Virus record (IMG/VR): IMGVR_UViG_3300029571_000007
Span: 19,007-83,006 of that record
Strand: one strand, 5' to 3'
DNA length: 64,000 nt
DNA from: a virus
Taxonomy: Duplodnaviria; Heunggongvirae; Uroviricota; Caudoviricetes
A model generated the notes under the pieces. That model was not told where the DNA came from, ran no database searches, and saw only the letters and a program-made list of their open reading frames with translations. Shown here piece after piece: positions 1-64,000 of this stretch. The first letter of the stretch is position 1. Each line of letters opens with the position of its first letter. Both the position numbers and the translations under genes were made by a program.

Positions 1-351
1 TTCATATTCTTTTACGGTTTCAAAGTCAAATGAATCTGCTTTTACAACACCATAAGGAACACAAGCACTTTTTAAATTCCAGTCATCATCAATATAGTAA
101 TCATGACCACCCATGTACTTTTCACCAGTTGGATTTCCATCTTCATCTAATTTGTCAATTAAATGACCAACAACAGGTGCGTATGATAGAGTTGGTAAAC
201 ATCTCTGAATATTTTCTTTGCTCATATAAGAAAAATTTCTATTCTTTCCAACACCCTGTACATAACACTTGCATAATGTGAATTCATCATTTATTTTTTC
301 AATAGGCGTGACTTTTGCCTTAAATTTTAGCGAAGTATGCTTTTTATCCAT
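1..351 (-). CDS. Phage head-module protein immediately downstream of portal (5'-complete, 3' end off-window); possibly head morphogenesis/minor capsid protein
   Basis: ATG at 351-349 preceded by GGAGGAG SD on minus strand; open frame to window edge (MDKKHTSLKFKAKV...); position after terminase-portal. Confidence 0.4.
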   Translation of the reverse strand, partial: MDKKHTSLKFKAKVTPIEKINDEFTLCKCYVQGVGKNRNFSYMSKENIQRCLPTLSYAPVVGHLIDKLDEDGNPTGEKYMGGHDYYIDDDWNLKSACVPYGVVKADSFDFETVKEYE

Positions 352-599
352 GTCTCCTCCTTTTCTAAATTTTTACAAAATAAAAGTTGCCCAAAGAGGA
401 CAACTAGAATGTAAGCATATTGCTATACTTGATTTTGTTTATATCAACACCTTCTGAAAATTTTAATGTTGTATTATTCAGAAACGTGTAGATGTTTTTA
501 TTACCTGTTTTCATTTCTCTGAAACCAGATTTGCGTAAAGCAGAAGCAGTATCTTCATCTGCCGTACAAATTAGTTTTTTGTCATTCATCCTTTTCTCC

Positions 600-2153
600 T
601 TATCCATTACTCTGATCTCTCTTATCCTGCGAAGCTTCCCCATCGTCTGTAATAGAATCAGCTCCACCAATATCCTTGGTTTGACCGCCACCTTGATTAT
701 CCGAAGAAGATTGGGTGTGGCTCGACTGAAGTGGAACAAAAGAAGATGTGATGTCCAATGTATCATGCAATAAGAAATTCATACTTAGTGTCTCCAATTC
801 ATTAAATCCATTTAAATTATTTACAACTAATGCAGTAGGAAGACCATAAGTAGCATCCTCAAGCATTTCTTTTTTTAATGTACTTTTTGTATATGGGGAC
901 GTTTCTAGCATTTTAACTTTTGCTGGATTAGAAACTTGATAAGATAAAAATCTATTTAGATATGCCTGTGTTTGAGGTAGAAGAGAAGATGTTGCATATT
1001 TCTCATCGAATTTAATTGCTCCCTGCCAGGCAGTAGTTCCTGAGATAGAGCTTGAATTTAGTAACTGTGCACCACCAGAAGTATTGAATACTGTTTTTGT
1101 GGCGTTTTCAATTTTATTAACATCTGTTGCTTGATCATCACCAAATGTAAGTACATCTAATGGAATAGGCGTAATAGCAGCAGCTATATAATCAGGCAAT
1201 GAATCAACAAATTTATTATAATATTCTATAGCAGTATCTGGATCTACTAAAAATTGGTCTACACCATCTTGGTCATTTGATAATGGAATAGTAGCAGTAA
1301 CCAATTTATAAATATTAGCTTCGTCAGCTACAGCTTGAATATCTTCGAGGTCAGCAAGATTTATAAGAGAATTGAATAGATTCATATAAGGTGGAAGTGG
1401 AATTTCATAATCATCTATATTCACTTTGAAACATACACAGTATTCATCTGGCATTTGTTGCCAACGATTTTCCGTTGAATTGTTCTGATACTGACGATAC
1501 ATAGAAGTGAGTGGTTCTCCAATCCATTCAACCATATCCTCATGTCTTGAATAATACGACATATCCATTACATAAGATAAATCACCTGTCATATAAGCAC
1601 CATTTACTTTTGCATAATCTGGATCAACAGGAAGAATAAAATATCCTGTATCATCATAAAAAGCCATTCCGAAAAATACATCTTCTCGCCAAGCAATTAT
1701 ATATGCTTTGAGAAATTCAAGTGCTAAATTCATATTATTTAATACAGACAGTGTATCATAATAACTTTTTAGTACCTTTGCTTTATCTCCACCCTTATTA
1801 ATATCAATGATTGGAATTACTGCACGAGCATTTGTATCAATCATTGTTGCGTTAAACCAAACCAACCTCCTATAAACACTACTTCGATAATAAAGATATC
1901 TACTCAGATTTCGTAAGTTTTTATACTGAGCTGGTGGATTCTTCATATATGTACGAAGTTTTGTTTTATCAAAGGTTGAATAAGTTCTTGTTGTAGATTT
2001 TGTTGGATCTACCAACTGCTTCAAGGCATTTTGTGCCTTTGCAAAATTTGATATATTTTTTTCATTTTTCTCATACCACTCTTTAATTTCTGCGGCAGTA
2101 CGAGTAGGTGTGCTTGACACCTTACTTTTTGTTTGCGCCATATTTGATAGCAC
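600..2153 (-). CDS. Portal protein (putative)
   Basis: 517-aa ORF directly downstream of terminase large subunit with 10-nt gap; size and acidic C-terminus typical of portal proteins; call by synteny. Confidence 0.55.
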   Translation of the reverse strand: MLSNMAQTKSKVSSTPTRTAAEIKEWYEKNEKNISNFAKAQNALKQLVDPTKSTTRTYSTFDKTKLRTYMKNPPAQYKNLRNLSRYLYYRSSVYRRLVWFNATMIDTNARAVIPIIDINKGGDKAKVLKSYYDTLSVLNNMNLALEFLKAYIIAWREDVFFGMAFYDDTGYFILPVDPDYAKVNGAYMTGDLSYVMDMSYYSRHEDMVEWIGEPLTSMYRQYQNNSTENRWQQMPDEYCVCFKVNIDDYEIPLPPYMNLFNSLINLADLEDIQAVADEANIYKLVTATIPLSNDQDGVDQFLVDPDTAIEYYNKFVDSLPDYIAAAITPIPLDVLTFGDDQATDVNKIENATKTVFNTSGGAQLLNSSSISGTTAWQGAIKFDEKYATSSLLPQTQAYLNRFLSYQVSNPAKVKMLETSPYTKSTLKKEMLEDATYGLPTALVVNNLNGFNELETLSMNFLLHDTLDITSSFVPLQSSHTQSSSDNQGGGQTKDIGGADSITDDGEASQDKRDQSNG

Positions 2154-2162
2154 ACCTCCTTT

Positions 2163-3917
2163 TTAATTGTATAGGCTAAATCGTTTTGATTGACGGATTG
2201 GAAGCTTGTTGACTAATGATTGTGTATCTTGTGTCTTAGGTTTTAATTTTAATTCCAATTGACAAGCACACCAATAAGAATAGGCAATAGAAGAATACCT
2301 ATCTTTCCTCATACCTTCAACTTCTTTAACCTTGATATTTCCGTTTTTAACTTCATGATCCAATTTAATCAATTCGTAAACGGCAAACGTTGTTTGTATA
2401 TAAGACATTTTCAATTTTGCTTGCTCTGTTGGAGACATTTTGAAATATCCCTTATATGTTTCTTTTAATGAACTATCTGCATCCTGTTCAGGAATAAGAA
2501 AATTAATTTTTCCATTCTGTATACCATTTCTAAGTAATACGCATATCTCATTATTAAAATTAGCATTAGCTTTTACAGACCAAACAACCTTATTAGCATC
2601 ACGAACTTTGCATCGTTCAGCCATATCTTTATCATTTATACAAGTCATTGCTTGGTATCTTTTACCGTTTTCTTGGCAAATTTGTTCCTTGGTGATAAAA
2701 TCATATACTCCCAAGCCGATTCCGTTTGTATCTAAAACTAAATCTGTACATTGATACTCATAAAAATATTTCATAACAATCATTCCTAATTCATCTGTTT
2801 TCAAACCTTCAAAAGTTTCACCATATACGAAATTTGATTGATATGCAGTATCATTTACTTGAATTAAGTCGTTGATAAAAATAGCAGAGGCATCATTCTT
2901 TTTCTTTTTCGTAGATTGCATAAGAGCAACGTCAATAGATAGTATTCTTTTACCAGTAGCTGTTAATTTCGGAATTGATATTTTGTCATTGCAGAAACTC
3001 AATGGTGGAAATGCTTTGCGTAATCTTCTACGAGCGGTTAATTCATCAAATTTAAACAAACTACCATCTGTATCACCAAACCACAAACATTCCATTTCCA
3101 TCTGCTGAACAAGTTCATTGTAATCAGCTTCACTCATTTCATCTTCAAGCTGAGAACGAGAGAGTAGCCCTTCACGCACTGATACCTGATAAGGTAATCC
3201 ACATATAAAATATTTTTTTGTGTCATCAAAGAAATTAAGAGTGTAACTTTGTGCTTTTCTATAAGCCCATGAGCTTTTAAAATATGCACTGGACATATAT
3301 ATTTCTTTGTTTCTTTCCTGCATATGAGCATATTCAGGTTTTTGTAAATATTTTGGCTGTCTTGGACTTGTTAAGAATTTACGCAATACAGTATTGATAA
3401 CTGTTTCATCGACCATACGAAATTCATCCACGACTATGCAATTTGCCCTGGCTGATCTTGAATTTTCTGAACTGGTTCTTGTTTTTATCCATGAACCATT
3501 TTTGAAATAAATAGAAGCATCATTTTGACCTATATTACATTTCTCAATTTCAGAACGTAATATAGAAGATTGTTTCATAAAATCATCTTGTATTTTTAGT
3601 AAGACTTCGTTTGCCTGTTTTAAAGTTCCAGAACTTACAACGATTTTTGTTCCAGGAAATAAGATACATCTTACACAACAGAAGAGGGCAGTTAGGTATG
3701 TCTTACCTTGTCCCCTCGCTGCCAAATACATAACGAAATTATAGTGCATCATGCACCATAACAAAATTTGTTGAAACCATTTTAAAGATAGTCCCAACAC
3801 GTCAATAACATATCTATGTGGATTGCTGCGATAATATCCTGCTCTCCAAGCAACAGTTTCCATTATCTTTTGTTGTTTATCTTTTTCTATCTCAGTCTGA
3901 GTTTTTAATTGAGGCAT
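2163..3917 (-). CDS. terL: Terminase large subunit
   Basis: 584 aa; Walker A LAARGQGKTYL, Walker B CIVVDEF; C-terminal nuclease-like region; followed by portal. Confidence 0.85.
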   Translation of the reverse strand: MPQLKTQTEIEKDKQQKIMETVAWRAGYYRSNPHRYVIDVLGLSLKWFQQILLWCMMHYNFVMYLAARGQGKTYLTALFCCVRCILFPGTKIVVSSGTLKQANEVLLKIQDDFMKQSSILRSEIEKCNIGQNDASIYFKNGSWIKTRTSSENSRSARANCIVVDEFRMVDETVINTVLRKFLTSPRQPKYLQKPEYAHMQERNKEIYMSSAYFKSSWAYRKAQSYTLNFFDDTKKYFICGLPYQVSVREGLLSRSQLEDEMSEADYNELVQQMEMECLWFGDTDGSLFKFDELTARRRLRKAFPPLSFCNDKISIPKLTATGKRILSIDVALMQSTKKKKNDASAIFINDLIQVNDTAYQSNFVYGETFEGLKTDELGMIVMKYFYEYQCTDLVLDTNGIGLGVYDFITKEQICQENGKRYQAMTCINDKDMAERCKVRDANKVVWSVKANANFNNEICVLLRNGIQNGKINFLIPEQDADSSLKETYKGYFKMSPTEQAKLKMSYIQTTFAVYELIKLDHEVKNGNIKVKEVEGMRKDRYSSIAYSYWCACQLELKLKPKTQDTQSLVNKLPIRQSKRFSLYN

Positions 3918-3920
3918 AAA

Positions 3921-4997
3921 TTATACCTCCTCTTCAGCTTTCTGACCAAAGATTTTATCAAATAATGCTTCTGAATCAGTATCTTCATCATACTCAGGCT
4001 TTTTGACAGTATATTTAGAAATGAACTTCTCATAAGTAGAAGAAAATGCATTTTTCAATCCCATCATTTTAGAGAGATGCCCCTTAAAGAATACATCAAT
4101 TAAGAGTCCAATTTTATCAGGATCTTTAAATTCACCTTCTGGTTCTGGAATTGGTTTTTCTTGTTCCCATTTATCAATAAGCTGCCCAAATGTAAGATTA
4201 TCAGTTAATTCAGATGCAGTTTTCTGATTAGGTTTGATATTTAAACTTCCTAGCAGATTCTGTAAAGTAGCATCTAAATCTTTTGTATCCTTGCCATTTT
4301 TCTGAGCATTATCTATTTCAAGTTCTTTACAACATACTCGTTTAAATAAAAGTTCCTGAGATTTATTTTCACAAGGATAACGTGTCGTCCAGTCTTGGTA
4401 TTCCGTCTCAAGATACATAAGTTCTTCATTATTATAGTTATTTCCAAAACGTTTCTTAGCAGACTTGAGAGTTTTTTGAACAATTTTCGTATTTGTTTCT
4501 GGATTATTATCTATATCATCAATAGAAAATTCAGAATCTTTATAAGAAGTGTTATTGTACTGTGGAAGAGAAGCTACCATTACAATAAGATTTTGAACAG
4601 CCGTTCCACGAACTTTTTCACCAACACCTTCATTAATAGCTTGTAACTGTGCGTTATAATCACTTTCGCTAAATTTCCAATCAAGCTGTCTAAAAGTGTT
4701 AATTGTTTTTTCTCTATTGTCTGTTCTAATGCCAGTTTTAGGATCTACGTCAGTACACAAATCTAAAATACAAGCCTTACATGCAAAATGCTCAAATCCG
4801 CTTTTACTTTTGTTAGATTTATAAAAGTTTCCATTACCTTTAGTTGATTTCCATTTTCCACAATGAGGACAATAGATATAATCCAAATCTAGTAAATGGT
4901 TGTAGTCAATGGCTAAATCATGATACGCACCTTTTACATTATTTACTGTTAACTTTTTGACCTCATCATCAGTTTTGGCTTGTCTTAAATTAGCCAT
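3921..4997 (-). CDS. Zinc-ribbon protein upstream of terL (possible terminase small subunit / DNA-binding protein)
   Basis: ORF track 3921..5060; likely start MANLRQ at 4997 with AAGGTGA SD; CPHCGK..CKAC zinc ribbon; synteny with terL. Confidence 0.35.
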   Translation of the reverse strand: MANLRQAKTDDEVKKLTVNNVKGAYHDLAIDYNHLLDLDYIYCPHCGKWKSTKGNGNFYKSNKSKSGFEHFACKACILDLCTDVDPKTGIRTDNREKTINTFRQLDWKFSESDYNAQLQAINEGVGEKVRGTAVQNLIVMVASLPQYNNTSYKDSEFSIDDIDNNPETNTKIVQKTLKSAKKRFGNNYNNEELMYLETEYQDWTTRYPCENKSQELLFKRVCCKELEIDNAQKNGKDTKDLDATLQNLLGSLNIKPNQKTASELTDNLTFGQLIDKWEQEKPIPEPEGEFKDPDKIGLLIDVFFKGHLSKMMGLKNAFSSTYEKFISKYTVKKPEYDEDTDSEALFDKIFGQKAEEEV

Positions 4998-5180
4998 TGT
5001 TTCACCTTCTTTCTTTTTATTCCAATAAAAAAGAGAAGCAGTAGCAATACCACTTCTCATAAAAATTCAACTTATAAAACACTATGAAAGTGCAATTCAC
5101 TTCACTTAGCACACCCACTGCGCATCGAACACAGGTTAGAAGTTTTGGAGACTTCATTCTTGCCAAAAGATAGGTGCATA

Positions 5181-5264
5181 CGCCGTGTTAGGGATTCGAA
5201 CCCCAAAGACTTTTACATCCAGACTGTTTTCAAGACAGCACCCTCGACCAATCGGACACACGGC
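5181..5264 (-). tRNA. tRNA-Ser (anticodon TGA), type II with long variable arm
   Basis: Manual cloverleaf: acceptor GCCGTGT/ACACGGC, anticodon loop CTTGAAA, T-loop TTCGAAT, long variable arm. Confidence 0.75.
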
Positions 5265-5269
5265 ATGAG

Positions 5270-5357
5270 CGTAGTATATAGGACTTGAACCTATGCACCG
5301 AATAAACGATGACCTCTGATTAGCAATCAGGTGTAATACCAACTCTGCCAATACTAC
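5270..5357 (-). tRNA. tRNA-Ser (anticodon GCT), type II
   Basis: Acceptor GTAGTAT/ATACTAC, anticodon loop TTGCTAA, T-arm ATAGG-TTCAAGT-CCTAT, long variable arm; 5 nt from previous tRNA. Confidence 0.65.
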
Positions 5358-5446
5358 ATAATAAAAGAGTCACCTCATGAAGCGACTCTCTGTTACTATA
5401 CAAAAAATGTATAGCCTCGATGTCCATTTAAGTATCAGCTATTTAA

Positions 5447-5519
5447 TGATCTGTAGGAGATTCGGACTCCTGTTGCCGCCGTGAAAGGGCGATGTCCTAG
5501 ACCGCTAGACGAACAGACC
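5447..5519 (-). tRNA. tRNA-Glu (anticodon TTC)
   Basis: Closely resembles canonical bacterial tRNA-Glu (GTCTAGCGGTCTAGGAC..CCCTTTCACGGCGG..AGGAGTCCGAATCTCCT); acceptor GGTCTGT/ACAGATC. Confidence 0.85.
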
Positions 5520-5526
5520 TTGTAGG

Positions 5527-5554
5527 GTGGAAGAGTACCACCCATTATTTTTAC
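5527..5554 (+). terminator. Hairpin GGGTGG-AAGAGTA-CCACCC followed by ATTATTTTT (terminator-like on plus strand only)
   Basis: Seen in sequence; T-run is on plus-strand side, so it would stop antisense/rightward transcription, not the leftward genes. Confidence 0.3.
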
Positions 5555-6027
5555 AGAATAACTTCTGTTTCACCTTCAAACTTAGTATTTAAAGCACGAA
5601 TCTCAGCAAGTTTTTTACCAATTTCTTCCTGAATCTTAGTAGCGAAAAGTTCAACCTTTGCCTTACCAATCTTTTCGACACTATCAAAAGGCGCTTTAAC
5701 TTCTGATTCTGGAATCTTTGTAACATCTACAGAGAATGTAATATGAAGATTTTCATCTACAACAAATGACTGGTTAATAATATCTTTTAACTCAACAGAA
5801 ATAATAGTTGAATCATCAACTTCACTATCAGTTGTAACTGGATCTCCATTAGAATCAGCTTTCATATTAGATTTAAAGGATATCTTAGAATATTCGATTG
5901 TTCTAACAAAATTATGCAACATATCTTTTTCAGTAGCAGCATCGGTATCTGATGTACCTAATTCTGCGACAGAAATATCTACACTAATAACGTTTTCATC
6001 AATAGTTTTACTAATATTTAATTTCAT
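5551..6027 (-). CDS. Hypothetical phage protein (158 aa, acidic)
   Basis: ORF track; overlaps upstream gene by 4 nt (ATGA), translational coupling. Confidence 0.6.
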   Translation of the reverse strand: MKLNISKTIDENVISVDISVAELGTSDTDAATEKDMLHNFVRTIEYSKISFKSNMKADSNGDPVTTDSEVDDSTIISVELKDIINQSFVVDENLHITFSVDVTKIPESEVKAPFDSVEKIGKAKVELFATKIQEEIGKKLAEIRALNTKFEGETEVIL

Positions 6028-6320
6028 GAATTTGTACCCTCGCTTTCGTTTGCAATTACTTGTTTATATCCGTCTCTAATAGCCATAAATAAATCACGCA
6101 ATACTTCTTTATCAATAGAGCAATCTAAATTTGACGTATCAAACTGTGGATCACTTACTGAAAAATCTAATGTTCCGTCATTCCGTGGCACGAACAAAAT
6201 TTCCACGTTATTGTTCAAGAGTAAAGTAATAGAATCTATTTTTTCACCATTGTTGGATGTAACTTTACGAACCTGTCCAACTTTTAATGGCTCTTGCTCA
6301 ATAATCAATCTACTTGCCAT
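6024..6320 (-). CDS. Hypothetical phage protein (98 aa)
   Basis: ORF track; SD-like AAGGAG upstream of ATG at 6320. Confidence 0.55.
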   Translation of the reverse strand: MASRLIIEQEPLKVGQVRKVTSNNGEKIDSITLLLNNNVEILFVPRNDGTLDFSVSDPQFDTSNLDCSIDKEVLRDLFMAIRDGYKQVIANESEGTNS

Positions 6321-6369
6321 AATACATACTCCTTTCTTTTATTTTTCGTTTTCCTTTTAATCATTGAAT

Positions 6370-6441
6370 TGCGGAAGCAGGACTCGAACCTGCATACTCT
6401 TGGTTATGAGCCAAGTGAGCTTCCATTGCTCGTCATTCCGC
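6370..6441 (-). tRNA. tRNA with anticodon CAT (Met or lysidine-Ile), atypical
   Basis: Perfect anticodon arm CTTGG-CTCATAA-CCAAG; T-arm GCAGG-TTCGAGT-CCTGC; D-stem GAGC/GCTC; but only 6 clean acceptor bp and a 3-nt linker before the D-stem, so possibly unusual or a pseudogene. Confidence 0.55.
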
Positions 6442-7277
6442 TATGATAATCAGCATAAAGCACTAACTAGCTGATATTGGACTGTACACATCCAGTTTAT
6501 AAATTAGACACACTAGGTATCCATGCTTTTCAAAATCACTTTAATCAGATTTACTCGCTAACTAACGCACGAGAAGGAGATTACTACCTGTGTCACCCAA
6601 AATATATTGCACTTATATAGTGACACTCCATATTTATCTGTCTTTCCAGATGTCAGACCGCCCAGTAGTCATTCGCTATTGTCTATCTCAAAAATTCAGA
6701 AAAGAAACTAGCGATAATTTCATTTCATATAAAAGCCTAATAGACATTGGTTTTTAATATTTAGACCACAAGCTCGAAAGACACTGTAGTACAAACTTGA
6801 ATTTAATGGTTCTCATTAACGCAGAGAAGCACGATCACTTCTATGGTTGATATTGACCGTTTTAGGACTTACAATGCTATATGAATAGTAAATGCCAAAA
6901 TATGTTAATCGTCTACTAAGGCAAGACCTCTCCATAACACCGCCAATAAGCAGTAGCAGTGGGAAGTTTTAGACCATTCCAAAGGTCAATAATTTCGCAA
7001 ACCGACCTTTATATTTATGTCACATATCGGTCAGTGACAGCTCACTTGTAAAAATCTATCAACGGATTGATAGACCGCCCTCACTTCTTTTGGATGTGAG
7101 CAGCTTATTTAACTTATCTATGATGGGCGGTGTATCCATCATCTCAGATACTCCGAAGAGTGTGTAGAGAACCATTTTCTACCTATAGATAAGTTGTTGT
7201 ATTTATTTATTCTTTTGTTTTAAGAATGCATATTTTTGAATTTGTCAAGGGTTAGATGAAAGCTTCATCGGGATTGT

Positions 7278-8312
7278 CTACAAATCAGAGAGTGATTTTT
7301 GTTCTACTTGTTTAATTTCTCCATCTGCAAAATATTTTGCGAATTGCTCATCTGCATCAATGTCCTTGTACACTGAAACCATATCAAGGGAACTCCAACC
7401 TACTAGCATTTGAATTACATCATCAGGAAGACCACTTCGAGAACAAGAAGTTGTAAAGAAGTGACGAAGACTGTGGAAATAAAAGTCTTCTCCTAAATGT
7501 TTGGTGAATGTATCAGCCCAACTGTCAAGAGTGCTTGAATCCATAGGTTCATCTATATATTCTCCATTTACTTTCTTTGGAAATAACCATTCTGATTCAA
7601 TTCCGTGTTCTTTTCTATAATTCATCCACAAATCAAAATATGGCTTAAACGGTTTTGCAAGTGTATACACCACTAACATTTTTCCACGAGATCCTCTTCC
7701 TTTTGTTTGGATTTTTTCAGGTGTCTTATATAAAGAACCATATATAATATTTTCGTCATCAAAATAAGACACTTTGAATCGTGGTAATTCACTCTTACGT
7801 CTACCGCTAAATGCAGCTAATGCTAAAATACAAGCCTTGTCATACTTGCCTTTTTCAACCCAATAATCAAGCATTCCCTGTACTTGCTCATCAGATAATA
7901 CAGTTTTAGTAAATACTTTCTCATTTGCAGGATTTTCAATTTTGCGTATAATTGGTTTAAAATTTTCATACTCATCATCCAATATAGCTTCTACATAATT
8001 TGAAAGCGATGAGAGAGTAGATTTTACTCTACGCATTCTAGCTGGCGACCATTTATATTCAGTAAGGCAAAAACTCTGATAACGAGCAATATCCCTCTTA
8101 GATAAATCAATAAAGAATTTGTTGTCACAATGCTTAAGTAGATAAACCCAAAAAATAAAAAGGTCACGCCTATACGCATTAATTGTATTCGGAGATCTAT
8201 CCACTGAACGAAGATAATCCAAAAAGTCATTTCCTAATTCTATATTTTCTTTATTACACTGAGTCAATAACTCATCGGTAACAATATTATTGTGTTGTAT
8301 TTTTCTACCCAT
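7278..8312 (-). CDS. int: Tyrosine-type site-specific recombinase / integrase
   Basis: 344 aa; C-terminal catalytic signature HSLRHFFTT...VGWSSLDMVSVYKD (R..HxxR..Y); N-terminal SAM-like domain. Confidence 0.8.
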   Translation of the reverse strand: MGRKIQHNNIVTDELLTQCNKENIELGNDFLDYLRSVDRSPNTINAYRRDLFIFWVYLLKHCDNKFFIDLSKRDIARYQSFCLTEYKWSPARMRRVKSTLSSLSNYVEAILDDEYENFKPIIRKIENPANEKVFTKTVLSDEQVQGMLDYWVEKGKYDKACILALAAFSGRRKSELPRFKVSYFDDENIIYGSLYKTPEKIQTKGRGSRGKMLVVYTLAKPFKPYFDLWMNYRKEHGIESEWLFPKKVNGEYIDEPMDSSTLDSWADTFTKHLGEDFYFHSLRHFFTTSCSRSGLPDDVIQMLVGWSSLDMVSVYKDIDADEQFAKYFADGEIKQVEQKSLSDL

Positions 8313-8341
8313 AAAATCTCACTTCCTTTCAAACAAAAAGA

Positions 8342-8383
8342 AGCAGTAGTATCATTAACTAACCGCTTCTTGTCGCATTTTTA
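8342..8383 (-). terminator. Rho-independent terminator between tRNA-Tyr and integrase (minus strand)
   Basis: Minus-strand hairpin AAGAAGCGGT..ACTGCTTCTT followed by TTTGTTTG. Confidence 0.4.
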
Positions 8384-8477
8384 TATATTCATCATAAATC
8401 CCATAATCAGCTATGCCACTAATCATGAGAACATATATTTATTCTCTGTTTCCATTCACAGAAAACATTAAATTAGT

Positions 8478-8556
8478 GGGTAGGGTTGGACTCGAACCAA
8501 CGAAGCCGAAGCGCCTGATTTACAGTCAGGTGTAATTGCCGCTATACGACCTACCC
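8478..8556 (-). tRNA. tRNA-Tyr (anticodon GTA), long variable arm
   Basis: Acceptor GGGTAGG/CCTACCC, anticodon arm CCTGA-CTGTAAA-TCAGG, T-arm GTTGG-TTCGAGT-CCAAC; coordinates +/-2. Confidence 0.75.
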
Positions 8557-8599
8557 ATACAAAAAGAGCGTGCAACATACGCCACACACTCCAAATAAT

Positions 8600-9196
8600 C
8601 TAAAATCCAAAAGCCTTTAACATCTTCTGAATATCTTCATGACTTAACTCATTGCTAGAGTAGTAAGAATAACTCATATAAGAGTCGCCATCTGATCTAC
8701 TAGCAGTAAATCCGTGAGTATTTCCATCTTCGTCTTCAGAAGTATGTAAATAAGTTTCATCATGCGCAGGACAGTTTTCACAATCACCATCGCAATCATC
8801 ATATTCATTGCCAATTCCTACTTCATATACCTCATCAGCTTCAATCTTTGGAATAATCTTGGAATTACAATCATCAAAGATGTATACAACATCGGCTTCA
8901 ATAAAGATGTATCCATTATCTCTCTTAACTGGTTCGCACCAGATTTCATCATCTAATAAGCTAATAACGAAAGCATCGTCATACCCATCCCATTCTGGAT
9001 TACCAAACTTATCAATAAATGCAATACCGTATCCAATTCCAATAAGTTCACGAATAATCTCTTTTGCATCTTCATATTTAGCAACAACGTCTATTGAGTT
9101 GTATTTGTCATCAGATTTTATTCTGTCGTATGTATTTGAAACAACACAAGCAAAATCTTCATAGTCTTCAAAATGTAATGTTTTTATAATAATCAC
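8600..9196 (-). CDS. Hypothetical acidic protein (198 aa)
   Basis: ORF track; strand-consistent; opposite-strand ORFs 8762..8956 and 8808..9164 judged spurious. Confidence 0.6.
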   Translation of the reverse strand: MIIIKTLHFEDYEDFACVVSNTYDRIKSDDKYNSIDVVAKYEDAKEIIRELIGIGYGIAFIDKFGNPEWDGYDDAFVISLLDDEIWCEPVKRDNGYIFIEADVVYIFDDCNSKIIPKIEADEVYEVGIGNEYDDCDGDCENCPAHDETYLHTSEDEDGNTHGFTASRSDGDSYMSYSYYSSNELSHEDIQKMLKAFGF

Positions 9197-9207
9197 AACC
9201 TTTCAAA

Positions 9208-9492
9208 TTAAGCGTTCTTTACGGCATCTTTAAGTGCCTTACCTGCTTTAAACTTAGGTGCTTTTGAAGCTTCTATGTGAAGTGACTCACCTGTAAGTGG
9301 GTTTCTACCTTCTCTAGCAGCTCTTTCAACTACTTCAAATGTACCAAAACCAACTAACTGAACCTTGCCACCTGCTATAAGTTCATCAGTTATTGATTTT
9401 ATTACACCATCAACAATAGTAGTTAAATCCTTCTTTGATACATTTATATCAATATTTTCCTGTGTCTTTGCAACTAATTCTGTCTTATTCAT
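9208..9492 (-). CDS. HU/IHF-family histone-like DNA-binding protein
   Basis: 94 aa; GFGTFEVVERAAREGRNPLTGESLHIEASKAPKFKAGKALKDAV matches HU-family signature arm. Confidence 0.85.
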   Translation of the reverse strand: MNKTELVAKTQENIDINVSKKDLTTIVDGVIKSITDELIAGGKVQLVGFGTFEVVERAAREGRNPLTGESLHIEASKAPKFKAGKALKDAVKNA

Positions 9493-9600
9493 AAAAAAAA
9501 TCTCCTTTTAATCTATAATGTTTTTGCACTTTTAATATAATAAATGCTGATTTAATAAAAGAGGGTAGTAGTCAATACGATCTACTCCCTCAAAAAAATC

Positions 9601-10656
9601 TTATTCAACCCAAAGCTGAACCTTATCAATATATCTACCAAAACAACCAGCATATCCGTCCTGTCCATTTACAGTTTGATCATCTATCTGAACAGGGTAA
9701 TATTCGTCCATACCCTGTGGCGATACCTGTATATATAGACACTTGTATTCATAACCATCAGGTGTATAGAATACTGCTTTTAATGCGTCAATAGGTGTTC
9801 TACCGTTACCTGCGTAACCATTTTCGTCATCATTAATGTCATAGCCATCAACTTCTGGAAGCCAATCGCCGTTAAGTAAGTGAACCTGATATCTTACATA
9901 ACCTTCACTAACACCAATGGCAATACCTGTAATTGCCTGATCATCACTAGCACCAGCCCAATCATCTCTATCATGAACTTCATCCCACCAACGATTATTT
10001 GACTTAGCCCTATAATAAACATCAACATGACCTAAATCATTAGTTCTACCACCTGTAGTTTCATTATTATCCGAACTATCATTGTCAGAACAATCTTCAC
10101 TTGAATCTTCTGATACTACTTCGCCTGTTAAGGCTTCGACTATAGCATTCGCACAGGCTTCAGCATCCCATCTGTTAGCATCGTCTCTATCATCCACGAA
10201 GCAACATTCAATTAAGATAGCAGGGGCTTTTGTGTTTCTAAGAACATAAAGTCCTGAATTGGTTTTAAATCCTCTGTTCCTAATATTAAGTTTTTCTGAA
10301 ATTGCCTCACAAATCTTCGAACCAATTTCTTCTGTTCCAGTGTCATATCCGTAAACTTCTGTACCACCAGTAGAATCATCGCCTTCGTAATCATCTCTAC
10401 CAGAGTTAAGATGTATAGATATATCTAAATCAACATTATGTGAATTACATTTAGCAACAATCGCTGCTAAACAACCATTCTGTGACGTGTTTTCATCACA
10501 CGTACAATCATAAACTGTATGTCCAAGTGCTTCTAACTTTGCAATTACAGCATTCTTGACGATTCTGTCTTCAACAGACTCCTGTAAAATACCAACTGCA
10601 CCATAAGCACCCTGATCCTGTGGACAGTGACCTGCATGTACATTATATGTAGCCAT
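9601..10656 (-). CDS. Endolysin: N-acetylmuramoyl-L-alanine amidase (amidase_3-like) with C-terminal wall-binding region
   Basis: N-terminal HAGHCPQDQGA...SIHLNSG...LIECCFVDD resembles amidase_3; 351 aa; lysis-module position upstream of packaging genes. Confidence 0.75.
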   Translation of the reverse strand: MATYNVHAGHCPQDQGAYGAVGILQESVEDRIVKNAVIAKLEALGHTVYDCTCDENTSQNGCLAAIVAKCNSHNVDLDISIHLNSGRDDYEGDDSTGGTEVYGYDTGTEEIGSKICEAISEKLNIRNRGFKTNSGLYVLRNTKAPAILIECCFVDDRDDANRWDAEACANAIVEALTGEVVSEDSSEDCSDNDSSDNNETTGGRTNDLGHVDVYYRAKSNNRWWDEVHDRDDWAGASDDQAITGIAIGVSEGYVRYQVHLLNGDWLPEVDGYDINDDENGYAGNGRTPIDALKAVFYTPDGYEYKCLYIQVSPQGMDEYYPVQIDDQTVNGQDGYAGCFGRYIDKVQLWVE

Positions 10657-10733
10657 TTTATATTCCTCCTATACAAAATAAATAAAAATAAAAGAGGGTA
10701 GTATAAAACTATCCTCATAAGAACAAAATATAA

Positions 10734-11969
10734 TTAACTAAGCTGAATATCTTTTATCATTTCAACTTCGTTATCTTTTAAAATTGCTATTGTTTGAGAT
10801 GCTACACTACTGCAATAAAAATTTTTGGAAAAATCATTGAATCCGCTTAAGCAGCCTGTAGATATAGCATATCTACCATGATTTTCTGACTGAATGGAAA
10901 AATTGTGGAGATGTCCACTAAAGATTAAATCATAGAACTGATTATCACTAGAAATAATTTTTGCAAGATTATATCTATCATTTTTATATTTATCACCATG
11001 AATAAATTTACAAGATAAACCACAAACAGTAATATTTATCTCAGAATCATTATAATTTGTATCTAATATAGAAATGCGTTCACAGCCACTTACATCAACC
11101 AAATCTTTAATATGTTCAGTAATAAGCACATTTGCGTTGTCGCCCTCATAATTCTTTTTCTTGTCACCTGACATACGATCATGATTTCCAGCAATACCAC
11201 CAAATACAACATTGCAATCTTCAGCTAAAGCGACTAATAATCTATATATTAGTTTAGTAGCCTTATGTATCTGCATAGATTGTAAAAATTCACAATTATG
11301 TGCTTGTGTTTCTCTCATATATGAATTCTCGATCATATCACCTGTTGATATAACCAGAACCTGACGGATATTATATAATTCAATATACTTCTTACATTCA
11401 GAAATATATTTATCTATTCTTTCATTAGCAATTTCCCAATTAAAATTATTACCATTACAATTGTTAATTATATAGCCAATATGCCAATCAGTAATATGAC
11501 ATATCATAGTGTAATCAGATTCTTCTTCAACAGAAGAGTACATATATGTAGGAATTTCCATTGAGAAATTATTATCTTTCATATATTGTTTTAATTCATC
11601 AGCAACAGTAATGCAAGGAACTAAATCTCGTTTAAGTTTATTAAGTTTCAATCTATCATTATGTATTTGCTGTTTAACAATATATTGTTCACCTAGTACT
11701 TCTTTAGCATCATCAAGAGTACTACTTTTTTCTGTTATGTTTTTAGCTTTTAAATATTCTCTAACAAAATAATTGCCAAATATGGTCTGACTAGCCTTTC
11801 TAACGCTATCATAATGACATTTTATATCATATTTATCTACAATTTCTTTCCAATCTATATCTGAAATACCAGACATTTTATTCGAAATTTCTTGTAAAAC
11901 CTGTTCATAAGTTGATGGGGTTAGCCCATATTTTTTTAATTCTTCTTCGAAATTATAAATATAGTTCAC
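10734..11969 (-). CDS. Calcineurin-like metallophosphoesterase
   Basis: Motifs ITDWHIG (DxH), TGDMIEN (GD), GNHD (GNHD/E); 411 aa. Confidence 0.6.
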   Translation of the reverse strand: MNYIYNFEEELKKYGLTPSTYEQVLQEISNKMSGISDIDWKEIVDKYDIKCHYDSVRKASQTIFGNYFVREYLKAKNITEKSSTLDDAKEVLGEQYIVKQQIHNDRLKLNKLKRDLVPCITVADELKQYMKDNNFSMEIPTYMYSSVEEESDYTMICHITDWHIGYIINNCNGNNFNWEIANERIDKYISECKKYIELYNIRQVLVISTGDMIENSYMRETQAHNCEFLQSMQIHKATKLIYRLLVALAEDCNVVFGGIAGNHDRMSGDKKKNYEGDNANVLITEHIKDLVDVSGCERISILDTNYNDSEINITVCGLSCKFIHGDKYKNDRYNLAKIISSDNQFYDLIFSGHLHNFSIQSENHGRYAISTGCLSGFNDFSKNFYCSSVASQTIAILKDNEVEMIKDIQLS

Positions 11970-11976
11970 CTACTCT

Positions 11977-12183
11977 CTATTCTTCATTAGATTCAACAGG
12001 TTCATCGAGTTCACTTTCCTCTTTTACCTTCACATTTATTTCAACACTACCACCATTAAATACTGATAGAAGAGTAGCAAGTTTCTTTTCTCCACCATCT
12101 ACTTCAACAGTCATATTATCTGTGTCAATGATACCTGCAATCTTCATTGCGGTTGTCTCGGTACGTTTATAAACAAAATTCAT
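11977..12183 (-). CDS. Hypothetical protein (68 aa)
   Basis: ORF track; 4-nt overlap with upstream gene. Confidence 0.5.
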   Translation of the reverse strand: MNFVYKRTETTAMKIAGIIDTDNMTVEVDGGEKKLATLLSVFNGGSVEINVKVKEESELDEPVESNEE

Positions 12184-13100
12184 AAATTTAGCTCCTTTTT
12201 TAATATTTCTTCTATATTTTCATAATCCCAATACCAAATTTCCAACAATTGAATATTATGTTTTTTGGCATACTTACGTTTTCGCATATCATGTTCTTGT
12301 TGGATTTGATATTTCTTTTTACTTTGTATTCTTGCTTTGCCGTCATGGAATTCACCTTGATATTCAATTAAAAGATTGTATTGAGGCAAATAAAAATCAT
12401 ATGATAATAAGCCGTTATTAACACCTAACAAATTGTCATAATTCTGTTGTGGTATATAATCTATATTGTTATTATAAAGCAATTGTCTAATTTTTTGTTC
12501 GCCTTTTGATTCATTACAAAATGGGCATCTTTGACCACGCAAAAAATTATTTGCAATCATTTTAAAAGAATTATTACATTTTTTATGTAGAAATAGAATT
12601 TTATTAGAAGATTTTGTATATTCCGACAAAACTTTGTAATCTTCTCCATACGGACAAGTATTTACTTTTTCAATAAATTCTTCAGTTGTATAATGATATG
12701 TTTTTTTACATACAGGACAACCATGCCCATGTAATATACTTGAAGCGATTGGACTCCATTTATATCCACATATTCTACAATGAACATCTATTGGATTTAA
12801 CGCACCTGTATATGTGCCATCTACTATTATATCTTCGTTATCAAATTCTCTTTTAAATTGAGCATCAGTTTTTCCTCTTGCTTGTCTTATTGCACAAGGT
12901 TTATGAATGCGTCCCATTAGTAAATATGATGGAGTGGTTTCAAAAGTTTGTCCACATATTTTACACATACATAGTATTTTATTTTTTGAACCAGTATAAG
13001 ACCCTAATATTTCCACTGGCATATTTAATTTTGAATATTCTTCAATAAATTCTTCATGTGTTTTCTTTTTAGGCATTTTGTAACATCTCCTTCGTAACAT
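12180..13100 (-). CDS. Multi-zinc-ribbon protein with C-terminal endonuclease-like (DUF559/PD-(D/E)xK-like) domain; possible homing endonuclease
   Basis: Four CxxC pairs; C-terminal YDFYLPQYNLLIEYQGEFHDG resembles restriction-endonuclease-like fold proteins. Confidence 0.4.
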   Translation of the reverse strand: MLRRRCYKMPKKKTHEEFIEEYSKLNMPVEILGSYTGSKNKILCMCKICGQTFETTPSYLLMGRIHKPCAIRQARGKTDAQFKREFDNEDIIVDGTYTGALNPIDVHCRICGYKWSPIASSILHGHGCPVCKKTYHYTTEEFIEKVNTCPYGEDYKVLSEYTKSSNKILFLHKKCNNSFKMIANNFLRGQRCPFCNESKGEQKIRQLLYNNNIDYIPQQNYDNLLGVNNGLLSYDFYLPQYNLLIEYQGEFHDGKARIQSKKKYQIQQEHDMRKRKYAKKHNIQLLEIWYWDYENIEEILKKELNL

Positions 13101-13103
13101 AAT

Positions 13104-13319
13104 TTAAAAAATTAGATATGTCTCTTTATCTATCCTCCAATTTCCTAAATTTTTATTAAGCAACTCATTTTTCTCAAATAAAAATACCAAAAATCCTTTT
13201 GACTTCTGGTCTGTATCTATTCTTTTAAGTTGTGAGCCATTGTCAATAAGGTAATTTGCTAATCGTTTGCTTTTGCATACAAACAAAATATTTTCCTCCA
13301 TAAAATTAAAAATTCCCAC
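13104..13319 (-). CDS. Hypothetical protein (71 aa)
   Basis: ORF track. Confidence 0.45.
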   Translation of the reverse strand: MGIFNFMEENILFVCKSKRLANYLIDNGSQLKRIDTDQKSKGFLVFLFEKNELLNKNLGNWRIDKETYLIF

Positions 13320-13626
13320 CAGAACGCTTTCTGCCAGGATTGTAATACATTTGTTTACTTTTATTCTGCTTTACTTTAATATACTCACGAATCTTCCTAA
13401 TATAATTTTCATCATAGCTTAATCTAGCATGTGATTCTAAATAATAACACCCACAACGAGTAGGAATTTTATTTGATAATACATTGTCTATAAGCTTATA
13501 CGATGGATTAAGATTTGAAAGATGAGTATGTTTTTCTGTGTCATCTTTTCTGCATATACGATAGCCGTTTTCAGTCTTGTCAATATAAAAATCTTTATAT
13601 TCTATTCGATTTTTCATAGCCAGCAC
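13306..13626 (-). CDS. Hypothetical protein (106 aa), Cys/His-containing
   Basis: ORF track; a further ~55-aa GTG-started ORF lies at ~13628..13795 (-). Confidence 0.5.
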   Translation of the reverse strand: MLAMKNRIEYKDFYIDKTENGYRICRKDDTEKHTHLSNLNPSYKLIDNVLSNKIPTRCGCYYLESHARLSYDENYIRKIREYIKVKQNKSKQMYYNPGRKRSGGNF

Positions 13627-13827
13627 CTACTTGACGAATTTATCTTCGATGTAACGCTTTCCACTACAAGTCTTGTAATAACCTATGTGTTCGCCTCTAC
13701 GATCTACATATCCTCGTCTTGTGTTTCTGATTACACCTTCAGATAATAATTTTTCAATTTCACTTTTAGAAATCTGTTTAATAATTTTCACATCCTTTGA
13801 TTTATTTCCTACAAAGTAGGATAGTAG

Positions 13828-13902
13828 TTGGAAATGTAGGATTTGAACCTGCGACCTCTTGATCCCAAATCAAGCGTTCTAGCCAAGCTGAACTAATTCC
13901 CA
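13828..13902 (-). tRNA. tRNA-Pro (anticodon TGG)
   Basis: Full cloverleaf: U8, D-stem GTTC/GAAC, anticodon arm CTTGA-TTTGGGA-TCAAG with U33 and G37, T-loop TTCAAAT; U1-A72 first pair. Confidence 0.75.
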
Positions 13903-14791
13903 AAATAAAAAATCCCATACCGAAGTATGAGATCCTTACTTAATATGAGCTGAGATATTTGACTCAATACACTAACATCTACTGTGGTTGGACACAGTTT
14001 ATCACACAAGCGATTAACTTGTAGTTAGCAACAACACCGATTTTGACATAATCGGCAAACTCTTACCACAAAGTATTATAGATTTTCTTTCTGCACATTC
14101 TTCCTTGCGAGATTCATAGGTTGCAGCCTATTAGAGTTGTACGTACTTGTACTTTCTCATATAGTACCTTGCGAGTGCTATATGTCACCATATTACAGAT
14201 GAATAAGTTGTTTGTCTCTTTGCGGTTATACACACTTTTGCTTGTTCTTTTCTATCAGTAAATCAAATAATATTTTTATTATTAAGGAATTCTGTTCATT
14301 CACCAAAAGTATGTACTTACAAATGGACGATGAGGTGTATATTTGACCATCAGTACCTTTTGAGTACCACCCAATCATCACCATCCTGCTCGGATTGCGA
14401 TCTCCTTGCTTTTTGATTCCATCCCTGTTTTTCAACTTAAGAGATATTATCAAAATCCTATCAACAGTTATACTTGCGGTATTCCCGTCAATAGTACACA
14501 AATCATCCCCACATTTCTGTGTTAATACAGTGCCTATTTCGAGACACCCACCAAATCAATTTGTTTAAGAATCTCATGCAATGCAATTGATTACATAAAC
14601 TCATAAATAGTCATTATCAGTTGACCTCTGACCTTAGATATGGCGTAGATTTTATGTGTTTTCCGTTAAACTGTATTATACAGTCGCAGCCTTATAATAC
14701 GATAAGAACCACTTTATACGTGTCGCCACGCTTATTTTAAGATTCAACATCCTCCGATCCGAAACCGACCAGTCCTATAAAAATAGGATAA

Positions 14792-14863
14792 CTCCCACAA
14801 CAGGATTCGAACCTGTAACTTACGAATTAACAGTTCGTTGCTCTACCATTGAACTATATGGGA
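14792..14863 (-). tRNA. tRNA-Asn (anticodon GTT)
   Basis: D-arm TAGTTCAATGGTAGAGCA, anticodon arm ACGAA-CTGTTAA-TTCGT, T-arm ACAGG-TTCGAAT-CCTGT; U1-A72. Confidence 0.8.
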
Positions 14864-14992
14864 AGAGTATCAGTGATTACACGATTTTTTAAATAATGCA
14901 ACCACCGATATAAGAAAGAGAGGTTAATTTATAAAATAAACTTTTAATATTATGTAATGCCACATAGGGCAGGATATTAAGAAAAGCTGATT

Positions 14993-15220
14993 TCATTCTA
15001 AATTATTATGTAATTCTTTTACAGAATCCTTAAAATTTCTGCTAAAGTCAGCAGATAAAAATAACATATCGTGATTATTTATATAACCTTTTAAATTAGA
15101 CTGAGCTTGCTCAAATGGTATAAATCTTGAAGTTACCTTTAGTCCTGGAAATAATTTTATTTCTACATAATTATTCCTATCACCAAACTTATCCTTTACC
15201 ACACTACCCAACGAATTCAA
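14993..15220 (-). CDS. Hypothetical protein (75 aa)
   Basis: ORF track; first gene of the leftward block after the tRNA/ORF-free stretch. Confidence 0.4.
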   Translation of the reverse strand: MNSLGSVVKDKFGDRNNYVEIKLFPGLKVTSRFIPFEQAQSNLKGYINNHDMLFLSADFSRNFKDSVKELHNNLE

Positions 15221-15445
15221 AATAAGCGTAACGTCACGTATAGAGCAACCAGTTTCTTCACAAATGTTATTTATTATATCTTTTTGATTATAATATTTTT
15301 TTTCTTCTTGTATTGCAATTCCTCCTTTGCTATAATAGCAGACATAGAATTTTACAATAGAGTAGGGCAGTAATTAAAAAATAATAGATAGAAAACTACC
15401 CTCTCCTATGTAAAATAAAAATATGCAGTACAGCTAGAGCCGTAA

Positions 15446-18319
15446 TTAGCTGTCGATTTCGCATTTTGCCTGTTTTTTTGTAATTTTGAAGCCAATATCA
15501 AACAATTTAACATCAGCACCATTTTCTTCTAATTGGGAAATTTCATGTTTCGACTGGATAATAGCTTTATTGAAACTATCATTGCCACAGAGATACATAA
15601 TTTCTAATAAAAGATTTTTGATTTGAGAATTCTCTTTATCTTCAAGAGAAGAGAGCAGACGATATAATGTAGAAAATCCAATTGTTTCATCTTCAATGTC
15701 GGAAATAAGGTCTTCTCTTAATTTATTCGCTTTTTCATTTTTATCTTCTTTTGTATCTGAGTCAGAAGCGTAAATATTTTTTCTTTCATTTATATATCTT
15801 TTTAAAATACTATAAATTTTATTTATTTGTTTTTGATTTACACGATTTGTTCTAAATAAAGAGTTATCTAATATAGATACAAATGGTAGCCAATCCTTTT
15901 TATATGGATTCTTAATTTTGAATCCATTAATAATGGTCTGTAAATAGTCCATTGAAGTGTGACATTTACAATAATGTTTCTTATCAGGATTGTAATATCC
16001 TTTTTGTTTAGAGATATGAGAGAAGAAGTGTGGCATACGTTTCTTACCTCTTACTAATTCGCCTTCTTCATTCTCTTCATACTCACGCAAAAGTTCATCA
16101 TACTTTTCACGTAGTTTATCTAACTCTTTACCGTTGTTGATAATAAATTCTTTCTTTGCCTTATCAATTTCAATTCCAGACATTACATCTAATTGACATA
16201 TATCATAATATAACTCCTTAATATCATTATAAGTAGCACCATGATACATCTTATCCCAAAGTAAAGAATTTAATTCCTGAGATAGATTAACAATCTCACC
16301 GATTTTATTTACAGATGTTTTAATGTCAAGATCTGCTTGCTGTTCTGGTGTATAATATCTTTTTTTCTTTGTAGAATCAACATTCGCAGTTGGTGTTTTA
16401 AACAACTGATAATTTCTTTTAGCTGCACGAATGAGCTTTTCATTATCTGTCAACATTACTGTATCACTATCGAAGTCAGCACCCGATAACCTCTGCAATA
16501 CATTTTCTCCAATAGAATTAATACACACAATCTCATTTGTAAGATTAAGATAACAATCTATCAATTTATTCTCCGTATTATATGGAAGCCAAATGTTTCC
16601 GATTGTAACATGAGGTGAACGACTGGCAAGAAGAGTTTTATTATATTCAAAGCGTGTACTATGTATATTACCAATTCCAATTTGACTTTTTCCTTCAAAC
16701 TTACCAATTGATTGCTGTAACATCTCTATTGGATTACCAAGAAGAGTAGAGTAGTTACCATTTACATAGATATGCCCATTTTTGAGATTTTTGTAATATG
16801 ATGCCAATAAATCATGTAAAAAGTCTTGATAATATTTAGTTTTAGTAAAATTATCATTTACACACATTAAATTATAAACCACATCATTCTTGCTACTCAT
16901 AGGTTTATCCATAGGTGACATTTCATCAATATCAGGATATTTAATGTAATAACGTACAACTTCTGGTCTATCTCTAAGCATTTGTGCAAAGTCAAGCGAT
17001 TCCTGCAAAAATTCTCTTACTTCATCTTTGGACATCTGAAGGGTATTGAGCAACTGATAATGAGTCTGTACTAAGCGACCTCCAAAGAAATGAGTTTTCT
17101 TATCATGCTTTACAACACCAAAATCAGGATATAAGTGGTTAAGCCATTCATCCCATGTACTAAATTTCAAATATTTAATACTGTTAGGTGTGGTAATTAA
17201 CTTTACATCTTCAATTCGTGTAGCTCTTGTTTTACCATTAAGCTGAGACACATCCGTTATATTATTATCTTTGAACCATTGTTGGATATTACAGTTGAAA
17301 CAACAAGATTTGAACATTAGATTTCTAAGTAGAAGCATACCATATTCTGAATAATCACCAAATAGAGATATATCCATAAGAGACTGACCATCCCAAATTG
17401 TATTTGTAATTTCACAATTCTTTTCAGTAGTTTTAAGCCATCCGTCTTCATCATGAGTCTCGATTACGTCCTCATTAAACACGCTGTCATAATCATCAAT
17501 TAAAAGAATATTTTCTGGTTTAATTGGAATGGTATCAATAATGCTACTAGATGGGAGAGCAATATATCCCTCATATGCAGCTAAATCAATCGGATCTCCT
17601 TGGTTATATTTAAGACCACCTGAACTGAATTTTATAATCGGTTCATATAAATCTTCTCTGATAAAAAGACATTTACCAACTCTTGCAGAGCCAGTAGAAC
17701 GTTTCATACGACAATATTTAATACCATTACATATAAATCCATCTTTATACAACTCAGTTCTAAGTTCTGCATTTGTCTTTATAGTCTTCGGTTCACCTTT
17801 TTTATGGTATTGAGTTTGAATCTCTTTAATAACAGTTTTATCCTTTTTATCATAGATATTTACCTGCTTTTTAACAAATGGCTTTGGTATATCAGTTGGG
17901 TTTTCAATTTTTTCATTCGTCTTAATTCCAACAATTTCACCTTCGCTATTTTTAGCAATACCATCTTTAAAAGACAGATTTCTATAATCATATCCAAGCC
18001 TGACAAAAGTATTTTTGTTCATCTGATTCCATTCTTTTACAGAATACTTAAACGTGAGATTAATTACATTTACAGAATAATCATGTTTTTTAATTCTAAA
18101 TGAAAAATCATGTTTTCTGAATTTTCTATAATAAATATCCTTTAACTCTATAAGGTCTAAGCTATAATCAAGTGTATTGATAAATTTTCGTAAATTATAC
18201 TGTCCATCTTTGAGCTTTAAATTATATCCTTCTGGATTTTCCTCAATGTAATGTGCTGATAAATAAATATCTTTTGCATCAATAGAGGGAATATATATAT
18301 TATTGTTTGTCATCAGCAT
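15446..18319 (-). CDS. Large protein (957 aa) with RNAP-type metal-binding motif GADFDSD; candidate YonO-like non-canonical single-subunit RNA polymerase
   Basis: Unambiguous long ORF; motif LSGADFDSDTVML (residue ~615, nt ~16463-16477) matches the NADFDGD aspartate triad of beta-prime DPBB domains; no polB/polA motifs seen. Confidence 0.35.
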   Translation of the reverse strand: MLMTNNNIYIPSIDAKDIYLSAHYIEENPEGYNLKLKDGQYNLRKFINTLDYSLDLIELKDIYYRKFRKHDFSFRIKKHDYSVNVINLTFKYSVKEWNQMNKNTFVRLGYDYRNLSFKDGIAKNSEGEIVGIKTNEKIENPTDIPKPFVKKQVNIYDKKDKTVIKEIQTQYHKKGEPKTIKTNAELRTELYKDGFICNGIKYCRMKRSTGSARVGKCLFIREDLYEPIIKFSSGGLKYNQGDPIDLAAYEGYIALPSSSIIDTIPIKPENILLIDDYDSVFNEDVIETHDEDGWLKTTEKNCEITNTIWDGQSLMDISLFGDYSEYGMLLLRNLMFKSCCFNCNIQQWFKDNNITDVSQLNGKTRATRIEDVKLITTPNSIKYLKFSTWDEWLNHLYPDFGVVKHDKKTHFFGGRLVQTHYQLLNTLQMSKDEVREFLQESLDFAQMLRDRPEVVRYYIKYPDIDEMSPMDKPMSSKNDVVYNLMCVNDNFTKTKYYQDFLHDLLASYYKNLKNGHIYVNGNYSTLLGNPIEMLQQSIGKFEGKSQIGIGNIHSTRFEYNKTLLASRSPHVTIGNIWLPYNTENKLIDCYLNLTNEIVCINSIGENVLQRLSGADFDSDTVMLTDNEKLIRAAKRNYQLFKTPTANVDSTKKKRYYTPEQQADLDIKTSVNKIGEIVNLSQELNSLLWDKMYHGATYNDIKELYYDICQLDVMSGIEIDKAKKEFIINNGKELDKLREKYDELLREYEENEEGELVRGKKRMPHFFSHISKQKGYYNPDKKHYCKCHTSMDYLQTIINGFKIKNPYKKDWLPFVSILDNSLFRTNRVNQKQINKIYSILKRYINERKNIYASDSDTKEDKNEKANKLREDLISDIEDETIGFSTLYRLLSSLEDKENSQIKNLLLEIMYLCGNDSFNKAIIQSKHEISQLEENGADVKLFDIGFKITKKQAKCEIDS

Positions 18320-19751
18320 TTTTCTCCTTTAATTCCATTATCCTTAAATGATTATCACCAATCTTTCCTTGAACTAATAACTTATTCATTGCCTTTACAA
18401 TGCTATTAGTTATTTCAATTTCAGAAATGCTATTCAATAAATTAATATTAAATGTAAGGTGTTCAAACCAATGATTAAGAAGAGATATTTTAATATTTAA
18501 ATATGTATTTCCCTCATTAGAGTAAACATCATAAATAATTTTCCATGACGATTTTTTACTACTATGTATCTGTTTTATCATATTGTCTATACATGGAGAT
18601 AAATATTCACTTATATACTTTTCGTTTTTGTGTTCTTTTTCTTTTTTCTTCTTGATTTCCTCTCTGAGCGGTATTGTATGTTCATTATAATATTTTTCCA
18701 TTATTGGATGAAAAAAATTAAATACGTCTGTGTCTGTAATAAACTCATCTACAAGTAAGTGAGAACGATTTTCCCAATAAACAGCATCTTTAAAAATTAT
18801 ATGGTTATATTTTCTGAATAAGTATGTATCTTCTTTTTTATTGCTACTACTATAACCAAATTCTTTGTTAAGATTTTTGATGGTTAGTCCAATATGTTTT
18901 AATCGTGCATTATCATAATCATCTAAATCTATATAATTCTTCTCAAGAATATATCTTAACGATGAGTGTTTTCCATTCATTTTTTTACAAATAAATCTTT
19001 GATCTTCAGGTTCTAATAATTGAAAGGCATCAATTAAATCTGCTTGTACTGATTTATTAGTATAATATTCTTGAAGCTTTGTCCAGAACCAATCTAATCG
19101 TTCCCACTGAATTTTATACTCAATTAAGTCCGTTCTTTTCCAATAAGTTTTTCTTAAAGTAATCAAATCATCATAATCTTGTCTAACATAATGTTTTATA
19201 AAACATTCACCAGTAGAAGATGAGTAGATAAGTTTAAATTTAGGAATATCATCTGTCGTTACTTTAAGAAGCTCCCCATTTACATCTAACTCTAAAACAT
19301 CGCATCCAAGCTCATCCCATTTTTCAATATAGTCATCAGTTTTTTTGTTTGTATCTGCTATTTCAATATAAAAGCTTTTCCCTTCTGTAGTTTCTATAAA
19401 AATATCAGGACGATAATCTCCAAATTTGGTGTGAAAAGTCTTTTCAATACATGAGTTAGCAACCTCGTATATAGTTTGTCCAACTTTAAATTTACTATTT
19501 TTATCAAGCAGCCAAGTTTTATAAGCAAAATGAATCCTACTTTCTTGTGAACACATTCCATCAATATGATGAAAACATCTTTGTTTTTTGTATGTTTTAT
19601 CTGGATTTTGTCCATTCCAAAGTTTGACTCTTCCTAAACAAATAGGACAATAAAGTACATCATTGCCACTTACATTGTAAACATTCTTCCAATCAGCATA
19701 TTCACTTTTAGAATCCAATGCGTACATTAACTCTGGTTCATAATTGACCAT
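18300..19751 (-). CDS. Hypothetical protein (483 aa) with N-terminal Zn finger and possible PD-(D/E)xK nuclease core (CoiA-like?)
   Basis: CPICLGR..CFHHIDGMC; RPDIFIETTEGKSFYIEIADTNKK resembles D..ExK; 20-nt overlap with downstream gene. Confidence 0.3.
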   Translation of the reverse strand: MVNYEPELMYALDSKSEYADWKNVYNVSGNDVLYCPICLGRVKLWNGQNPDKTYKKQRCFHHIDGMCSQESRIHFAYKTWLLDKNSKFKVGQTIYEVANSCIEKTFHTKFGDYRPDIFIETTEGKSFYIEIADTNKKTDDYIEKWDELGCDVLELDVNGELLKVTTDDIPKFKLIYSSSTGECFIKHYVRQDYDDLITLRKTYWKRTDLIEYKIQWERLDWFWTKLQEYYTNKSVQADLIDAFQLLEPEDQRFICKKMNGKHSSLRYILEKNYIDLDDYDNARLKHIGLTIKNLNKEFGYSSSNKKEDTYLFRKYNHIIFKDAVYWENRSHLLVDEFITDTDVFNFFHPIMEKYYNEHTIPLREEIKKKKEKEHKNEKYISEYLSPCIDNMIKQIHSSKKSSWKIIYDVYSNEGNTYLNIKISLLNHWFEHLTFNINLLNSISEIEITNSIVKAMNKLLVQGKIGDNHLRIMELKEKNADDKQ

Positions 19752-19825
19752 ATAAAAATCCTCCTTTTATCTTTATTATTTCCCACCATTATATTCTCCA
19801 AATGAAATTTCTATTTACTTACACA

Positions 19826-20131
19826 TTATTGAAAATAAACAGGTACTTTTCCAACGCTAAATCTTTTCATAATTAGATAACTTATATACCCATCAACTAA
19901 TTCAAAATTCCTGTCAATGATAATAGGACTAAGCTCACCGTACTTAATAAAATTATTAAGTTTTCTTCTATACTTAAAATAACTAGGTGGAGTAGCAAGA
20001 AATATATTCTTAATCTTTATTTCACTAATAGGAATCCAATATTCAATACTTGTTTTATAATCAATATCAAAAAATATTCTTAATTTATTAACTATCATAA
20101 TATCCTTCCTTTCCCATTTCGTTAAAATCAT
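19826..20131 (-). CDS. Hypothetical protein (probable start at internal Met near 20098)
   Basis: ORF track. Confidence 0.45.
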   Translation of the reverse strand: MILTKWERKDIMIVNKLRIFFDIDYKTSIEYWIPISEIKIKNIFLATPPSYFKYRRKLNNFIKYGELSPIIIDRNFELVDGYISYLIMKRFSVGKVPVYFQ

Positions 20132-20336
20132 AACCTAACCAATTAACTAAAAAATCATAGCTAAATATACAATCTCGATGAAGATACTCACCTTCAGAAT
20201 TAACTATAAATTCATCTCCATTAAATATTCCCTCTTTACAATAACAACATATGTAATTACTTTTCCTATCTTCGTGTAATGGACATCTTTCGGCATGTCC
20301 AGAATCTCTTCCGCAATATTCACAAGCCATTTTCAT
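20088..20336 (-). CDS. Small zinc-binding protein (82 aa)
   Basis: CEYCGR..HAERCP..CCYCKEG..HRDC. Confidence 0.5.
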   Translation of the reverse strand: MKMACEYCGRDSGHAERCPLHEDRKSNYICCYCKEGIFNGDEFIVNSEGEYLHRDCIFSYDFLVNWLGYDFNEMGKEGYYDS

Positions 20337-20758
20337 ACCTCACATTTTATTTTCTCATAGCAAAATCCATAATCTGTAGTGTAATAGATATGCTTAATTC
20401 CTAAATCTTTAATAGCTGCCATACAACTAGAGCAAGGACGACACATGCCAAACTCTTTATCAAATCTTGTTCTGAAAATATACAATTTTACTTTGGAAAA
20501 ATTTATATTCAAATGACGAATAGAATTAAGACAATTAATTTCAGCATGTAATGTTGGTTTAATACCGTTCTTATTCCAAGACTTTCTATATCTGTTATAA
20601 TATTTCTGTATAGGATGCGTTTTAATTGTATTACAACCAATTCCTATTACATTTCCTTGATAAACGGCTATACAACCTATATGTGTTTTTCTATAATCTG
20701 ATAAATCGGCAGCCGTTTTTGCTTTCTCGTAATATTTATAATCACTTTTACTTAACAT
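20333..20758 (-). CDS. dCMP/cytidine deaminase (zinc-dependent)
   Basis: HAEINCL (HAE) and PCSSC (PCxxC) zinc-ligand motifs; 141 aa. Confidence 0.8.
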   Translation of the reverse strand: MLSKSDYKYYEKAKTAADLSDYRKTHIGCIAVYQGNVIGIGCNTIKTHPIQKYYNRYRKSWNKNGIKPTLHAEINCLNSIRHLNINFSKVKLYIFRTRFDKEFGMCRPCSSCMAAIKDLGIKHIYYTTDYGFCYEKIKCEV

Positions 20759-21077
20759 TTAACTTTTCTTTCTCATATAATGCATTTCCACGCTCAAAAC
20801 AATCAAGTTCATACTTAGTGCGATTGATATAACGTGTAAAATCAGTATTTTCAATATATCTTGTCACTTCCATACAAAGCACCTTTTTATCTGGCACATT
20901 AAATTCAATAACACAAGGCTCATCTATTAAATTAAACCCATCAACACTATTATTCTTAATAAATAGAGTAGTATCATATAAACTCTTTTCCTTATTCCAT
21001 CTGCTCATAGCAAGTATTGAATATCCATTATTCATATCAACTGTTATAGCTGTGTCAGCAATTATCTCGTATCTCAT
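20748..21077 (-). CDS. Hypothetical protein (109 aa)
   Basis: ORF track. Confidence 0.5.
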   Translation of the reverse strand: MRYEIIADTAITVDMNNGYSILAMSRWNKEKSLYDTTLFIKNNSVDGFNLIDEPCVIEFNVPDKKVLCMEVTRYIENTDFTRYINRTKYELDCFERGNALYEKEKLNVK

Positions 21078-21295
21078 TATGCAATTTCCTCGCTTTCTTT
21101 ATTGTCTCTGATAATACATTCTCTTTTTCTATCATTATCAAATTTCAAATCAGTAAAAATTCTTGCAACAATATCTAAATCAGTTCCACCAAAATCTGCT
21201 CCTGATTTTAATAACAATGGTGAGCAAATTAACTTGTTGCGAGCCTTAAGTTCCATAGTTCTTGTCATTACATGATTTTCTGTTTCCTTTGTCAT
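21077..21295 (-). CDS. Hypothetical protein (72 aa)
   Basis: ORF track; first gene after 660-bp intergenic region. Confidence 0.45.
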   Translation of the reverse strand: MTKETENHVMTRTMELKARNKLICSPLLLKSGADFGGTDLDIVARIFTDLKFDNDRKRECIIRDNKESEEIA

Positions 21296-21954
21296 TAATT
21301 TTTAGTCTCCTTGTTAATAAATTTTTTTAGCCATATCATCGCTCCTTTTAGTGTGATACGTGTTTTTGTTACATATTTATATTCTCTAAATGAGAATTGA
21401 TTTAATGTTAATTAAAGTGGGGATTTTCTAATTCACTGATATGTGATATAATCAATTTGATGTGTATACACGATTTTTAATTGTAACTCGTAAACCAAGG
21501 TCACAACTGATTTTATATCAGGTACGAAAGGCGTGATTATGCACATAAAATTGATATGTCCTATCAGAGTTTTCTTGTGTGACTGCACATGTTTTCACAG
21601 AAGGGAGGTCTGGTTAGGATAATTAATTTAATTTTGACACCTGGGATTACCATAGCTGTTATAAATCTTGTTAAGTATTGTGTTAGAAAGTTCACAGAAT
21701 ACAAAGAATTAAAACTGCTTGTAACTTCAGGCAAGAAACGTGTTACCGTTACGAAAAACGGTATTTCGTATGAGAAGTAGAATAAAATAGGTACGTGATT
21801 TACTATTTTATTCATTCTCATGCTGCAACCTTATTTAATATATTCACCAGTGAATTAGAAGCCTCACTGCAAATTGGAGCGTTTAGTGTAACACTCATTG
21901 CGCAAATTTATGGTAAAGAGATATTGTCATAGGAGATAGTATCTCTTTATGTTC

Positions 21955-22734
21955 TTACATATTAATATTCTCTAAAAGTTCTATCTGTTTTTTAATTTCC
22001 TCACATGGATCATATTTATTATCAATTCTTTGACCATGTTCATCAGTTATAAAATGTCTGTAATCAGCAAACACCTTTGGAGTAGTAGTATATTTTTCTT
22101 TGCCATCCTTAATATGTTTTTCTCTCTTCATAGGTTGACATTTTACAATTTTAAGTTCTTCCAAAATGTCAACTATACGACCAATATATCTTTCAGAAAG
22201 TCCAATGTCTTCTGAAATAGTCTTAAAATATCTATAACAGCATAATGGCTTACCATCCATTCGATTCAAATTAACACGAATATAAGAGAGTACAAGTAAA
22301 ATATAAGCTGATGATATTCTTGCAGTATCAATCTCTTTATCCTTCAATTCTTCTTTGAAATTTAATATTACATCCAACTCATCAAAATAAATAATTCCAA
22401 ATTTATCAGGTACATCAAATTTTTCTATATTAAGTTTTACTTGCTGATATTTGACCGAATTGGTCTTTTCTTTTAGACTTTTCTCAAAATCTGGACATGA
22501 TTCAAAGTATCCATAATGAGAGAGAAGTGATAGAACTTCATAATATTTCTGATTTATCTTTCCATCTCTGTAGTTAGGTTTCAATTTAGACCAGTGGCAA
22601 AGTTCTGTTGTGGAAAATGCCACTGTGTCATCAAGTGACCGCCTTGCACAAAGATATGAGAAGATTATCACACGTTTAGACGAGAGATCTTTATCATAAA
22701 TGATTTCTCGTGGAATTTTTACATAGTTTGGCAA
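21955..22734 (-). CDS. Hypothetical DNA-binding/replication-associated protein (259 aa)
   Basis: ORF track; follows the ParB-like genes in the same leftward operon; no diagnostic motif recognised. Confidence 0.5.
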   Translation of the reverse strand: MPNYVKIPREIIYDKDLSSKRVIIFSYLCARRSLDDTVAFSTTELCHWSKLKPNYRDGKINQKYYEVLSLLSHYGYFESCPDFEKSLKEKTNSVKYQQVKLNIEKFDVPDKFGIIYFDELDVILNFKEELKDKEIDTARISSAYILLVLSYIRVNLNRMDGKPLCCYRYFKTISEDIGLSERYIGRIVDILEELKIVKCQPMKREKHIKDGKEKYTTTPKVFADYRHFITDEHGQRIDNKYDPCEEIKKQIELLENINM

Positions 22735-22753
22735 GACGTATCACCTCACTATG

Positions 22754-23563
22754 CTAATCTTCAAGTTTACTCATTTTTAATCGTTTTGTTTTTGGAACTT
22801 TATAGTTATATTTAGATACAAAAATCTTTGCGTATTTTGTAGATGTTTTATCCGTATATGTATCACTATCTGCTTCTTTCTTAATTGAAAGTGGATCTGA
22901 GATAGATAACACATTTAATAAACGTTTTTTATCAAATTCCTTATTATATGTTTCATAAAAATCAAACATTCCTCTAATAAAACTCCACTGTAAAGATATT
23001 GGATTTCCACTAAAAGCAGTTTTATGAATATCCATACACTCAATAAATTTCTCTTTTTTATTTGTAGATACATATTCTTTATACAAGTTTAATAGTGAAG
23101 CAGTACAATTAATCTTATAATCGCTTCCTGATTCTTCTCCAAAAATATTTAATTTAAATCCAAGAGATTTTAAACAATTATAAAAATCTTGCTCATCTTT
23201 ATTCTTTTTATATGTACCTCTGATTTGAGCCGTTAAAATTCTTTTACTACTCTGTGGTTGTCTTTTTGTATTTTCTTGAGCAAACCAATCATTTTCTTCC
23301 TGTTCAGTTAAGCCATAACGCAATTCACATCTAATAGATTTCCATCCAACACGTCTTACGATACCTACTGTATGCTGACCATCACCCATTTTTCTAGTAC
23401 CATCATTTCTCACACTAATTTTTGGACACTCAACGGCATCTTTATCAAATACTCCTGGTTTACTGTTTTCTTCAATAAATGCATGATTTAGTGGTCTTTG
23501 GTAATCTGTCATTGACTCTAATTCATCAAGTGGAATGTTTTTATACTCTTTTTTAATTAACAT
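22754..23563 (-). CDS. ParB/DUF262-like nuclease-domain protein (GDGQHT motif)
   Basis: VRNDGTRKMGDGQHTVGIVRR resembles the DGQHR/DGQQR signature of the ParB-Srx/DUF262 fold. Confidence 0.35.
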   Translation of the reverse strand: MLIKKEYKNIPLDELESMTDYQRPLNHAFIEENSKPGVFDKDAVECPKISVRNDGTRKMGDGQHTVGIVRRVGWKSIRCELRYGLTEQEENDWFAQENTKRQPQSSKRILTAQIRGTYKKNKDEQDFYNCLKSLGFKLNIFGEESGSDYKINCTASLLNLYKEYVSTNKKEKFIECMDIHKTAFSGNPISLQWSFIRGMFDFYETYNKEFDKKRLLNVLSISDPLSIKKEADSDTYTDKTSTKYAKIFVSKYNYKVPKTKRLKMSKLED

Positions 23564-23566
23564 ACT

Positions 23567-24529
23567 TTAATCCTCCATTTTTAATTTTGTATTTTTTGCT
23601 AATTCAATAGCTGTTAATAGTTTCGTTATATTATTCTCTGCATTTGCAATACATTCATCTAATTCTGATTTGTTGACTCTATTTTCCATATCTTTAAGAA
23701 TACTAACAAATCCATCATAATACATTTGGAAATCAGCATTCATACATTCAATAATAGAAATTCTATAGTCCCAAATAGAATCAAGATATTCTTTTGACTT
23801 TTCAGTTTTAAGGTCTTCGCATATTTGTTTGACTTCATCACTGACTTGATTTTTTTGAGAATTTTGAATAGTAGGAGATGATGTAGTTAGTTGATCAATA
23901 TTATATTCTCTAGTTTGATTATCAGATGATTGTGTTTTTTTCTTTTCATTTTGTAATGCTCTATATCCAGCATTTATGCTTTTTTCGCCTGATAAAACTT
24001 CTTTTTTTAATTCCTCGTTATCAGATTCAAGAATTTTCTTACCTTTCGAATATGTATCAGTAGAAACGCCTGCTGTGTTGGCTAATTTTTTTGTTGTATT
24101 AATTGGAATAATAGGGTTTTCAGATTTCTGAAAAGGCTTTTTATTTTTACCAACGCCATAATTATTCCCAGCCTTTGCAAGATTTTCTTTCGCCTGTTTT
24201 TCATAAATAGGTCTATACTTCTCAGTTACAGCAATTCTTTGTATGGGAGACAGATTACGTCTTCCTAGCTGAATATCTAGCATCCATTGCATAACTTCTT
24301 CTTTTGTTTCATAAGCAAGCGTTCCAACTACGTATTCAATATTATGTTTCTGACACACAGAGTAACGATTATGACCATCTACAATATAACCATGCCATTC
24401 CATAATAGGAAAATTCTTGTCAAATCCATTTTCTACAATATTTTTTTCAAGTCGTTTGTACTCATCATCAGTAAGTGGTGGTAATAAATCCCTTAATTCA
24501 GGATCAATCTTTAGTTCTTTTTGTTCCAT
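23567..24529 (-). CDS. ParB-like nuclease/partition-domain protein
   Basis: PIMEWHGYIVDGHNRYSVC (ParB DGHHR-type box), LGRRNLSPIQRIA; 320 aa; first gene of leftward operon. Confidence 0.5.
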   Translation of the reverse strand: MEQKELKIDPELRDLLPPLTDDEYKRLEKNIVENGFDKNFPIMEWHGYIVDGHNRYSVCQKHNIEYVVGTLAYETKEEVMQWMLDIQLGRRNLSPIQRIAVTEKYRPIYEKQAKENLAKAGNNYGVGKNKKPFQKSENPIIPINTTKKLANTAGVSTDTYSKGKKILESDNEELKKEVLSGEKSINAGYRALQNEKKKTQSSDNQTREYNIDQLTTSSPTIQNSQKNQVSDEVKQICEDLKTEKSKEYLDSIWDYRISIIECMNADFQMYYDGFVSILKDMENRVNKSELDECIANAENNITKLLTAIELAKNTKLKMED

Positions 24530-25108
24530 TTTCTTTCCTTTCTTCTAAAACATAATTTACAGTTACAATTTGTGAGATGAGAGTGTGGTAAGTGGTTCAA
24601 TAGTATATTCTCCATTTGAATTCACAAAACATTAAAAATTGCACTTGTATGAAATTGTTAAAAATTTATTTGGGTACATACAGCATGTACCCAAAAGTGA
24701 AAATTTACTTCATTTGGGTACATCTCAGCTATCAATTTTGTGCAGTCTATATCTATATAGACTCATATTATCAAGAGAAGAATATTCCGTTTGTATTTCG
24801 TTTCACTTCATACAAACTCCATAATTTTTTGGTTAATTGTTATTGGTTATTTTAGGTACATGGTGTTTTTTAATTGATATTTTCATTTGGGTACATATAT
24901 GACGTACCTATATTATTTCTGACCTTGAAACATATTATTTATTTCTTTTAAGTGAAATAGCATATAACATATTTCTAATGTTGAAAACATATATCCAAAA
25001 TATTCAAGATTTTCTCTTATATAAGAATTTGATAACTTTCTTATAACAGATTTTCTTGTTCTTTTAAATAAAATTGGCTTTTTCATAATATCATTTTTTC
25101 CTTCTGAA

Positions 25109-25480
25109 TTATTTTTCTCTTTCTAAAACAACATAATTAGCAAATGGATCATCAATATAAAACACAGGTAACTTATTATGATATTTTTCATATATTTCTT
25201 CATCTGATATAAATACACAAAATTTACTATCACCTTGTCTTTCTTTTCTTAGTTGTTCTAGTTCAGTTTCATATTTTCCATTTTTGACTGAACCTATTTT
25301 TCCACAAATAGTACAATATCCAGTTAATCTTGTATGTCTATTTGTTTTTCCAACAAATGTCGAATTATATTGAATCAAGCATTCTTCATATTGATGTTTG
25401 TGTTTGGACTTATGATTGCTTTTTGAGATATTGCTTTTCTTAGATTTTTTATATTTGGGTATTTCATGTTCTTGTATCAT
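25109..25480 (-). CDS. Hypothetical Zn-ribbon protein (123 aa), Lys/Ser-rich N-terminus
   Basis: ORF track; CTICGK motif; outermost leftward gene next to the strand-switch region. Confidence 0.45.
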   Translation of the reverse strand: MIQEHEIPKYKKSKKSNISKSNHKSKHKHQYEECLIQYNSTFVGKTNRHTRLTGYCTICGKIGSVKNGKYETELEQLRKERQGDSKFCVFISDEEIYEKYHNKLPVFYIDDPFANYVVLEREK

Positions 25481-26898
25481 AGATTACTCCTTTGATATAT
25501 TATTCTCTCTTCAATTGTCTACCTAGAGATGTTCTTTTCCTGCTAACGCTGCGAAAAGACCGCCCTTATCAAAGGGCTACATCTTGTGCTTACGCACATA
25601 CTATATCTTTTTTGAGCTTGTATATAGTTTTCTCATACCCCTATCTGTGGGTTTAAAATGAGTTTTTGAGAGTAATTTTCAATTTTTATGTCTTAAGTGA
25701 TAACTTATAAGGGTATGAGATAAAAGTGGCTAATTTTTCTGTGAGGTGTGATTTTCTCCCTAAATAGATTAAGATGCAATTTTATCCGCTAATAAATTTA
25801 TTAATTTTTGTTTGATGAGAGTGGTGTGATGATTATTCACAATAGATTATTCTCTTATATGAATTTAAAATTATGAATTTTTAGTATTGTATGAATATGT
25901 TAATTAACAAAGAGAGTTAATGTAAAATTCTTTACATTGGATATAAGGCGAAAAATTAATGATTTAGAGTCTATTTTGGATTTTTATATGTCAGGTGGTT
26001 AGTTGTTAGGGTAGAGGATAAAAATTGAAATTTGAGCTGTGAGAGTGGATTTTTGTATAGGCGTGAGAATTGACAATATTATTTATAGTAAATGTATGTG
26101 AATGTATATAGATAGTTAATGTAATTTTGGGTGATGTAAAAAATTGACCTTGTATTTTGAGCATTTGGGTGGGAAAAAATGATTTTAGGTGTTATTGGTA
26201 GGGTAAAATGAAAACGCTGTGTATTGGCGAGATGGAGGGTTTAGATGAGAAATGAGATTCTTTAGTATTGTTATAGTGGGATTTTTTGATGGTTTGTATT
26301 ATATTTTTGGTTGTTTTTGTGATGCATATAGGCGATTTTTTGGGTTTTCTGGTGTGGTTTTTATGCACCCCCTTGTATTGTAGATGAGAGAGTTGTGATT
26401 TGTGTGATTAATTATTAATGATAGATTTTGGATTAAAAATGATTATCGGTAAAAGTACTTATAAATAAGGAAGATTTTGGATTTGTGAATGAATTTTTGA
26501 TAAGATGGAAGTTTAATTTTTGGGTTGTAAAGTGAATGAAAGTGGCTTGATTAGTGGGTTTGAGCGATATGGGGTACGATATGGGGTTGGGATGGGAAGA
26601 ATTGGGATTTTGCTTGATTTTAGTGGAGATTTTGAATATTGGGGAAGGGTTAGATTTTTGAGTTGGTGTGTAGAATAACCAGCTAAGTGGATGCTGCCAA
26701 AATGCGACTATCATTTTGGTTTTAAATACCCCCAACATATAAAAACAATGGCTAATAGATATATATTAACCATTATTTTTACTGATACTTTTGAGCAGAT
26801 TCGATGTAGTTTTTAAAACTATGTCATATGGTTTGATTTGCTATATGATATCATTTTGATATCGTTTAAAAAAGATTTAAAATATTATAAATAATCTA

Positions 26899-26927
26899 TT
26901 GACAATGACAATAAATAGTGATAACAT
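26899..26927 (+). promoter_or_regulatory. Promoter P1 with embedded imperfect palindrome
   Basis: TTGACA (26899-26904), 17-nt spacer atgacaataaatagtga, TG-extended -10 TAACAT. Confidence 0.55.
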
Positions 26928-26978
26928 ACGATACAACAACAGATAAACAATTTGATTTAAAAAAATTCAAATAATCTG

Positions 26979-27007
26979 TTGACAATCACAATTAATTGTG
27001 ATAAGAT
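26979..27007 (+). promoter_or_regulatory. Promoter P2 with perfect 16-bp palindrome TCACAATTAATTGTGA in spacer
   Basis: TTGACA, 17-nt spacer, TG-extended -10 TAAGAT; palindrome 26986-27001. Confidence 0.6.
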
Positions 27008-27076
27008 ATAGCCAAGTTAAGAAAGTACTGTAAAACGAACCTTCCTCGTAAGGTCGGGAAAACTTAACACAACATA

Positions 27077-27105
27077 TTGACAAACACAATACATTGTGAT
27101 ATACT
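27077..27105 (+). promoter_or_regulatory. Promoter P3 with CACAATACATTGTG palindrome in spacer
   Basis: TTGACA, 17-nt spacer, TG-extended -10 TATACT. Confidence 0.6.
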
Positions 27106-27987
27106 ACAATCACAATAAAACAACAGCTTGACAAGGAATAAGTCATTAAAACCAGAATAGGAGGTGCCATATTTGAAAAGTGAATAATATTCCAAAAGGG
27201 TACAGTGTACCCAATGGGTATTATGGCTATATTTCAGCCACAAAAAGTTATATGCTTTTTGCGACTGAACAAGAATATCTTGAATATATAGCCGACTAAT
27301 TACAAGTAATTGTGTAAATAGTCCCTGAACAAGTCTATTTTATCACGATTCAGTGTATTAGTAAATCCCCATAGGAAAAAACAATTTTATATTTCTTATA
27401 TAGGCACTGTATTTATTCCCTGGAATAGATACAAAAGACTATAGTAGGATATAAGATTCTAAGGTTGTATCTCAATGAGTTTAACCTTATACAAATTGAA
27501 TAATAGGTTTTATGGGTTTACTCTAAAATCCTATGAGGACGGCTCAAATTGTACTTTGAAATAGGTGCATAAGCCCGAAGATTAACAATCTTCGCATCAT
27601 ATTAAAGTGGTGTGCCTTTACCCTGCCAATAATGGGAGGAAGATGTCAGAAAAGACATAAGGCTCAAGTGCGAACCCTTCAGCTTATATTCCAGGGTGTG
27701 AGTGTTTACAAGGTAGTAGTTGACGGTCAATAAAAAATCTTAACCGATTAAATCACGGTTAAAGTTGTGAAGTCGATAACCAAGCTGATAGCAACTAAAA
27801 TATAAAAGGTTAATGATAGATATAACATAGTTTGCAGGGTAAAACCTACAAGCATTTATTTATTAGCAGGGTAATGCCTACAATAAGTATACTTATGGAG
27901 TATCTATCCTCTTAACTGGATTTAATGTTAATATGCTCATTACGCTAGTAGGTGAGGCGTTCCCTACAAAGTTTTATACATAGTTAG

Positions 27988-28024
27988 AAGGGTGGACTAT
28001 ACACAATTAGTCTACCCTTTTATA
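27988..28024 (+). terminator. Rho-independent terminator
   Basis: 10-bp stem GGGTGGACTA/TAGTCTACCC, 8-nt loop, followed by TTTTAT; closes the ORF-free transcribed stretch before gene 28106. Confidence 0.75.
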
Positions 28025-28105
28025 GTGTGCATAACACTACAATTATAAATACAATAAAAATATTATATTGCACCGATTGCGTTAAGTCGGGGAAAGAGGT
28101 ATATT

Positions 28106-28945
28106 ATGAGAACTTTGTCAATCAATTTTTACGCAGAAAAAATCACGGATGAGAAGAAGCAGGAATTAATGACAGCAGTTGAACATGAAAAGTGTGCAAT
28201 GCTCATTCAGATGGCTGAAGCTGATATTTCACGGTTAAACACTCAGATAGCAAACCTTGAGAAAAATGAGGATATGTCTGAGGATAAAAAGAAGGTTAAG
28301 CTTGATGACCTTAACCAGAAACTTGAGGATGTTAAGCAGGAAAAGTCTGACCTTGAAACATCTAAAGAAGAAACTCTTGAGGTTTACAATAAGGTATTTG
28401 CTTCATTGACCAATAAGAACAAAGACCATTTTGGCAATAATAAGGACGTAGTCCGTACAGTTCTTAGGGTGCTTGCTTCATGGGATAACTCTAAATTGGT
28501 AAAATATGCAATCATTCCTGCTTTTCAGTCACCAGAATTATATAATGCTTTAGAGGCAATTCATATTAATTCTAAGGCAGGAGAAAATGGCAATATAACA
28601 ATGTCAAATGAAGTAAAAGAAGCATACAAGAAAGCAAGTACAGAACTTGAAACAATCATTAAGACAACCTTCAGTCTGCCTTTTGAAACTCCATACACAG
28701 CAAAGACAAGAGTTAAATTAACAGCAGAGGACAAGAAACTTCTTAATGATTGCTATGTAAAGGGGTTCTCTAACAAATTTGATATTGATGATAAGAAGGA
28801 CACTATATCCTTCAAAGAGCGTCAGATTAATACATTAGTAAAGGCAAAAAAGAATCGTAAGACAGGCAAGATGGAATATGATTATTCTGGACTTGCAAGC
28901 ACTATTAGCAATATTGTAATTAAGCACTACTTTGCAGAAAAGTAA
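28106..28945 (+). CDS. Hypothetical coiled-coil protein (279 aa)
   Basis: ORF track; GGGGAAAGAGG SD; first rightward gene. Confidence 0.65.
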   Translation: MRTLSINFYAEKITDEKKQELMTAVEHEKCAMLIQMAEADISRLNTQIANLEKNEDMSEDKKKVKLDDLNQKLEDVKQEKSDLETSKEETLEVYNKVFASLTNKNKDHFGNNKDVVRTVLRVLASWDNSKLVKYAIIPAFQSPELYNALEAIHINSKAGENGNITMSNEVKEAYKKASTELETIIKTTFSLPFETPYTAKTRVKLTAEDKKLLNDCYVKGFSNKFDIDDKKDTISFKERQINTLVKAKKNRKTGKMEYDYSGLASTISNIVIKHYFAEK

Positions 28946-29073
28946 TAAAAATCTATAGTTAGAGGCGGTAAGAGAAACTTTACCGCTTTTATAGTGTGGA
29001 TTTTACACATATTGAAAATTACAAAATAATGTGATAGAATAGGAGGTGCTAATAATTGATGGAGGTATAATAT

Positions 29074-29352
29074 ATGATAGTTTTTAATAAATTAGGGCAA
29101 CTTTTAAAAATACGCAATATGACATGGAAAGACTTATGTAATGCAGGTTTGTCTCAAAATATGCCAACAAGATTTTCAAAAAACGAAAATATAAGTTCTG
29201 ATACAATAAATAAAGTATGTGAATATCTTTGTGTCCAACCATTTGAAATCATGGAATGGATTCCAGATGCGGAATGGAATGCAAAAGAAATTGAGAAACA
29301 AGCTATTGAAGCTCAAATAGCCGAGCTTCAGGCAAAATTAAATCAGATGTAA
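29074..29352 (+). CDS. HTH (XRE/Cro-like) DNA-binding protein
   Basis: 92 aa; LLKIRNMTWKDLCNAGLSQNMPTRF helix-turn-helix pattern. Confidence 0.5.
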   Translation: MIVFNKLGQLLKIRNMTWKDLCNAGLSQNMPTRFSKNENISSDTINKVCEYLCVQPFEIMEWIPDAEWNAKEIEKQAIEAQIAELQAKLNQM

Positions 29353-29720
29353 AAAGGAGGAATTATTATGCCATCAATCGAAGATATGCGTAACTCTATG
29401 CTCAAAGCAAATGTTTACACAAAAGCGGATATAGATAAGATCTGCGAACTTGAAAAGGCATATCAAGAAGAATGCCAGGAGATAGCCGAACAATGCGAAG
29501 CTGAAGGCTATCCATCGCACGGAAGTAACTATGAACTTCGTTAATATTATAATGAGCAAATTGCAGACATAGACGCAAATTATAGTTTTGAAGACTAACT
29601 GCGTCAAATATAATAGCAACATCCACTAAGTACCCAAACGCAAAGGGTGCTATTTTTGACTTGACAAATACAACAAATTTGATGTATTATAGGTGTATAA
29701 ACAAAGGAGAAAATAAAAAT

Positions 29721-30056
29721 ATGACACGAACCTTTATTGAAACACCAATTTTTACCGCTAAATGGCAAGATTTAGGATTAACTGATAAAAATTTAAAAGA
29801 CTTACAAGAAATTTTATTAGAAAATCCGAAATTAGGAGATACTATTTCTCATACAGGTGGATTAAGAAAAATCCGTATCCCAATGGAGAATAAAGGAAAA
29901 GGGAAACGAAGTGGTGCAAGAGTAATTTATGTAGATGTTGATATAAAAGAAACTGTATATCTTGTCAATGTCTACTCAAAAGATGAAAAGGCAGACTTAA
30001 CACCTGATGAAAAGAAAGCTCTAAAGGCAGTAGTAAAAATTTTAAAGGAGGAATAA
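29721..30056 (+). CDS. HigB/Gp49-like RelE-superfamily toxin (addiction-module killer)
   Basis: ORF track 29661..30056, likely start MTRTF at 29721; conserved GGLRKIRI...GKRSGARVIY...VYSKDEKADLT pattern of phage Gp49/HigB family. Confidence 0.65.
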   Translation: MTRTFIETPIFTAKWQDLGLTDKNLKDLQEILLENPKLGDTISHTGGLRKIRIPMENKGKGKRSGARVIYVDVDIKETVYLVNVYSKDEKADLTPDEKKALKAVVKILKEE

Positions 30057-30058
30057 TC

Positions 30059-30376
30059 ATGAGCAAATTTTTTGATGATACAATGCAAGGGTTATTAGAA
30101 GCTGTTGCAATCGACCAAAAGCAAATTGCAGTTCGAGAAGTAAGTGGTTTACCAGCCACTACTTTTCGTGCAGAGGATATAGAGAACAACTTAATTGATA
30201 ATGTTGTTAAATTACGGAAAGAGTCTAATATTTCTCAAAAGGAATTAGCCGATTTAACGGAAAGCAAACAGCAAAGTATCTCACGGTTTGAAAAGAAAAC
30301 ACATAGTCCATCATTAGTTTTATTTGTGAAAATTATTGATGCACTTGGTTATAAAATGGAACTTGTAAAAAAATAA
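30059..30376 (+). CDS. HigA-like antitoxin (XRE-family HTH, C-terminal)
   Basis: 2-nt gap after toxin gene; HTH at C-terminus ISQKELADLTESKQQSISRFEK; toxin-first order typical of HigBA. Confidence 0.6.
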   Translation: MSKFFDDTMQGLLEAVAIDQKQIAVREVSGLPATTFRAEDIENNLIDNVVKLRKESNISQKELADLTESKQQSISRFEKKTHSPSLVLFVKIIDALGYKMELVKK

Positions 30377-30469
30377 TCTCATAAAGTGTCATATTTATAT
30401 AGCATCTAATGGAAATGAAAATCTGTTAGGTGCTATTTTTATACCCAAAATTAAGGAGGTAAACACAAA

Positions 30470-30658
30470 ATGAAACGCAAAATAGCATATATACTCATTA
30501 CTTTAGCACTCATATTGAGTGCTTTTTTAATAGGCAAAAATATGCCTAGCAAATACGGTTACTTAAATTTAAACAAAGTAACGTCAGTAACGCAAAATGG
30601 GAATAATATAACCATCTACACAGATACAGATTGCTATGATTTCATAATAGCAAAATGA
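30470..30658 (+). CDS. Small membrane protein (62 aa)
   Basis: ORF track; hydrophobic N-terminal segment; AAGGAGG SD. Confidence 0.5.
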   Translation: MKRKIAYILITLALILSAFLIGKNMPSKYGYLNLNKVTSVTQNGNNITIYTDTDCYDFIIAK

Positions 30659-30812
30659 GAAGGGAGAATATAACTATGAGTAAAACAAAATATGATGCTA
30701 TACGCATCGCAAAGCAATTACAGTATTCAGAAGGTACATTACAGGCAATAGCCAACGCCAAAACGGAAAATGAAATCTCACGGATTATGCGTGATGCAAG
30801 ATTAAAGGAGGT

Positions 30813-31022
30813 ATGAAAATGTTACCAACAGTAACCTATATAGCAAGTAACGGAGTTTGTGTAGTAGATACACGTCCAGAGGCAGAAATTATTAAAGACG
30901 ATGAGGATTATCTTCACGAAAGAGCAATAAAAGAGAAAATGAGAAAGCTTAAAGAGAACAAAAAGATAACAGTAAGAATAGTACATTTTGCAAGGAGGAT
31001 AATACATGAAGGGATATTATAA
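30813..31022 (+). CDS. Hypothetical protein (69 aa)
   Basis: ORF track; AAGGAGG SD. Confidence 0.5.
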   Translation: MKMLPTVTYIASNGVCVVDTRPEAEIIKDDEDYLHERAIKEKMRKLKENKKITVRIVHFARRIIHEGIL

Positions 31023-31368
31023 CGGGTTTGCTTATATGGGATTTGTGCCAAGTATAGGCAAATATCAGCAGTTTGAAAGCGAAACTGCATACAGAAATTA
31101 TTTAATAGAAAGAGGTGAAATATAATGAAATATATAACATATGAAGAACCGCTAAAAGGTAAAACATTCACAGAAAAGCAGATGTATGAAGTCTACAGAG
31201 ACTTAGCAAACAAAGCAGAATATCCAGACTTTGAGTGTTGGAAATCAGATATGCTTAAGTCAGGGGTGTTTGAAAAGTTTAGTAACTAAACGGCGAACCG
31301 AAAGGCAAGCCGTTTTTTTATACACAAAATACATATTAAAAATATTAAAAGGAAAGAGGTAGTTAATT

Positions 31369-32301
31369 ATGTGCAAAATGTTTGAAGTAGTAACAGGAAG
31401 AAAATCAAAGGGAAGTGTTGACAAGTTAGAAGGTCTTACAAAGGCATACACTGATATGCATGAAGACATTGCAATTATCAGAATACCTGTTGAGTTAATG
31501 GAAGTTGATTCACGGTATCAGACAGACGAAAGAACGGAGAGAGATTTAAAATATCTCACTAATAATTGGGATGAAAGGAAACTTATGCCTTTACTTGGTG
31601 TACCACATTGGGAAGAAGGTAAAGTATATATAGTTGATGGTTATGGAAGATGGATTGCAAGTCAGATTGTTGATAAAGACAAATACAAGGATTTAAAGGT
31701 GCAGTTAATCTTAAATGCACCAACGGAAGATTCTGAAAGAGTTGCATTTGAAGCAGAGTTATATGCTTTTCAGGGAATATCAGTTCGCAAGGTAACTCCA
31801 ATACAGAGACATGGAGCAATGCTTGTATTACATGATCCAGCAACGGAAACTCTTGAGAAAATGAAGAATATATATGGTTTTGCTTACAGAGAAAAGGCAG
31901 GTAACAGAGGAATGGGCGTTCTTGGCTCATATACAGAAGCATTAAGTCTTTGTGCAATCGACAATGGAGCTTGTGCAGAATATGTATATGATATTATCCG
32001 TGATAGTGGCTTCAATAGAAAACACAGTGGATATGTAAGTTATGTTACAAGAGCATTGCGAGATATGTATAAACTATATGCACAGGATAGAAATGAAACT
32101 AAGGAATTTTTGTCAAATAATTTCAGACAGATTACACCTGAAAATCTTAAGGCAAATGCTTTAACAAAGTATCCTGTTCTCGACTTTAGAACTGCTGTAT
32201 TTCTTTATGTGGAAGATATAATTGTTGAAGGACTTGGACTTGAACAGTCAAGACAGATTGAAGGCACTAAAGTTATATTCATTAAAAAGAGAACCGCTTA
32301 A
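31369..32301 (+). CDS. ParB/Srx-like domain protein (third copy)
   Basis: GKVYIVDGYGRWIASQIV resembles the DGxxR box of the ParB/DUF262 fold; 310 aa. Confidence 0.4.
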   Translation: MCKMFEVVTGRKSKGSVDKLEGLTKAYTDMHEDIAIIRIPVELMEVDSRYQTDERTERDLKYLTNNWDERKLMPLLGVPHWEEGKVYIVDGYGRWIASQIVDKDKYKDLKVQLILNAPTEDSERVAFEAELYAFQGISVRKVTPIQRHGAMLVLHDPATETLEKMKNIYGFAYREKAGNRGMGVLGSYTEALSLCAIDNGACAEYVYDIIRDSGFNRKHSGYVSYVTRALRDMYKLYAQDRNETKEFLSNNFRQITPENLKANALTKYPVLDFRTAVFLYVEDIIVEGLGLEQSRQIEGTKVIFIKKRTA

Positions 32302-32374
32302 CGAGAATAATCATATATAAAGCTGTGATAACGGCTATACGGTCACATTATAATAAGGAAAGGATTGAATCAAT

Positions 32375-32839
32375 ATGAAATGGATAACAATTTTACGGAA
32401 TGACAAATATGCTTTGTTACAAAGCGAAAGCGATACACAGTATGCGGTTGTTAGTGGATATGATCCAACACAACCTGAAAATCAGCAATGGGCGAATGGA
32501 AATTATTTCTCTTATGGATTGTTTGGTAAAAATGTAGAATTAAAAACACTATACCTTGCAAACGCCTTAGACTGTTTTAGGCAAAAGGTAGAAGAGAATT
32601 TTATCCCACGTTGCAGGCTTGAAGAACTTGCAACATTCTTTGCGGATAGACTTATCTCTGACGACAGAGAAAGTGCAATGGAATATTTTGATGAATATTG
32701 CGAGATGTCAGAGGAAGAGAAATCTTTCTTTGGTATTGAAGAAGATTCACCTATTGCAAATACAAAATTTGAGAATCCTATGTATAACAAGGGTTACGAT
32801 GACGGATTTGCAGATGGAGCAAACAGCATAGAAGAGTAA
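32375..32839 (+). CDS. Hypothetical acidic protein (154 aa)
   Basis: ORF track. Confidence 0.55.
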   Translation: MKWITILRNDKYALLQSESDTQYAVVSGYDPTQPENQQWANGNYFSYGLFGKNVELKTLYLANALDCFRQKVEENFIPRCRLEELATFFADRLISDDRESAMEYFDEYCEMSEEEKSFFGIEEDSPIANTKFENPMYNKGYDDGFADGANSIEE

Positions 32840-33076
32840 ATGGATATTTCATAGTGAATAGGAGATGACGAGTGATATGAAAGAATGGAATATAGTTACA
32901 TTTAAAAATGGAGAACAAAAGGATCATTTCTGGACATCTAATGACGAAGCAACTTGCGAAGATGTAGCCTTGTGGTTTGATTTAAAATATAACGGAGATG
33001 AAGGTGAGGTATTAGAAATAATACCTATAGAATAGTAAATGCGTGTTTTCTTGGATTAGAAAGGTAGGTAAAAAAG

Positions 33077-33277
33077 ATGAACGGAATGCAGATATGGGAA
33101 GTAAATGGAATTGATGATTTAGAAGGCACTTGTTTTGCACAGTGTTCTACCAAAGAAAAGGCAGAAAAGGCAATGCAAATTCTTGAAGAAAACGGTTTTG
33201 AAGATATGCTTGAGGTTGAACAAAGTAATTTAAGATTAGACCAGTTATTGATTGGAGATAAATTAATTCAACTGTAA
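33077..33277 (+). CDS. Hypothetical small acidic protein
   Basis: ORF track; preceded by conserved 5'-UTR motif. Confidence 0.5.
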   Translation: MNGMQIWEVNGIDDLEGTCFAQCSTKEKAEKAMQILEENGFEDMLEVEQSNLRLDQLLIGDKLIQL

Positions 33278-33312
33278 AAAATTCGTGTTCTCTTAGAATG
33301 GAGGTAAGAGAA

Positions 33313-33534
33313 ATGATTGTAAATGCTTATTTAAAAGTAACTCAAAAACAATGGGAAGACATTAAAGAGAAATATGTAGAACCGAATATGTATCATATTG
33401 TAAGCAGTTCAAAGCGAAAGTGCAAGCGTTGTGACGGATGCAGTGCGTACAATCCTTGTACAACTTATGAAGGATATTGTGCAGAAGTAGAAGGATTAGT
33501 TGACAGAAATTCTACTTGCGAAAGTTGGCACTAA
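33313..33534 (+). CDS. Hypothetical small Cys-rich protein
   Basis: ORF track 33298..; true start likely second ATG after TGGAGGTAAGAGAA SD. Confidence 0.5.
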   Translation: MIVNAYLKVTQKQWEDIKEKYVEPNMYHIVSSSKRKCKRCDGCSAYNPCTTYEGYCAEVEGLVDRNSTCESWH

Positions 33535-33567
33535 ATATGTGTTTCTTATTGATTGGAGGTAAGAGAA

Positions 33568-33783
33568 ATGAAATATAAAAGACAGTTAAGATGTATAAAG
33601 GATTATGAAGAAGATTTAACAGGCGATGATGATTTTGCTACGGTTTGGACGGCTGGTAAAGTATATGGAGCAATTAAGCATCATGACGGAACATATACAG
33701 TTGAAACAAATATGGGTACAAAAGGAATTGTAGGTGTTGAATATTCATGTACACCAGATTATTTTGAAGAAGTAAAAGAGTAA
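33568..33783 (+). CDS. Hypothetical small protein
   Basis: ORF track 33553..; same repeated SD motif as previous gene. Confidence 0.5.
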   Translation: MKYKRQLRCIKDYEEDLTGDDDFATVWTAGKVYGAIKHHDGTYTVETNMGTKGIVGVEYSCTPDYFEEVKE

Positions 33784-33822
33784 AAGAAATTCGCATTTCT
33801 TTAGAAGATTGGAGGAAAGATT

Positions 33823-34290
33823 ATGACATTTAAAGAGATGGTTTTTAAAGGCTTATGTGATGGAACAGTAAAGATTATCAGTAATCCAAATGATGATTGT
33901 ATTGCTTGTCAGATTGGAGAATTTTGGTTTTACTTTATTGGAAGCGAAGATGAAGATTTAACACCTGATGAAGTGTATGAGTCATATACCAAAGAACAAC
34001 TTACAGAAATGATTTATTCAACATTGCAGGATATGGAAAAGAATGAATTTGATGAAGTTGAATATTATAAAGCATTTTTGGAAGAAAAATATGCATGTGA
34101 TAAAGAGAAATCAGATGATATGAATATGATTTTATGGAACGAACTAAAGAAACACAGAGGACATAAGGTGAGTATTGTATCATATGGAGATTGGGATAAT
34201 CCAGAAGATGTATGCTTAGAATGTGAGGATTGTGGAGAAGTTGTACTTGATGCAGAGATTTATACATTATGTGCAAGAGAAGATAACTGA
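33823..34290 (+). CDS. Hypothetical acidic Cys-containing protein (155 aa)
   Basis: ORF track; GGAGGAAAG SD. Confidence 0.55.
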   Translation: MTFKEMVFKGLCDGTVKIISNPNDDCIACQIGEFWFYFIGSEDEDLTPDEVYESYTKEQLTEMIYSTLQDMEKNEFDEVEYYKAFLEEKYACDKEKSDDMNMILWNELKKHRGHKVSIVSYGDWDNPEDVCLECEDCGEVVLDAEIYTLCAREDN

Positions 34291-34325
34291 TGAAACTAAG
34301 ATTTTTTAGGAAGGAGTGAAGGGAA

Positions 34326-34517
34326 ATGGCAAAATATACATGTAGCAAGACAAAGGATGAAATTCTTGAAATTATTGCAGAGGAATTTAGAAAAGTAAAT
34401 AAGGATTATGATGATGCAATGCAGAACGACAATGATAAACTCAAAGAACGGAATCAGGGTAGATATGTAGCAATGTTTGATTTGTTACATAAGTTAGAAA
34501 TTTATGAAAAGGAGTGA
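34326..34517 (+). CDS. Hypothetical small protein
   Basis: ORF track. Confidence 0.45.
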   Translation: MAKYTCSKTKDEILEIIAEEFRKVNKDYDDAMQNDNDKLKERNQGRYVAMFDLLHKLEIYEKE

Positions 34518-34523
34518 AGCGAA

Positions 34524-34739
34524 ATGACAACTATTGAAAAGTCAAAAGAGGATGCACGGAACTTAAATGAACTCACGGATCATCTGATTAAGCTGCTTGA
34601 ATCGGATGACAAGCGGTTCTCATTTGAATTTTGTGCAGGTGGCACAATGGAGATTTACGACAAAGAAAAAGAAATCGGTTATGCAGTTCACATTGCACCG
34701 ATTGAATATGATGAGAACGGAAAAGCAATAAATTTATAG
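34524..34739 (+). CDS. Hypothetical small protein
   Basis: ORF track. Confidence 0.45.
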   Translation: MTTIEKSKEDARNLNELTDHLIKLLESDDKRFSFEFCAGGTMEIYDKEKEIGYAVHIAPIEYDENGKAINL

Positions 34740-34809
34740 TAACCGCAAGGCAGTTAGGAGAATAATCTACTAGCTGCCTATTTTATTACAAGAAAGCGAG
34801 GTTGATTTT

Positions 34810-36438
34810 ATGAGTACCTATTATGAATATCAGGATGTAGGCGTAATGATGGCACATAAGCTTATGGCAATGGACGGATGGGAAGTGTTCGGATATCATG
34901 CAGACCATAGCGACATGATGACAGATTATTATGATCCTGCTTATTGGGGTGGAATTGCTACAAAGAATGGATATATATTAGTTGTAAATTGGAGCAGAGA
35001 TGCAAAGCCAGAAGAAATACGCAAATATAATTATGATGGAATACTTCAGGATAGAAGTATTTCAGAAAAGATTGCAAAGCTTGAACAGATGACAATGGAA
35101 AGAGGAGCAAGTGAACAGGAAGAAGAATCAGCAAAGAAAATGATTGAGAAGTTACGGAGTAAGGCAAACGAAACTTCTGAAAAATATATTGTAACTGGTA
35201 TTATTCCTGGACATATGGCAAACCCACCTAGAATGAATTGGCATATTGAAAAAGATGGTGTCTATGTAGCGAAAGGAAATGGAATTTTAAAGTTCGCTCA
35301 TATTGATAACTATTATAGATATGAAGGCTACATGAAAGATATGCAGAATTTCAGAACTATGAAGCGAGAAGAATATAAAAAATCTTTGATAACAACCTAT
35401 ATGGGTAGATGGAATGATGATGAAGAAAGTGCAGCACGACAGGCAGACAGTCATATTGAATCAATGGAAAAAGATAAGGCACTTATGGATCAGTTCGAGG
35501 CATTTATCAATAAAATTGATACTACTTGTGGTGGAATGCTTGGAGAAGGAGATGGAGTTGTATATGAGAAGGTAAAAGTTACTGAATATAAAAAGGAAAA
35601 CAAAGCTGTTGAAACAGAAAACGGATGTGTCAAAGATGGTCAGTGCTTTATCTTAAAAACATCATTCAATTATGGCAGAAATAAGGGATATGTTTACAGA
35701 ATTAAAGCAACTGTGTATGAGGATGGAAAAACTTCTTATCATGCATATAAACTTAATGGAAAACTTACAAAAGAATGTACAGGAAATGCAAATCAGGCTA
35801 ATCACTGGTTTATTGGTACTATGACCGATGGATTTATGAAGTGGGTAAATAAAGGTGCTATTGCATGGTGTGAAATTCAGGAAGTTAAAACACCTTATGA
35901 GGTTGAAAAGGTTGTAAAGAAAGTTATCAAGTCTAATACAAATAAGACAGAAACAAAGGCGACTGAAACTGATGTGGACGTAAATAAATATACCTACGAA
36001 GTAACAGAAGATACAGACACACGAACAGGAGAAAAGATATATCTTGCAAAGGTAATTGAGAAATTAAGCCGTGAAGAATATATCAAGGTAAATCAGTATA
36101 TCAAATCTCTTGGAGGCTATTATAGTAAGTTCAAACATGCTTTCTTATTCAAAGAGAATCCATGTGAAAAATTAAATGTAACTATTAAAGAGACAGAGAA
36201 TAATACAGTGGACGATGCAACAGAACGTACAGAAACACAAATCACATACACTGTAACAGAAGATGTACACACAAAGACAGGTGAAAAGCTATTTGTAGTA
36301 AAGCCTGATACAGAATTATCAAAATCAGACTTTGCAGATGTAAAGCGAAAGCTGGCAACATTACAGGGATTTTACAGTAGCTTTAAGAAGGGATTTATAT
36401 TCAAATATGATCCAACTGAAAAACTTAGTACAGTATAA
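34810..36438 (+). CDS. Hypothetical protein (542 aa) with tandemly duplicated ~70-aa C-terminal module
   Basis: Two similar segments YTYEVTEDTDTRTGEKIYLAKV...FKHAFLFKENPCEKLN and ITYTVTEDVHTKTGEKLFVVKP...FKKGFIFKYDPTEKLS. Confidence 0.65.
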   Translation: MSTYYEYQDVGVMMAHKLMAMDGWEVFGYHADHSDMMTDYYDPAYWGGIATKNGYILVVNWSRDAKPEEIRKYNYDGILQDRSISEKIAKLEQMTMERGASEQEEESAKKMIEKLRSKANETSEKYIVTGIIPGHMANPPRMNWHIEKDGVYVAKGNGILKFAHIDNYYRYEGYMKDMQNFRTMKREEYKKSLITTYMGRWNDDEESAARQADSHIESMEKDKALMDQFEAFINKIDTTCGGMLGEGDGVVYEKVKVTEYKKENKAVETENGCVKDGQCFILKTSFNYGRNKGYVYRIKATVYEDGKTSYHAYKLNGKLTKECTGNANQANHWFIGTMTDGFMKWVNKGAIAWCEIQEVKTPYEVEKVVKKVIKSNTNKTETKATETDVDVNKYTYEVTEDTDTRTGEKIYLAKVIEKLSREEYIKVNQYIKSLGGYYSKFKHAFLFKENPCEKLNVTIKETENNTVDDATERTETQITYTVTEDVHTKTGEKLFVVKPDTELSKSDFADVKRKLATLQGFYSSFKKGFIFKYDPTEKLSTV

Positions 36439-36481
36439 AACAAAGGTGGTTAAAATATACCACCTTTTATAGTGAAAGGAA

Positions 36482-36688
36482 ATGGTAAATATGGTAATTG
36501 GAAATTATGAATATGGAATTAGTTATCTTCCAGATAATTGTATGGCTTATAAAGATGGTTATAGATATGGTGCATATAAAGAAAATATTAATGACAAAAA
36601 TGATGCACATATAACAGAATGGTTCAAAACAAAAGATGAGATACAAAAATTCGTAAATCAACATAGAGAATATGGAAAAGAGGTATAG
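36482..36688 (+). CDS. Hypothetical small protein
   Basis: ORF track. Confidence 0.45.
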   Translation: MVNMVIGNYEYGISYLPDNCMAYKDGYRYGAYKENINDKNDAHITEWFKTKDEIQKFVNQHREYGKEV

Positions 36689-36691
36689 ATT

Positions 36692-38326
36692 ATGTTTACA
36701 GATAACAAAGATTTCTACCCAACGCCACAAAATCTTATAGATAAAATGCTTGATGGATTGGATTGGAAAATGATACATACAGTTCTTGAACCATCAGCAG
36801 GTAAGGGAAATATTGTTGAAGCATTAAAGAAAAAGGAAGATTTTAATAACAGATGGTACACAACAATCAAGTTAAATATTGACTGTATAGAGAATGACGT
36901 AAACTTACGAGCAGTATTAAAGGAAAAGAATTTCAGAGTTGTACATGATGATTTTTTGACATACGACACAATGAAGGAATATGACTTAATTATTATGAAT
37001 CCTCCGTTCTCAAATGGATGTAAACATCTGTTAAAAGCATTGGAAATGCAACAGAGAAATGGCGGTGCTGTTATTTGTCTACTTAACGCAGAGACATTAA
37101 AAAATGAATGCAACAATGAAAGAATAATGCTGAATAGAATGTTAGAAGAATACAATGCAGACATTCAGTATATTCAGGATGCTTTTATGGATGCAGAGAG
37201 AAAAACAAACGTTGAAATTGCATTGATAAAAGTAAAACTTCCAGATGTACAGAGAGATTCTTTTATCTTTGATAGCTTAGAGAAAGCCAAGGAACAGAGA
37301 GAATATACATATAACACAGAAAACACGCAGCTTGCAGAAAATGATTTTTTAAAGGCAATAGTCGAACAGTATAAAATGGAAGTTGAAGCAGGCGTGAAAC
37401 TCATTAAAGAGTATTATGCAATGTCACCACATATCCTATATCAGTTTGGAAAAGACAAGCAGACAGGACAGACAATACAGACTGGCGGTTGCGTGTTAAA
37501 TCTTAGTATTGGAAAAGATAGTGCATCAGTAAACGGATATATAAGAGAAATTCGTGGTAAATATTGGTCAGCATTATTTGATAATCCGAAGTTCATTGGT
37601 CAGCTCACAAATAATTTGCAGAGAGAATACTATAACAAGGTCGAAGAATTAAAAGACTATGAATTTTCGCTGCACAATATATACGAACTGAAAATTGATA
37701 TGAGCAAGAAAATCATAAAGGGAATTGAAGATACAATTATTTCACTCTTTGAAGAACTGAGTAATAAATATTCCTATTATGATGAATGCAGTAAGAACAT
37801 TCATTATTTTAATGGATGGAAAACAAATAAAGCATGGATTATAAATAAAAAAGTAATCATTCCATTAAGAGGATGGAGAGATTTGGAATATTCATGGGGT
37901 GGATTTAAACCAACCGATCACGATGTAGTAAGCAAATTAAGAGATATTGAAAAGTGCTTCAATTATCTTGATGGCGGCTTGACAGAAGCAGTTGATTTAT
38001 TCCAGTCACTAGAATTTGCTGAAGAATATGGAGAGTCAAAAGATATTGTATTGAAGTATTTCAATGTAACTTTTTATAAGAAGGGAACTTGCCACATTAC
38101 ATTTACAAATGAAGAGTTATTGAAAAAGTTCAATATATTTGGAGCACAACATAAAGGATGGCTGCCACCTTCATATGGAAAGAAAAAATATTCTGATATG
38201 ACATTAGAAGAAAAAGCAGTTGTAAATGACTTTGAAGGTGAAGTTGAATACAACAAGGTAATGTGCAACACAAGTTATTATCTGGCAGACACAAACAGTA
38301 TGTTGATGTTGGATATGGCAGAATAG
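36692..38326 (+). CDS. Orphan DNA N6-adenine methyltransferase (gamma-class motif order)
   Basis: Motif X FYPTPQNL near N-terminus, AdoMet motif EPSAGKGN, motif IV DLIIMNPPFSNG; no adjacent restriction gene. Confidence 0.75.
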   Translation: MFTDNKDFYPTPQNLIDKMLDGLDWKMIHTVLEPSAGKGNIVEALKKKEDFNNRWYTTIKLNIDCIENDVNLRAVLKEKNFRVVHDDFLTYDTMKEYDLIIMNPPFSNGCKHLLKALEMQQRNGGAVICLLNAETLKNECNNERIMLNRMLEEYNADIQYIQDAFMDAERKTNVEIALIKVKLPDVQRDSFIFDSLEKAKEQREYTYNTENTQLAENDFLKAIVEQYKMEVEAGVKLIKEYYAMSPHILYQFGKDKQTGQTIQTGGCVLNLSIGKDSASVNGYIREIRGKYWSALFDNPKFIGQLTNNLQREYYNKVEELKDYEFSLHNIYELKIDMSKKIIKGIEDTIISLFEELSNKYSYYDECSKNIHYFNGWKTNKAWIINKKVIIPLRGWRDLEYSWGGFKPTDHDVVSKLRDIEKCFNYLDGGLTEAVDLFQSLEFAEEYGESKDIVLKYFNVTFYKKGTCHITFTNEELLKKFNIFGAQHKGWLPPSYGKKKYSDMTLEEKAVVNDFEGEVEYNKVMCNTSYYLADTNSMLMLDMAE

Positions 38327-38335
38327 GAGGTCATA

Positions 38336-38602
38336 ATGGAAATTCACAAAACTACAGATTATTTTAACATTACGAAAGAAGAAGCAGGTAAGATTCGTAA
38401 CGGACATGATACACGAGAAGAAGCAGAAGTGTTAGATTCTGGGCTTGAGCATTATTTCTTTGAAACTTTAGAAGGTCTTACGAAGGAATATAATTCTAAA
38501 GAACGTAAGGAATATATCAAGAAAAAGGGTTATGACGTAATCTTGTTTGAATTTGTAGCAGACAATAGTAATCATAATAAATATTGCATGGTCTTTAGAT
38601 AG
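38336..38602 (+). CDS. Hypothetical small protein
   Basis: ORF track; GGAGG SD. Confidence 0.5.
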   Translation: MEIHKTTDYFNITKEEAGKIRNGHDTREEAEVLDSGLEHYFFETLEGLTKEYNSKERKEYIKKKGYDVILFEFVADNSNHNKYCMVFR

Positions 38603-38801
38603 GAGCGTGATTATATGGCATATTACAGTAGTCCACGAAAGTATGAAAACGCAACAGGTAAAAGATTTACAACAAATTGTAGTTGTATTCATGTAACAGG
38701 TAGTGTTAGAGGTATGGTAAAGTTAGGATTTTGGAGTAAATATAGCGACAAGGTAAGACATGGAAACTGGATTTATCAGCAACCATAGAAAGGATGATTA
38801 T

Positions 38802-39077
38802 ATGGCACAACAAATATATTACTTGCATAGCTGCAATGAATGGAAAGAATATTCTAGTATGAGTCTTTTATTCATTGGCACATCACAACAGAAGTTAAAG
38901 ATGAAAATCTCGAAAGAGATTGAAGAAGGCAATATGGAATATTATGATGGCGACTTATCTCAAAAAGAGCAAGCTAAAAAGTTTCGCAAAGACTGGAAAA
39001 CTGAAACAAGAGCTACAATTAATTCAAGATTAACATATGGAGATTTTGATTATACATATAATAATGAAGAAATGTAA
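38802..39077 (+). CDS. Hypothetical small protein
   Basis: ORF track 38760..; start MAQQIYY after AAAGGA SD. Confidence 0.45.
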   Translation: MAQQIYYLHSCNEWKEYSSMSLLFIGTSQQKLKMKISKEIEEGNMEYYDGDLSQKEQAKKFRKDWKTETRATINSRLTYGDFDYTYNNEEM

Positions 39078-39286
39078 TCAAAGGAAATTGTAATTTACTT
39101 AGAAAGAGTGTGATTGAAATGGAATTTAGATTGACAAGTGAAAGTATGGAGTTGCTAATTGAATCTATTGTAGATGCAGTTGAAAATACAGAAGATAGAG
39201 ATATGCAATTTGAAATGGTAAAGACAATTCTTGAAGATAATGGAATTATAGAAATCAAAGACTGAGAAAGGTAAAAGGTAAATATT

Positions 39287-39769
39287 ATGAGAACAAACGA
39301 AGTAAAAGAAACAAGAGAAGTAGTGGTAAGAACAGAGTACATTGCAGAAGATGGAACTGTATTTAGAAGTGAAGAGGAATGCAAAAAGTATGAGGAATCA
39401 GCACTGTTTGTAATCAGCAAAGAGTTGAAGAGACTTGATAATAAGAAAAATGGAGCTTCTGAATATGATATTTATGATGAATGTTCTGACGAATTTTTGG
39501 TAGAGATTTTCAATGCAGAAACAGAAAGAGATATTGAGAATATCAGAAGATATGTATATCTTAAAGCTCTTTCAAATAATTCATATGCGAGAAAGGAAGA
39601 TGTTGATTTACCTAATATCACAGCAGGGCATGAAGTAATTATTCATTGGAACTATGACGAGGATAGTTGTTGGACTATTGGAAATGGAAGTATTGATGCT
39701 TTCTGTGGCTATATTAGAGAGAATCTTATGAGTTTAATTACACCAAAGGAGGAAAATGCAGATGCTTAA
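39287..39769 (+). CDS. Hypothetical acidic protein (160 aa)
   Basis: ORF track. Confidence 0.55.
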   Translation: MRTNEVKETREVVVRTEYIAEDGTVFRSEEECKKYEESALFVISKELKRLDNKKNGASEYDIYDECSDEFLVEIFNAETERDIENIRRYVYLKALSNNSYARKEDVDLPNITAGHEVIIHWNYDEDSCWTIGNGSIDAFCGYIRENLMSLITPKEENADA

Positions 39770-39961
39770 TATAACATTCAGATACAAAGACGCAATGAGT
39801 AATTGGGAATGGAGAACGCAAAGTTGCACAGTATCATCCGTTGAAGAGTGTAAAAGAATTTATGGACTTGATAATGGAGATGTTGAGTATGAAATCCTTG
39901 AAGTAAAGAAAGTTAACGAGTAAACAAGAAATATATAAATAGAAAGGCAAAGGTAGTAATT

Positions 39962-40213
39962 ATGAAAAAATATGTAGTAATTTGTTATTCGGTTCATAAT
40001 AAAGAAATTGCAAGTCATGATGCATTCGATAATGAGGATGATGCTTATGCATTTCTCGAAAAGGATGCACAGAATACTTATGAAGAAGAAATAAATAATG
40101 CAAGCGAAGAAGATAAGGATTCGATTGATTTTACAATAAGTGATGATGGTTCAGCATATCTTTCATCTTACGATGGAGAATATGAATGGACTTGGGAAGT
40201 AATTGAAGTGTAA
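39962..40213 (+). CDS. Hypothetical small acidic protein
   Basis: ORF track. Confidence 0.5.
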   Translation: MKKYVVICYSVHNKEIASHDAFDNEDDAYAFLEKDAQNTYEEEINNASEEDKDSIDFTISDDGSAYLSSYDGEYEWTWEVIEV

Positions 40214-40285
40214 ATCAAACAGAGAATAAATAAAGGCAGATGCAAATAATTGTGTCTGCCTTTTGTAATGGAAGGAGTGAATGAA

Positions 40286-40489
40286 ATGGAGTATAACGAG
40301 CAGAACTGGAAAGAGTTATTAGAAGCACTACGTTTTACAGAATGTAGTAATGAAGCCTTTGGTGGAATGGTGATCTGTGATGATAACGGGATTCCAGTAT
40401 GGGATTATGATAATGATGAACGTAAAAAGAATTTGTTTATGTTCCTTAGCGGTGCTTTATATATGAAACAGCATTTAGGATTTCATTAA
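40286..40489 (+). CDS. Hypothetical small protein
   Basis: ORF track 40250..; start after GGAAGGAG SD. Confidence 0.45.
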   Translation: MEYNEQNWKELLEALRFTECSNEAFGGMVICDDNGIPVWDYDNDERKKNLFMFLSGALYMKQHLGFH

Positions 40490-40502
40490 GGAGGCAAGCG
40501 AA

Positions 40503-40814
40503 ATGATTGAGTTGAAAGATTTACTAGAAGAAAATGAAACAATTGTGACATTTCATCTTTGTAATGAATATTGGTCACGGAATGCAATCACAGTAAAAGG
40601 AAGTGATGATATTTCTGGTGCATTAGAAATGACATTACATAGAATACTTGAAGTTGGTGGAACAGAAAATGATGTAAAGCGAATTATGGGTGCGGAAATT
40701 CCAACAGAAGACGAACTTAAAGAACTTGAAGAGTTTGACGAATTTAGCTGGATAGACTTAGGTTATGTATTACCTGGTTTGATTGATTTATGGAAAGAAA
40801 GTGAGGTTGATTGA
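40503..40814 (+). CDS. Hypothetical acidic protein
   Basis: ORF track. Confidence 0.5.
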   Translation: MIELKDLLEENETIVTFHLCNEYWSRNAITVKGSDDISGALEMTLHRILEVGGTENDVKRIMGAEIPTEDELKELEEFDEFSWIDLGYVLPGLIDLWKESEVD

Positions 40815-40815
40815 T

Positions 40816-41883
40816 ATGAGTAGCGAATATAAATATTACAAAGAAAATGGAAAATTGATGAGATTACATATTGAACAAGATAATGATCCACTCAATCCAC
40901 GAGTAGATTTTGATTGCAATATAGGGAAAATTGTATGTTGGGGAAATAATTGGGGTTATCTTGGGGATAAACAGAATAAATGGGATGACGCAGAGGATTT
41001 CTTTAAAGAACTTTGTATGAAACATTTAACAGAAGAACAGGTTGAATCACTTGTTAATAAGCGTATGGAAATTGTTTCGATTGAATTACCTGCTGTAGAA
41101 AAACCAAATAAAGCAGAGTATGAAAAGGATATTAGAAGTACGGTCTTTAAATATAATGCTATGGCTGAAAAAGCAAAAGAGCTTGAACTGTCAGATGATG
41201 TAGCCAGATACATAAACATGGCTAATGCATATAAAAGAAATCGAGAAGATGAGTTCGAGAAAAACTTACGACTTTCCAAAGAATACAAAGTAGCAAATGA
41301 TATTGGATGGTTTCAGTATAAGGGAACAAAAGAACAGTGCGAAGATTATATCAACGGAGAATTAAGAGAGGGATTACTTGACGGAGATATTTTCTATGCT
41401 AGTGCAGGAATGTATAAAGAAGCAATGGAGATGTTAAAAGGATCAGACGTTGTAATTCTTCCAGTATTTGTATTTGAACATAGTGGAACATCAATAAGTG
41501 TATCTAAATTTGGAGACAGATGGGATTCTGGTCAAGCAGGTTGGGTTTATACAACAAAAGAAAATGTAAAAGAAACACTTATCAATTGGGGTGCAAAGTA
41601 CAAAGATAAAAACGGAAATCTTGTTGATGTAACGGAAGAAAATTGGAGAGAAGCTGCAATAGAAAATCTTAAAGGAGAGATTGAATTGTACAATATGTAT
41701 CTTCAAGACGAAGTGTATGGAATTATCACAGAAGAATATGATACAGACACTGATGACTGGGAAGAAAAAGATTCATGTTGGGGATATTTTAGTGACAAAT
41801 GGGGCGATGAGCTTGTCCAGGAAATTGCTTCTGATTTTGGCATAAGCGAAACATTATATGATGATATGAAGTCAGTAGCATAA
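40816..41883 (+). CDS. Hypothetical protein (~355 aa)
   Basis: ORF track 40783..; start MSSEYKYY after GTGAGGT SD. Confidence 0.6.
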   Translation: MSSEYKYYKENGKLMRLHIEQDNDPLNPRVDFDCNIGKIVCWGNNWGYLGDKQNKWDDAEDFFKELCMKHLTEEQVESLVNKRMEIVSIELPAVEKPNKAEYEKDIRSTVFKYNAMAEKAKELELSDDVARYINMANAYKRNREDEFEKNLRLSKEYKVANDIGWFQYKGTKEQCEDYINGELREGLLDGDIFYASAGMYKEAMEMLKGSDVVILPVFVFEHSGTSISVSKFGDRWDSGQAGWVYTTKENVKETLINWGAKYKDKNGNLVDVTEENWREAAIENLKGEIELYNMYLQDEVYGIITEEYDTDTDDWEEKDSCWGYFSDKWGDELVQEIASDFGISETLYDDMKSVA

Positions 41884-41931
41884 GGCAATGAAAGAACCGA
41901 TTCATCATATTAAGAAAGGAAGGTAAGAATT

Positions 41932-42267
41932 ATGATTGGAAACAGATATGAATTAAAAAGGAATGAAAAAGAGTTACGAGAAATTGAAAAGGACTTGGCT
42001 AAATATCTCAAAATCCCATTTGTAAGATGTAGTTATGATGATGTAAATAGTCATAAATATAAAGATAAGCATGAAGTTGAGTACAGAAAGAAAGAGGCAA
42101 AAGAATTGGGTTTGTGGGGTATATGTGACTACATTATCAACTATGAGAAGTACGAAACATTAGAAGATTACAATATGAATGACGGTGGATATGATGGAGA
42201 AGTATATGAGCTTTTATACCTCAAAGGTAATGGAAATTATATTGTAATTACAGACTGTGCAGAATAA
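41932..42267 (+). CDS. Hypothetical protein
   Basis: ORF track; SD GAAAGGAAGGTAAGAATT repeated verbatim before next gene. Confidence 0.5.
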   Translation: MIGNRYELKRNEKELREIEKDLAKYLKIPFVRCSYDDVNSHKYKDKHEVEYRKKEAKELGLWGICDYIINYEKYETLEDYNMNDGGYDGEVYELLYLKGNGNYIVITDCAE

Positions 42268-42287
42268 CGAAAAGGAAGGTAAGAATT

Positions 42288-42728
42288 ATGGCAAAGAAAA
42301 TCAAATATGTGATAGGAATTATTGGTGGCAATGAGAATGTAAATACAATTAAATATGTAACAAGTATTGATACAAATACCAATATTGCAAAGTGGGAATC
42401 AGATAAGGAAGCAAAGGTATTTGACAGTAAGTCTTATGCAGAAGATGTAGCATTTGGATTATGTGTAAATGGATATGGTGCGGTTGTAATGATTAAGCCA
42501 GATTATATTTCACTCAAAAATCCTGAAGATTATGTAAGAAAAACGACAAATGATACATGGATTAGCGGAATTCTTCAGACACATAAGAACGGAAATATAG
42601 AATATTGGGAAGGTTTTAATCTTTCAGAAGAAGAGGAAAATGCAATATGGAGCATACTTGAAAAACATGATACAGAAGGTTGTTCAAATTGTGGAAGTCG
42701 AGAAGATATTGCAAGAGATTTTGTTTAA
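42288..42728 (+). CDS. Hypothetical protein (146 aa)
   Basis: ORF track. Confidence 0.55.
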   Translation: MAKKIKYVIGIIGGNENVNTIKYVTSIDTNTNIAKWESDKEAKVFDSKSYAEDVAFGLCVNGYGAVVMIKPDYISLKNPEDYVRKTTNDTWISGILQTHKNGNIEYWEGFNLSEEEENAIWSILEKHDTEGCSNCGSREDIARDFV

Positions 42729-42743
42729 AGGAGAGTGATTAAG

Positions 42744-42938
42744 ATGTATAAATATATTATCAGTTATGACGGCGGTCAGTTAAGAGATAGCAGTGATTTT
42801 GAATGGGGATTATTTGATTCCTATGGTGAAGCAGAAGAAGCTGCCAATGATGCAAAGGAAGAATATATGAATGGTTGGGATATTGAAGGCAGTGAATATA
42901 ATCCTGATGATTTCTGTATTGAAATTGTGGAGGTGTGA
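42744..42938 (+). CDS. Hypothetical small acidic protein
   Basis: ORF track 42735.. Confidence 0.45.
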   Translation: MYKYIISYDGGQLRDSSDFEWGLFDSYGEAEEAANDAKEEYMNGWDIEGSEYNPDDFCIEIVEV

Positions 42939-42944
42939 TTAAAA

Positions 42945-43139
42945 ATGTGCAAACATAAACCGAAAAGATTACGAGAATTTGAACCAATTCTCAAGGCAAA
43001 TGGCTATCACGAAATTAGAAGTCGTGGTAGTCATTTTATTTATGGGAATGGTAAAAATCAGATTACAGTGAATAAGGATCTGAATAAGATGGTGCAGTTA
43101 CGGTTGATTAAAGAGAATAACTTAATGGAGGTGAAATGA
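42945..43139 (+). CDS. Hypothetical small basic protein
   Basis: ORF track. Confidence 0.45.
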   Translation: MCKHKPKRLREFEPILKANGYHEIRSRGSHFIYGNGKNQITVNKDLNKMVQLRLIKENNLMEVK

Positions 43140-43278
43140 TGGAATTACGGAGCGTAATTGTAGATGAATGTGGAACTATTAAGAGATATTGCAGTGATTA
43201 TTCTGATGTGGAAAATGAAAAATATTTAGAAGATCATCCTGAGTATCATGTATCTGTTATAGAAAGCGAGGTATAGGT

Positions 43279-43584
43279 ATGACAAGCACAATAACGAGAG
43301 ATTTTGTAGTTAAAAACGGAATTGCAAGTTTTCCTATGAAAGAATATCCAAATTATTGTGGAATGGAGAATATTGGATATATTTCACATGGAGAATGGGC
43401 TGATGCAGAACTTGAATACAAAGGCAAGTTGTTCAATGAAAATATTGTATCAGATACAATGTACGAAAGATTTGTTGAAGAATTTCCTGATAAAGATGGA
43501 GATTATGAAGCATTTAATCAGTATATGTATGACAATAGATATGAAGTATATGAATTATTAGAATCAGAAATGGAGAGTGATTAA
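43279..43584 (+). CDS. Hypothetical acidic protein
   Basis: ORF track. Confidence 0.5.
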   Translation: MTSTITRDFVVKNGIASFPMKEYPNYCGMENIGYISHGEWADAELEYKGKLFNENIVSDTMYERFVEEFPDKDGDYEAFNQYMYDNRYEVYELLESEMESD

Positions 43585-43585
43585 A

Positions 43586-43891
43586 ATGGTAGATAATTAT
43601 GGATGGAAAGAAGAAAAGGATTATTCTACTTACCCAAAAGAAAAATGGTGTGATATGGATTATGTTGCAACATGGATCAGAGAACAGAAATACGAGCCAA
43701 AAACATCAATGAAAAATTTAATAGAAATGATTTTTGGTTATTACTTTGAAGACGATGATGTAAAAGAAAGAGGATATTTTGCAATTAAGGATGAAAGAAA
43801 ATATCCCGATAATCTTATGATATTTGTTCCAGATGTAGCAGAATATGTATTTGCAAGTGGTGGATTAAGCGAATTTGATTATGAAGTATAG
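43586..43891 (+). CDS. Hypothetical protein
   Basis: ORF track 43577.. Confidence 0.5.
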   Translation: MVDNYGWKEEKDYSTYPKEKWCDMDYVATWIREQKYEPKTSMKNLIEMIFGYYFEDDDVKERGYFAIKDERKYPDNLMIFVPDVAEYVFASGGLSEFDYEV

Positions 43892-43906
43892 ATTGGAGTG
43901 ATGGAA

Positions 43907-44287
43907 ATGAGAAGAACAACCAAAAAAGAACGAAAAGAAAATGTAAATAGATTTTATAATATGTTTATGAATAGTAATTGCAACCAGGCAGCTATTGTAG
44001 TTGAAAGAACAGAAAGTAGTAACCCGAATATCAATAGGTGCAGATTCATAGCAGTTCCATCAACACTTGCATTTATGGAAAACCCAATAGTAATTGCAGA
44101 GTCTGTATCTGGGATTACAGGTTGTTTTATGGAACTATTAGATGATATTAAGCCAAGAAGAGGAACAGAAAAAACATATTTTGATGATGGGTTTAACGAT
44201 TGGCTTGAAGAAATGTATAAGTTCAGAATTACATATAAGGATGGACTTGTATTTATGTTGGAAAAGAATATTGAAGAAGCACAGTAA
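43907..44287 (+). CDS. Hypothetical protein
   Basis: ORF track 43898.. Confidence 0.5.
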   Translation: MRRTTKKERKENVNRFYNMFMNSNCNQAAIVVERTESSNPNINRCRFIAVPSTLAFMENPIVIAESVSGITGCFMELLDDIKPRRGTEKTYFDDGFNDWLEEMYKFRITYKDGLVFMLEKNIEEAQ

Positions 44288-44323
44288 ATAGCAATTTCAT
44301 TTTAAGATTGGAGGATAATAATT

Positions 44324-44506
44324 ATGGCAAAATTTAGAGTTATGTATAAATCAACGGATTATGTATATTTGGATGTTGAGGCTGATTCATTGGAAGAAGC
44401 AAAGGAAATTGCAGAAAATACAGACGGTGGAGAATTTATTGAAGATGGAGCTGGTGATTGGGAGTACGACTACACAGAAGATGAAAACGGAAATGTAATT
44501 GATTAA
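44324..44506 (+). CDS. Hypothetical small acidic protein
   Basis: ORF track. Confidence 0.45.
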   Translation: MAKFRVMYKSTDYVYLDVEADSLEEAKEIAENTDGGEFIEDGAGDWEYDYTEDENGNVID

Positions 44507-44519
44507 GGAGGTCAATTTT

Positions 44520-44693
44520 ATGAACATAAGATTGGAAATGGACAACTGGATTATAAATGACGAATACATTATTACTAATGGTGTAATAGGATATGAAGTT
44601 TATAAAAGCGGAACAGAAGATACAGAGGCGGAAGAAGTATATTCAAGTGAATCATTTGAGGAGTGCTTGACTTGGGTATGGAATAGCTTGTAG
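44520..44693 (+). CDS. Hypothetical small protein
   Basis: ORF track 44499.. Confidence 0.4.
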   Translation: MNIRLEMDNWIINDEYIITNGVIGYEVYKSGTEDTEAEEVYSSESFEECLTWVWNSL

Positions 44694-44710
44694 AAAGGAT
44701 AGTTGGTCTT

Positions 44711-44944
44711 ATGAGATTACATCTATTTTGGCTTGATAAGAATTGGAAGAAACGTGGTGATTGTGCCAACAATTATAACCTCGTTATTGATATGAAAAAT
44801 AAAACATATAAGGTATATACGAATGCCTTTTATGGATATTATCATCCAGACGACATTGAAGTTAAAAAGAAATCAGATATTGAAGATTATATAGAGTATT
44901 TAAAGAGAAATGGATTTATAGAAATGGAGTGCTTAAAATGTTAG
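44711..44944 (+). CDS. Hypothetical small protein
   Basis: ORF track. Confidence 0.45.
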   Translation: MRLHLFWLDKNWKKRGDCANNYNLVIDMKNKTYKVYTNAFYGYYHPDDIEVKKKSDIEDYIEYLKRNGFIEMECLKC

Positions 44945-45258
44945 ATTATACAAAAATTACATTTAATGAGTTAGACAACACAGACAAGCCATTACAGGCA
45001 TTTTATAATTATGATTTAAAAGAAAATGAAATTAATAGCTTTTTGGAAGAGTACGCAACTGTTGAAGAAGTTCCAAAAGGTGTATCTGTTCAGAAAGTAG
45101 AACTATGCTTAACGATTTACGCACAGCATGATTTTAAATTAGAAGCTTGTTGTACAGATACAAATAACGAACAGTATTGGGTTGAAATCAATGAACAGTT
45201 TACAAATGCAGATGAATTTATTCAGATGATTCCCGATTATGGAAAGATAAAGTTATAA
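44938..45258 (+). CDS. Hypothetical protein
   Basis: ORF track 44929.. Confidence 0.5.
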   Translation: MLDYTKITFNELDNTDKPLQAFYNYDLKENEINSFLEEYATVEEVPKGVSVQKVELCLTIYAQHDFKLEACCTDTNNEQYWVEINEQFTNADEFIQMIPDYGKIKL

Positions 45259-45275
45259 GAAAGGAAGTATATGAT

Positions 45276-45548
45276 ATGAATAGACCATATGGATTTATCG
45301 AAGCTGATACAGAATTCAGAAATGTAATTGATTGCTTAAATGCAAAGCAGAGTATTGATTTGTGGTTGCTTGAAAAATACACTGATACATTTGAAAGTGG
45401 AGAGAAACATAAAATTAATGTGAGACATGTGCACCAATTATATGAAGGCAGAGAAAACATTATGGATTATGTAGTTGATTATATGAGGTTTGATTACGAC
45501 AGATTATGTATTGTGATTAAACCTAATAAATGGATGAAAATGGAGTGA
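45276..45548 (+). CDS. Hypothetical protein
   Basis: ORF track. Confidence 0.5.
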   Translation: MNRPYGFIEADTEFRNVIDCLNAKQSIDLWLLEKYTDTFESGEKHKINVRHVHQLYEGRENIMDYVVDYMRFDYDRLCIVIKPNKWMKME

Positions 45549-45554
45549 TGAGAT

Positions 45555-45821
45555 ATGAAAACAGTAGATAAATTATATAAACAGATCATGGAATATTGGG
45601 AAGCATGTGCATATTGTAATTGCGAAAAAGATTTTGCAATCAATGACTTGTTGGAAAAATATGCTTTAAGTTGTGGAATTGATGAAAGAAAACTTGAAAA
45701 CAGAATTGATCTTACTATCAGATGTATGACTAATTCGCAAAAGAGAACATTATATAAGAAGATGTTAGAATCAGGAATTAGAGAATGGAGTGATAAAAAT
45801 GACAGTAAAAGAATTAAATAG
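45555..45821 (+). CDS. Hypothetical Cys-containing protein
   Basis: ORF track. Confidence 0.5.
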   Translation: MKTVDKLYKQIMEYWEACAYCNCEKDFAINDLLEKYALSCGIDERKLENRIDLTIRCMTNSQKRTLYKKMLESGIREWSDKNDSKRIK

Positions 45822-46035
45822 AGATCAGTTACACGAACTGAAACAGGCGTATTATTCAGAACTTGTAAATGAAGGAACTTTTGCAGAAGTGATGGGAGTT
45901 AATATCAATGAGCCGTCATATGAAATGATTGCAAGTATTGATGAATATGTTAGTGATGAATTTATTTATGAACACTATGATAGATATAGTTTTACAGAAG
46001 ATGATTTTTTCTGTAGTGCGGAAAGGAGTGCTTAA
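45799..46035 (+). CDS. Hypothetical small acidic protein
   Basis: ORF track 45790.. Confidence 0.45.
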   Translation: MTVKELNRDQLHELKQAYYSELVNEGTFAEVMGVNINEPSYEMIASIDEYVSDEFIYEHYDRYSFTEDDFFCSAERSA

Positions 46036-46036
46036 C

Positions 46037-46264
46037 ATGTTGGATATTACAAATTTATATGCTTACAGGATTGAAGAATTGGCTGTTGGGATAGTAAAGG
46101 CAAAATCGTATGAGGATGCAAGAGAAAAGGTGAAAGCAGCTTATTTGAAACACAATGATTGCTTTGATTCTGAAAGAGATTTTATTGAGTTAAAGGAAAT
46201 TGCAGAGGATGATTCATGGTTTAGGGATAATCCTGATGTAGTTGAAGTCGATGAATTAGTGTAG
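46037..46264 (+). CDS. Hypothetical small protein
   Basis: In-frame internal start of ORF 45929..46264 after AAAGGAG SD. Confidence 0.45.
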   Translation: MLDITNLYAYRIEELAVGIVKAKSYEDAREKVKAAYLKHNDCFDSERDFIELKEIAEDDSWFRDNPDVVEVDELV

Positions 46265-46281
46265 AAATGGAGTGATGATAT

Positions 46282-46617
46282 ATGAATTATACTTATTTTG
46301 GAAACAGAATTGAAAGAAGCCCATTAGGAAATATGGGGTTACAGTTATTAGAAGCTCAAGAGAAATTAGTTTCTCAGGAATATGAAGTTGAGAATCTTAG
46401 AATTAAAGCAGCTATGTATAAAGCATATTTCTTTCGTAATTCCATATTAGCAGAAAAATTAGAAAAACAAAGTGAAGAAAACAGAGATGCACTTATTGGA
46501 GAATTTGATGGTTTTTCATATGCAAGTTGGAGAGCTAATGCTGTATATAGAACGCTTGAAGATATGTGCTATGAAGGACTATTAACTGAAAAAGAATATA
46601 GAGAATGCAAAGTATGA
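46282..46617 (+). CDS. Hypothetical protein
   Basis: ORF track. Confidence 0.5.
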   Translation: MNYTYFGNRIERSPLGNMGLQLLEAQEKLVSQEYEVENLRIKAAMYKAYFFRNSILAEKLEKQSEENRDALIGEFDGFSYASWRANAVYRTLEDMCYEGLLTEKEYRECKV

Positions 46618-46835
46618 AACAAGAGTTTCAAGGGAAAGGCAAATATATGAAAGTAAAAGAATTTTTAGAAAATTTCACAGGAGATAATCATATTAAAATT
46701 TATGATATGCATAGCTTTGATACGCATAGATATAATAATGCAAATGAAGCTATAAGACAATTTGGTTATTATACAGTCAGAGAATGGAAAATTATTGATA
46801 ATGTCTTAAAAATAACTATTAGAACACAATTTTAA
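46605..46835 (+). CDS. Hypothetical small protein
   Basis: ORF track. Confidence 0.45.
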   Translation: MQSMKQEFQGKGKYMKVKEFLENFTGDNHIKIYDMHSFDTHRYNNANEAIRQFGYYTVREWKIIDNVLKITIRTQF

Positions 46836-46851
46836 AAATGAGGTGAATTAT

Positions 46852-47031
46852 ATGCACATAACAAAGGAAATGAATATGCATAATTGTCAATTATGTAGAA
46901 AAGAATGGCTTGGAAGATGTTTCGGAAAGAAATATGGGAAAGATGTATCTGTTGATAATGAACCATGTAAGTGTTACGAATTTGGCGGTTCAGAAGAGAG
47001 ACTAAAAGAAATTGAGAATAATATGAACTGA
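46852..47031 (+). CDS. Hypothetical small Cys-rich protein
   Basis: ORF track 46843.. Confidence 0.45.
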   Translation: MHITKEMNMHNCQLCRKEWLGRCFGKKYGKDVSVDNEPCKCYEFGGSEERLKEIENNMN

Positions 47032-47062
47032 GGATTTATTAGTAAGAACGGAGGTAGATAAA

Positions 47063-47416
47063 ATGATCAATGAATTTAAAAAATATGATAAAGAACATAC
47101 AAGATTGGTTACAATCAATGTTTCAGATTTTAATGAGCTTATAAAAGAAACAAATATCTCTATTGAGACAAAATGGGATTACGATTTAAAATCTCTTGAA
47201 TCTATTAATGATATGAATAAAAGAACTGGCGAGCCAGAGATAAACTTAAATGAGTATAGAAATATGTATTGTGGGGCTAGTATATCAATAGTGAATAACA
47301 GAAACGATAATATTCCTGCCACTATAACAATTGCTAAGTGCTTAGATTTAAAGCATATTGATATACGGTGGAATGCATTTGATGGAAATAAAGTAGATTT
47401 AGAATATAAAATCTAA
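47063..47416 (+). CDS. Hypothetical protein
   Basis: ORF track. Confidence 0.5.
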   Translation: MINEFKKYDKEHTRLVTINVSDFNELIKETNISIETKWDYDLKSLESINDMNKRTGEPEINLNEYRNMYCGASISIVNNRNDNIPATITIAKCLDLKHIDIRWNAFDGNKVDLEYKI

Positions 47417-47451
47417 TGAAACGATGATTTATTTGAAAGCGAGGAAATAAT

Positions 47452-47748
47452 ATGATAAGAAAAATTAACAATAGATTGTATAAAGTTAATACATATGCTT
47501 CTGCACACATTATTGAAGTAGATGATAATTATGATGAAGAAGTACAGAAACTAAGAAAAGAAATCCAGTTTGACAGTATTGGATACAAATTGAACTTACT
47601 TGTATATCTTGCCACATTAACGGTACAAGGATATGCAATTTTAAGCGTAACAGAATTTAACATTGATGGAAGTAAGCCTAGAGTTGCTTATGCAAGTAAT
47701 AAAGATTTTAAGAAAATTGTTAAGTATTATTTTGGAAAGAAAGCATAG
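47452..47748 (+). CDS. Hypothetical protein
   Basis: ORF track. Confidence 0.5.
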   Translation: MIRKINNRLYKVNTYASAHIIEVDDNYDEEVQKLRKEIQFDSIGYKLNLLVYLATLTVQGYAILSVTEFNIDGSKPRVAYASNKDFKKIVKYYFGKKA

Positions 47749-47779
47749 GAAACGGAAATTTCAAAAGGGGGAAGATGAA

Positions 47780-48076
47780 ATGACAATCAAGGATGTAAAA
47801 GAAGAATATAAAAATAAATATATAGAATTAGAAGTATATGAAGCAGTGAGTAATGGAAAATATTATCCTAGTAATTTTCATACGGATAATTGCAGATCAT
47901 TAGGAGAAGATTCACCATATGGAAACTATACTGAGGATATGGAAGTAGGTCTATATGAGCTGATGGATGAAGAAGAATACAATAATACTATAATGGCAAA
48001 TTGTGATATTTATGCAGATTTTGAAGATTGGTATGGTGATAAATATGCAAAAGTATTATGTGTTATGATTAAGTAA
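47780..48076 (+). CDS. Hypothetical acidic protein
   Basis: ORF track 47663..; start MTIKDVK after AAAGGGGGAAG SD. Confidence 0.5.
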   Translation: MTIKDVKEEYKNKYIELEVYEAVSNGKYYPSNFHTDNCRSLGEDSPYGNYTEDMEVGLYELMDEEEYNNTIMANCDIYADFEDWYGDKYAKVLCVMIK

Positions 48077-48096
48077 ACAATTAGATACTATTAGAA

Positions 48097-48306
48097 ATGG
48101 TGGTAAAATTTATGGATAGGAAAGAATATTTATTAAGACAGGTACTAAAGTTATTTAAGCAACAAAAAGAAAGTCGTTATGTTTTAAATATTGAAGAGAT
48201 GACTGTTATATACGATGGAACTGAATGTGATGGAAGTTGTCTTTGTGATGATATTATGGAAGAATTAGGAATTGACAGCTTAGAAGATATTGAGGATGAG
48301 AAATAA
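48097..48306 (+). CDS. Hypothetical small protein
   Basis: ORF track. Confidence 0.45.
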   Translation: MVVKFMDRKEYLLRQVLKLFKQQKESRYVLNIEEMTVIYDGTECDGSCLCDDIMEELGIDSLEDIEDEK

Positions 48307-48343
48307 AGTGTGATATAATATGTAAGAAAGAAGGTTGATGAAT

Positions 48344-48859
48344 ATGGCAGGATATAGCGGATGGTCAATGAGTAACAATGCGGTTGATGCTTATTCAAAT
48401 GGGGAGAAACCATTAAGTAAATGGACAAAGGCAGATATTTTTGATACAATAGAAGAACAGGAAATTGAATTAAAATGCTCAATGGAAAAATTTAAGAAAC
48501 TACCTGTGAAAGTTTTAAAAGAAGTTTGTTTGAGGTATTCTTCGTGGCATCATACAAGTAATCATTATAATCAGACAGATTTTTATTCTTTGGATATAAG
48601 CAGAATAGAAAATTTAACAGATGAAAAAATTGATAGATTACTTGCAGATTACAAGGCAGAGAAAAAGAATGAAGAAAAGCCTACTGAAGAGAAATGGAGA
48701 TGTGCTTTTTTAGAATGGTCTGGAACTAGAAAACATCCAGTTGCAAAAGAAATAGTCGAAGAGGGTATTGTAAAAGGCGATTGGTTCTATCGTAAAAATG
48801 GAACTAAAAAGAAAACAACAGCAAATGGGTTTGAATTTATTAAAAAATTGGAGGAATGA
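48344..48859 (+). CDS. Hypothetical protein (~170 aa)
   Basis: ORF track 48335.. Confidence 0.55.
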   Translation: MAGYSGWSMSNNAVDAYSNGEKPLSKWTKADIFDTIEEQEIELKCSMEKFKKLPVKVLKEVCLRYSSWHHTSNHYNQTDFYSLDISRIENLTDEKIDRLLADYKAEKKNEEKPTEEKWRCAFLEWSGTRKHPVAKEIVEEGIVKGDWFYRKNGTKKKTTANGFEFIKKLEE

Positions 48860-48864
48860 TAATA

Positions 48865-49137
48865 ATGGCATTTATAAACGAACAAGGAATAAAAATTAGT
48901 TTTGAATGTTCAGATTTAATCAAAGAACTTAAAGAAGATATTACTGAATTTGGTGGCGACACAGTTGTTGCTGTTTGGTGTAAGGATAATTCAGGAGTTA
49001 CATTATATGTAAATTATGATTTTATTAATGAAGAACAGCCAATAACTGAAAAAGAAGTAGACAAAGATGAATACATACAAAAAATGACAATGAGTGCATT
49101 ATTAATATTACTAGAAAAACAAAATGAAATTTTGTAA
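48865..49137 (+). CDS. Hypothetical small acidic protein
   Basis: ORF track 48856.. Confidence 0.5.
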   Translation: MAFINEQGIKISFECSDLIKELKEDITEFGGDTVVAVWCKDNSGVTLYVNYDFINEEQPITEKEVDKDEYIQKMTMSALLILLEKQNEIL

Positions 49138-49219
49138 TTAAGAATAAAATATAATATTAATTAAATTGAGACGGATAATTATATATTATCTGTCTTTTTT
49201 ATTGGATTGGAGTGATATT

Positions 49220-49423
49220 ATGAGAAGAGAATTTAAAGTAAATAAAACAAAATGTGCGATAGTAAATCGTAATACTGGCAATCTGGAAATTAACAAATAT
49301 AATCAAAAATATGAAGTTAGGTGTTTTTCACAAAAATATAATGGTTGGATTAGGTTGTGTAGTTGTGCAACTATCTCTGAAGGAAGAGAAAAGGCTGTAC
49401 AAATATTATCATTGGCGATATAA
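49220..49423 (+). CDS. Hypothetical small protein
   Basis: ORF track 49166.. Confidence 0.4.
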   Translation: MRREFKVNKTKCAIVNRNTGNLEINKYNQKYEVRCFSQKYNGWIRLCSCATISEGREKAVQILSLAI

Positions 49424-49453
49424 TATGTATATAATTATTTTTGGAGGTACAAT

Positions 49454-49702
49454 ATGACAAAATTGGGGTTATTAGAAGCGTTTCAATATGCTGTCGAAAC
49501 AGTAAATGTTACAAAATTTGAAGAAGCTTTAATAATATTTTCTGTTGAGTATGGTGTTCAGATACCAAGGGAGGCGGCAGAGTTAATTAAAGCTCAAGAT
49601 GATAATTTGTCAAAAGAAAAATTAAAGGAAATTATGCTAAAGATACAAATGCCTATCTATAATTATATTAAGACAAATGGCAATGTTAATGAATTAAAGT
49701 AA
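49454..49702 (+). CDS. Hypothetical small protein
   Basis: ORF track. Confidence 0.45.
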   Translation: MTKLGLLEAFQYAVETVNVTKFEEALIIFSVEYGVQIPREAAELIKAQDDNLSKEKLKEIMLKIQMPIYNYIKTNGNVNELK

Positions 49703-49782
49703 CAAATAGAATAATAGAGAATATAGTAAGAGACTTGTAATAAACAAGTCTCTTATTTTTATGTAAAGGAACGGTGATTACT

Positions 49783-50007
49783 ATGTTTGATTACAAAGAA
49801 TTTAAGAAGGAAATGTGTAAAAGAGGACATGAAGTACATAAACATGGAGATTATATAACTATTGAACCCAATAATAATTATGAAGGATATAACAAAGGAT
49901 TTTTATATGCATCAGATGTCATTAAAGGATTTGAGTATGAATTAAGACTTATTTATATGCATCATTTTAACACTTGGATATATAGTGCAAGATTTAAAAT
50001 TGTATGA
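49783..50007 (+). CDS. Hypothetical small protein
   Basis: ORF track 49774.. Confidence 0.45.
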   Translation: MFDYKEFKKEMCKRGHEVHKHGDYITIEPNNNYEGYNKGFLYASDVIKGFEYELRLIYMHHFNTWIYSARFKIV

Positions 50008-50232
50008 TAGAATTAGAATAGTAACAATGAGACGTGAATAGTTAAATAGGAGGATTTAATTTATGGGTACAGTTATAAGTATAATATTTTTAGTATTAAT
50101 GTTTGCATTTTGGAGAAGTGGTAAGGAAGAAGAGGCAAGAAAAAGAATAGATATGTATAACAATCTCAATAAAAAGTCTGTTGATGAAATGGATAAATGG
50201 AGAAGATAATATAAGAAAGGTGGTTGATAATT

Positions 50233-50862
50233 ATGTTCGGAGGACTATTAGCATTCTTAGGGATTTATGCAGGAAGTGCTGCGAAAGCAGCGTATGACAA
50301 TTATGATATGAAGAAGACAACTCGTACAGTTGATAAAGATGGAAATGTACATTATATGGACAGACTTTGCAATGATTACATCAATGGAGAACGAGTAAAA
50401 AGAGTTGAGACAACTGATAAAAACGGAGTCAAGTTATATTCTACAGTTGGTGTGAATAGCAGTAAAGTGTATAACACTTCTTATGGAAGGGGTACACAGC
50501 AGTTGTTTGAAATGAGTGAACATGAAAAGCAAGATGCAATTGAGCGTGGTAAATTGGCTTATATGCAGTACAATCCTTACTTCGGCAGACAAGTTACAAC
50601 GGAAATTGCCACTGGTAGAACAATTACTTGTCTATTTTCTGGTAAAGATCCAGAAACAGGAAAAATGATTTATAAGAAATGGTATTTCCGTCCAGAATGC
50701 CAGGATAAATATGATTGGAGGAATACTGCCAAGGGAGATTATGGCATTGATATCACAGAAGATGAATATAATAAGCTCAAGACGGTATTGAGCAGTTATA
50801 GTAATATTCCTAGTGATGGACAAGTGTTAAATAAATTATGGGGATATACTTGTTTTCATTAG
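50233..50862 (+). CDS. Hypothetical protein with N-terminal membrane anchor (~210 aa)
   Basis: ORF track 50224..; hydrophobic N-terminus. Confidence 0.55.
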   Translation: MFGGLLAFLGIYAGSAAKAAYDNYDMKKTTRTVDKDGNVHYMDRLCNDYINGERVKRVETTDKNGVKLYSTVGVNSSKVYNTSYGRGTQQLFEMSEHEKQDAIERGKLAYMQYNPYFGRQVTTEIATGRTITCLFSGKDPETGKMIYKKWYFRPECQDKYDWRNTAKGDYGIDITEDEYNKLKTVLSSYSNIPSDGQVLNKLWGYTCFH

Positions 50863-50877
50863 TTGGGAGGTCATAAA

Positions 50878-51126
50878 ATGAATAAGCAGAGAAGAGAAAA
50901 GATAAGGCAACTCAAAACTCAAATTGATTTGATTAAAACCGATTTGAAGAAAGCTTCAAGTGAGTTATCTTCTATATTGAATGAAGAACAGGAAGCATTT
51001 GATAATATGCCCGAAGGATTGCAGAGCAGTTATAGAGGGATGTGTTCTGAAGATGCTGTTGATAGTATGGAAGAAGCGAGTGAGAAACTTGATGAAGTGA
51101 TTGAGTTGCTAAGTGATGTTGTGTAA
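50878..51126 (+). CDS. Hypothetical coiled-coil protein
   Basis: ORF track 50863.. Confidence 0.5.
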   Translation: MNKQRREKIRQLKTQIDLIKTDLKKASSELSSILNEEQEAFDNMPEGLQSSYRGMCSEDAVDSMEEASEKLDEVIELLSDVV

Positions 51127-51231
51127 GAATAATATGAATACAAAAAGAGAATTGTATAAAATGCAATTCTCTTTTTCTTTACACAATGATATTATTGTGG
51201 TAACATCTTTATGGGAAGGAGTGTGACCACA

Positions 51232-51825
51232 ATGGCGAAAGATAATTATTTAAAGTTTCGTTGTACCGATAAAATGAAATCGACTGTTGAATCTAAAGCA
51301 AAAGAGAATAATATGAGTGTAACAGCTTATTTAGAATATTTAATAAGAAGGGATGTAGATACTATGAGAACTGTAATGAGTGATAATTTAACGGAGGATA
51401 TTGAAGTTAGGTTGAAAAAAGAAACAAGTTGCTATTTGTCAAGCAACAAAGAATGGTGGCTTTTTACTGATATGAATGTATTCAATAAAATAAGCAAAGA
51501 ATATAAATTTAATGAAGAAGCGGAAAATAGAAATAAGATTTATACTCATAATATAGAGGAATATCTACAAATAATTTGTGAAGATATGATAGAAACATTC
51601 TTTGGAAGACAAATACAATTTTCTGATTTTATAGAATCTACAATGGAAATTGTTGAAGATAATCCAGAAAAATTATATTGCAATGAATGGGATGAAATAC
51701 TTATAGATTACATAAAAGTCGGTATTATAACAAGTATCGCAAGCGATTTAGAAGATGAACTAAAAAGATTAGATAGTACCGGTTATGACATAGGAATTAT
51801 TAATCAGGCTATAGTCAATAAATAA
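51232..51825 (+). CDS. Hypothetical protein (~198 aa)
   Basis: ORF track 51211.. Confidence 0.55.
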   Translation: MAKDNYLKFRCTDKMKSTVESKAKENNMSVTAYLEYLIRRDVDTMRTVMSDNLTEDIEVRLKKETSCYLSSNKEWWLFTDMNVFNKISKEYKFNEEAENRNKIYTHNIEEYLQIICEDMIETFFGRQIQFSDFIESTMEIVEDNPEKLYCNEWDEILIDYIKVGIITSIASDLEDELKRLDSTGYDIGIINQAIVNK

Positions 51826-51857
51826 TAGTTTCATTGGAAGATGGGAGTTGAGAAATT

Positions 51858-52097
51858 ATGAGAATATCTAAAGATATACAAAGAAAAATGCATAAATTAG
51901 CACAACTGACTTCACAAGCAGCTATGCTTGATAAAGAAATCAATGATTATTTTGAAAGTAAAGGATATGATATTGATGAACTTCGTAGTGGGGACGGAAC
52001 AACGATTGACGAATTAAATTATGGCAATGATATTACAAATACTTTTGTTAATGATTTTGAAAATGGAAAGTATGAATATTGTCGGGATATAGGGTAA
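51858..52097 (+). CDS. Hypothetical small protein
   Basis: ORF track. Confidence 0.45.
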   Translation: MRISKDIQRKMHKLAQLTSQAAMLDKEINDYFESKGYDIDELRSGDGTTIDELNYGNDITNTFVNDFENGKYEYCRDIG

Positions 52098-52191
52098 CAA
52101 GAATCCAAGTTTTCATAAAACGGTAACGATGTCCGTAGGCAGAAAATCTCTGATGTGTTATAGTTAATTAAAAACACAAGGAGAATTTAGT

Positions 52192-52434
52192 ATGAAGAAT
52201 ATTGATAGAATGAAGCTGGCTCTTATAGATCAGATTACAAATATGACAACAGAACAATTTGAAAGATTAAACGATATATTGTGTGAAGAATATGACTTTA
52301 ATCATGGGTATGTTAATAAAGCTGCAATATTTACTTGTGAAGATTGTAGGAGATTATATGGAAAATGCGTTGAATCTGAACGAACAGAAGAATGCGATGA
52401 GCGATTTATAAAGTATTTAGAAAGTGAAGTGTAA
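52192..52434 (+). CDS. Hypothetical small protein
   Basis: ORF track. Confidence 0.45.
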   Translation: MKNIDRMKLALIDQITNMTTEQFERLNDILCEEYDFNHGYVNKAAIFTCEDCRRLYGKCVESERTEECDERFIKYLESEV

Positions 52435-52483
52435 TTTAAATGAAATCTAAGTTTGCTATGCGTTTAAGAATGGAGGTAATAGT

Positions 52484-52759
52484 ATGAAGATAACAAGAGA
52501 AATGGTAATAGAATTGAATAACGAATTAGCGGTTAAGGGTTGTCCATTCAGATATGAGTATGAGGGGGAAACAGAATATTCACGTATTCCACATATGGAA
52601 ATTGCATTACCAAATATGAATTGTGTTAGTAGCTACATTATTAATGTTACAAAAGACTTCCTTGAATGGCTTGACATATGGTTTAAAACAAAATATGGGA
52701 TTGAATTAACCTGCAACAATGATGGGAGTATCTTATGGGCTAAAAATTTTTGTGAGTAA
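52484..52759 (+). CDS. Hypothetical protein
   Basis: ORF track; GGAGG SD. Confidence 0.5.
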   Translation: MKITREMVIELNNELAVKGCPFRYEYEGETEYSRIPHMEIALPNMNCVSSYIINVTKDFLEWLDIWFKTKYGIELTCNNDGSILWAKNFCE

Positions 52760-52795
52760 AAGGCAAAGAAATTTAACTTTCCTTGGAGGTGAAAG

Positions 52796-53086
52796 ATGAT
52801 GGATAATTTGGTACAAAAATTAAATTGGGATATGCCATTTATAAAAAATCAGTGTATGTTTGTTTATGCAGATGCTGATTTAGATTCTAATCAAAAAATG
52901 CAAGAACCACTACAAAAACTGTATCAGTATGAAAATCAGCCTATAAAAAATGAACTAAAAGAGTATAAAAATAAAATTTTTGAAGCAATCTTGGAACATT
53001 TCGAGAACCCATATTGTGCGAGAACTGACGCTGGAGAAGTGATATATCAAAGAGAAATTATTGAACTAATAAATAGAATAGAGTGA
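52796..53086 (+). CDS. Hypothetical protein
   Basis: ORF track. Confidence 0.5.
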   Translation: MMDNLVQKLNWDMPFIKNQCMFVYADADLDSNQKMQEPLQKLYQYENQPIKNELKEYKNKIFEAILEHFENPYCARTDAGEVIYQREIIELINRIE

Positions 53087-53115
53087 AAGAGTTATTTCAA
53101 ATGGGAGGTGTAATT

Positions 53116-53337
53116 ATGGAAAGAGTATATCCTTCAGATTTTAACATGTCGGAAAATAAATCACAAGAATCCTTTGTTAGAGTGAGCGAAATAAATGATA
53201 TGATTGCATATGGTGTATTCAAATTAGATAGAAATAAATTAAAAGAATATAAGTTTGATACAATAGTAATATACAATAAGGAAAGATATACGAGAGAGGA
53301 AGCAATGAATTTGTTCGGAAGTTTGGTTGGATTATAA
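53116..53337 (+). CDS. Hypothetical small protein
   Basis: ORF track 53083.. Confidence 0.45.
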   Translation: MERVYPSDFNMSENKSQESFVRVSEINDMIAYGVFKLDRNKLKEYKFDTIVIYNKERYTREEAMNLFGSLVGL

Positions 53338-53560
53338 ACCCAAAGAAAAATTGCTTTCAATAGCAGAACGGAGGATAATAAAAATGGAAAGACAGTACAT
53401 TGTAGAAGTGACAATAACGGTTGATGACAAAGATTTGTTTCATGGACAAACAGTTGATGAATTAGTTTTTGGATAGTTTAGAAGAAGCTCCTTTCCAAGT
53501 TGATACTATAGTGGTAAAATAAAGACAGTTGAAGATTGTTTTCAAGAGGAAAGTAATTAT

Positions 53561-54175
53561 ATGGAAATAAATATAGGTGATAAATTTGGTAATTGGACTG
53601 TACTAGCTTTGTCAGATAAAACGGATTCGTCACACAATAAGTATTACACATGTCAATGTGTGTGTGGGACAATTAGAGCAATTAACAAAGGAAAATTAAT
53701 TTCAGGAAAGTCTAAGTCTTGTGGTTGTAAAAGAAAATTAGATATGACTAGGAAAATCGTAAAAGATTTATTGTTTTTAGAGCCTTTTGGCTATGAAAAT
53801 GGAAAAGTTATATGGAAATGTAAATGTCTAAAATGTGGAAGAATGTGCTACAGAACGGTATCTGAGGCAAAAAAGGTTGGTACTTGTGGAAATCATAGAG
53901 ATGGGAAAACATTAAATGAAAATAGAAAAAAGCGTACACAGGTCGATGGAACGATTGTACAAACTTTAACTCAAAAAGTTTCAAAAAATAATACTTCAGG
54001 TATAAAAGGAGTTTCTTTTGACAAAACCAGAAAATTGTGGGTTGCTCAAATTGGATTTCAAGGAAAGAATTATAGTCTCGGTAAATTTAAAAAAATTGAA
54101 GATGCAGAAAAAGCTAGAAAAGATGCAGAAGATAGATTTTTTAAACCGATTATAGATAAGTATAAAAAAGACTGA
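53561..54175 (+). CDS. HNH-type homing endonuclease-like protein with C-terminal AP2 DNA-binding domain
   Basis: N-terminal GNWTVL...YYTCQCVCG...SKSCGC pattern; C-terminal SGIKGVSFDKTRKLWVAQIGFQGKNYSLGKFKKIEDAEKARKDAE is an AP2-type domain. Confidence 0.55.
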   Translation: MEINIGDKFGNWTVLALSDKTDSSHNKYYTCQCVCGTIRAINKGKLISGKSKSCGCKRKLDMTRKIVKDLLFLEPFGYENGKVIWKCKCLKCGRMCYRTVSEAKKVGTCGNHRDGKTLNENRKKRTQVDGTIVQTLTQKVSKNNTSGIKGVSFDKTRKLWVAQIGFQGKNYSLGKFKKIEDAEKARKDAEDRFFKPIIDKYKKD

Positions 54176-54192
54176 TTTGAAAGGAAGGAAAA

Positions 54193-54528
54193 ATGCCAAG
54201 AATTAGAGATTGTGTTATTTGTGGTAAGAGGTTTACAAGTTACCATGGAATAAATGTATGTAGTGAACAATGTAAAATAGAAAAAAAGAAACGACAAGAT
54301 GAAAATTCGAATAAAAGAAGATATAGTAAGGAATCGAATACACCAATAATTAAAATCTGTCCTATTTGTGGAGAAAAGTTTGAAACACTTAGAAGAACAT
54401 ATTGTTCAGAAGAGTGTTCTGAGAAAGCACATAAAATACATGTAAAGGAAATTTCAGATCAATACTATAAAGATCATAGAGAAGAAATAATTGATAAAGT
54501 AAAAGAAAGAAAGAGTAATAAATATTAA
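54193..54528 (+). CDS. Zinc-ribbon protein (four CxxC pairs)
   Basis: CVICGK..CSEQC..CPICGE..CSEEC. Confidence 0.5.
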   Translation: MPRIRDCVICGKRFTSYHGINVCSEQCKIEKKKRQDENSNKRRYSKESNTPIIKICPICGEKFETLRRTYCSEECSEKAHKIHVKEISDQYYKDHREEIIDKVKERKSNKY

Positions 54529-54587
54529 TCATAAGGAAGCAGAAATCAACTGCTTCTTTTTTATTGCAAAAATGAGGTGAATAATGT

Positions 54588-54845
54588 TTGAGTAGATATA
54601 AGAATGGAAACCCAAAACATGCAAGTCGATTCATATGTTTAAAATGTATGAATGAAAATATGTTAGCCAGTGGAATTCAGAGACAGAGACAAAGAGAACG
54701 AAAACATATTAAGGATTTGTATTGTTTGAAGTGTGGAGAGGTAACGAAGTGCATCGAAGTAAGATTTTGTGATTCTTATGAAGAAATTTTTGAGGTTGCA
54801 AAGATAAAAAGAGAGAATTATTACATAGACAATTATGAAAGGTAG
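54588..54845 (+). CDS. Small zinc-ribbon protein
   Basis: CLKC....CLKCGE motif. Confidence 0.45.
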   Translation: MSRYKNGNPKHASRFICLKCMNENMLASGIQRQRQRERKHIKDLYCLKCGEVTKCIEVRFCDSYEEIFEVAKIKRENYYIDNYER

Positions 54846-55851
54846 GTTGATGATAATGTGTTATAAAATAGAAGTGCAGAATAAAAATGCGGAGAAGCTT
54901 AATAAAAAATTAGATGAGTTAAATGCACCACAATTTTTAAGAGATTACTTAAATGAGTTGGAAAGCAAAAACGGAGCGCTAAATTATTTAGTGGCAATTA
55001 AAGATTTTTTACAGTGGTTGATTGAAAGTAATATTATTAATAAGAAATCAATTTCTGAAATAGAAGTTTCTGATTTTAATGACCTAAGACCACAAAATAT
55101 TAGTTCATATCTTAGATATAAGGAAACAAATGGAATGTCACCAACCACAACAGAAACAAGGAAAAATATCATTAAAAGTTTTATACAGGATATTTATTCA
55201 TACAGAGAGTGTTTGTTAAGAGAAGTTTATAGTAATATAGAAGATTTTTACAAAATGATTAAATATAAGGGAATCCCATCTGGAAACAACTTAATAAAAA
55301 AACTTCCAACAGAAAAGCAGCTTAATGACATGGAAGAGAAGATAATGTGGAAAAAGGATATTGCAGTAAAAAATAGGAATATTGCTATCTTTAGGGTATT
55401 AAGGGGCACTGGTATAAGAGAGTCAGAGCTTGCTGGCTTAGATTTATCTGATTTACATTTGAAGGAAGAAATGCCATACATTACTATTCTTGGCAAAGGT
55501 GTGTACAGAGAAATGCAAAATAGAACCGTATATCTTAGCGGATCAGCCTTAAAAGCATTGAAAGAGTGGTTAGAGTATAGGTTGACATTGGATAATATTA
55601 TTGATACAGAAGCAGTTTTTATTAATAAAAACGGAACACGTACAACAGAGAAAAATATTAAGCAGATATTTGAAAATTACGGAAATGGTATTACTGCACA
55701 TATGATGAGACATTATTATGCTACTGTAATGAATCAAAATGGAAATCTTGCATTCGTACAACAGCAGCTTGGGCATAGTAGTGTAAAAACAACTGTCAAA
55801 AATTATGCAAATGGAGCAGTGGGAATGAAAAATGTACTAAATAATATGTGA
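54835..55851 (+). CDS. Tyrosine recombinase (XerC/D-like; second copy in window)
   Basis: Box I LRGTGIRESELAGL, box II HMMRHYYAT, LGHSSVKTTVKNY (R..HxxR..Y); true start probably Met at 54850/54856 after AAAGGTAGG SD. Confidence 0.8.
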   Translation: MKGRLMIMCYKIEVQNKNAEKLNKKLDELNAPQFLRDYLNELESKNGALNYLVAIKDFLQWLIESNIINKKSISEIEVSDFNDLRPQNISSYLRYKETNGMSPTTTETRKNIIKSFIQDIYSYRECLLREVYSNIEDFYKMIKYKGIPSGNNLIKKLPTEKQLNDMEEKIMWKKDIAVKNRNIAIFRVLRGTGIRESELAGLDLSDLHLKEEMPYITILGKGVYREMQNRTVYLSGSALKALKEWLEYRLTLDNIIDTEAVFINKNGTRTTEKNIKQIFENYGNGITAHMMRHYYATVMNQNGNLAFVQQQLGHSSVKTTVKNYANGAVGMKNVLNNM

Positions 55852-55871
55852 TATGTAAAGGACAATACAGA

Positions 55872-56138
55872 TTAGTTTGTGTCGTCCTTATTATTTAATT
55901 TATAAAATTCATTTGTATAAGCTAGTAATCGTTTCATTTGAGCATCATCTGTATCAAGTATTTCAATTGGTGAACAGTTTAATTCTTTGCAGATTGATTC
56001 TAAAATATCAAATTTAATCGAGGTTGATTCACCTTTATAGATTTTGTCGATTGTTGGATATGTTACTCCTATTTTTTTAGCCAGTTCATAACGTGTCATA
56101 TTTTTTTCTTTTAACTTATTTTGAATAGATAATCTCAT
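55872..56138 (-). CDS. XRE-family HTH transcriptional repressor
   Basis: ORF track 55872..56294 trimmed to MRLSIQN start with AGGAGG SD; HTH MTRYELAKKIGVTYPTIDKIYKGE; divergent from toxin gene. Confidence 0.75.
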   Translation of the reverse strand: MRLSIQNKLKEKNMTRYELAKKIGVTYPTIDKIYKGESTSIKFDILESICKELNCSPIEILDTDDAQMKRLLAYTNEFYKLNNKDDTN

Positions 56139-56214
56139 AAATGCAATCCTCCTATATACATAGAGTACCATATATAAAAGAAAAAATAAATATAAAAAAT
56201 AATTGTAATAATAC

Positions 56215-56243
56215 TTGACAATATATATAGTGAAGTATATAAT
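56215..56243 (+). promoter_or_regulatory. Consensus sigma-70-type promoter of MazF-like gene
   Basis: TTGACA-17 nt-TATAAT exact consensus; ~40-nt leader then AAAGGAGGG SD and ATG at 56287. Confidence 0.65.
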
Positions 56244-56286
56244 ACAAAATATCAAAGGAACAAACAGAGAAAGGAGGGCTAAAGCA

Positions 56287-56637
56287 ATGGACATAAAACG
56301 TGGTGAAATATACTTCGCAGATGTAGGTAGATATGATTCTCAGGGTTCTGAACAGAGTGGTAGAAGACCAGTGTTAATACTTCAGAATGACATTGGAAAT
56401 AAATTTAGCCCTACCACTATTATTGCCATTATAACTACGAAGTCTAAAAGGGAATTACCAACTCACGTTGAGTTACATAAAGATAAATTCAACGGATTAA
56501 AACACGATTCTGTTGTAGCTCTTGAACAAATTACCACAATAGATAAAGATAGACTAAAGTTTAAGATTGGTAATTTATCTAATGATGATAATGTTCGTGT
56601 TATGGAAGCGATGAAAATAAGTCTGGCTATGATATAG
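56287..56637 (+). CDS. MazF/PemK-family endoribonuclease toxin (solitary; no upstream MazE-like ORF)
   Basis: MDIKRGEIYFADVGRYDSQGSEQSGRRPVLILQNDIGN matches the PemK/MazF N-terminal signature; 116 aa. Confidence 0.8.
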   Translation: MDIKRGEIYFADVGRYDSQGSEQSGRRPVLILQNDIGNKFSPTTIIAIITTKSKRELPTHVELHKDKFNGLKHDSVVALEQITTIDKDRLKFKIGNLSNDDNVRVMEAMKISLAMI

Positions 56638-56652
56638 GAGAGAGGAGAGAAT

Positions 56653-56952
56653 ATGTTTATGAAGACAGAAGCATATGATTATTCAACAATTGATGAAGCT
56701 ATAGAAAGATTACAGAAGTTGAAAACTGAAGGTAAAAATCCTAAAAATGTAGTAATACTTACAATGGATTTTGATAATAATACTTCGTCAAAAAAAATTG
56801 CGTCACCTGATGATGGATGTCTTTTAGTAAAGAAGTCAAAGACAATTATTATGAATGAAGATGAATATATTCCACACATGCAGCTTTTTAATACAGAACA
56901 GAATATAAAGAATATCATTAGAAGAGGAATAATGCATGACATACTATTATAA
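56653..56952 (+). CDS. Hypothetical protein downstream of toxin (99 aa)
   Basis: ORF track; GAGAGGAGAG SD; could be a downstream-encoded antitoxin (unverified). Confidence 0.5.
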   Translation: MFMKTEAYDYSTIDEAIERLQKLKTEGKNPKNVVILTMDFDNNTSSKKIASPDDGCLLVKKSKTIIMNEDEYIPHMQLFNTEQNIKNIIRRGIMHDILL

Positions 56953-57407
56953 TAATTTGTCCAGATAATAGAATAGAAAATATGATAAAATATAGTATTC
57001 GTAATAATTCTGCTATATTTTATCTTTACATAATTTGAGATTTTATGCAGTGTGTATAAAATAAAATGCAAAATTGTTTCGAATATATGTTTGTGTTCTA
57101 TTGACATCGAATACATGTTCGGATTATAATATGCAATATGGAAATGGAAATAAGAAATAAAAGAGACTATACGGATGCTCGTGCGACCAAACACTTTTTG
57201 AACATCATCATATATAGCCTCTTTCTACGAAGGAGAAGAGCAACAATGTACTCTACTCACATTTATTATATGATATTTCTTTATTTTTAGTCAATGTACT
57301 TTCGTACATTTTTTCCAAAAATTACCAAATTTAATAGTGTTTTAATTTTTCTTTGGTATACCCAAAGTTTATTAAAGTACGCCAAAAGTCAGAAGGGAGT
57401 GATTTTT

Positions 57408-58001
57408 TTGGATTATGTAATAAGAAGTGGCAAAGTTTATATCCGTGTCAATAATGGGAAAACAGAAACTTGTGCAGAAAAAATGAAAGGTATATTTAGT
57501 GAAACAAAAGCAAGAAATATATTACATTCATTACCAAAAACATTAAAGAGATATGGTTTTCATATCGAAGCAATACCTGATATACCACCTAAAACCATAG
57601 AAAATAATACATATAAAATACCCGAATCCGTTTCACAATGGATTGATAAATTCGGTTCAATTGGACAGACGTTAAATGAAGCGGAAGCGAGAAGTAACAT
57701 ACTCATAGCTGAACTTAATACTTGTGATGATGAACTTATAGATATTGTTCATGATGCTGAATTAGAGAATGATATGAATATGTATAAAGGATATCTGTTA
57801 TATGTCAGACTTCGTAAGAATCGTAGAAGAAGACGTGAATTAAAGGATGAACTAATGATTATATCTGATGTATTGGATGAAATAAAGCAACCATCAAAAT
57901 TTCAAAAAGAGCGTATTCAGAAAGCTGTTGATGGATTATTACATAGAAAATATAAGTATCGTGTTACGGAAATAGAAGAAGATGAAAAAAGTGCGAAGTA
58001 A
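57408..58001 (+). CDS. Hypothetical basic protein
   Basis: ORF track 57294..; probable TTG start after GGGAGTGAT SD. Confidence 0.45.
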   Translation: MDYVIRSGKVYIRVNNGKTETCAEKMKGIFSETKARNILHSLPKTLKRYGFHIEAIPDIPPKTIENNTYKIPESVSQWIDKFGSIGQTLNEAEARSNILIAELNTCDDELIDIVHDAELENDMNMYKGYLLYVRLRKNRRRRRELKDELMIISDVLDEIKQPSKFQKERIQKAVDGLLHRKYKYRVTEIEEDEKSAK

Positions 58002-58037
58002 ATCGAGAATATATAAATGGAAAGGTAGGTAGATGGC

Positions 58038-58694
58038 ATGATTAATAAAGAAATGATGTTGGTTATTAAAAACAATCCTAAATTGTCAGAAATACTTGAT
58101 TTATATATGGCAAATGAAATGAAGAAGTTAAAAAATATTTGCTATAAAATATGGAAAGGTAAGGTTGATAATTACGAAGAAGATGAATTGCTTGACGATG
58201 CTATAGAAGTATTAATAGAATCTTTAGTTACATATGACGCTAAAAGTAAGGCAAAATTTGAAACTTACCTAACGGGTAATATTTCAAGATCGTCTTACAG
58301 TTGGTTTCGGGATAATAAATATACAGGCTGCCGAAATAATCTTGCCAGAGATGGTAATGGAAAGATTATATATGAAGATGTTAATGGCAAGAAAAGACCT
58401 ATAAGAATTGACAATGTTTCATTTGACTTGGATAGTGACGAAACACAGAATTTAAAAGAAACACTATCATCCAAGATAAACATAGAAGATATTCTCATTG
58501 CGGAGGAATATACAGATAAGGTTGAACTATATCTTAGCAATTTACCTAAAAGAGTTAGAGGCGTAGCAAAGTTATTTTCTCAAGAATACAATCGAGATGA
58601 AATTATGGAATTATTACATATAACAGAACAACAATTATTAGACTGTATGAAGATTCTAAAGTCATACGAATACATATCATTATTATTTAATTAA
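58038..58694 (+). CDS. Sigma-70-family (region 2 / region 4) sigma factor, phage-encoded
   Basis: DELLDDAIEVLIESLVTYDAKSKAKFETYLTGNISRSSYSWFRDN resembles sigma region 2; C-terminal DEIMELLHITEQQLLDCMKILK HTH resembles region 4. Confidence 0.5.
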   Translation: MINKEMMLVIKNNPKLSEILDLYMANEMKKLKNICYKIWKGKVDNYEEDELLDDAIEVLIESLVTYDAKSKAKFETYLTGNISRSSYSWFRDNKYTGCRNNLARDGNGKIIYEDVNGKKRPIRIDNVSFDLDSDETQNLKETLSSKINIEDILIAEEYTDKVELYLSNLPKRVRGVAKLFSQEYNRDEIMELLHITEQQLLDCMKILKSYEYISLLFN

Positions 58695-58712
58695 AGAAGG
58701 GAGAATATTACA

Positions 58713-60257
58713 ATGGCAGTAATGTTAGGAAGAGATAAGGTAGTAAAGACACAATTAATGTTAGGAACGGTGATTAAGCAGTTTAGAACAAATGTAATCA
58801 ATAAGAATCATCCATTACAGAGAAAACCTGATCAGTGGTCGGACGAAGCAAAATCTGGACTTGCTGCCAGTGTAATTAAACATGAAGATATTGATTCAAT
58901 TAAATTATGTGAACAGATTTACGAAAATAGTTTCACAAACTGGCTTATTGATGGATTACAGAGATTAACTGTATTGGAAGAGTTTAAAAATAATGTCTTT
59001 GCAATGGGAAAATCATTGAGAATGTCTATGATAGCTTATCAAGCTGAAGATGGAAGTGGTAATGTTGTTGAGTATGATTTAAGAGGTAAGAAATACAAAG
59101 ACCTTCCAGATGAGTTAAGAGAAGAATTTGATAATTTCCAGGTAGATATAGTTAAGCATCTTGATTGTACTAATGAAGAGATAGCTTATCATATTGATAG
59201 ATATAATAAGCAGACAAGTATGAATACAAATCAGAAAAATGTTTTGATGATGTATAAAGTGGTAGATTCACTTAAAAGGGTTACAAAGAATAGATTCTTC
59301 TTGGACTGTGGTGAATATACAGCACCTGAAAGAAAGAAAGAAGTATTAAATAGAGTAGTTGAAGAGTCATTAATGTTAATGTTCCATTCTGATTCTTGGA
59401 AGAAAAACGTAGCTATGGCTAAGTATCTTAATGAAAATGCCGCAGAAGAGGAATTCAATATATTAGAAGAGGAACTTAATAGATTACAAAAAGTAATAGA
59501 TCAAGATACTAACGGACAGTTATTTAATAGCAAGAATAGCTTTATTTGGTTGGCAGCTTTTCATAAGTTTACTTCATATAACATAGAAGATATTAAATTT
59601 GCTGATTTCTTAAATGAATTTCAGGGAATATTACATAGCAAGACATTTAAAGAATATGATAATGAATCATTTGATACATATGATAGCAACCGAAGCACAA
59701 AGGATAAAAAAGTTGTAATGGCTAAGTTAGATATGGTTACTAAGCTTATGGAAGAATATTTACATATAAATAAGGAAGAAACTCATTCAGAAATCGAAGA
59801 AGTTGTTGAAAATACAACAGAAAACACAGTACAAATTATCTCTGAAACAGAGAATAATACTATGTCTTCTAATGAAGACGATGAAACAGATAGTAATATA
59901 TCAGAACAGAATACGGGTAGTTCTGATGTATTACAGTTTGTTCAAAATAGTGTGGCAGAAGATATAGAGAATGAAGATATAAGTGAATATCAAGATTTTG
60001 TTGATGTATATATTGATATAAATTCATCGTTATATAAACAGTGTGAAGCAGCGTTAATGGCATTAACAGCTTATGCTTATAAAACTGATAAGGATGAAGA
60101 ACTTGCAACTTGGATTGAACAGTATCAGAAGAATTCAATTGATAAGACATATAGTTCTTCGCAGGAAGTAAATTATAGATATATGAAGAGAGATTTTGAT
60201 AATTACATAAATTTCTTAAATAATATGGAGAAAGGAAGAACAGCTAGTGTTAATTAA
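58713..60257 (+). CDS. DUF262 (ParB-like nuclease domain, DGLQR box) protein with acidic C-terminal extension
   Basis: TNWLIDGLQRLTVLEEF matches the DGQQR-type DUF262 signature; 514 aa; no HNH/DUF1524 half seen. Confidence 0.5.
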   Translation: MAVMLGRDKVVKTQLMLGTVIKQFRTNVINKNHPLQRKPDQWSDEAKSGLAASVIKHEDIDSIKLCEQIYENSFTNWLIDGLQRLTVLEEFKNNVFAMGKSLRMSMIAYQAEDGSGNVVEYDLRGKKYKDLPDELREEFDNFQVDIVKHLDCTNEEIAYHIDRYNKQTSMNTNQKNVLMMYKVVDSLKRVTKNRFFLDCGEYTAPERKKEVLNRVVEESLMLMFHSDSWKKNVAMAKYLNENAAEEEFNILEEELNRLQKVIDQDTNGQLFNSKNSFIWLAAFHKFTSYNIEDIKFADFLNEFQGILHSKTFKEYDNESFDTYDSNRSTKDKKVVMAKLDMVTKLMEEYLHINKEETHSEIEEVVENTTENTVQIISETENNTMSSNEDDETDSNISEQNTGSSDVLQFVQNSVAEDIENEDISEYQDFVDVYIDINSSLYKQCEAALMALTAYAYKTDKDEELATWIEQYQKNSIDKTYSSSQEVNYRYMKRDFDNYINFLNNMEKGRTASVN

Positions 60258-60441
60258 AACATTGTTAAAAAGTATTGTATTAAAAAAGAAAATGCAAATT
60301 GAAATAATGGAAACCTTGTCTGATATTTGTTTATATATGCAATTAGACGGATTCAAAAAAGATAATGGGTATGGTCAATTTATGTATACACACTATAGCA
60401 ATTTACAGGATATTTTAAAAGAGTATAAGGGAGAAAAATAA
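60247..60441 (+). CDS. Hypothetical small protein (start uncertain)
   Basis: ORF track (non-ATG start). Confidence 0.3.
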   Translation: MLIKTLLKSIVLKKKMQIEIMETLSDICLYMQLDGFKKDNGYGQFMYTHYSNLQDILKEYKGEK

Positions 60442-60443
60442 CT

Positions 60444-60644
60444 ATGCCAGATATTACAATGTGTACAAGCAAAACATGTGAAAGAAGAAAACAGTGTTAT
60501 AGAGCAATAGCAAAGCCAGATAAGATACAAAGTTATGCTGATTTTACTTCGTTATGTGCAGATAGAGATTTTAGGTGTCAATGGATTGTTACTGACAGAG
60601 AAGTACTTGCTGATGATATAAGTAGCTTGTTAGTAAGATGCTAA
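60444..60644 (+). CDS. Hypothetical small Cys-rich protein
   Basis: ORF track; AAGGGAG SD. Confidence 0.5.
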   Translation: MPDITMCTSKTCERRKQCYRAIAKPDKIQSYADFTSLCADRDFRCQWIVTDREVLADDISSLLVRC

Positions 60645-61023
60645 AATACAGGAGAATAATAAAATGGATAAAGATACAAATAAGCGAAATGAACTTAGAA
60701 AACAGTTACAAGCCTTATCAAAGGAGCGAATTATTGAATTATATATTCACTTATTCATGAATTTTGCTAATGATAAGGATGAAACCGATTGGGAAGATAT
60801 TAAATAGAAGAGAACAGATTGCACAAGTTTACCGACCTAAACAATCTGCTCAGAGAATAAAATATAGGATAAACTATATATGTTCTATTATAACAAATCT
60901 ATTTGGCTAATTCAAGCCAGTTTATCCTATAACAATTAGTCTTTTGACTACGGGCTATTTTGAGTCCGAATAGTGAGGATTATATCACTCACTGAAAAGT
61001 ATGTAATTTATATGTAATTTGAA

Positions 61024-61186
61024 GTTTTGGAAGTATATGAAATTACATACTAACAAAATATCTGGCAACAGAGAGGAGATGTTTCAGTTGTTTTGGAAGT
61101 ATAGTTACATACTAGCAAAATTACATAATATGTATCGACACAAGTTATAAATTTTTAGAAGTATATAAAATTACATCTCATTAAAA
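61024..61186 (+). CRISPR. Mini array C: 3 repeats (36, 32, 36 nt; degenerate) with 30- and 29-nt spacers, preceded by leader with anti-repeat
   Basis: R1 GTTTTGGAAGTATATGAAATTACATACTAACAAAAT 61024-61059; S1 61060-61089; R2 61090-61121 (4-nt deletion); S2 61122-61150; R3 ATTTTTAGAAGTATATAAAATTACATCTCATTAAAA 61151-61186. Confidence 0.55.
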
Positions 61187-61286
61187 GAATATATAAATGA
61201 AATTAAAATCAATTCTATTGCGGTAGATTTTACTGCCGAATCGTGAGTGCAATGCAACTCATGAAAATCTATGTAATAAGTTTGAG

Positions 61287-61454
61287 GTTTTAGATACATA
61301 TAAAATTACATAGGTATAAAACAAACCTGTTGAAATTGTTGAAGATATAGAAGTTTTAGATACATATAAAATTACATAGGTATAAAACACTTGCGTTGTT
61401 GTACTTGTAAGCTGTTTAATTTTAGAGATATTTAAAATTACAAAAAATATAAAA
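61287..61454 (+). CRISPR. Mini array A: 3 repeats of 36 nt (third degenerate, overlapping nuclease SD) with two 30-nt spacers
   Basis: R1 GTTTTAGATACATATAAAATTACATAGGTATAAAAC 61287-61322; S1 61323-61352; R2 identical 61353-61388; S2 61389-61418; R3 ATTTTAGAGATATTTAAAATTACAAAAAATATAAAA 61419-61454. Confidence 0.75.
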
Positions 61455-61469
61455 GGAGATTTACAAATT

Positions 61470-62858
61470 ATGGGAAACAATAGAATGACAATTTGTAGAA
61501 AAATTAAATTATTTCCAGTAGGAGATAAGGATGAAATCAATAGAGTATATAACTTTATTAGAAATGGTCAGTATGCTCAATATCAGGCTTGTAACCTGCT
61601 TATGGGACAGCTTATGAGTGAATATTACAAATATAATCGTGATATTAAGAATGAAGAATTTAAGGCAAGACAGAAAGAAATAATGACAAACTCTAATATC
61701 ATATTAAAAGATATTGATTTTGCAACTGGTGTAGACACTCCATCAGCCGTTACTCAGAAAGTCAAGCAGGATTTCAGCACAGCTTTAAAGAATGGATTGG
61801 CTAAAGGTGAACGAACTGTAACAAATTATAAGAGAACTAATCCACTTATTACAAGAGGCAGAAACTTAACTTTTTATCATGAGTATGAAACATATCATGA
61901 TTTTTTAGACAAGATTAATGATTCTGATTTGGCGGTATATGTCAAGTGGGTTAATAAAATTGTATTTAAGGTTGTGTTTGGCAATCCGCATAGGTCATTA
62001 GAGTTAAGATCTGTTATTCAGAATATATTAGAAGAGAATTATAAAGTGCAAGGAAGTAGCATTGAAATTGATGGTAAGTCAATCATTTTAAATCTCTCAA
62101 TATCTATTCCAAAACAACTTAGAGAGCTGGATGAAAATATAGTAGTAGGTGTTGATTTAGGCATTGCAGTTCCTGCTATGTGTGCTTTAAACAATAATCT
62201 TTACGAGAGATTGGCAATTGGAAATGCAGATGATTTTCTAAGAATAAGAACTAAAATGCAAGCTCAGAGAAAAAGATTACAGAAGTCATTACGAAATACT
62301 TCTGGTGGTCATGGTAGAGCAAAGAAACTGAAAGCATTAGAAAGATTGCAGAAAGCAGAAGTACATTTTGTTGAAACATATTGTCATATGATAAGTAAAA
62401 GAGTCGTTGATTTTGCTTTAAAACATAATGCTAAATACATAAATATTGAGAATTTAACAGGATATGATACAAGTGATTTTATCCTGAGAAATTGGAGTTA
62501 TTATAAACTTCAAGATTATATTACATATAAAGCAGCTAAATACGGAATAGAAGTAAGAAAAATCAATCCTTGTTATACATCACAGATTTGTAGTGTATGT
62601 GGTAATTGGGAGTTTGGTCAGAGAAAGTCACAGTCAGTATTTGAATGTGCAAATGAGAATTGTGATAGTCATAAAAAATATGAAAAAACTGGTTTTAATG
62701 CAGACTTCAATGCTGCCAGAAACATTGCAATGTCAACTCTTTGGATGGGAAGTGGACAAGTTACTGAAAAGAGTAAACAGGAAGCAAGAGAATATTATGA
62801 TATCTCTGAAAAATATGAACAAAGTAAGAATGGTTCAGAGAATAATAAAGTAGCTTAA
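61470..62858 (+). CDS. TnpB/Cas12-like RNA-guided nuclease candidate (462 aa), RuvC D-E-D plus zinc finger; compact type V-like effector
   Basis: N-terminal RKIKLFPVGDKDEINRVYNF (TnpB-like WED start); RuvC-I VVGVDLGIAVPAM; RuvC-II KYINIENL; zinc finger CYTSQICSVCGN...FECANENCDSH; RuvC-III FNADFNAARNIA. Confidence 0.8.
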   Translation: MGNNRMTICRKIKLFPVGDKDEINRVYNFIRNGQYAQYQACNLLMGQLMSEYYKYNRDIKNEEFKARQKEIMTNSNIILKDIDFATGVDTPSAVTQKVKQDFSTALKNGLAKGERTVTNYKRTNPLITRGRNLTFYHEYETYHDFLDKINDSDLAVYVKWVNKIVFKVVFGNPHRSLELRSVIQNILEENYKVQGSSIEIDGKSIILNLSISIPKQLRELDENIVVGVDLGIAVPAMCALNNNLYERLAIGNADDFLRIRTKMQAQRKRLQKSLRNTSGGHGRAKKLKALERLQKAEVHFVETYCHMISKRVVDFALKHNAKYINIENLTGYDTSDFILRNWSYYKLQDYITYKAAKYGIEVRKINPCYTSQICSVCGNWEFGQRKSQSVFECANENCDSHKKYEKTGFNADFNAARNIAMSTLWMGSGQVTEKSKQEAREYYDISEKYEQSKNGSENNKVA

Positions 62859-62968
62859 GTGCTACTTAATCAATCGTAAGATTGCAGGTGATTTTGCACC
62901 TGAATGGCGAGGTTGTTAATTAATGGCACTCGTTAGAATCTATGTTAATAGTATCTGTGTGATTTGAG

Positions 62969-63070
62969 GTTTTAGATATGTTTAATTTAACATAGATACA
63001 AAACTACTTTAACCAACAATATACTATGTTCTTTGTTTTAGATATGTTTAATTTAACATAGATACAAAAC
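62969..63070 (+). CRISPR. Mini array B: 2 identical 36-nt repeats with one 30-nt spacer, downstream of nuclease gene, preceded by homologous leader
   Basis: R1 GTTTTAGATATGTTTAATTTAACATAGATACAAAAC 62969-63004; S1 63005-63034; R2 identical 63035-63070. Confidence 0.7.
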
Positions 63071-63342
63071 ACGGTTAAGACAACATTTTACTCAGTAAAA
63101 TGATTATTCAATATATACTACAGAAATGTTGAGATTATCAAGCTAATGGAAGAAAAATATAATACGAAAAGGAGAATAGTTAAATGTCAGTATTTTTTAT
63201 ATTAGTTTTAATAGGATTAATAATTTTATGGTTTCTACTGTCACCTTTATTTGAAAAAATTGGTAAGTTTGTTATCAATGTTATAAATAAAGTATTTTCG
63301 ACAGATGAAATAAATAATAACGAAGAAAAGGAGACAAAAGAA

Positions 63343-64000
63343 TGAAGAAAACAATCGGAGGAGTAGTAACAGTAGTAGTAATTGTTGTTGTAGCAATATT
63401 ATTATTTATGTCAAGTGTGCGTGTACCTGCTGGCTATATTGCCGTACAGTACAGTATGTCGGGTGGAGTAAAAGGCGATATTCTTACACAAGGATGGCAT
63501 TTAAAGTCACCAACTGTAAAAACGACACTTTACTCGGTGAGTCTTGAACAGAGTTATTTAACATCTGGTAAGGACGGAGACTCTAAAGATGATGACAGCT
63601 TTTCAGCGAGTTCATCTGAGGGTAAGGCTATGCAGATAGATCTTACATTTACATATCAGTATAGTCCTGATAAGGTAGCTGATCTATTTACAAGATTTAG
63701 AGGACAATCTGGAAAGGAAGTAAGAGACAGTTTTATTAAACCTAACATTATTTCTTGGACTAAAGAAATTGTTGCTAACTATAAGGTGTCAGATATTCTT
63801 GGTTCTGAAAGAGCAAATGTAAATACAGCATTAACTGATTATCTTAATAAGAAGTTTGAACCATATGGTATAGCGATTAGTAATGTATCATTGATTAATA
63901 TTTCCGTTGATACAAAGACACAGGAAGCTATTAATGCAAAGATTACAGCACAGCAGGCAGCCGAAACTCAGGAAATTAATAATCAGACAGCTATTAATAA
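63343..64000 (+). CDS. SPFH/band-7 (prohibitin/HflC-like) membrane protein, partial (3' end off-window)
   Basis: N-terminal TM segment then VRVPAGYIAVQYSMSGGVKGDILTQGWHLKSP...ISNVSLINISVD typical of SPFH domain; AAGGAGAC SD. Confidence 0.65.

Follow-up and report, generated by a model that had tools for sequence, protein, structure and literature searches.

Organization of the locus

The window, meaning the whole 64,000-nucleotide stretch of viral DNA that was analysed (IMGVR_UViG_3300029571_000007:19007-83006), contains one cas12f1-like gene accompanied by three modules, C, A and B. All three lie on the + strand, where a first-pass annotation made from the DNA had placed them (Table 1). Two are upstream of cas12f, and in each of the three copies a tracrRNA-like scaffold abuts the first repeat of a short array. 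Each array consists of 36-nt repeats, beginning GTTTTAGA and ending AAAAC, and of 30-nt spacers located 3' of the repeat. Array C includes one repeat with a 4-nt internal deletion (61090-61121) and ends in a degenerate repeat (61152-61187). The last repeat of array A (61419-61454) is also degenerate and ends at the GGAG ribosome-binding site of cas12f, while array B continues after its last repeat into trailing sequence (63071-63100). Searches of Rfam at gathering thresholds returned no RNA family in 60900-63100. In the rest of the window Rfam identified six tRNAs and one skipping-rope RNA only.

Table 1 Features of the cas12f1 locus, in window coordinates
Feature	Position	Strand	Details
Module C tracrRNA-like scaffold	60937..61016	+	covariance-model match 60949-61059, 108 bits; fold z-score -5.4
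Module C stem 0	60937-60950
Module C stem 1	60951-60956 with 60963-60968
Module C stem-1 loop	60957-60962		pseudoknot bases 60958-60962
Module C stem 2	60971-60977 with 60988-60994
Module C anti-repeat	60998-61009		second pairing stretch reaches 61016
Module C leader end ATTTGAA	61017..61023	+	directly 5' of GTTT repeat start; read from sequence
Array C	61024..61187	+	repeats 61024-61059, 61090-61121, 61152-61187
Array C spacers			C1 61060-61089; C2 61122-61151
Module A tracrRNA-like scaffold	61210..61279	+	covariance-model match 61219-61322, 102 bits
Module A stem 0	61210-61220
Module A stem 1	61221-61226 with 61233-61238
Module A stem-1 loop	61227-61232		pseudoknot bases 61228-61232
Module A stem 2	61241-61247 with 61258-61264
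Module A anti-repeat	61267-61277
Module A leader end GTTTGAG	61280..61286	+	directly 5' of GTTT
Array A	61287..61454	+	repeats 61287-61322, 61353-61388, 61419-61454
Array A spacers			A1 61323-61352; A2 61389-61418
cas12f1-like gene	61470..62858	+	462 aa
Module B tracrRNA-like scaffold	62871..62961	+	covariance-model match 62883-63004, 97.8 bits
Module B stem 0	62871-62884
Module B stem 1	62885-62890 with 62897-62902
Module B stem-1 loop	62891-62896		pseudoknot bases 62892-62896
Module B stem 2	62905-62911 with 62929-62935
Module B anti-repeat	62938-62948		second pairing stretch 62951-62957
Module B leader end ATTTGAG	62962..62968	+	directly 5' of GTTT
Array B	62969..63100	+	repeats 62969-63004, 63035-63070; spacer B1 63005-63034

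The predicted nuclease

Cas12f1 effectors are small TnpB-like proteins (400-550 aa) that combine a RuvC domain with a zinc-finger (TNB) domain. The 462-aa protein matched the Pfam family Cas12f1-like_TNB (PF07282, 1.7e-15) and the NCBIfam family guided_TnpB (3.6e-47). Over nearly its full length it also aligned with CnCas12f1 (PDB 8hr5, E 7.8e-88) and RhCas12f1 (9nzp, E 1.8e-81); the best structural relatives in the PDB are named Cas12f1, not TranC, the transposon-CRISPR intermediates reported to use guide RNAs of both CRISPR and transposon origin. Alignment with CnCas12f1 identified the RuvC residues D229 (GVDLG), E327 (NIENL) and D412 (NADFNAARN), and the zinc-finger cysteines are present. 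Among 15 relatives E327 and D412 were invariant and D229 was at least 90% conserved. The predicted nuclease is an ordinary Cas12f1 homologue, and no other effector gene was found within 10 kb of this single cas12f gene. The carriers are temperate gut phages; the prophage is part of contigs of up to 0.2-1 Mb, and relatives are found in assemblies of Roseburia, Butyrivibrio and Clostridium. A tblastn search of GenBank phages returned only distant TnpB-like matches (<40% identity), no GenBank phage matched the whole locus, and no report of the Cas12f1 subtype from phages was found in the literature searched.

Pairing between leaders and repeats

The first-pass annotation had described, in each leader, a segment complementary to part of the repeat that follows. 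In each module the 45 nt preceding the first repeat were scanned for their longest stretch of exact complementarity to that repeat, and its length was compared with 5000 dinucleotide shuffles. Module C has a 12-nt run (AGTATGTAATTT, 60998-61009, with AAATTACATACT, 61040-61051) that was reached in 1 of 5000 shuffles, and module B an 11-nt run (ATCTATGTTAA, 62938-62948, with TTAACATAGAT, 62987-62997) reached in 8 of 5000. The 9-nt run of module A (CTATGTAAT) was reached in 26 of 5000 shuffles, and the addition of one G-U and one A-U pair extends this helix to 11 pairs (61267-61277 with 61305-61315). The exact complementarity of each leader to its own repeat, 9-12 nt and rare in shuffles, was thus borne out. 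Anti-repeat and repeat are separated by 9-20 nt in the three modules. The sequence frame quoted around the anti-repeat proved approximate: TTTGA(A)G is found in all three leaders, whereas CACTC, which is the 3' arm of stem 2, reads AACTC in A, and GAAAA reads AGAAT in B.

The modules had also been said to differ in a co-varying manner, the leaders changing where the repeats change. In the three window modules 95.6% of paired cells were occupied by pairs, compared with 29-47% when partners were slid by 1-3 columns, and 11 of the 31 pairs changed on both sides. Four of these 11 belong to the anti-repeat:repeat helix (columns 57/114, 58/113, 64/107 and 66/105) and one to a pseudoknot between a loop and the repeat end that the annotation had missed. 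These differences are compensated on both sides within the window, and also across 134 distinct homologous modules (below).

Preference for the module's own repeat was partial. The longest exact run of each leader was with its own repeat rather than with the other two (12 nt against 10 and 5; 9 against 8 and 8; 11 against 6 and 6), but exclusive specificity did not hold. Leader C was predicted to pair with repeat A at -18.5 kcal/mol and with its own repeat at -17.4, and leader B with repeat A at -16.6 kcal/mol and with its own at -16.0. Since these energies overlap between modules, the modules are not orthogonal.

Scaffold structure and covariation

The scaffold consists, in order, of an optional 5' hairpin (stem 0), stem 1, a GAA(U) linker, stem 2 with a GAG...CUC core, and the 3' anti-repeat, whose partner is the 3' half of the 36-nt repeat. 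A 5-bp pseudoknot joins the stem-1 loop (UUUUR) to the five bases YAAAA, which stop one base short of the repeat's 3' end; this helix adjoins the spacer. In the guide RNAs of Cas12f and TnpB the pseudoknot likewise lies next to the guide. RNAfold gave the same fold for all three modules, and the minimum-free-energy structure contained the anti-repeat:repeat pairings in each; in the centroid structure they were present in C and A and absent in B.

A covariance model was built from 9 modules, with the pseudoknot left out. It returned 152 matches from 74 sources; every match is on the cas12f strand, and the window has exactly three. Pairs were counted over 134 distinct modules, which come from over 60 related loci. 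Across these rows 89.4% of paired cells were occupied by pairs, compared with 30-45% when partners were slid, and 28 of 31 pairs changed on both sides; none of 500 shuffles reached the observed values. The anti-repeat helix was kept at the homologous loci, with both-sided change in 13 of 13 pairs and 88% of cells paired. The pseudoknot changed on both sides in 5 of 5 pairs, with 86% of cells paired, and occurred as UUUUA/UAAAA, UUUUG/CAAAA, UUUCG/CGAAA, CUUUG/CAAAG and UUUCA/UGAAA. Compensatory change was found in every helix, the pseudoknot included. The many G-U pairs among the 134 rows fit an RNA read from the + strand.

The scaffold aligned with the tracrRNA of RhCas12f1, with a second clostridial tracrRNA (from the supplement of PMC10090079) and with an Anaerotignum locus (L032). 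Columns without variation in this alignment are located in stem 1, in both arms of stem 2 (GAG and ACUC), at the linker A and in the loop AUUU. The window scaffolds are shorter than the validated Cas12f tracrRNAs compared, and a stem 3 between stem 2 and the anti-repeat is absent from the three window modules, which have only 2-3 nt there. The leaders are putative Cas12f1-type tracrRNA genes. The proposal that the anti-repeat belongs to a folded scaffold RNA and forms a duplex with the repeat gains support from compensatory change both in the window and in the 134 modules.

Cassette layout in related loci

Loci with a covariance-model match have 1-6 cassettes each, with 1-5 repeats per cassette, and cassettes are found on both sides of cas12f. 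The spacers number roughly 240 in all. Two bacterial relatives of 45-57% identity (L027 and L032) have a single tracrRNA 140-180 nt upstream of a single array of 4 or 15 repeats. Fused single-guide forms were found in L030, in L031 and in module B of three phages (L004, L005 and L009). The downstream module of L030 and L065, like module B of those three phages, has no array and is made up of a scaffold, a short hairpin, the pseudoknot partner and one fixed guide. The flanks of this fixed-guide module B are identical to those of the full module B in phages of 95-100% identity, so that it looks like a deletion product. The fused single-guide forms look derived, and in the phages of 97% identity they appear to have come from the array-bearing state by deletion. 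Fusion of a tracrRNA with half a repeat, followed by duplication into omega-RNA-like arrays, has been described for a Cas12f1-derived clade (PMC10691335).

No terminator-like site was found between scaffold and repeat. Promoter scans of this AT-rich DNA gave no more sites than shuffled sequence, and the sequences preceding 124 distinct modules yielded no position-specific promoter motif.

Spacers and their targets

One small Mob_Pre plasmid (contigs L099, L100 and L102) is matched by five or six spacers of the clade, of which two overlap by 26 nt; in related phages they come from all three modules, A, B and C. The matches are 30/30, 29/30, 27/30, 27/30, 26/29 and 25/30, the first of which confirms the 30-nt spacer length. 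Spacer C1 of the window is among them, matching all three contigs at 27/30 positions next to a 5' TCCA. The 5' flanks of the protospacers (TCCA, TCCT, TCCA, TCTA, CCCA and ACCA) are mostly NCCA, lie on the side of the repeat's 3' end and resemble the CCCA/TCCA PAM used for RhCas12f1; the 3' flanks in these contigs have no common motif. The predicted function is in a conflict between mobile elements, a phage against a small mobilizable plasmid.

No target was found for the window spacers other than C1 in GenBank phages or, for A1, A2 and B1, in IMG/VR. The six window spacers had no match in GenBank phages; in exact IMG/VR scans A1 and B1 had no match, and A2 and s9 were found only in arrays of sister phages. 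An apparent protospacer for the sequence after the last module B repeat (in L013, L015 and L017) was rejected, because the match reflects contiguous homology that remains after a deletion of about 1.16 kb and not an acquired spacer.

Leader end and spacer acquisition

The leader end of module B, ATTTGAG, is exactly the leader-anchoring motif of type II-A group 1, of which A and C have one-base variants; each base is 70-87% conserved in the 134 modules. The motif has been described as essential for type II-A adaptation (PMC5382924). Among phages of 95-100% identity, trailer-end spacers are common and leader-end spacers differ. A1 is absent from two near-identical loci (L001 and L002) that have A2 in common with the window, and B1 is absent from the same two loci, where module B has a single repeat. 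One spacer was found twice in module A of L002 and also in module B of L018. Judged by their sequences the arrays have the marks of mature CRISPR arrays: spacers turn over next to the leader, the terminal repeats are degenerate, and real protospacers have a 5' PAM-like motif.

No cas1, cas2 or cas4 gene was found within 10 kb on either side in four contigs encoding the identical protein, no Cas1 domain in ten of the window's other ORFs of at least 280 aa, and no cas9 or csn2 in the 10-kb neighbourhood. The original Cas14a loci contain an adaptation module (cas1, cas2 and cas4). The greater Cas12f branch generally lacks adaptation genes (PMC10691335), and an adaptation module is therefore not defining for the wider group. 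The ATTTGAG/GTTT junction, the 36-nt repeats and 30-nt spacers, the leader-proximal turnover and the lack of cas1 and cas2 nearby together suggest that spacers are added by a host integrase, the least certain step of the mechanism proposed below. Type II-A acquisition selects a Cas9-type 3' PAM, and the lack of a common 3' motif in the protospacers counts against a borrowed type II-A integrase.

Proposed mechanism and alternatives

Very probably, each leader is a compact Cas12f1-type tracrRNA gene placed head-to-tail with a mini CRISPR array, whose guides load the phage Cas12f1. Guide RNAs from the three cassettes would all load the one protein encoded at 61470-62858. As there is no terminator between scaffold and repeat, the primary transcript would run scaffold-repeat-spacer-repeat-spacer, so that the newest spacer, being first in line, would arise as a natural single-guide RNA. 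Because modules pair with only partial specificity, a scaffold processed from the same cassette or from a sister cassette may serve the later repeats in trans. New spacers would be added by a host integrase at the ATTTGAG/GTTT junction. The guide RNA is of a known kind; its fused, repeated layout and its type II-A-like leader end are unusual.

A wider reading is offered tentatively, and we consider it rather doubtful as a whole. The tracrRNA gene would also be the CRISPR leader, the newest spacer would always be a natural single-guide RNA, a host type II-A integrase would fill a type V-F array, and small deletions would switch cassettes with exchangeable spacers to and from fixed-guide, omega-RNA-like units.

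According to the first-pass annotation the modules might represent an evolutionary intermediate between the omega-RNA of TnpB and the split tracrRNA:crRNA. On this view they would be a new omega-RNA-like class, or a primitive stage in which a single scaffold-plus-guide RNA is already iterated but has not yet separated into two genes. The physical continuity of the first repeat with the scaffold accords with this, as do the relatives that have a single fixed guide and no array (the downstream module of L030/L065 and module B of L004/L005/L009), and a published model of type V origin has tracrRNA and crRNA arise when a transposon RNA splits (Jin et al. 2025, as cited in PMC13565253). The idea was nevertheless not established, and we regard it as improbable: the nuclease is an ordinary Cas12f1 homologue that falls inside Cas12f1, among members with a separate tracrRNA, the scaffold is RhCas12f1-like, and in the bacterial relatives of 45-57% identity tracrRNA and array are separate, as is canonical. 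In L004/L005/L009 the module B with a fixed guide seems to be the product of a deletion, the arrays have a polarised spacer turnover and a leader motif that are typical of mature CRISPR arrays, and no transposase or transposon ends lie within 10 kb on either side. The reverse route, fusion with half a repeat and then duplication, is on record (PMC10691335).

It is very unlikely that the three cassettes are orthogonal guide systems with private arrays, possibly serving different effectors such as a host nuclease. Each leader has its longest exact run in common with its own repeat, and the ends of the repeats are type II-A-like; against this, duplex energies overlap between modules (leaders C and B with repeat A), one design of stem 1, stem 2 and pseudoknot is common to all three scaffolds, and there is one cas12f gene only, with no other effector within 10 kb. 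Spacers from A, B and C of related phages, moreover, match one plasmid with mostly NCCA-type 5' flanks.

Also very unlikely is that the complementarity acts at the DNA level, for example as a hairpin or cruciform for a spacer integrase or host factor. The inverted repeat does span the leader-repeat junction, the site of integration, and ATTTGAG, a DNA-level motif, sits between both arms. Against this, many pairs are G-U or U-G (at one stem-1 pair 37 UG and 20 GU were counted, at one anti-repeat pair 36 UG), and the opposite strand would have A-C mismatches in their place. The anti-repeat continues a scaffold homologous to a validated tracrRNA, and the stem-1 loop covaries with a repeat end about 90 nt away, as expected of a pseudoknot in RNA but not of a hairpin formed locally in DNA.

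Implications

If the leaders are compact tracrRNA genes, they bear on the design of Cas12f, the smallest widely used CRISPR nuclease, whose long guide RNA limits engineering. A natural scaffold of about 70-90 nt without stem 3 is a ready test of which guide elements are dispensable, and relatives that also lack the repeat:anti-repeat hairpin offer a further one. The fused, iterated cassettes suggest a way to balance tracrRNA with crRNA and to favour the newest spacer. A type II-A-like junction on a type V-F array provides a concrete lead on the spacer source of Cas12f systems without cas1 and cas2; were the type II-A integrase reading true, the system would be a cross-type chimera. If deletion switching occurs, the transition from tracrRNA:crRNA to a single RNA could be observed among phages of 95-100% identity. 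A temperate gut phage with a nuclease aimed at a small mobilizable plasmid would also be a case of phage-versus-plasmid conflict.

Comparison with known systems

The closest likeness is to type V-F1 Cas12f1 (9nzp, 8hr5), with which the locus has in common a homologous nuclease, tracrRNA stem 1, the GAA linker and stem 2 (GAG/CUC), a 3' anti-repeat whose partner is the 3' part of the repeat, a guide located 3' of its repeat and a C-rich 5' PAM (CCCA/TCCA). In RhCas12f1 the stem-1 loop is likewise complementary to the repeat end (AUUUA with UAAAU). The Rh and Cn tracrRNAs have a stem 3, however, whereas the window scaffolds are shorter and lack it, and the Rh repeat is 30 nt long compared with the 36-nt repeats, 30-nt spacers and ATTTGAG leader end of the window. 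The canonical Cas12f1 tracrRNA is a separate gene between cas12f and a single array; in the window it is fused to the array and present in three copies. The bacterial relatives L027 and L032 have the scaffold 140-180 nt upstream of one array, and the phage family has abutting scaffolds, 1-6 per locus.

In the omega-RNA-like arrays of PMC10691335, as here, the scaffold and repeat end form one unit that is duplicated for several targets, the 3' end of the fused scaffold keeps repeat-end sequence, and fully fused forms occur in the phage family too. The window units differ in keeping whole repeats and exchangeable spacers. The sigma-factor-linked clade of that study is inactivated and regulatory, whereas the window nuclease keeps its catalytic residues.

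A TnpB omega-RNA has a single scaffold and a single guide, comes from a transposon end, overlaps or follows the 3' end of tnpB and belongs to an IS200/IS605 or IS607 element. It resembles the window RNAs in its structured scaffold, pseudoknot next to the guide, 3' guide and nuclease superfamily (NCBIfam guided_TnpB). In contrast, the window locus has no transposon ends or transposase within 10 kb, and none of its scaffolds overlaps the gene's 3' end, two of the three being upstream. TnpB guides target the flank of their own element; those of the window are exchangeable array spacers against a foreign plasmid.

Type II-A arrays have the same ATTTGAG/GTTT junction, 36-nt repeats, 30-nt spacers and addition of new spacers at the leader end, but the window locus lacks cas9, csn2, cas1 and cas2, its partner is a Cas12f-type scaffold, and its protospacers have a 5' motif and no 3' motif. 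Virus-borne mini-CRISPR arrays and phage Cas12j, Cas12p and TranC9 likewise combine short arrays, no adaptation genes and the targeting of rival mobile elements. In contrast to these systems, the phage here brings both the effector, a Cas12f1, and a tracrRNA for every array.

Phage genome and nuclease gene

The window is a temperate-phage genome. A domain search of its ORFs identified an integrase and an amidase, and its RNA genes comprise six tRNAs and one skipping-rope RNA, located in its left part. Three cassettes (C, A and B) and one gene occupy positions 60937-63100, all on the plus strand. By sequence comparison, the 462-aa product of this gene is a Cas12f1 homologue, with matches to the Pfam Cas12f1-like TNB domain (1.7e-15) and the NCBIfam RNA-guided TnpB family (3.6e-47). 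Near full-length matches were obtained to two solved structures, 8hr5 (7.8e-88), which we take to be CnCas12f1, and 9nzp (1.8e-81). The latter is RhCas12f (PMC13186708). RuvC residues D229, E327 and D412 are all found in the ORF and conserved among relatives, and Cas12f genes 100% identical to that of the window are present in IMG/VR viral contigs.

Each cassette consists of approximately 75-100 nt of structured non-coding sequence, the leader, and immediately after it 36-nt repeats separated by 30-nt spacers. The degenerate third repeat of array A runs to the ribosome-binding site of cas12f. In array C, a 4-nt internal deletion in the second repeat, which reads GTATAG-TTACATAC instead of GTATATGAAATTACATAC, cuts its anti-repeat pairing to about 8 bp. 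Repeat A appears internally duplicated (TACATATAAAA, then TACATAGGTATAAAA), so that its 5' half gives a second, weaker site for the anti-repeat and loop; its ends (GTTTTA...TAAAAC) are mutually complementary.

Features of the window (window coordinates)
Feature	Position	Strand	Remarks
tRNA genes and skipping-rope RNA	5270-14863	-	six tRNA genes
Skipping-rope RNA	7114-7192	-	67 bits
Cassette C	60937-61187	+	three repeats, last degenerate
Leader end C	61017-61023	+	ATTTGAA, then GTTT
Spacer C1	61060-61089	+	
Array C second repeat	61090-61121	+	4-nt internal deletion
Spacer C2	61122-61151	+	trailer end
Cassette A	61210-61454	+	three repeats, last degenerate
Leader end A	61280-61286	+	GTTTGAG, then GTTT
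Repeat A	61287-61322	+	
Spacer A2	61389-61418	+	trailer end
cas12f ORF	61470-62858	+	462 aa
Cassette B	62871-63070	+	two repeats
Leader end B	62962-62968	+	ATTTGAG, then GTTT
Band_7 (SPFH) gene	from 63344		follows array B

In four related contigs (L092-L095), viewed over 10 kb on each side of an identical cas12f, the cassettes belong to an accessory island that also encodes a phage integrase, an HTH regulator, a PemK toxin, several DNA methyltransferases and, depending on the variant, SIR2, GmrSD-like and PARG-like genes. Which genes this island holds varies among phages that are otherwise near-identical. Three related loci (L013, L015 and L017, at about 4600) are without the ~1.16 kb present in a fourth (L014, 4603-5766), Band_7 gene included, and one end of this deletion is the exact end of the last repeat.

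The leaders are tracrRNA-like scaffolds predicted to pair with their repeats

The first-pass annotation had claimed that a segment of each leader is complementary to the repeat of its own module, and this was borne out in all three. The longest exact complementary runs were 12 nt in C, 9 nt in A (11 pairs with one G-U and one A-U added) and 11 nt in B, lengths matched by 1, 26 and 8 of 5000 dinucleotide-shuffled leaders, respectively. RNAfold placed the pairings in the minimum-free-energy structure of every module. Co-variation between the three modules was also seen as proposed: 11 pairs had changed on both sides, including four that belong to the anti-repeat:repeat helix. In these modules alone, 95.6% of pairing cells were paired, compared with 29-47% for slid partners. 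The leader frame that had been quoted is approximate: CACTC, the 3' arm of stem 2, reads AACTC in A, and GAAAA reads AGAAT in B.

The three modules share a common plan 5' of the anti-repeat: a small hairpin (stem 0), stem 1 (6 bp with an AUUUUR loop), a GAAU linker and stem 2 (core GAG/CUC). A stem 0 hairpin of at least 4 bp was found in 65 of 100 distinct upstream sequences. The window scaffold could be aligned with the RhCas12f1 tracrRNA and a second clostridial tracrRNA (both from the supplement of PMC10090079), as well as with the scaffold of a bacterial relative (L032). The columns that never vary lie within stem 1, the AUUU of the loop, the linker and both arms of stem 2. Stem 3 of the Rh tracrRNA has no equivalent in the window. 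A further pairing, missing from the first-pass annotation, joins the stem-1 loop pentamer to the five bases preceding the last repeat base (UUUUA/UAAAA in module A, UUUUG/CAAAA in B and C); its Rh counterpart pairs AUUUA with UAAAU. The pseudoknot of Cas12f and TnpB guide RNAs lies in the same place, adjoining the guide. Given the alignment to the RhCas12f1 tracrRNA and the compensatory changes, a tracrRNA-like scaffold pairing with the repeat was the correct reading, and the scaffold is of the known Cas12f1 tracrRNA kind.

The pairing is conserved across related loci

The window protein and a 15-member alignment were used to retrieve 91 loci from viral contigs and from Lachnospiraceae, Butyrivibrio, Roseburia, Clostridium, Anaerotignum and other assemblies. 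Nine modules, with the pseudoknot left out, were used to build a covariance model, which gave 152 matches in 74 sources, all on the cas12f strand. Loci with any match had 1-6, each followed by 1-5 repeats; the window has exactly three. On 134 distinct rows, 89.4% of cells were paired (30-45% for slid partners), 28 of 31 pairs had changed on both sides, values attained by 0 of 500 shuffles, and compensatory change was seen at 13/13 pairs of the anti-repeat:repeat helix, these nested-helix counts leaning toward structure because the alignment had been fitted to the model. The pseudoknot, being absent from the model, provides an independent test: on the same rows compensatory change occurred at 5/5 pairs, and 86% of cells were paired. 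The frequency of G-U pairs indicates that the RNA is read from the plus strand. The complementarity is therefore kept in homologous loci.

Other repeat classes occur in the same Cas12f1 family. Loci L056 (2725-2951) and L089 (2121-2553, 4194-5209) have 30-nt repeats, as does Rh, with ~36-nt spacers in arrays reaching 15 or more units, and repeats in L034 (7120-7464) are 28 nt. The scaffold anti-repeat and loop seem to track the repeat class adopted by the lineage.

Spacers match a mobilizable plasmid

Metagenomes were scanned with spacer s9, found in module A of locus L002 and module B of locus L018. Matches of 30/30 were obtained in three human-gut contigs of ~5.2-5.5 kb (L099, L100 and L102), which encode a Mob_Pre relaxase; one stretch of a 550-aa gene on this element resembles repA of small clostridial plasmids. 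Five more spacer sequences match the same element, two of the spacers overlapping, to give five or six in all.

Spacers matching the plasmid element
Spacer	Match	5' flank
s9	30/30	TCCA
Window C1	27/30, mismatches at PAM-distal positions 20, 24, 27	TCCA
L001 module A	27/30	TCTA
L010, after sole module-C repeat, overlapping L001 spacer	25/30	ACCA
L003 module C	26/29	CCCA
L013-L015 module B	29/30	TCCT

The matching spacers come from all three cassettes. NCCA predominates among the 5' flanks and resembles the CCCA/TCCA PAM employed with RhCas12f1, and no common 3'-flank motif was found among the plasmid protospacers. These matches confirm the direction of transcription and the repeat-then-spacer guide design, and show that the arrays serve a C-rich-PAM Cas12f. 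Judged from its spacers, the system looks like a phage-borne nuclease directed at a small mobilizable plasmid.

In a phage that is less closely related (L083, Cas12f 45% identical to that of the window), a spacer (4894-4923) matches the cas12f coding region of loci L073-L080 (about 3683-3754) at 28-29/30 in most members, suggesting phage-against-phage targeting of a rival's nuclease gene. The 5' flank at this target, TTTG, suggests a different PAM in that clade.

Leader ends and spacer turnover

Among the unpaired parts of the module, the seven bases that precede the first repeat are the best conserved, with the consensus A/T/T/T/G/A/G (70-87% per position) followed by GTTT. The 36-nt repeats start GTTTTAGA and end AAAAC, and the S. 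pyogenes type II-A repeat starts and ends alike. The leader ends of the window match the type II-A leader-anchoring motif: ATTTGAG/GTTT marks the leader-repeat junction of group-1 type II-A arrays and is described as essential for integrating spacers in S. thermophilus (PMC5382924). The 30-nt spacer length was confirmed by the 30/30 protospacer.

Trailer-end spacers C2 and A2 are common to phages with 95-100% identical Cas12f. Leader-end spacers vary among them; window spacers A1 and B1 are missing from L001 and L002, where other spacers occupy that position. No cas1, cas2 or cas4 was found within 10 kb on either side of cas12f, and no Cas1 domain in ten of the window's other ORFs of at least 280 aa. 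Such turnover, with no adaptation genes nearby, is characteristic of spacer acquisition that continues at the leader end of all three cassettes through machinery encoded elsewhere. Borrowing of a co-resident type I-B adaptation module has been proposed for V-F1 systems (bioRxiv 10.1101/2024.04.09.587696).

Spacer s9 (GTAAAAGGAAAGTGGTCTGATGCTGATCTT, 30 nt) occurs twice in tandem in L002 (2723-2818) and once in L018 (4536-4565), and spacers in L009 and L005-L008 derive from one target region on opposite strands with a 4-nt offset, suggesting repeated sampling of few protospacers. In type II-A acquisition the PAM is selected by Cas9. The lack of a shared 3' motif at the protospacers speaks against a simple type II-A route, unless spacers are filtered by selection once acquired; that these type V-F arrays use a type II-A integrase is offered as a hypothesis.

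Cassette layout and relation to known systems

Two bacterial relatives, L032 (Anaerotignum, 45% identity, 15 repeats) and L027 (Lachnospiraceae, 57% identity, 4 repeats), have the canonical layout, in which one array is preceded, at a distance of 140-180 nt, by one scaffold of the same design. In the phage clade, by contrast, the scaffold directly adjoins the first repeat, and iterated cassettes flank the gene on both sides. No terminator-like site was found between scaffold and repeat, so one transcript probably covers the scaffold and, at a minimum, the first repeat and its spacer. Such a transcript would provide the leader-proximal spacer with a natural single-guide RNA, and later repeats would need a scaffold in trans. 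The specificity of pairing between modules is only partial, making cross-service among cassettes plausible. In the literature searched, we found no report of phage cassettes fused and iterated in this way, of the minimal scaffold, of the leader junction resembling that of type II-A or of the plasmid targeting.

Fully fused, fixed-guide units also occur in the family: L030/L065 and L031 have a scaffold, short hairpin, pseudoknot partner and guide. In three phages with 97%-identical Cas12f (L004, L005 and L009), module B, located at 4414-4480 and the homologue of window 62883-63004, has lost the anti-repeat and most of the repeat. The 67-nt remnant comprises stem 1, stem 2, a short linker and ACAAAA and continues directly into the ribosome-binding site of the next gene; it is a fixed-guide, omega-RNA-like form without the anti-repeat:repeat hairpin. 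A separate deletion in L012 takes out the stem 2 3' arm and the anti-repeat.

The first-pass annotation had proposed an intermediate between omega-RNA and tracr:crRNA. To judge from its citation in PMC13565253, the TranC model has a transposon RNA split into tracrRNA and crRNA. Such an intermediate is not demonstrated here: the fused module B looks derived, since sisters with 95-100% protein identity and the same flanks keep the full module B, and the reverse route has been published for a Cas12f1-derived clade, where fusion of the tracrRNA with half a repeat is followed by duplication of the fused unit to form omega-RNA-like arrays (PMC10691335). The fused units of this family would follow the same trajectory, and the cassettes are best seen as a derived, plastic variant of the Cas12f1 system rather than a demonstrated ancestral intermediate.

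What the first reader, a model, noticed from the sequence alone, without database searches (positions are those of the whole stretch)
61419..61472. Degenerate terminal repeat of array A overlaps the nuclease ribosome-binding site: possible autoregulation
Repeat A3 (61419-61454) ends in AAAAGGAG, which forms the Shine-Dalgarno for the ATG at 61470. The array and nuclease gene are therefore necessarily co-transcribed, the array lying in the 5' UTR. Any binding or processing of the last repeat by the effector would occlude or remove its own SD. This would be a built-in negative feedback on nuclease dosage, potentially important for a phage that must avoid self-damage.
Basis: inference. Interest (0 to 1): 0.55.

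Follow-up and report, generated by a model that had tools for sequence, protein, structure and literature searches.

The report
Decayed last CRISPR repeat beside ribosome site
The last, worn-out repeat of a small phage CRISPR array runs straight into the ribosome-binding site of its miniature Cas12f nuclease gene, but it has lost the pairing site that loads the nuclease, so this looks like ordinary genome compaction rather than a self-regulating switch.

Summary
A third repeat sits at 61419-61454, in phase with array A (period 66). GGAG (61455-61458) follows it directly, 11 nt before the ATG at 61470.

The gene encodes a 462-aa type V-F1 Cas12f. Its closest solved relative is 8HR5 (CnCas12f1), E 8e-88. 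Three tracrRNA + mini-array modules serve it, all on the + strand.

Co-transcription of array A and the nuclease is likely. Only 15 nt separate A3 from the ATG, and no terminator-like site lies between them.

The autoregulation idea is not supported, for three reasons:
- **A3 has lost its pairing site.** It keeps its 5' 24 nt and the 5-nt pseudoknot segment, but ATTACATAG has become ATTACAAAA. The duplex with its own tracrRNA drops from -11.9 to -4.3 kcal/mol, which is the level of shuffled repeats.
- **The junction is not conserved.** At 88% protein identity the SD lies 11 nt further on. At 83% the last repeat is cut to 15 nt. At 87% there is no upstream array, and a promoter-like extended -10 motif sits upstream of the SD.
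- **Several clades carry arrays only downstream of the gene.**

The verdict is an ordinary degenerate trailer repeat in a compact phage operon. A few relatives, notably L035, do keep an intact repeat fused to the ribosome site, so RNA-level self-capture remains a testable minority reading.

The parts
60903..60920 (+). Terminator-like hairpin followed by a T-run, just upstream of the first tracr module. Likely the upstream boundary of the CRISPR transcription unit.
   Evidence: one of only two terminator-like sites in 60400-63400. Similar hairpins precede the first module in relatives.
60946..61006 (+). tracrRNA-like scaffold of module A0: hairpin 1 with loop ATTTTG, hairpin 2, anti-repeat GTATGTAAT.
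   Evidence: nhmmer 51 bits. The loop and anti-repeat covary with the A0 repeats.
61024..61187 (+). Mini-array A0: repeats at 61024-61059, 61090-61121 and 61152-61187. The last one is degenerate.
61216..61276 (+). tracrRNA-like scaffold of module A: hairpin 1 GGTAG-ATTTTA-CTGCC, hairpin 2, anti-repeat ATCTATGTAAT.
   Evidence: The fold of tracr A plus repeat 1 has z = -3.0 and an 11-bp anti-repeat:repeat duplex. Pseudoknot loop ATTTTA pairs with repeat TAAAA.
61287..61418 (+). Functional part of array A: repeat A1 61287-61322, spacer 61323-61352, repeat A2 61353-61388, spacer 61389-61418.
   Evidence: The last spacer is shared with sister loci L001, L002 and L018.
61419..61442 (+). Conserved 5' two-thirds of the terminal repeat A3.
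   Evidence: 1 mismatch to the sister-clade repeat, 0 expected by chance. In phase with the array (period 66).
61443..61454 (+). Degenerate 3' third of A3. The long anti-repeat site is destroyed (TAGG replaced by an A-run). The pseudoknot segment TAAAA (61450-61454) is retained.
61452..61458 (+). Shine-Dalgarno sequence AAAGGAG of cas12f (core GGAG 61455-61458), 11 nt before the ATG.
   Evidence: Conserved in 18 sister loci. The 5' UTR shows no structure beyond shuffles (z = 0.08).
61470..62858 (+). cas12f, 462 aa, a type V-F1 miniature RNA-guided nuclease. RuvC residues D229, E327 and D412 and the zinc-finger cysteines are conserved.
62880..62950 (+). tracrRNA-like scaffold of module B, directly after the stop codon (the position of the omega-RNA in TnpB elements).
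   Evidence: Nearly every relative has one at this position.
62969..63070 (+). Mini-array B: repeats 62969-63004 and 63035-63070, spacer 63005-63034.

Best explanation
Positions 61419-61454 are the degenerate trailer-end repeat of a phage-borne type V-F1 (Cas12f) mini-array. The array lies directly upstream of cas12f, so the last repeat runs into the gene's ribosome-binding site.

Inferred transcript: tracr A0 - array A0 - tracr A - array A - cas12f - tracr B - array B are most likely transcribed together, or from a few promoters on one strand.

Inferred guide: each tracrRNA pairs with its own repeats through two contacts. One is a long anti-repeat duplex with repeat nt 17-27. The other is a 5-bp pseudoknot between the loop of hairpin 1 and repeat nt 31-35. 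The spacer 3' of the repeat is the guide.

The last repeat has no spacer to serve, so its 3' part is free to decay. In this phage it has lost the long anti-repeat site, so tracrRNA-Cas12f is not expected to load on it. The A-rich remnant plus GGAG simply serves as the 5' UTR and SD.

The juxtaposition is a by-product of compaction and repeat decay, not a selected feedback device.

Shown here: the anatomy, the covariation, the loss of pairing and the evolutionary lability. Inferred: the transcript structure and the absence of binding.
For: - **Protein identity.** Pfam Cas12f1-like_TNB 1.7e-15, NCBIfam guided_TnpB 3.6e-47. PDB 8hr5 7.8e-88, 9nzp 1.8e-81, followed by other Cas12f structures.
- **Guide model.** 194 tracr-like sites occur in 81 of 90 loci, all but one on the gene's strand. 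Seven compensatory loop/repeat pseudoknot types were found. Cognate anti-repeat duplexes average -12.3 kcal/mol against -8.3 for non-cognate pairs. This matches the published Cas12f1 long and short repeat/anti-repeat architecture (PMC11246509).
- **Loss of pairing in A3.** -4.3 against -11.9 kcal/mol, with shuffled repeats at -4.7. The 3' 18 nt do not match the repeat.
- **Array polarity.** Trailer spacers are shared among sister phages while tracr-proximal spacers differ, as expected if the cas12f side is the old end.
- **Lability of the junction.** The SD is at +0 in the window clade, +11 in L105 (88% identity) and directly after a 15-nt repeat stump in L108 (83%). L106 (87%) has no upstream array and has an extended -10-like motif. 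The distance is 0 to about 31 nt in 45-73% relatives.
- **No uniform state of the last repeat.** Pairing with the cognate tracr is lost or clearly weakened in 9 of 14 clade representatives and kept in 5. This pattern fits neutral decay.
- **Arrays only downstream.** Clades L043/45/47/72, L057, L059-L068, L071 and L073 have no upstream array.
Against: - The pseudoknot segment TAAAA is still present in A3, immediately before GGAG, and 6 nt of the anti-repeat site remain. Weak binding cannot be excluded.
- The junction is identical or nearly so in 18 sister loci whose upstream repeats and spacers have been exchanged. That could reflect constraint, although the SD itself would explain it.
- Some relatives (L035, L049, L052, L023) keep a pairing-competent last or only repeat 3-17 nt from the SD.
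- No transcript data exist for any of these loci.
Confidence: 0.7

Rival explanations
1. tracrRNA-Cas12f binds the last repeat of the pre-crRNA/mRNA and takes the following bases (SD and start codon) as a pseudo-guide. This occludes or cuts off the ribosome-binding site, so nuclease abundance limits its own translation.
For: - The SD begins at the first pseudo-guide position.
- The pseudoknot segment TAAAA is retained.
- There is no room for a separate promoter.
- L035 has a solo tracr plus a fully pairing-competent repeat whose guide position is its own SD/ATG.
- tracrRNAs can turn repeat-like stretches of mRNAs into guides (PMC11246509).
Against: - The long anti-repeat site of A3 is destroyed, with duplex energy at the level of shuffled repeats.
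- Scrambling the long or the short anti-repeat abolished AsCas12f1 guide function.
- The junction is not conserved at 83-88% identity, and an 87% relative has no upstream array.
- Many clades have arrays only downstream.
- The number of A's before GGAG varies among sister loci, which shifts the register.
Confidence: 0.1
2. Selected insulation, the opposite of feedback. The 3' part of the last repeat is kept degenerate because an intact repeat would let tracrRNA-Cas12f capture and destroy the nuclease's own mRNA leader. Degeneracy therefore protects expression.
For: - The damage is concentrated in the tracr-pairing part, while the 5' 24 nt stay repeat-like and are even homogenised with the internal repeats in L003, L005 and L011.
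- 9 of 14 clade representatives have lost or clearly weakened pairing.
Against: - 5 of 14 clades keep pairing next to the SD, so any such selection is not general.
- The 3' part of a trailer repeat serves no spacer, so neutral decay predicts the same pattern.
Confidence: 0.15
3. DNA-level autorepression of the CreR / crRNA-like kind. The RNA made from A3 plus the following bases guides Cas12f back to the start of its own gene and blocks transcription.
For: Degenerate mini-CRISPRs repress cas genes in types I-B, I-E and V-A (10.1101/2023.03.10.532045). The pseudo-spacer is by construction identical to the gene's 5' end.
Against: - The PAM position is occupied by the repeat end (AAA/AAG). The only protospacers found have 5' CCA or TCA, and the closest solved relative, CnCas12f1, is described as C-rich-PAM (Su et al., as cited in PMC13186708).
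- A perfect 20-nt match with an active RuvC site would cut rather than repress.
- A3 is not expected to load.
Confidence: 0.03
4. A3 and the A-rich stretch hold a dedicated cas12f promoter, so the gene is not co-transcribed with the array.
For: -10-like hexamers lie inside the repeat (TAAAAT 61433-61438, TATAAA 61447-61452; read). L106 has an extended -10-like motif at the equivalent place.
Against: - The scan found no two-hexamer site on the + strand between 61209 and 61485, and the overall count equals that of shuffles.
- The -35 position falls in a spacer that differs between sister loci.
- A start after TATAAA would remove the conserved SD.
Confidence: 0.05

Closest known systems
Type V-F1 CRISPR-Cas12f systems (CnCas12f1, PDB 8HR5; the Cas12f orthologues of PMC13186708, PDB 9NZP/9NZO; AsCas12f1, Un1Cas12f1)
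   Same: - Miniature TnpB-derived nuclease with RuvC and zinc-finger (TNB) domains.
- 36-nt repeats.
- A tracrRNA that pairs with the repeat through a long anti-repeat stem and a 5-bp pseudoknot stem.
- The guide lies 3' of the repeat.
- Protein similarity E 8e-88.
   Different: - It is encoded by phages.
- Three (in relatives up to five) tracr + mini-array modules serve one gene, each with its own co-varying pairing sequences.
- Two of the modules lie upstream of the gene. Conserved Cas12 arrays are usually downstream (PMC10691335).
- No activity, PAM or dimer data exist for this protein.
Degenerate terminal (trailer-end) repeat of CRISPR arrays
   Same: The last repeat of the array, on the side where spacers are shared among relatives, has diverged from the consensus. 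General knowledge of CRISPR arrays.
   Different: The decay is confined to the 3' third, and the remnant is fused to the SD of the effector gene.
CreR / crRNA-like RNAs: degenerate mini-CRISPRs that autorepress cas genes (10.1101/2023.03.10.532045; 10.1101/2023.03.03.530964)
   Same: A degenerate repeat inside a cas locus, next to the effector gene's expression signals. The proposed outcome is negative feedback on the effector.
   Different: - Those RNAs guide the effector to DNA at a cas promoter through partial complementarity next to a PAM.
- Here there is no separate target and no PAM.
- The repeat has lost its loading site.
- The proposed action is on RNA in cis.
Long-form tracrRNA (natural single guide) autoregulation of Cas9 (10.1101/2020.05.21.102756)
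   Same: A CRISPR RNA component reused to limit expression of its own effector.
   Different: That is type II and acts at the DNA level on the cas9 promoter. No tracr-encoded match to a promoter was found here.
Non-canonical crRNAs made from mRNAs by tracrRNA pairing (introduction of PMC11246509)
   Same: A repeat-like stretch in an mRNA can be paired by a tracrRNA, and the adjoining mRNA bases then become the guide.
   Different: It requires a good anti-repeat match. A3 has only 6 contiguous pairs.
Translational autorepression by RNA-binding proteins that bind a mimic of their normal RNA ligand at their own ribosome-binding site (ribosomal-protein operons, phage T4 RegA and gp32, MS2 coat protein; from general knowledge)
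   Same: The proposed logic: a copy of the protein's RNA ligand overlaps its own SD.
   Different: In those systems the mimic keeps the binding determinants and is conserved. Here the determinants are lost and the arrangement is labile.

Membership tests
Type V-F1 CRISPR-Cas12f | Effector homologous to Cas12f1, with a split RuvC domain (D-E-D) and a zinc-finger/TNB domain, 400-700 aa | tested here: met
   462 aa. PF07282 1.7e-15. 8hr5 7.8e-88, followed by other Cas12f structures. D229, E327, D412 and C374/C377/C393 are invariant or nearly invariant in 14 homologues. The NCBIfam Cas12f2 model scores below its cutoff, as expected for an f1-type protein.
Type V-F1 CRISPR-Cas12f | Adjacent CRISPR array on the same strand | tested here: met
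   Three mini-arrays of 36-nt repeats and 30-nt spacers. 130 distinct spacers across relatives.
Type V-F1 CRISPR-Cas12f | tracrRNA with a long anti-repeat stem plus a pseudoknot short stem | tested here: met
   Covariation in 51 modules: seven compensatory pseudoknot types. Cognate duplexes are stronger than non-cognate ones. Fold z = -3.0. The architecture is as described in PMC11246509. Expression of the RNA was not tested.
Type V-F1 CRISPR-Cas12f | 5' PAM-dependent dsDNA cleavage as a homodimer on one guide RNA | not testable with these tools
   The only hint is one spacer with protospacers in three viral contigs, flanked 5' by CCA or TCA.
CreR / crRNA-like autoregulatory mini-CRISPR | Degenerate repeat(s) flanking a pseudo-spacer within the cas locus | tested here: met
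   A3 is degenerate and is followed by the gene's 5' end.
CreR / crRNA-like autoregulatory mini-CRISPR | Pseudo-spacer partially complementary to a separate target at the cas promoter, next to a functional PAM | tested here: not met
   No separate target exists. The sequence is its own locus, and the PAM position is the repeat end AAA/AAG, against CCA/TCA at the only protospacers found.
CreR / crRNA-like autoregulatory mini-CRISPR | The repeat still supports loading of the effector | tested here: not met
   The long anti-repeat duplex is -4.3 kcal/mol, the level of shuffled repeats. Every cognate pair in the family is -7.4 or stronger. This is prediction only, not a binding assay.
Translational autorepression through a ligand mimic at the SD | The mimic overlaps the SD or start codon | tested here: met
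   GGAG starts at the base after A3.
Translational autorepression through a ligand mimic at the SD | The mimic keeps the binding determinants and is conserved among relatives | tested here: not met
   The determinants are lost in the window. The junction differs at 83-88% identity and the array is absent at 87%. Pairing is kept in only 5 of 14 clades.
Translational autorepression through a ligand mimic at the SD | The protein represses its own translation | not testable with these tools
   Needs reporter fusions or ribosome toeprinting.

The most novel reading that the evidence does not exclude
In this phage Cas12f family, a repeat fused to the effector's ribosome-binding site may let tracrRNA-Cas12f capture the 5' end of its own mRNA as a pseudo-guide, masking the SD and AUG. 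This would be RNA-level, in-cis translational feedback, unlike the DNA-level CreR and tracr-L circuits. It would operate where the last or only repeat is still pairing-competent (L035, L049, L052, L023). In the window it would rest on the retained pseudoknot segment and 6 bp of anti-repeat, so it would be weak.
Probability: 0.08. Interest if true: 0.65.

Novelty: new member of a known kind. Interest (0 to 1): 0.22.

Why it matters
If the feedback idea were right, it would be a new way for a CRISPR effector to sense its own abundance through its guide-loading activity. That would matter for phages that carry a DNA nuclease and for tuning miniature editors.

The evidence instead says the element is a normal decayed trailer repeat, so the finding itself matters little.

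The work around it has more value:
- It identifies the nuclease as a phage-borne Cas12f1 relative.
- It defines its tracrRNA and the two pairing contacts by covariation.
- It shows an unusual layout of several self-contained tracr + mini-array modules around one gene. This may be of interest for guide design and for how arrays grow out of omega-RNA-like units.

Tried and rejected
- **GenBank phages.** blastn of the locus found no match.
- **Rfam.** A permissive scan of 60700-63300 found nothing. Cas12f tracrRNAs of this type are evidently not in the library.
- **Promoter and terminator scan.** The number of promoter-like sites equals that of shuffles, so it cannot place a promoter. A search for sigma-70 hexamers at a fixed distance upstream of 28 tracr modules gave no consistent site.
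- **SD sequestration by RNA structure.** Folding of the 5' UTR gave z = 0.08, so this was rejected.
- **Protospacers for a PAM.** 130 spacers against the window and all loci gave none. The concatenated spacers against GenBank phages gave none. Six exact-match scans of IMG/VR were run: five returned only the arrays themselves and one gave three protospacers. One protospacer family is too few for a PAM.
- **Cas12p 'hacker'.** This phage miniature Cas12 (10.1101/2025.01.20.633832) was considered as the family and rejected. It is 500-700 aa, and PDB 9jfs matches only at E 0.002.
- **Is TATAAAAGGAG simply the gene's own leader motif?** L025 carries it 19 nt after its last repeat. L016 aligns in exact repeat register. 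The question stays open, and either reading weakens the feedback model.
Full report
**1. What is at the coordinates**

The window holds a + strand ORF at 61470-62858 (462 aa) flanked by short repeat arrays. Array A has two identical 36-nt repeats: A1 at 61287-61322 and A2 at 61353-61388, both GTTTTAGATACATATAAAATTACATAGGTATAAAAC. They are separated by 30-nt spacers. A third copy, A3, starts exactly one period later at 61419.

The 5' 24 nt of A3 differ by one base from GTTTTAGAGATATTTAAAATTACA. That is the repeat variant used as the working repeat in sister phages. No such match is expected in shuffles of the window. The 3' 12 nt of A3 are degenerate. The 18-nt 3' part of the repeat finds A1 and A2 but not A3 within three mismatches.

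GGAG occupies 61455-61458, and AAAGGAG occupies 61452-61458. The ATG is 11 nt further on. The start codon is right, because the N-terminus aligns with CnCas12f1 from residue 8.

The SD core lies just after the repeat. The overlap is only the A-run and, in a gapped alignment, the first G.

**2. What the system is**

The protein matches Pfam Cas12f1-like_TNB (1.7e-15) and NCBIfam guided_TnpB (3.6e-47). Among solved structures the best matches are:
- 8hr5 at 7.8e-88. A paper cites it together with CnCas12f1, the C-rich-PAM Cas12f of Su et al.
- 9nzp at 1.8e-81 and 9nzo/9nzr at 4e-62. These are the Cas12f orthologues of PMC13186708.
- AsCas12f and Un1Cas12f further down.

Cas12p, the phage 'hacker' nuclease, matches only at 0.002, so this is not that family. 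The RuvC residues D229, E327 and D412 and the zinc-finger cysteines are conserved in 14 homologues. The protein is a type V-F1 Cas12f.

Relatives are abundant. There are 1,684 proteins below 1e-10 and 79 IMG/VR viral loci. Ten GTDB genome contigs also carry relatives, mostly from Lachnospiraceae, Roseburia, Clostridium, Ruminococcus and Anaerotignum.

**3. The guide RNA model**

Each of the three arrays in the window is preceded by a conserved stretch of about 65 nt. It has two hairpins and a stretch complementary to the middle of that array's own repeat:
- A0: GTATGTAAT pairs with ATTACATAC.
- A: CTATGTAAT pairs with ATTACATAG.
- B: CTATGTTAAT pairs with TTAACATAG.

A profile of these stretches finds 194 sites in 81 of 90 loci, all but one on the gene's strand. 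One site lies directly after the stop codon in nearly every locus.

In 51 distinct tracr + first-repeat modules, loop bases 2-6 of hairpin 1 are complementary to repeat bases 31-35. Seven compensatory combinations occur:

| Hairpin-1 loop | Repeat nt 31-35 |
|---|---|
| ATTTTG | CAAAA |
| ATTTTA | TAAAA |
| ACTTTG | CAAAG |
| ATTTCG | CGAAA |
| ATTTCA | TGAAA |
| ATTTGG | CCAAA |
| ATTTGA | TCAAA |

Cognate anti-repeat duplexes average -12.3 kcal/mol, against -8.3 for non-cognate pairs. Tracr A plus repeat 1 folds with z = -3.0.

This is the long repeat/anti-repeat stem plus pseudoknot short stem described for Cas12f1. In AsCas12f1, scrambling either stem abolished guide function (PMC11246509).

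The guide therefore lies 3' of the repeat, and the tracr side is the leader. In agreement, spacers next to cas12f are shared among sister phages while tracr-proximal spacers differ.

**4. Can A3 be bound?**

A3 keeps TAAAA (61450-61454), the pseudoknot segment for loop ATTTTA. Its long-stem site, however, is ATTACAAAA instead of ATTACATAG.

The predicted duplex with the cognate anti-repeat is -4.3 kcal/mol (6 bp). A1 and A2 give -11.9 (11 bp), and shuffled repeats give -4.7 +/- 1.9. Every one of 43 cognate pairs in the family is -7.4 or stronger.

On present knowledge of Cas12f1 guides, A3 should not load the effector. These are predictions, not binding data.

**5. Is the junction conserved?**

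All 18 sister loci (95-100% protein identity) carry ...AAATTACA-A(4-6)-TATAAA(A)-GGAG-N11-ATG. This holds even where the internal repeats and spacers have been exchanged. The number of A's varies, and L009 has lost the TATAAAA altogether. Beyond this clade the junction changes quickly:

| Locus | Protein identity | Junction |
|---|---|---|
| L105 | 88% | 11 extra bases lie between the last repeat and GGAG |
| L108 / L109 | 83% | last repeat cut to 15 nt, followed by tgagacAGGAG |
| L106 | 87% | no upstream array (see below) |

In L106 an upstream ORF and a terminator-like hairpin are followed by a relic anti-repeat. An extended -10-like TGATATAAT lies about 30 nt before the SD. The arrays lie only downstream.

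In relatives at 45-73% identity the distance from the last repeat to the SD ranges from 0 to about 31 nt. Clades L043/45/47/72, L057, L059-L068, L071 and L073 have no upstream array. Their SD lies in the end of an upstream ORF, or in L047 next to what looks like the 3' end of a tRNA gene (not confirmed with a tRNA scan).

Pairing of the last repeat with its own anti-repeat is lost or clearly weakened in 9 of 14 clade representatives. It is kept in 5: L035, L049, L052, L023 and, in part, L019.

This mixture is what neutral decay of a repeat that serves no spacer predicts. It fits neither a selected feedback element (which should stay intact) nor a universal insulation rule (which should always be broken).

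**6. Co-transcription**

- Only 15 nt separate A3 from the ATG.
- The scan found no + strand promoter-like site between 61209 and 61485.
- It found no terminator-like site between the hairpin at 60903-60920 and the gene.
- Every upstream array in the family ends 47 nt or less from the start codon.

The scan is no better than shuffles overall (19 sites against 18.6 expected). No consistent promoter was found upstream of the tracr modules. The transcript map therefore remains inferred. The 5' UTR has no structure beyond chance (z = 0.08).

**7. DNA-level self-targeting**

An RNA made from A3 would carry the gene's own first bases as guide. The PAM position is then the repeat end (AAA or AAG).

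Only one spacer with protospacers was found: GAAAGTCGGCAAAAGTACCATATTACAGCC, from L013-L017. It matches three other viral contigs of 41-49 kb, flanked 5' by CCA (TCA in one contig). This fits the C-rich PAM described for CnCas12f1, but n = 1.

A CreR-like circuit (10.1101/2023.03.10.532045) is therefore unlikely here.

**8. Verdict**

The element is the decayed trailer repeat of a compact phage Cas12f operon, reused as leader sequence. The feedback reading is not excluded but is disfavoured. I put it at about 0.1 for this window.

The most interesting residue is L035. There a solo tracr and a fully pairing-competent repeat (anti-repeat duplex -14.2 kcal/mol, pseudoknot ATTCAG/CTGAA) are fused to aaaGAGGtaataaattATG. 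That is where an RNA-level self-capture experiment would be most informative.

Conserved Cas12 arrays are reported to lie almost always downstream of the gene (PMC10691335). The two upstream modules here are thus the derived part of the locus, and module B occupies the ancestral omega-RNA position.

Noticed in passing
window 60946-61187, 61216-61454, 62880-63070: One cas12f gene is served by three self-contained tracrRNA + mini-array modules. Each has its own co-varying anti-repeat and pseudoknot loop. Relatives carry up to five such modules (L020, L022). I did not find this multi-tracr layout in the Cas12f papers I read.
   Followed up: partly
L091:3768-3797(-), L092:3174-3199, L095:4056-4085: A trailer spacer of sister phages L013-L017 matches three other viral contigs (41-49 kb). 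The 5' flank is CCA, or TCA in L091, which may be an escape variant. The site lies just upstream of a sigma-factor-like gene (phrog_351). This suggests phage-against-phage targeting and a C-containing 5' PAM.
   Followed up: partly
L035:2863-3003: A solo tracr plus one pairing-competent repeat with no spacer. Its guide position is the SD and start codon of its own cas12f. A normal tracr + two-repeat array lies downstream of the gene.
   Followed up: partly
L106:1380-1503: An 87%-identical Cas12f without any upstream array. A relic anti-repeat (AAGTATGTAAT) and a repeat 3' end (GGTATAAAA) surround an extended -10-like TGATATAAT about 30 nt before the SD. This looks as if a decayed module became the gene's promoter.
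   Followed up: no
window 61152-61209: The degenerate last repeat of array A0 overlaps a promoter-like TTAAAA-17-TAAAAT that would start transcription a few bases before tracr A. It is conserved in sister loci, but the scan as a whole is not above shuffles.
   Followed up: partly
window arrays and L001-L018: The arrays are polarised. Spacers next to cas12f are shared between sister phages and tracr-proximal ones differ. This implies ongoing spacer turnover. No adaptation genes were looked for beyond the immediate neighbours, whose PHROG hits are all of unknown function.
   Followed up: no
window 62848-62867: A 7-bp hairpin (AAGTAGCTTAAGTGCTACTT) spans the cas12f stop codon, directly before tracr B. 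It has no T-run on the + strand. It might mark an RNA processing or boundary site between the mRNA and tracr B.
   Followed up: no
window 63342-63998: The gene after array B matches phrog_200 ('lipoprotein', 8e-47). It is preceded by a 53-aa ORF with a hydrophobic sequence (phrog_35614).
   Followed up: no
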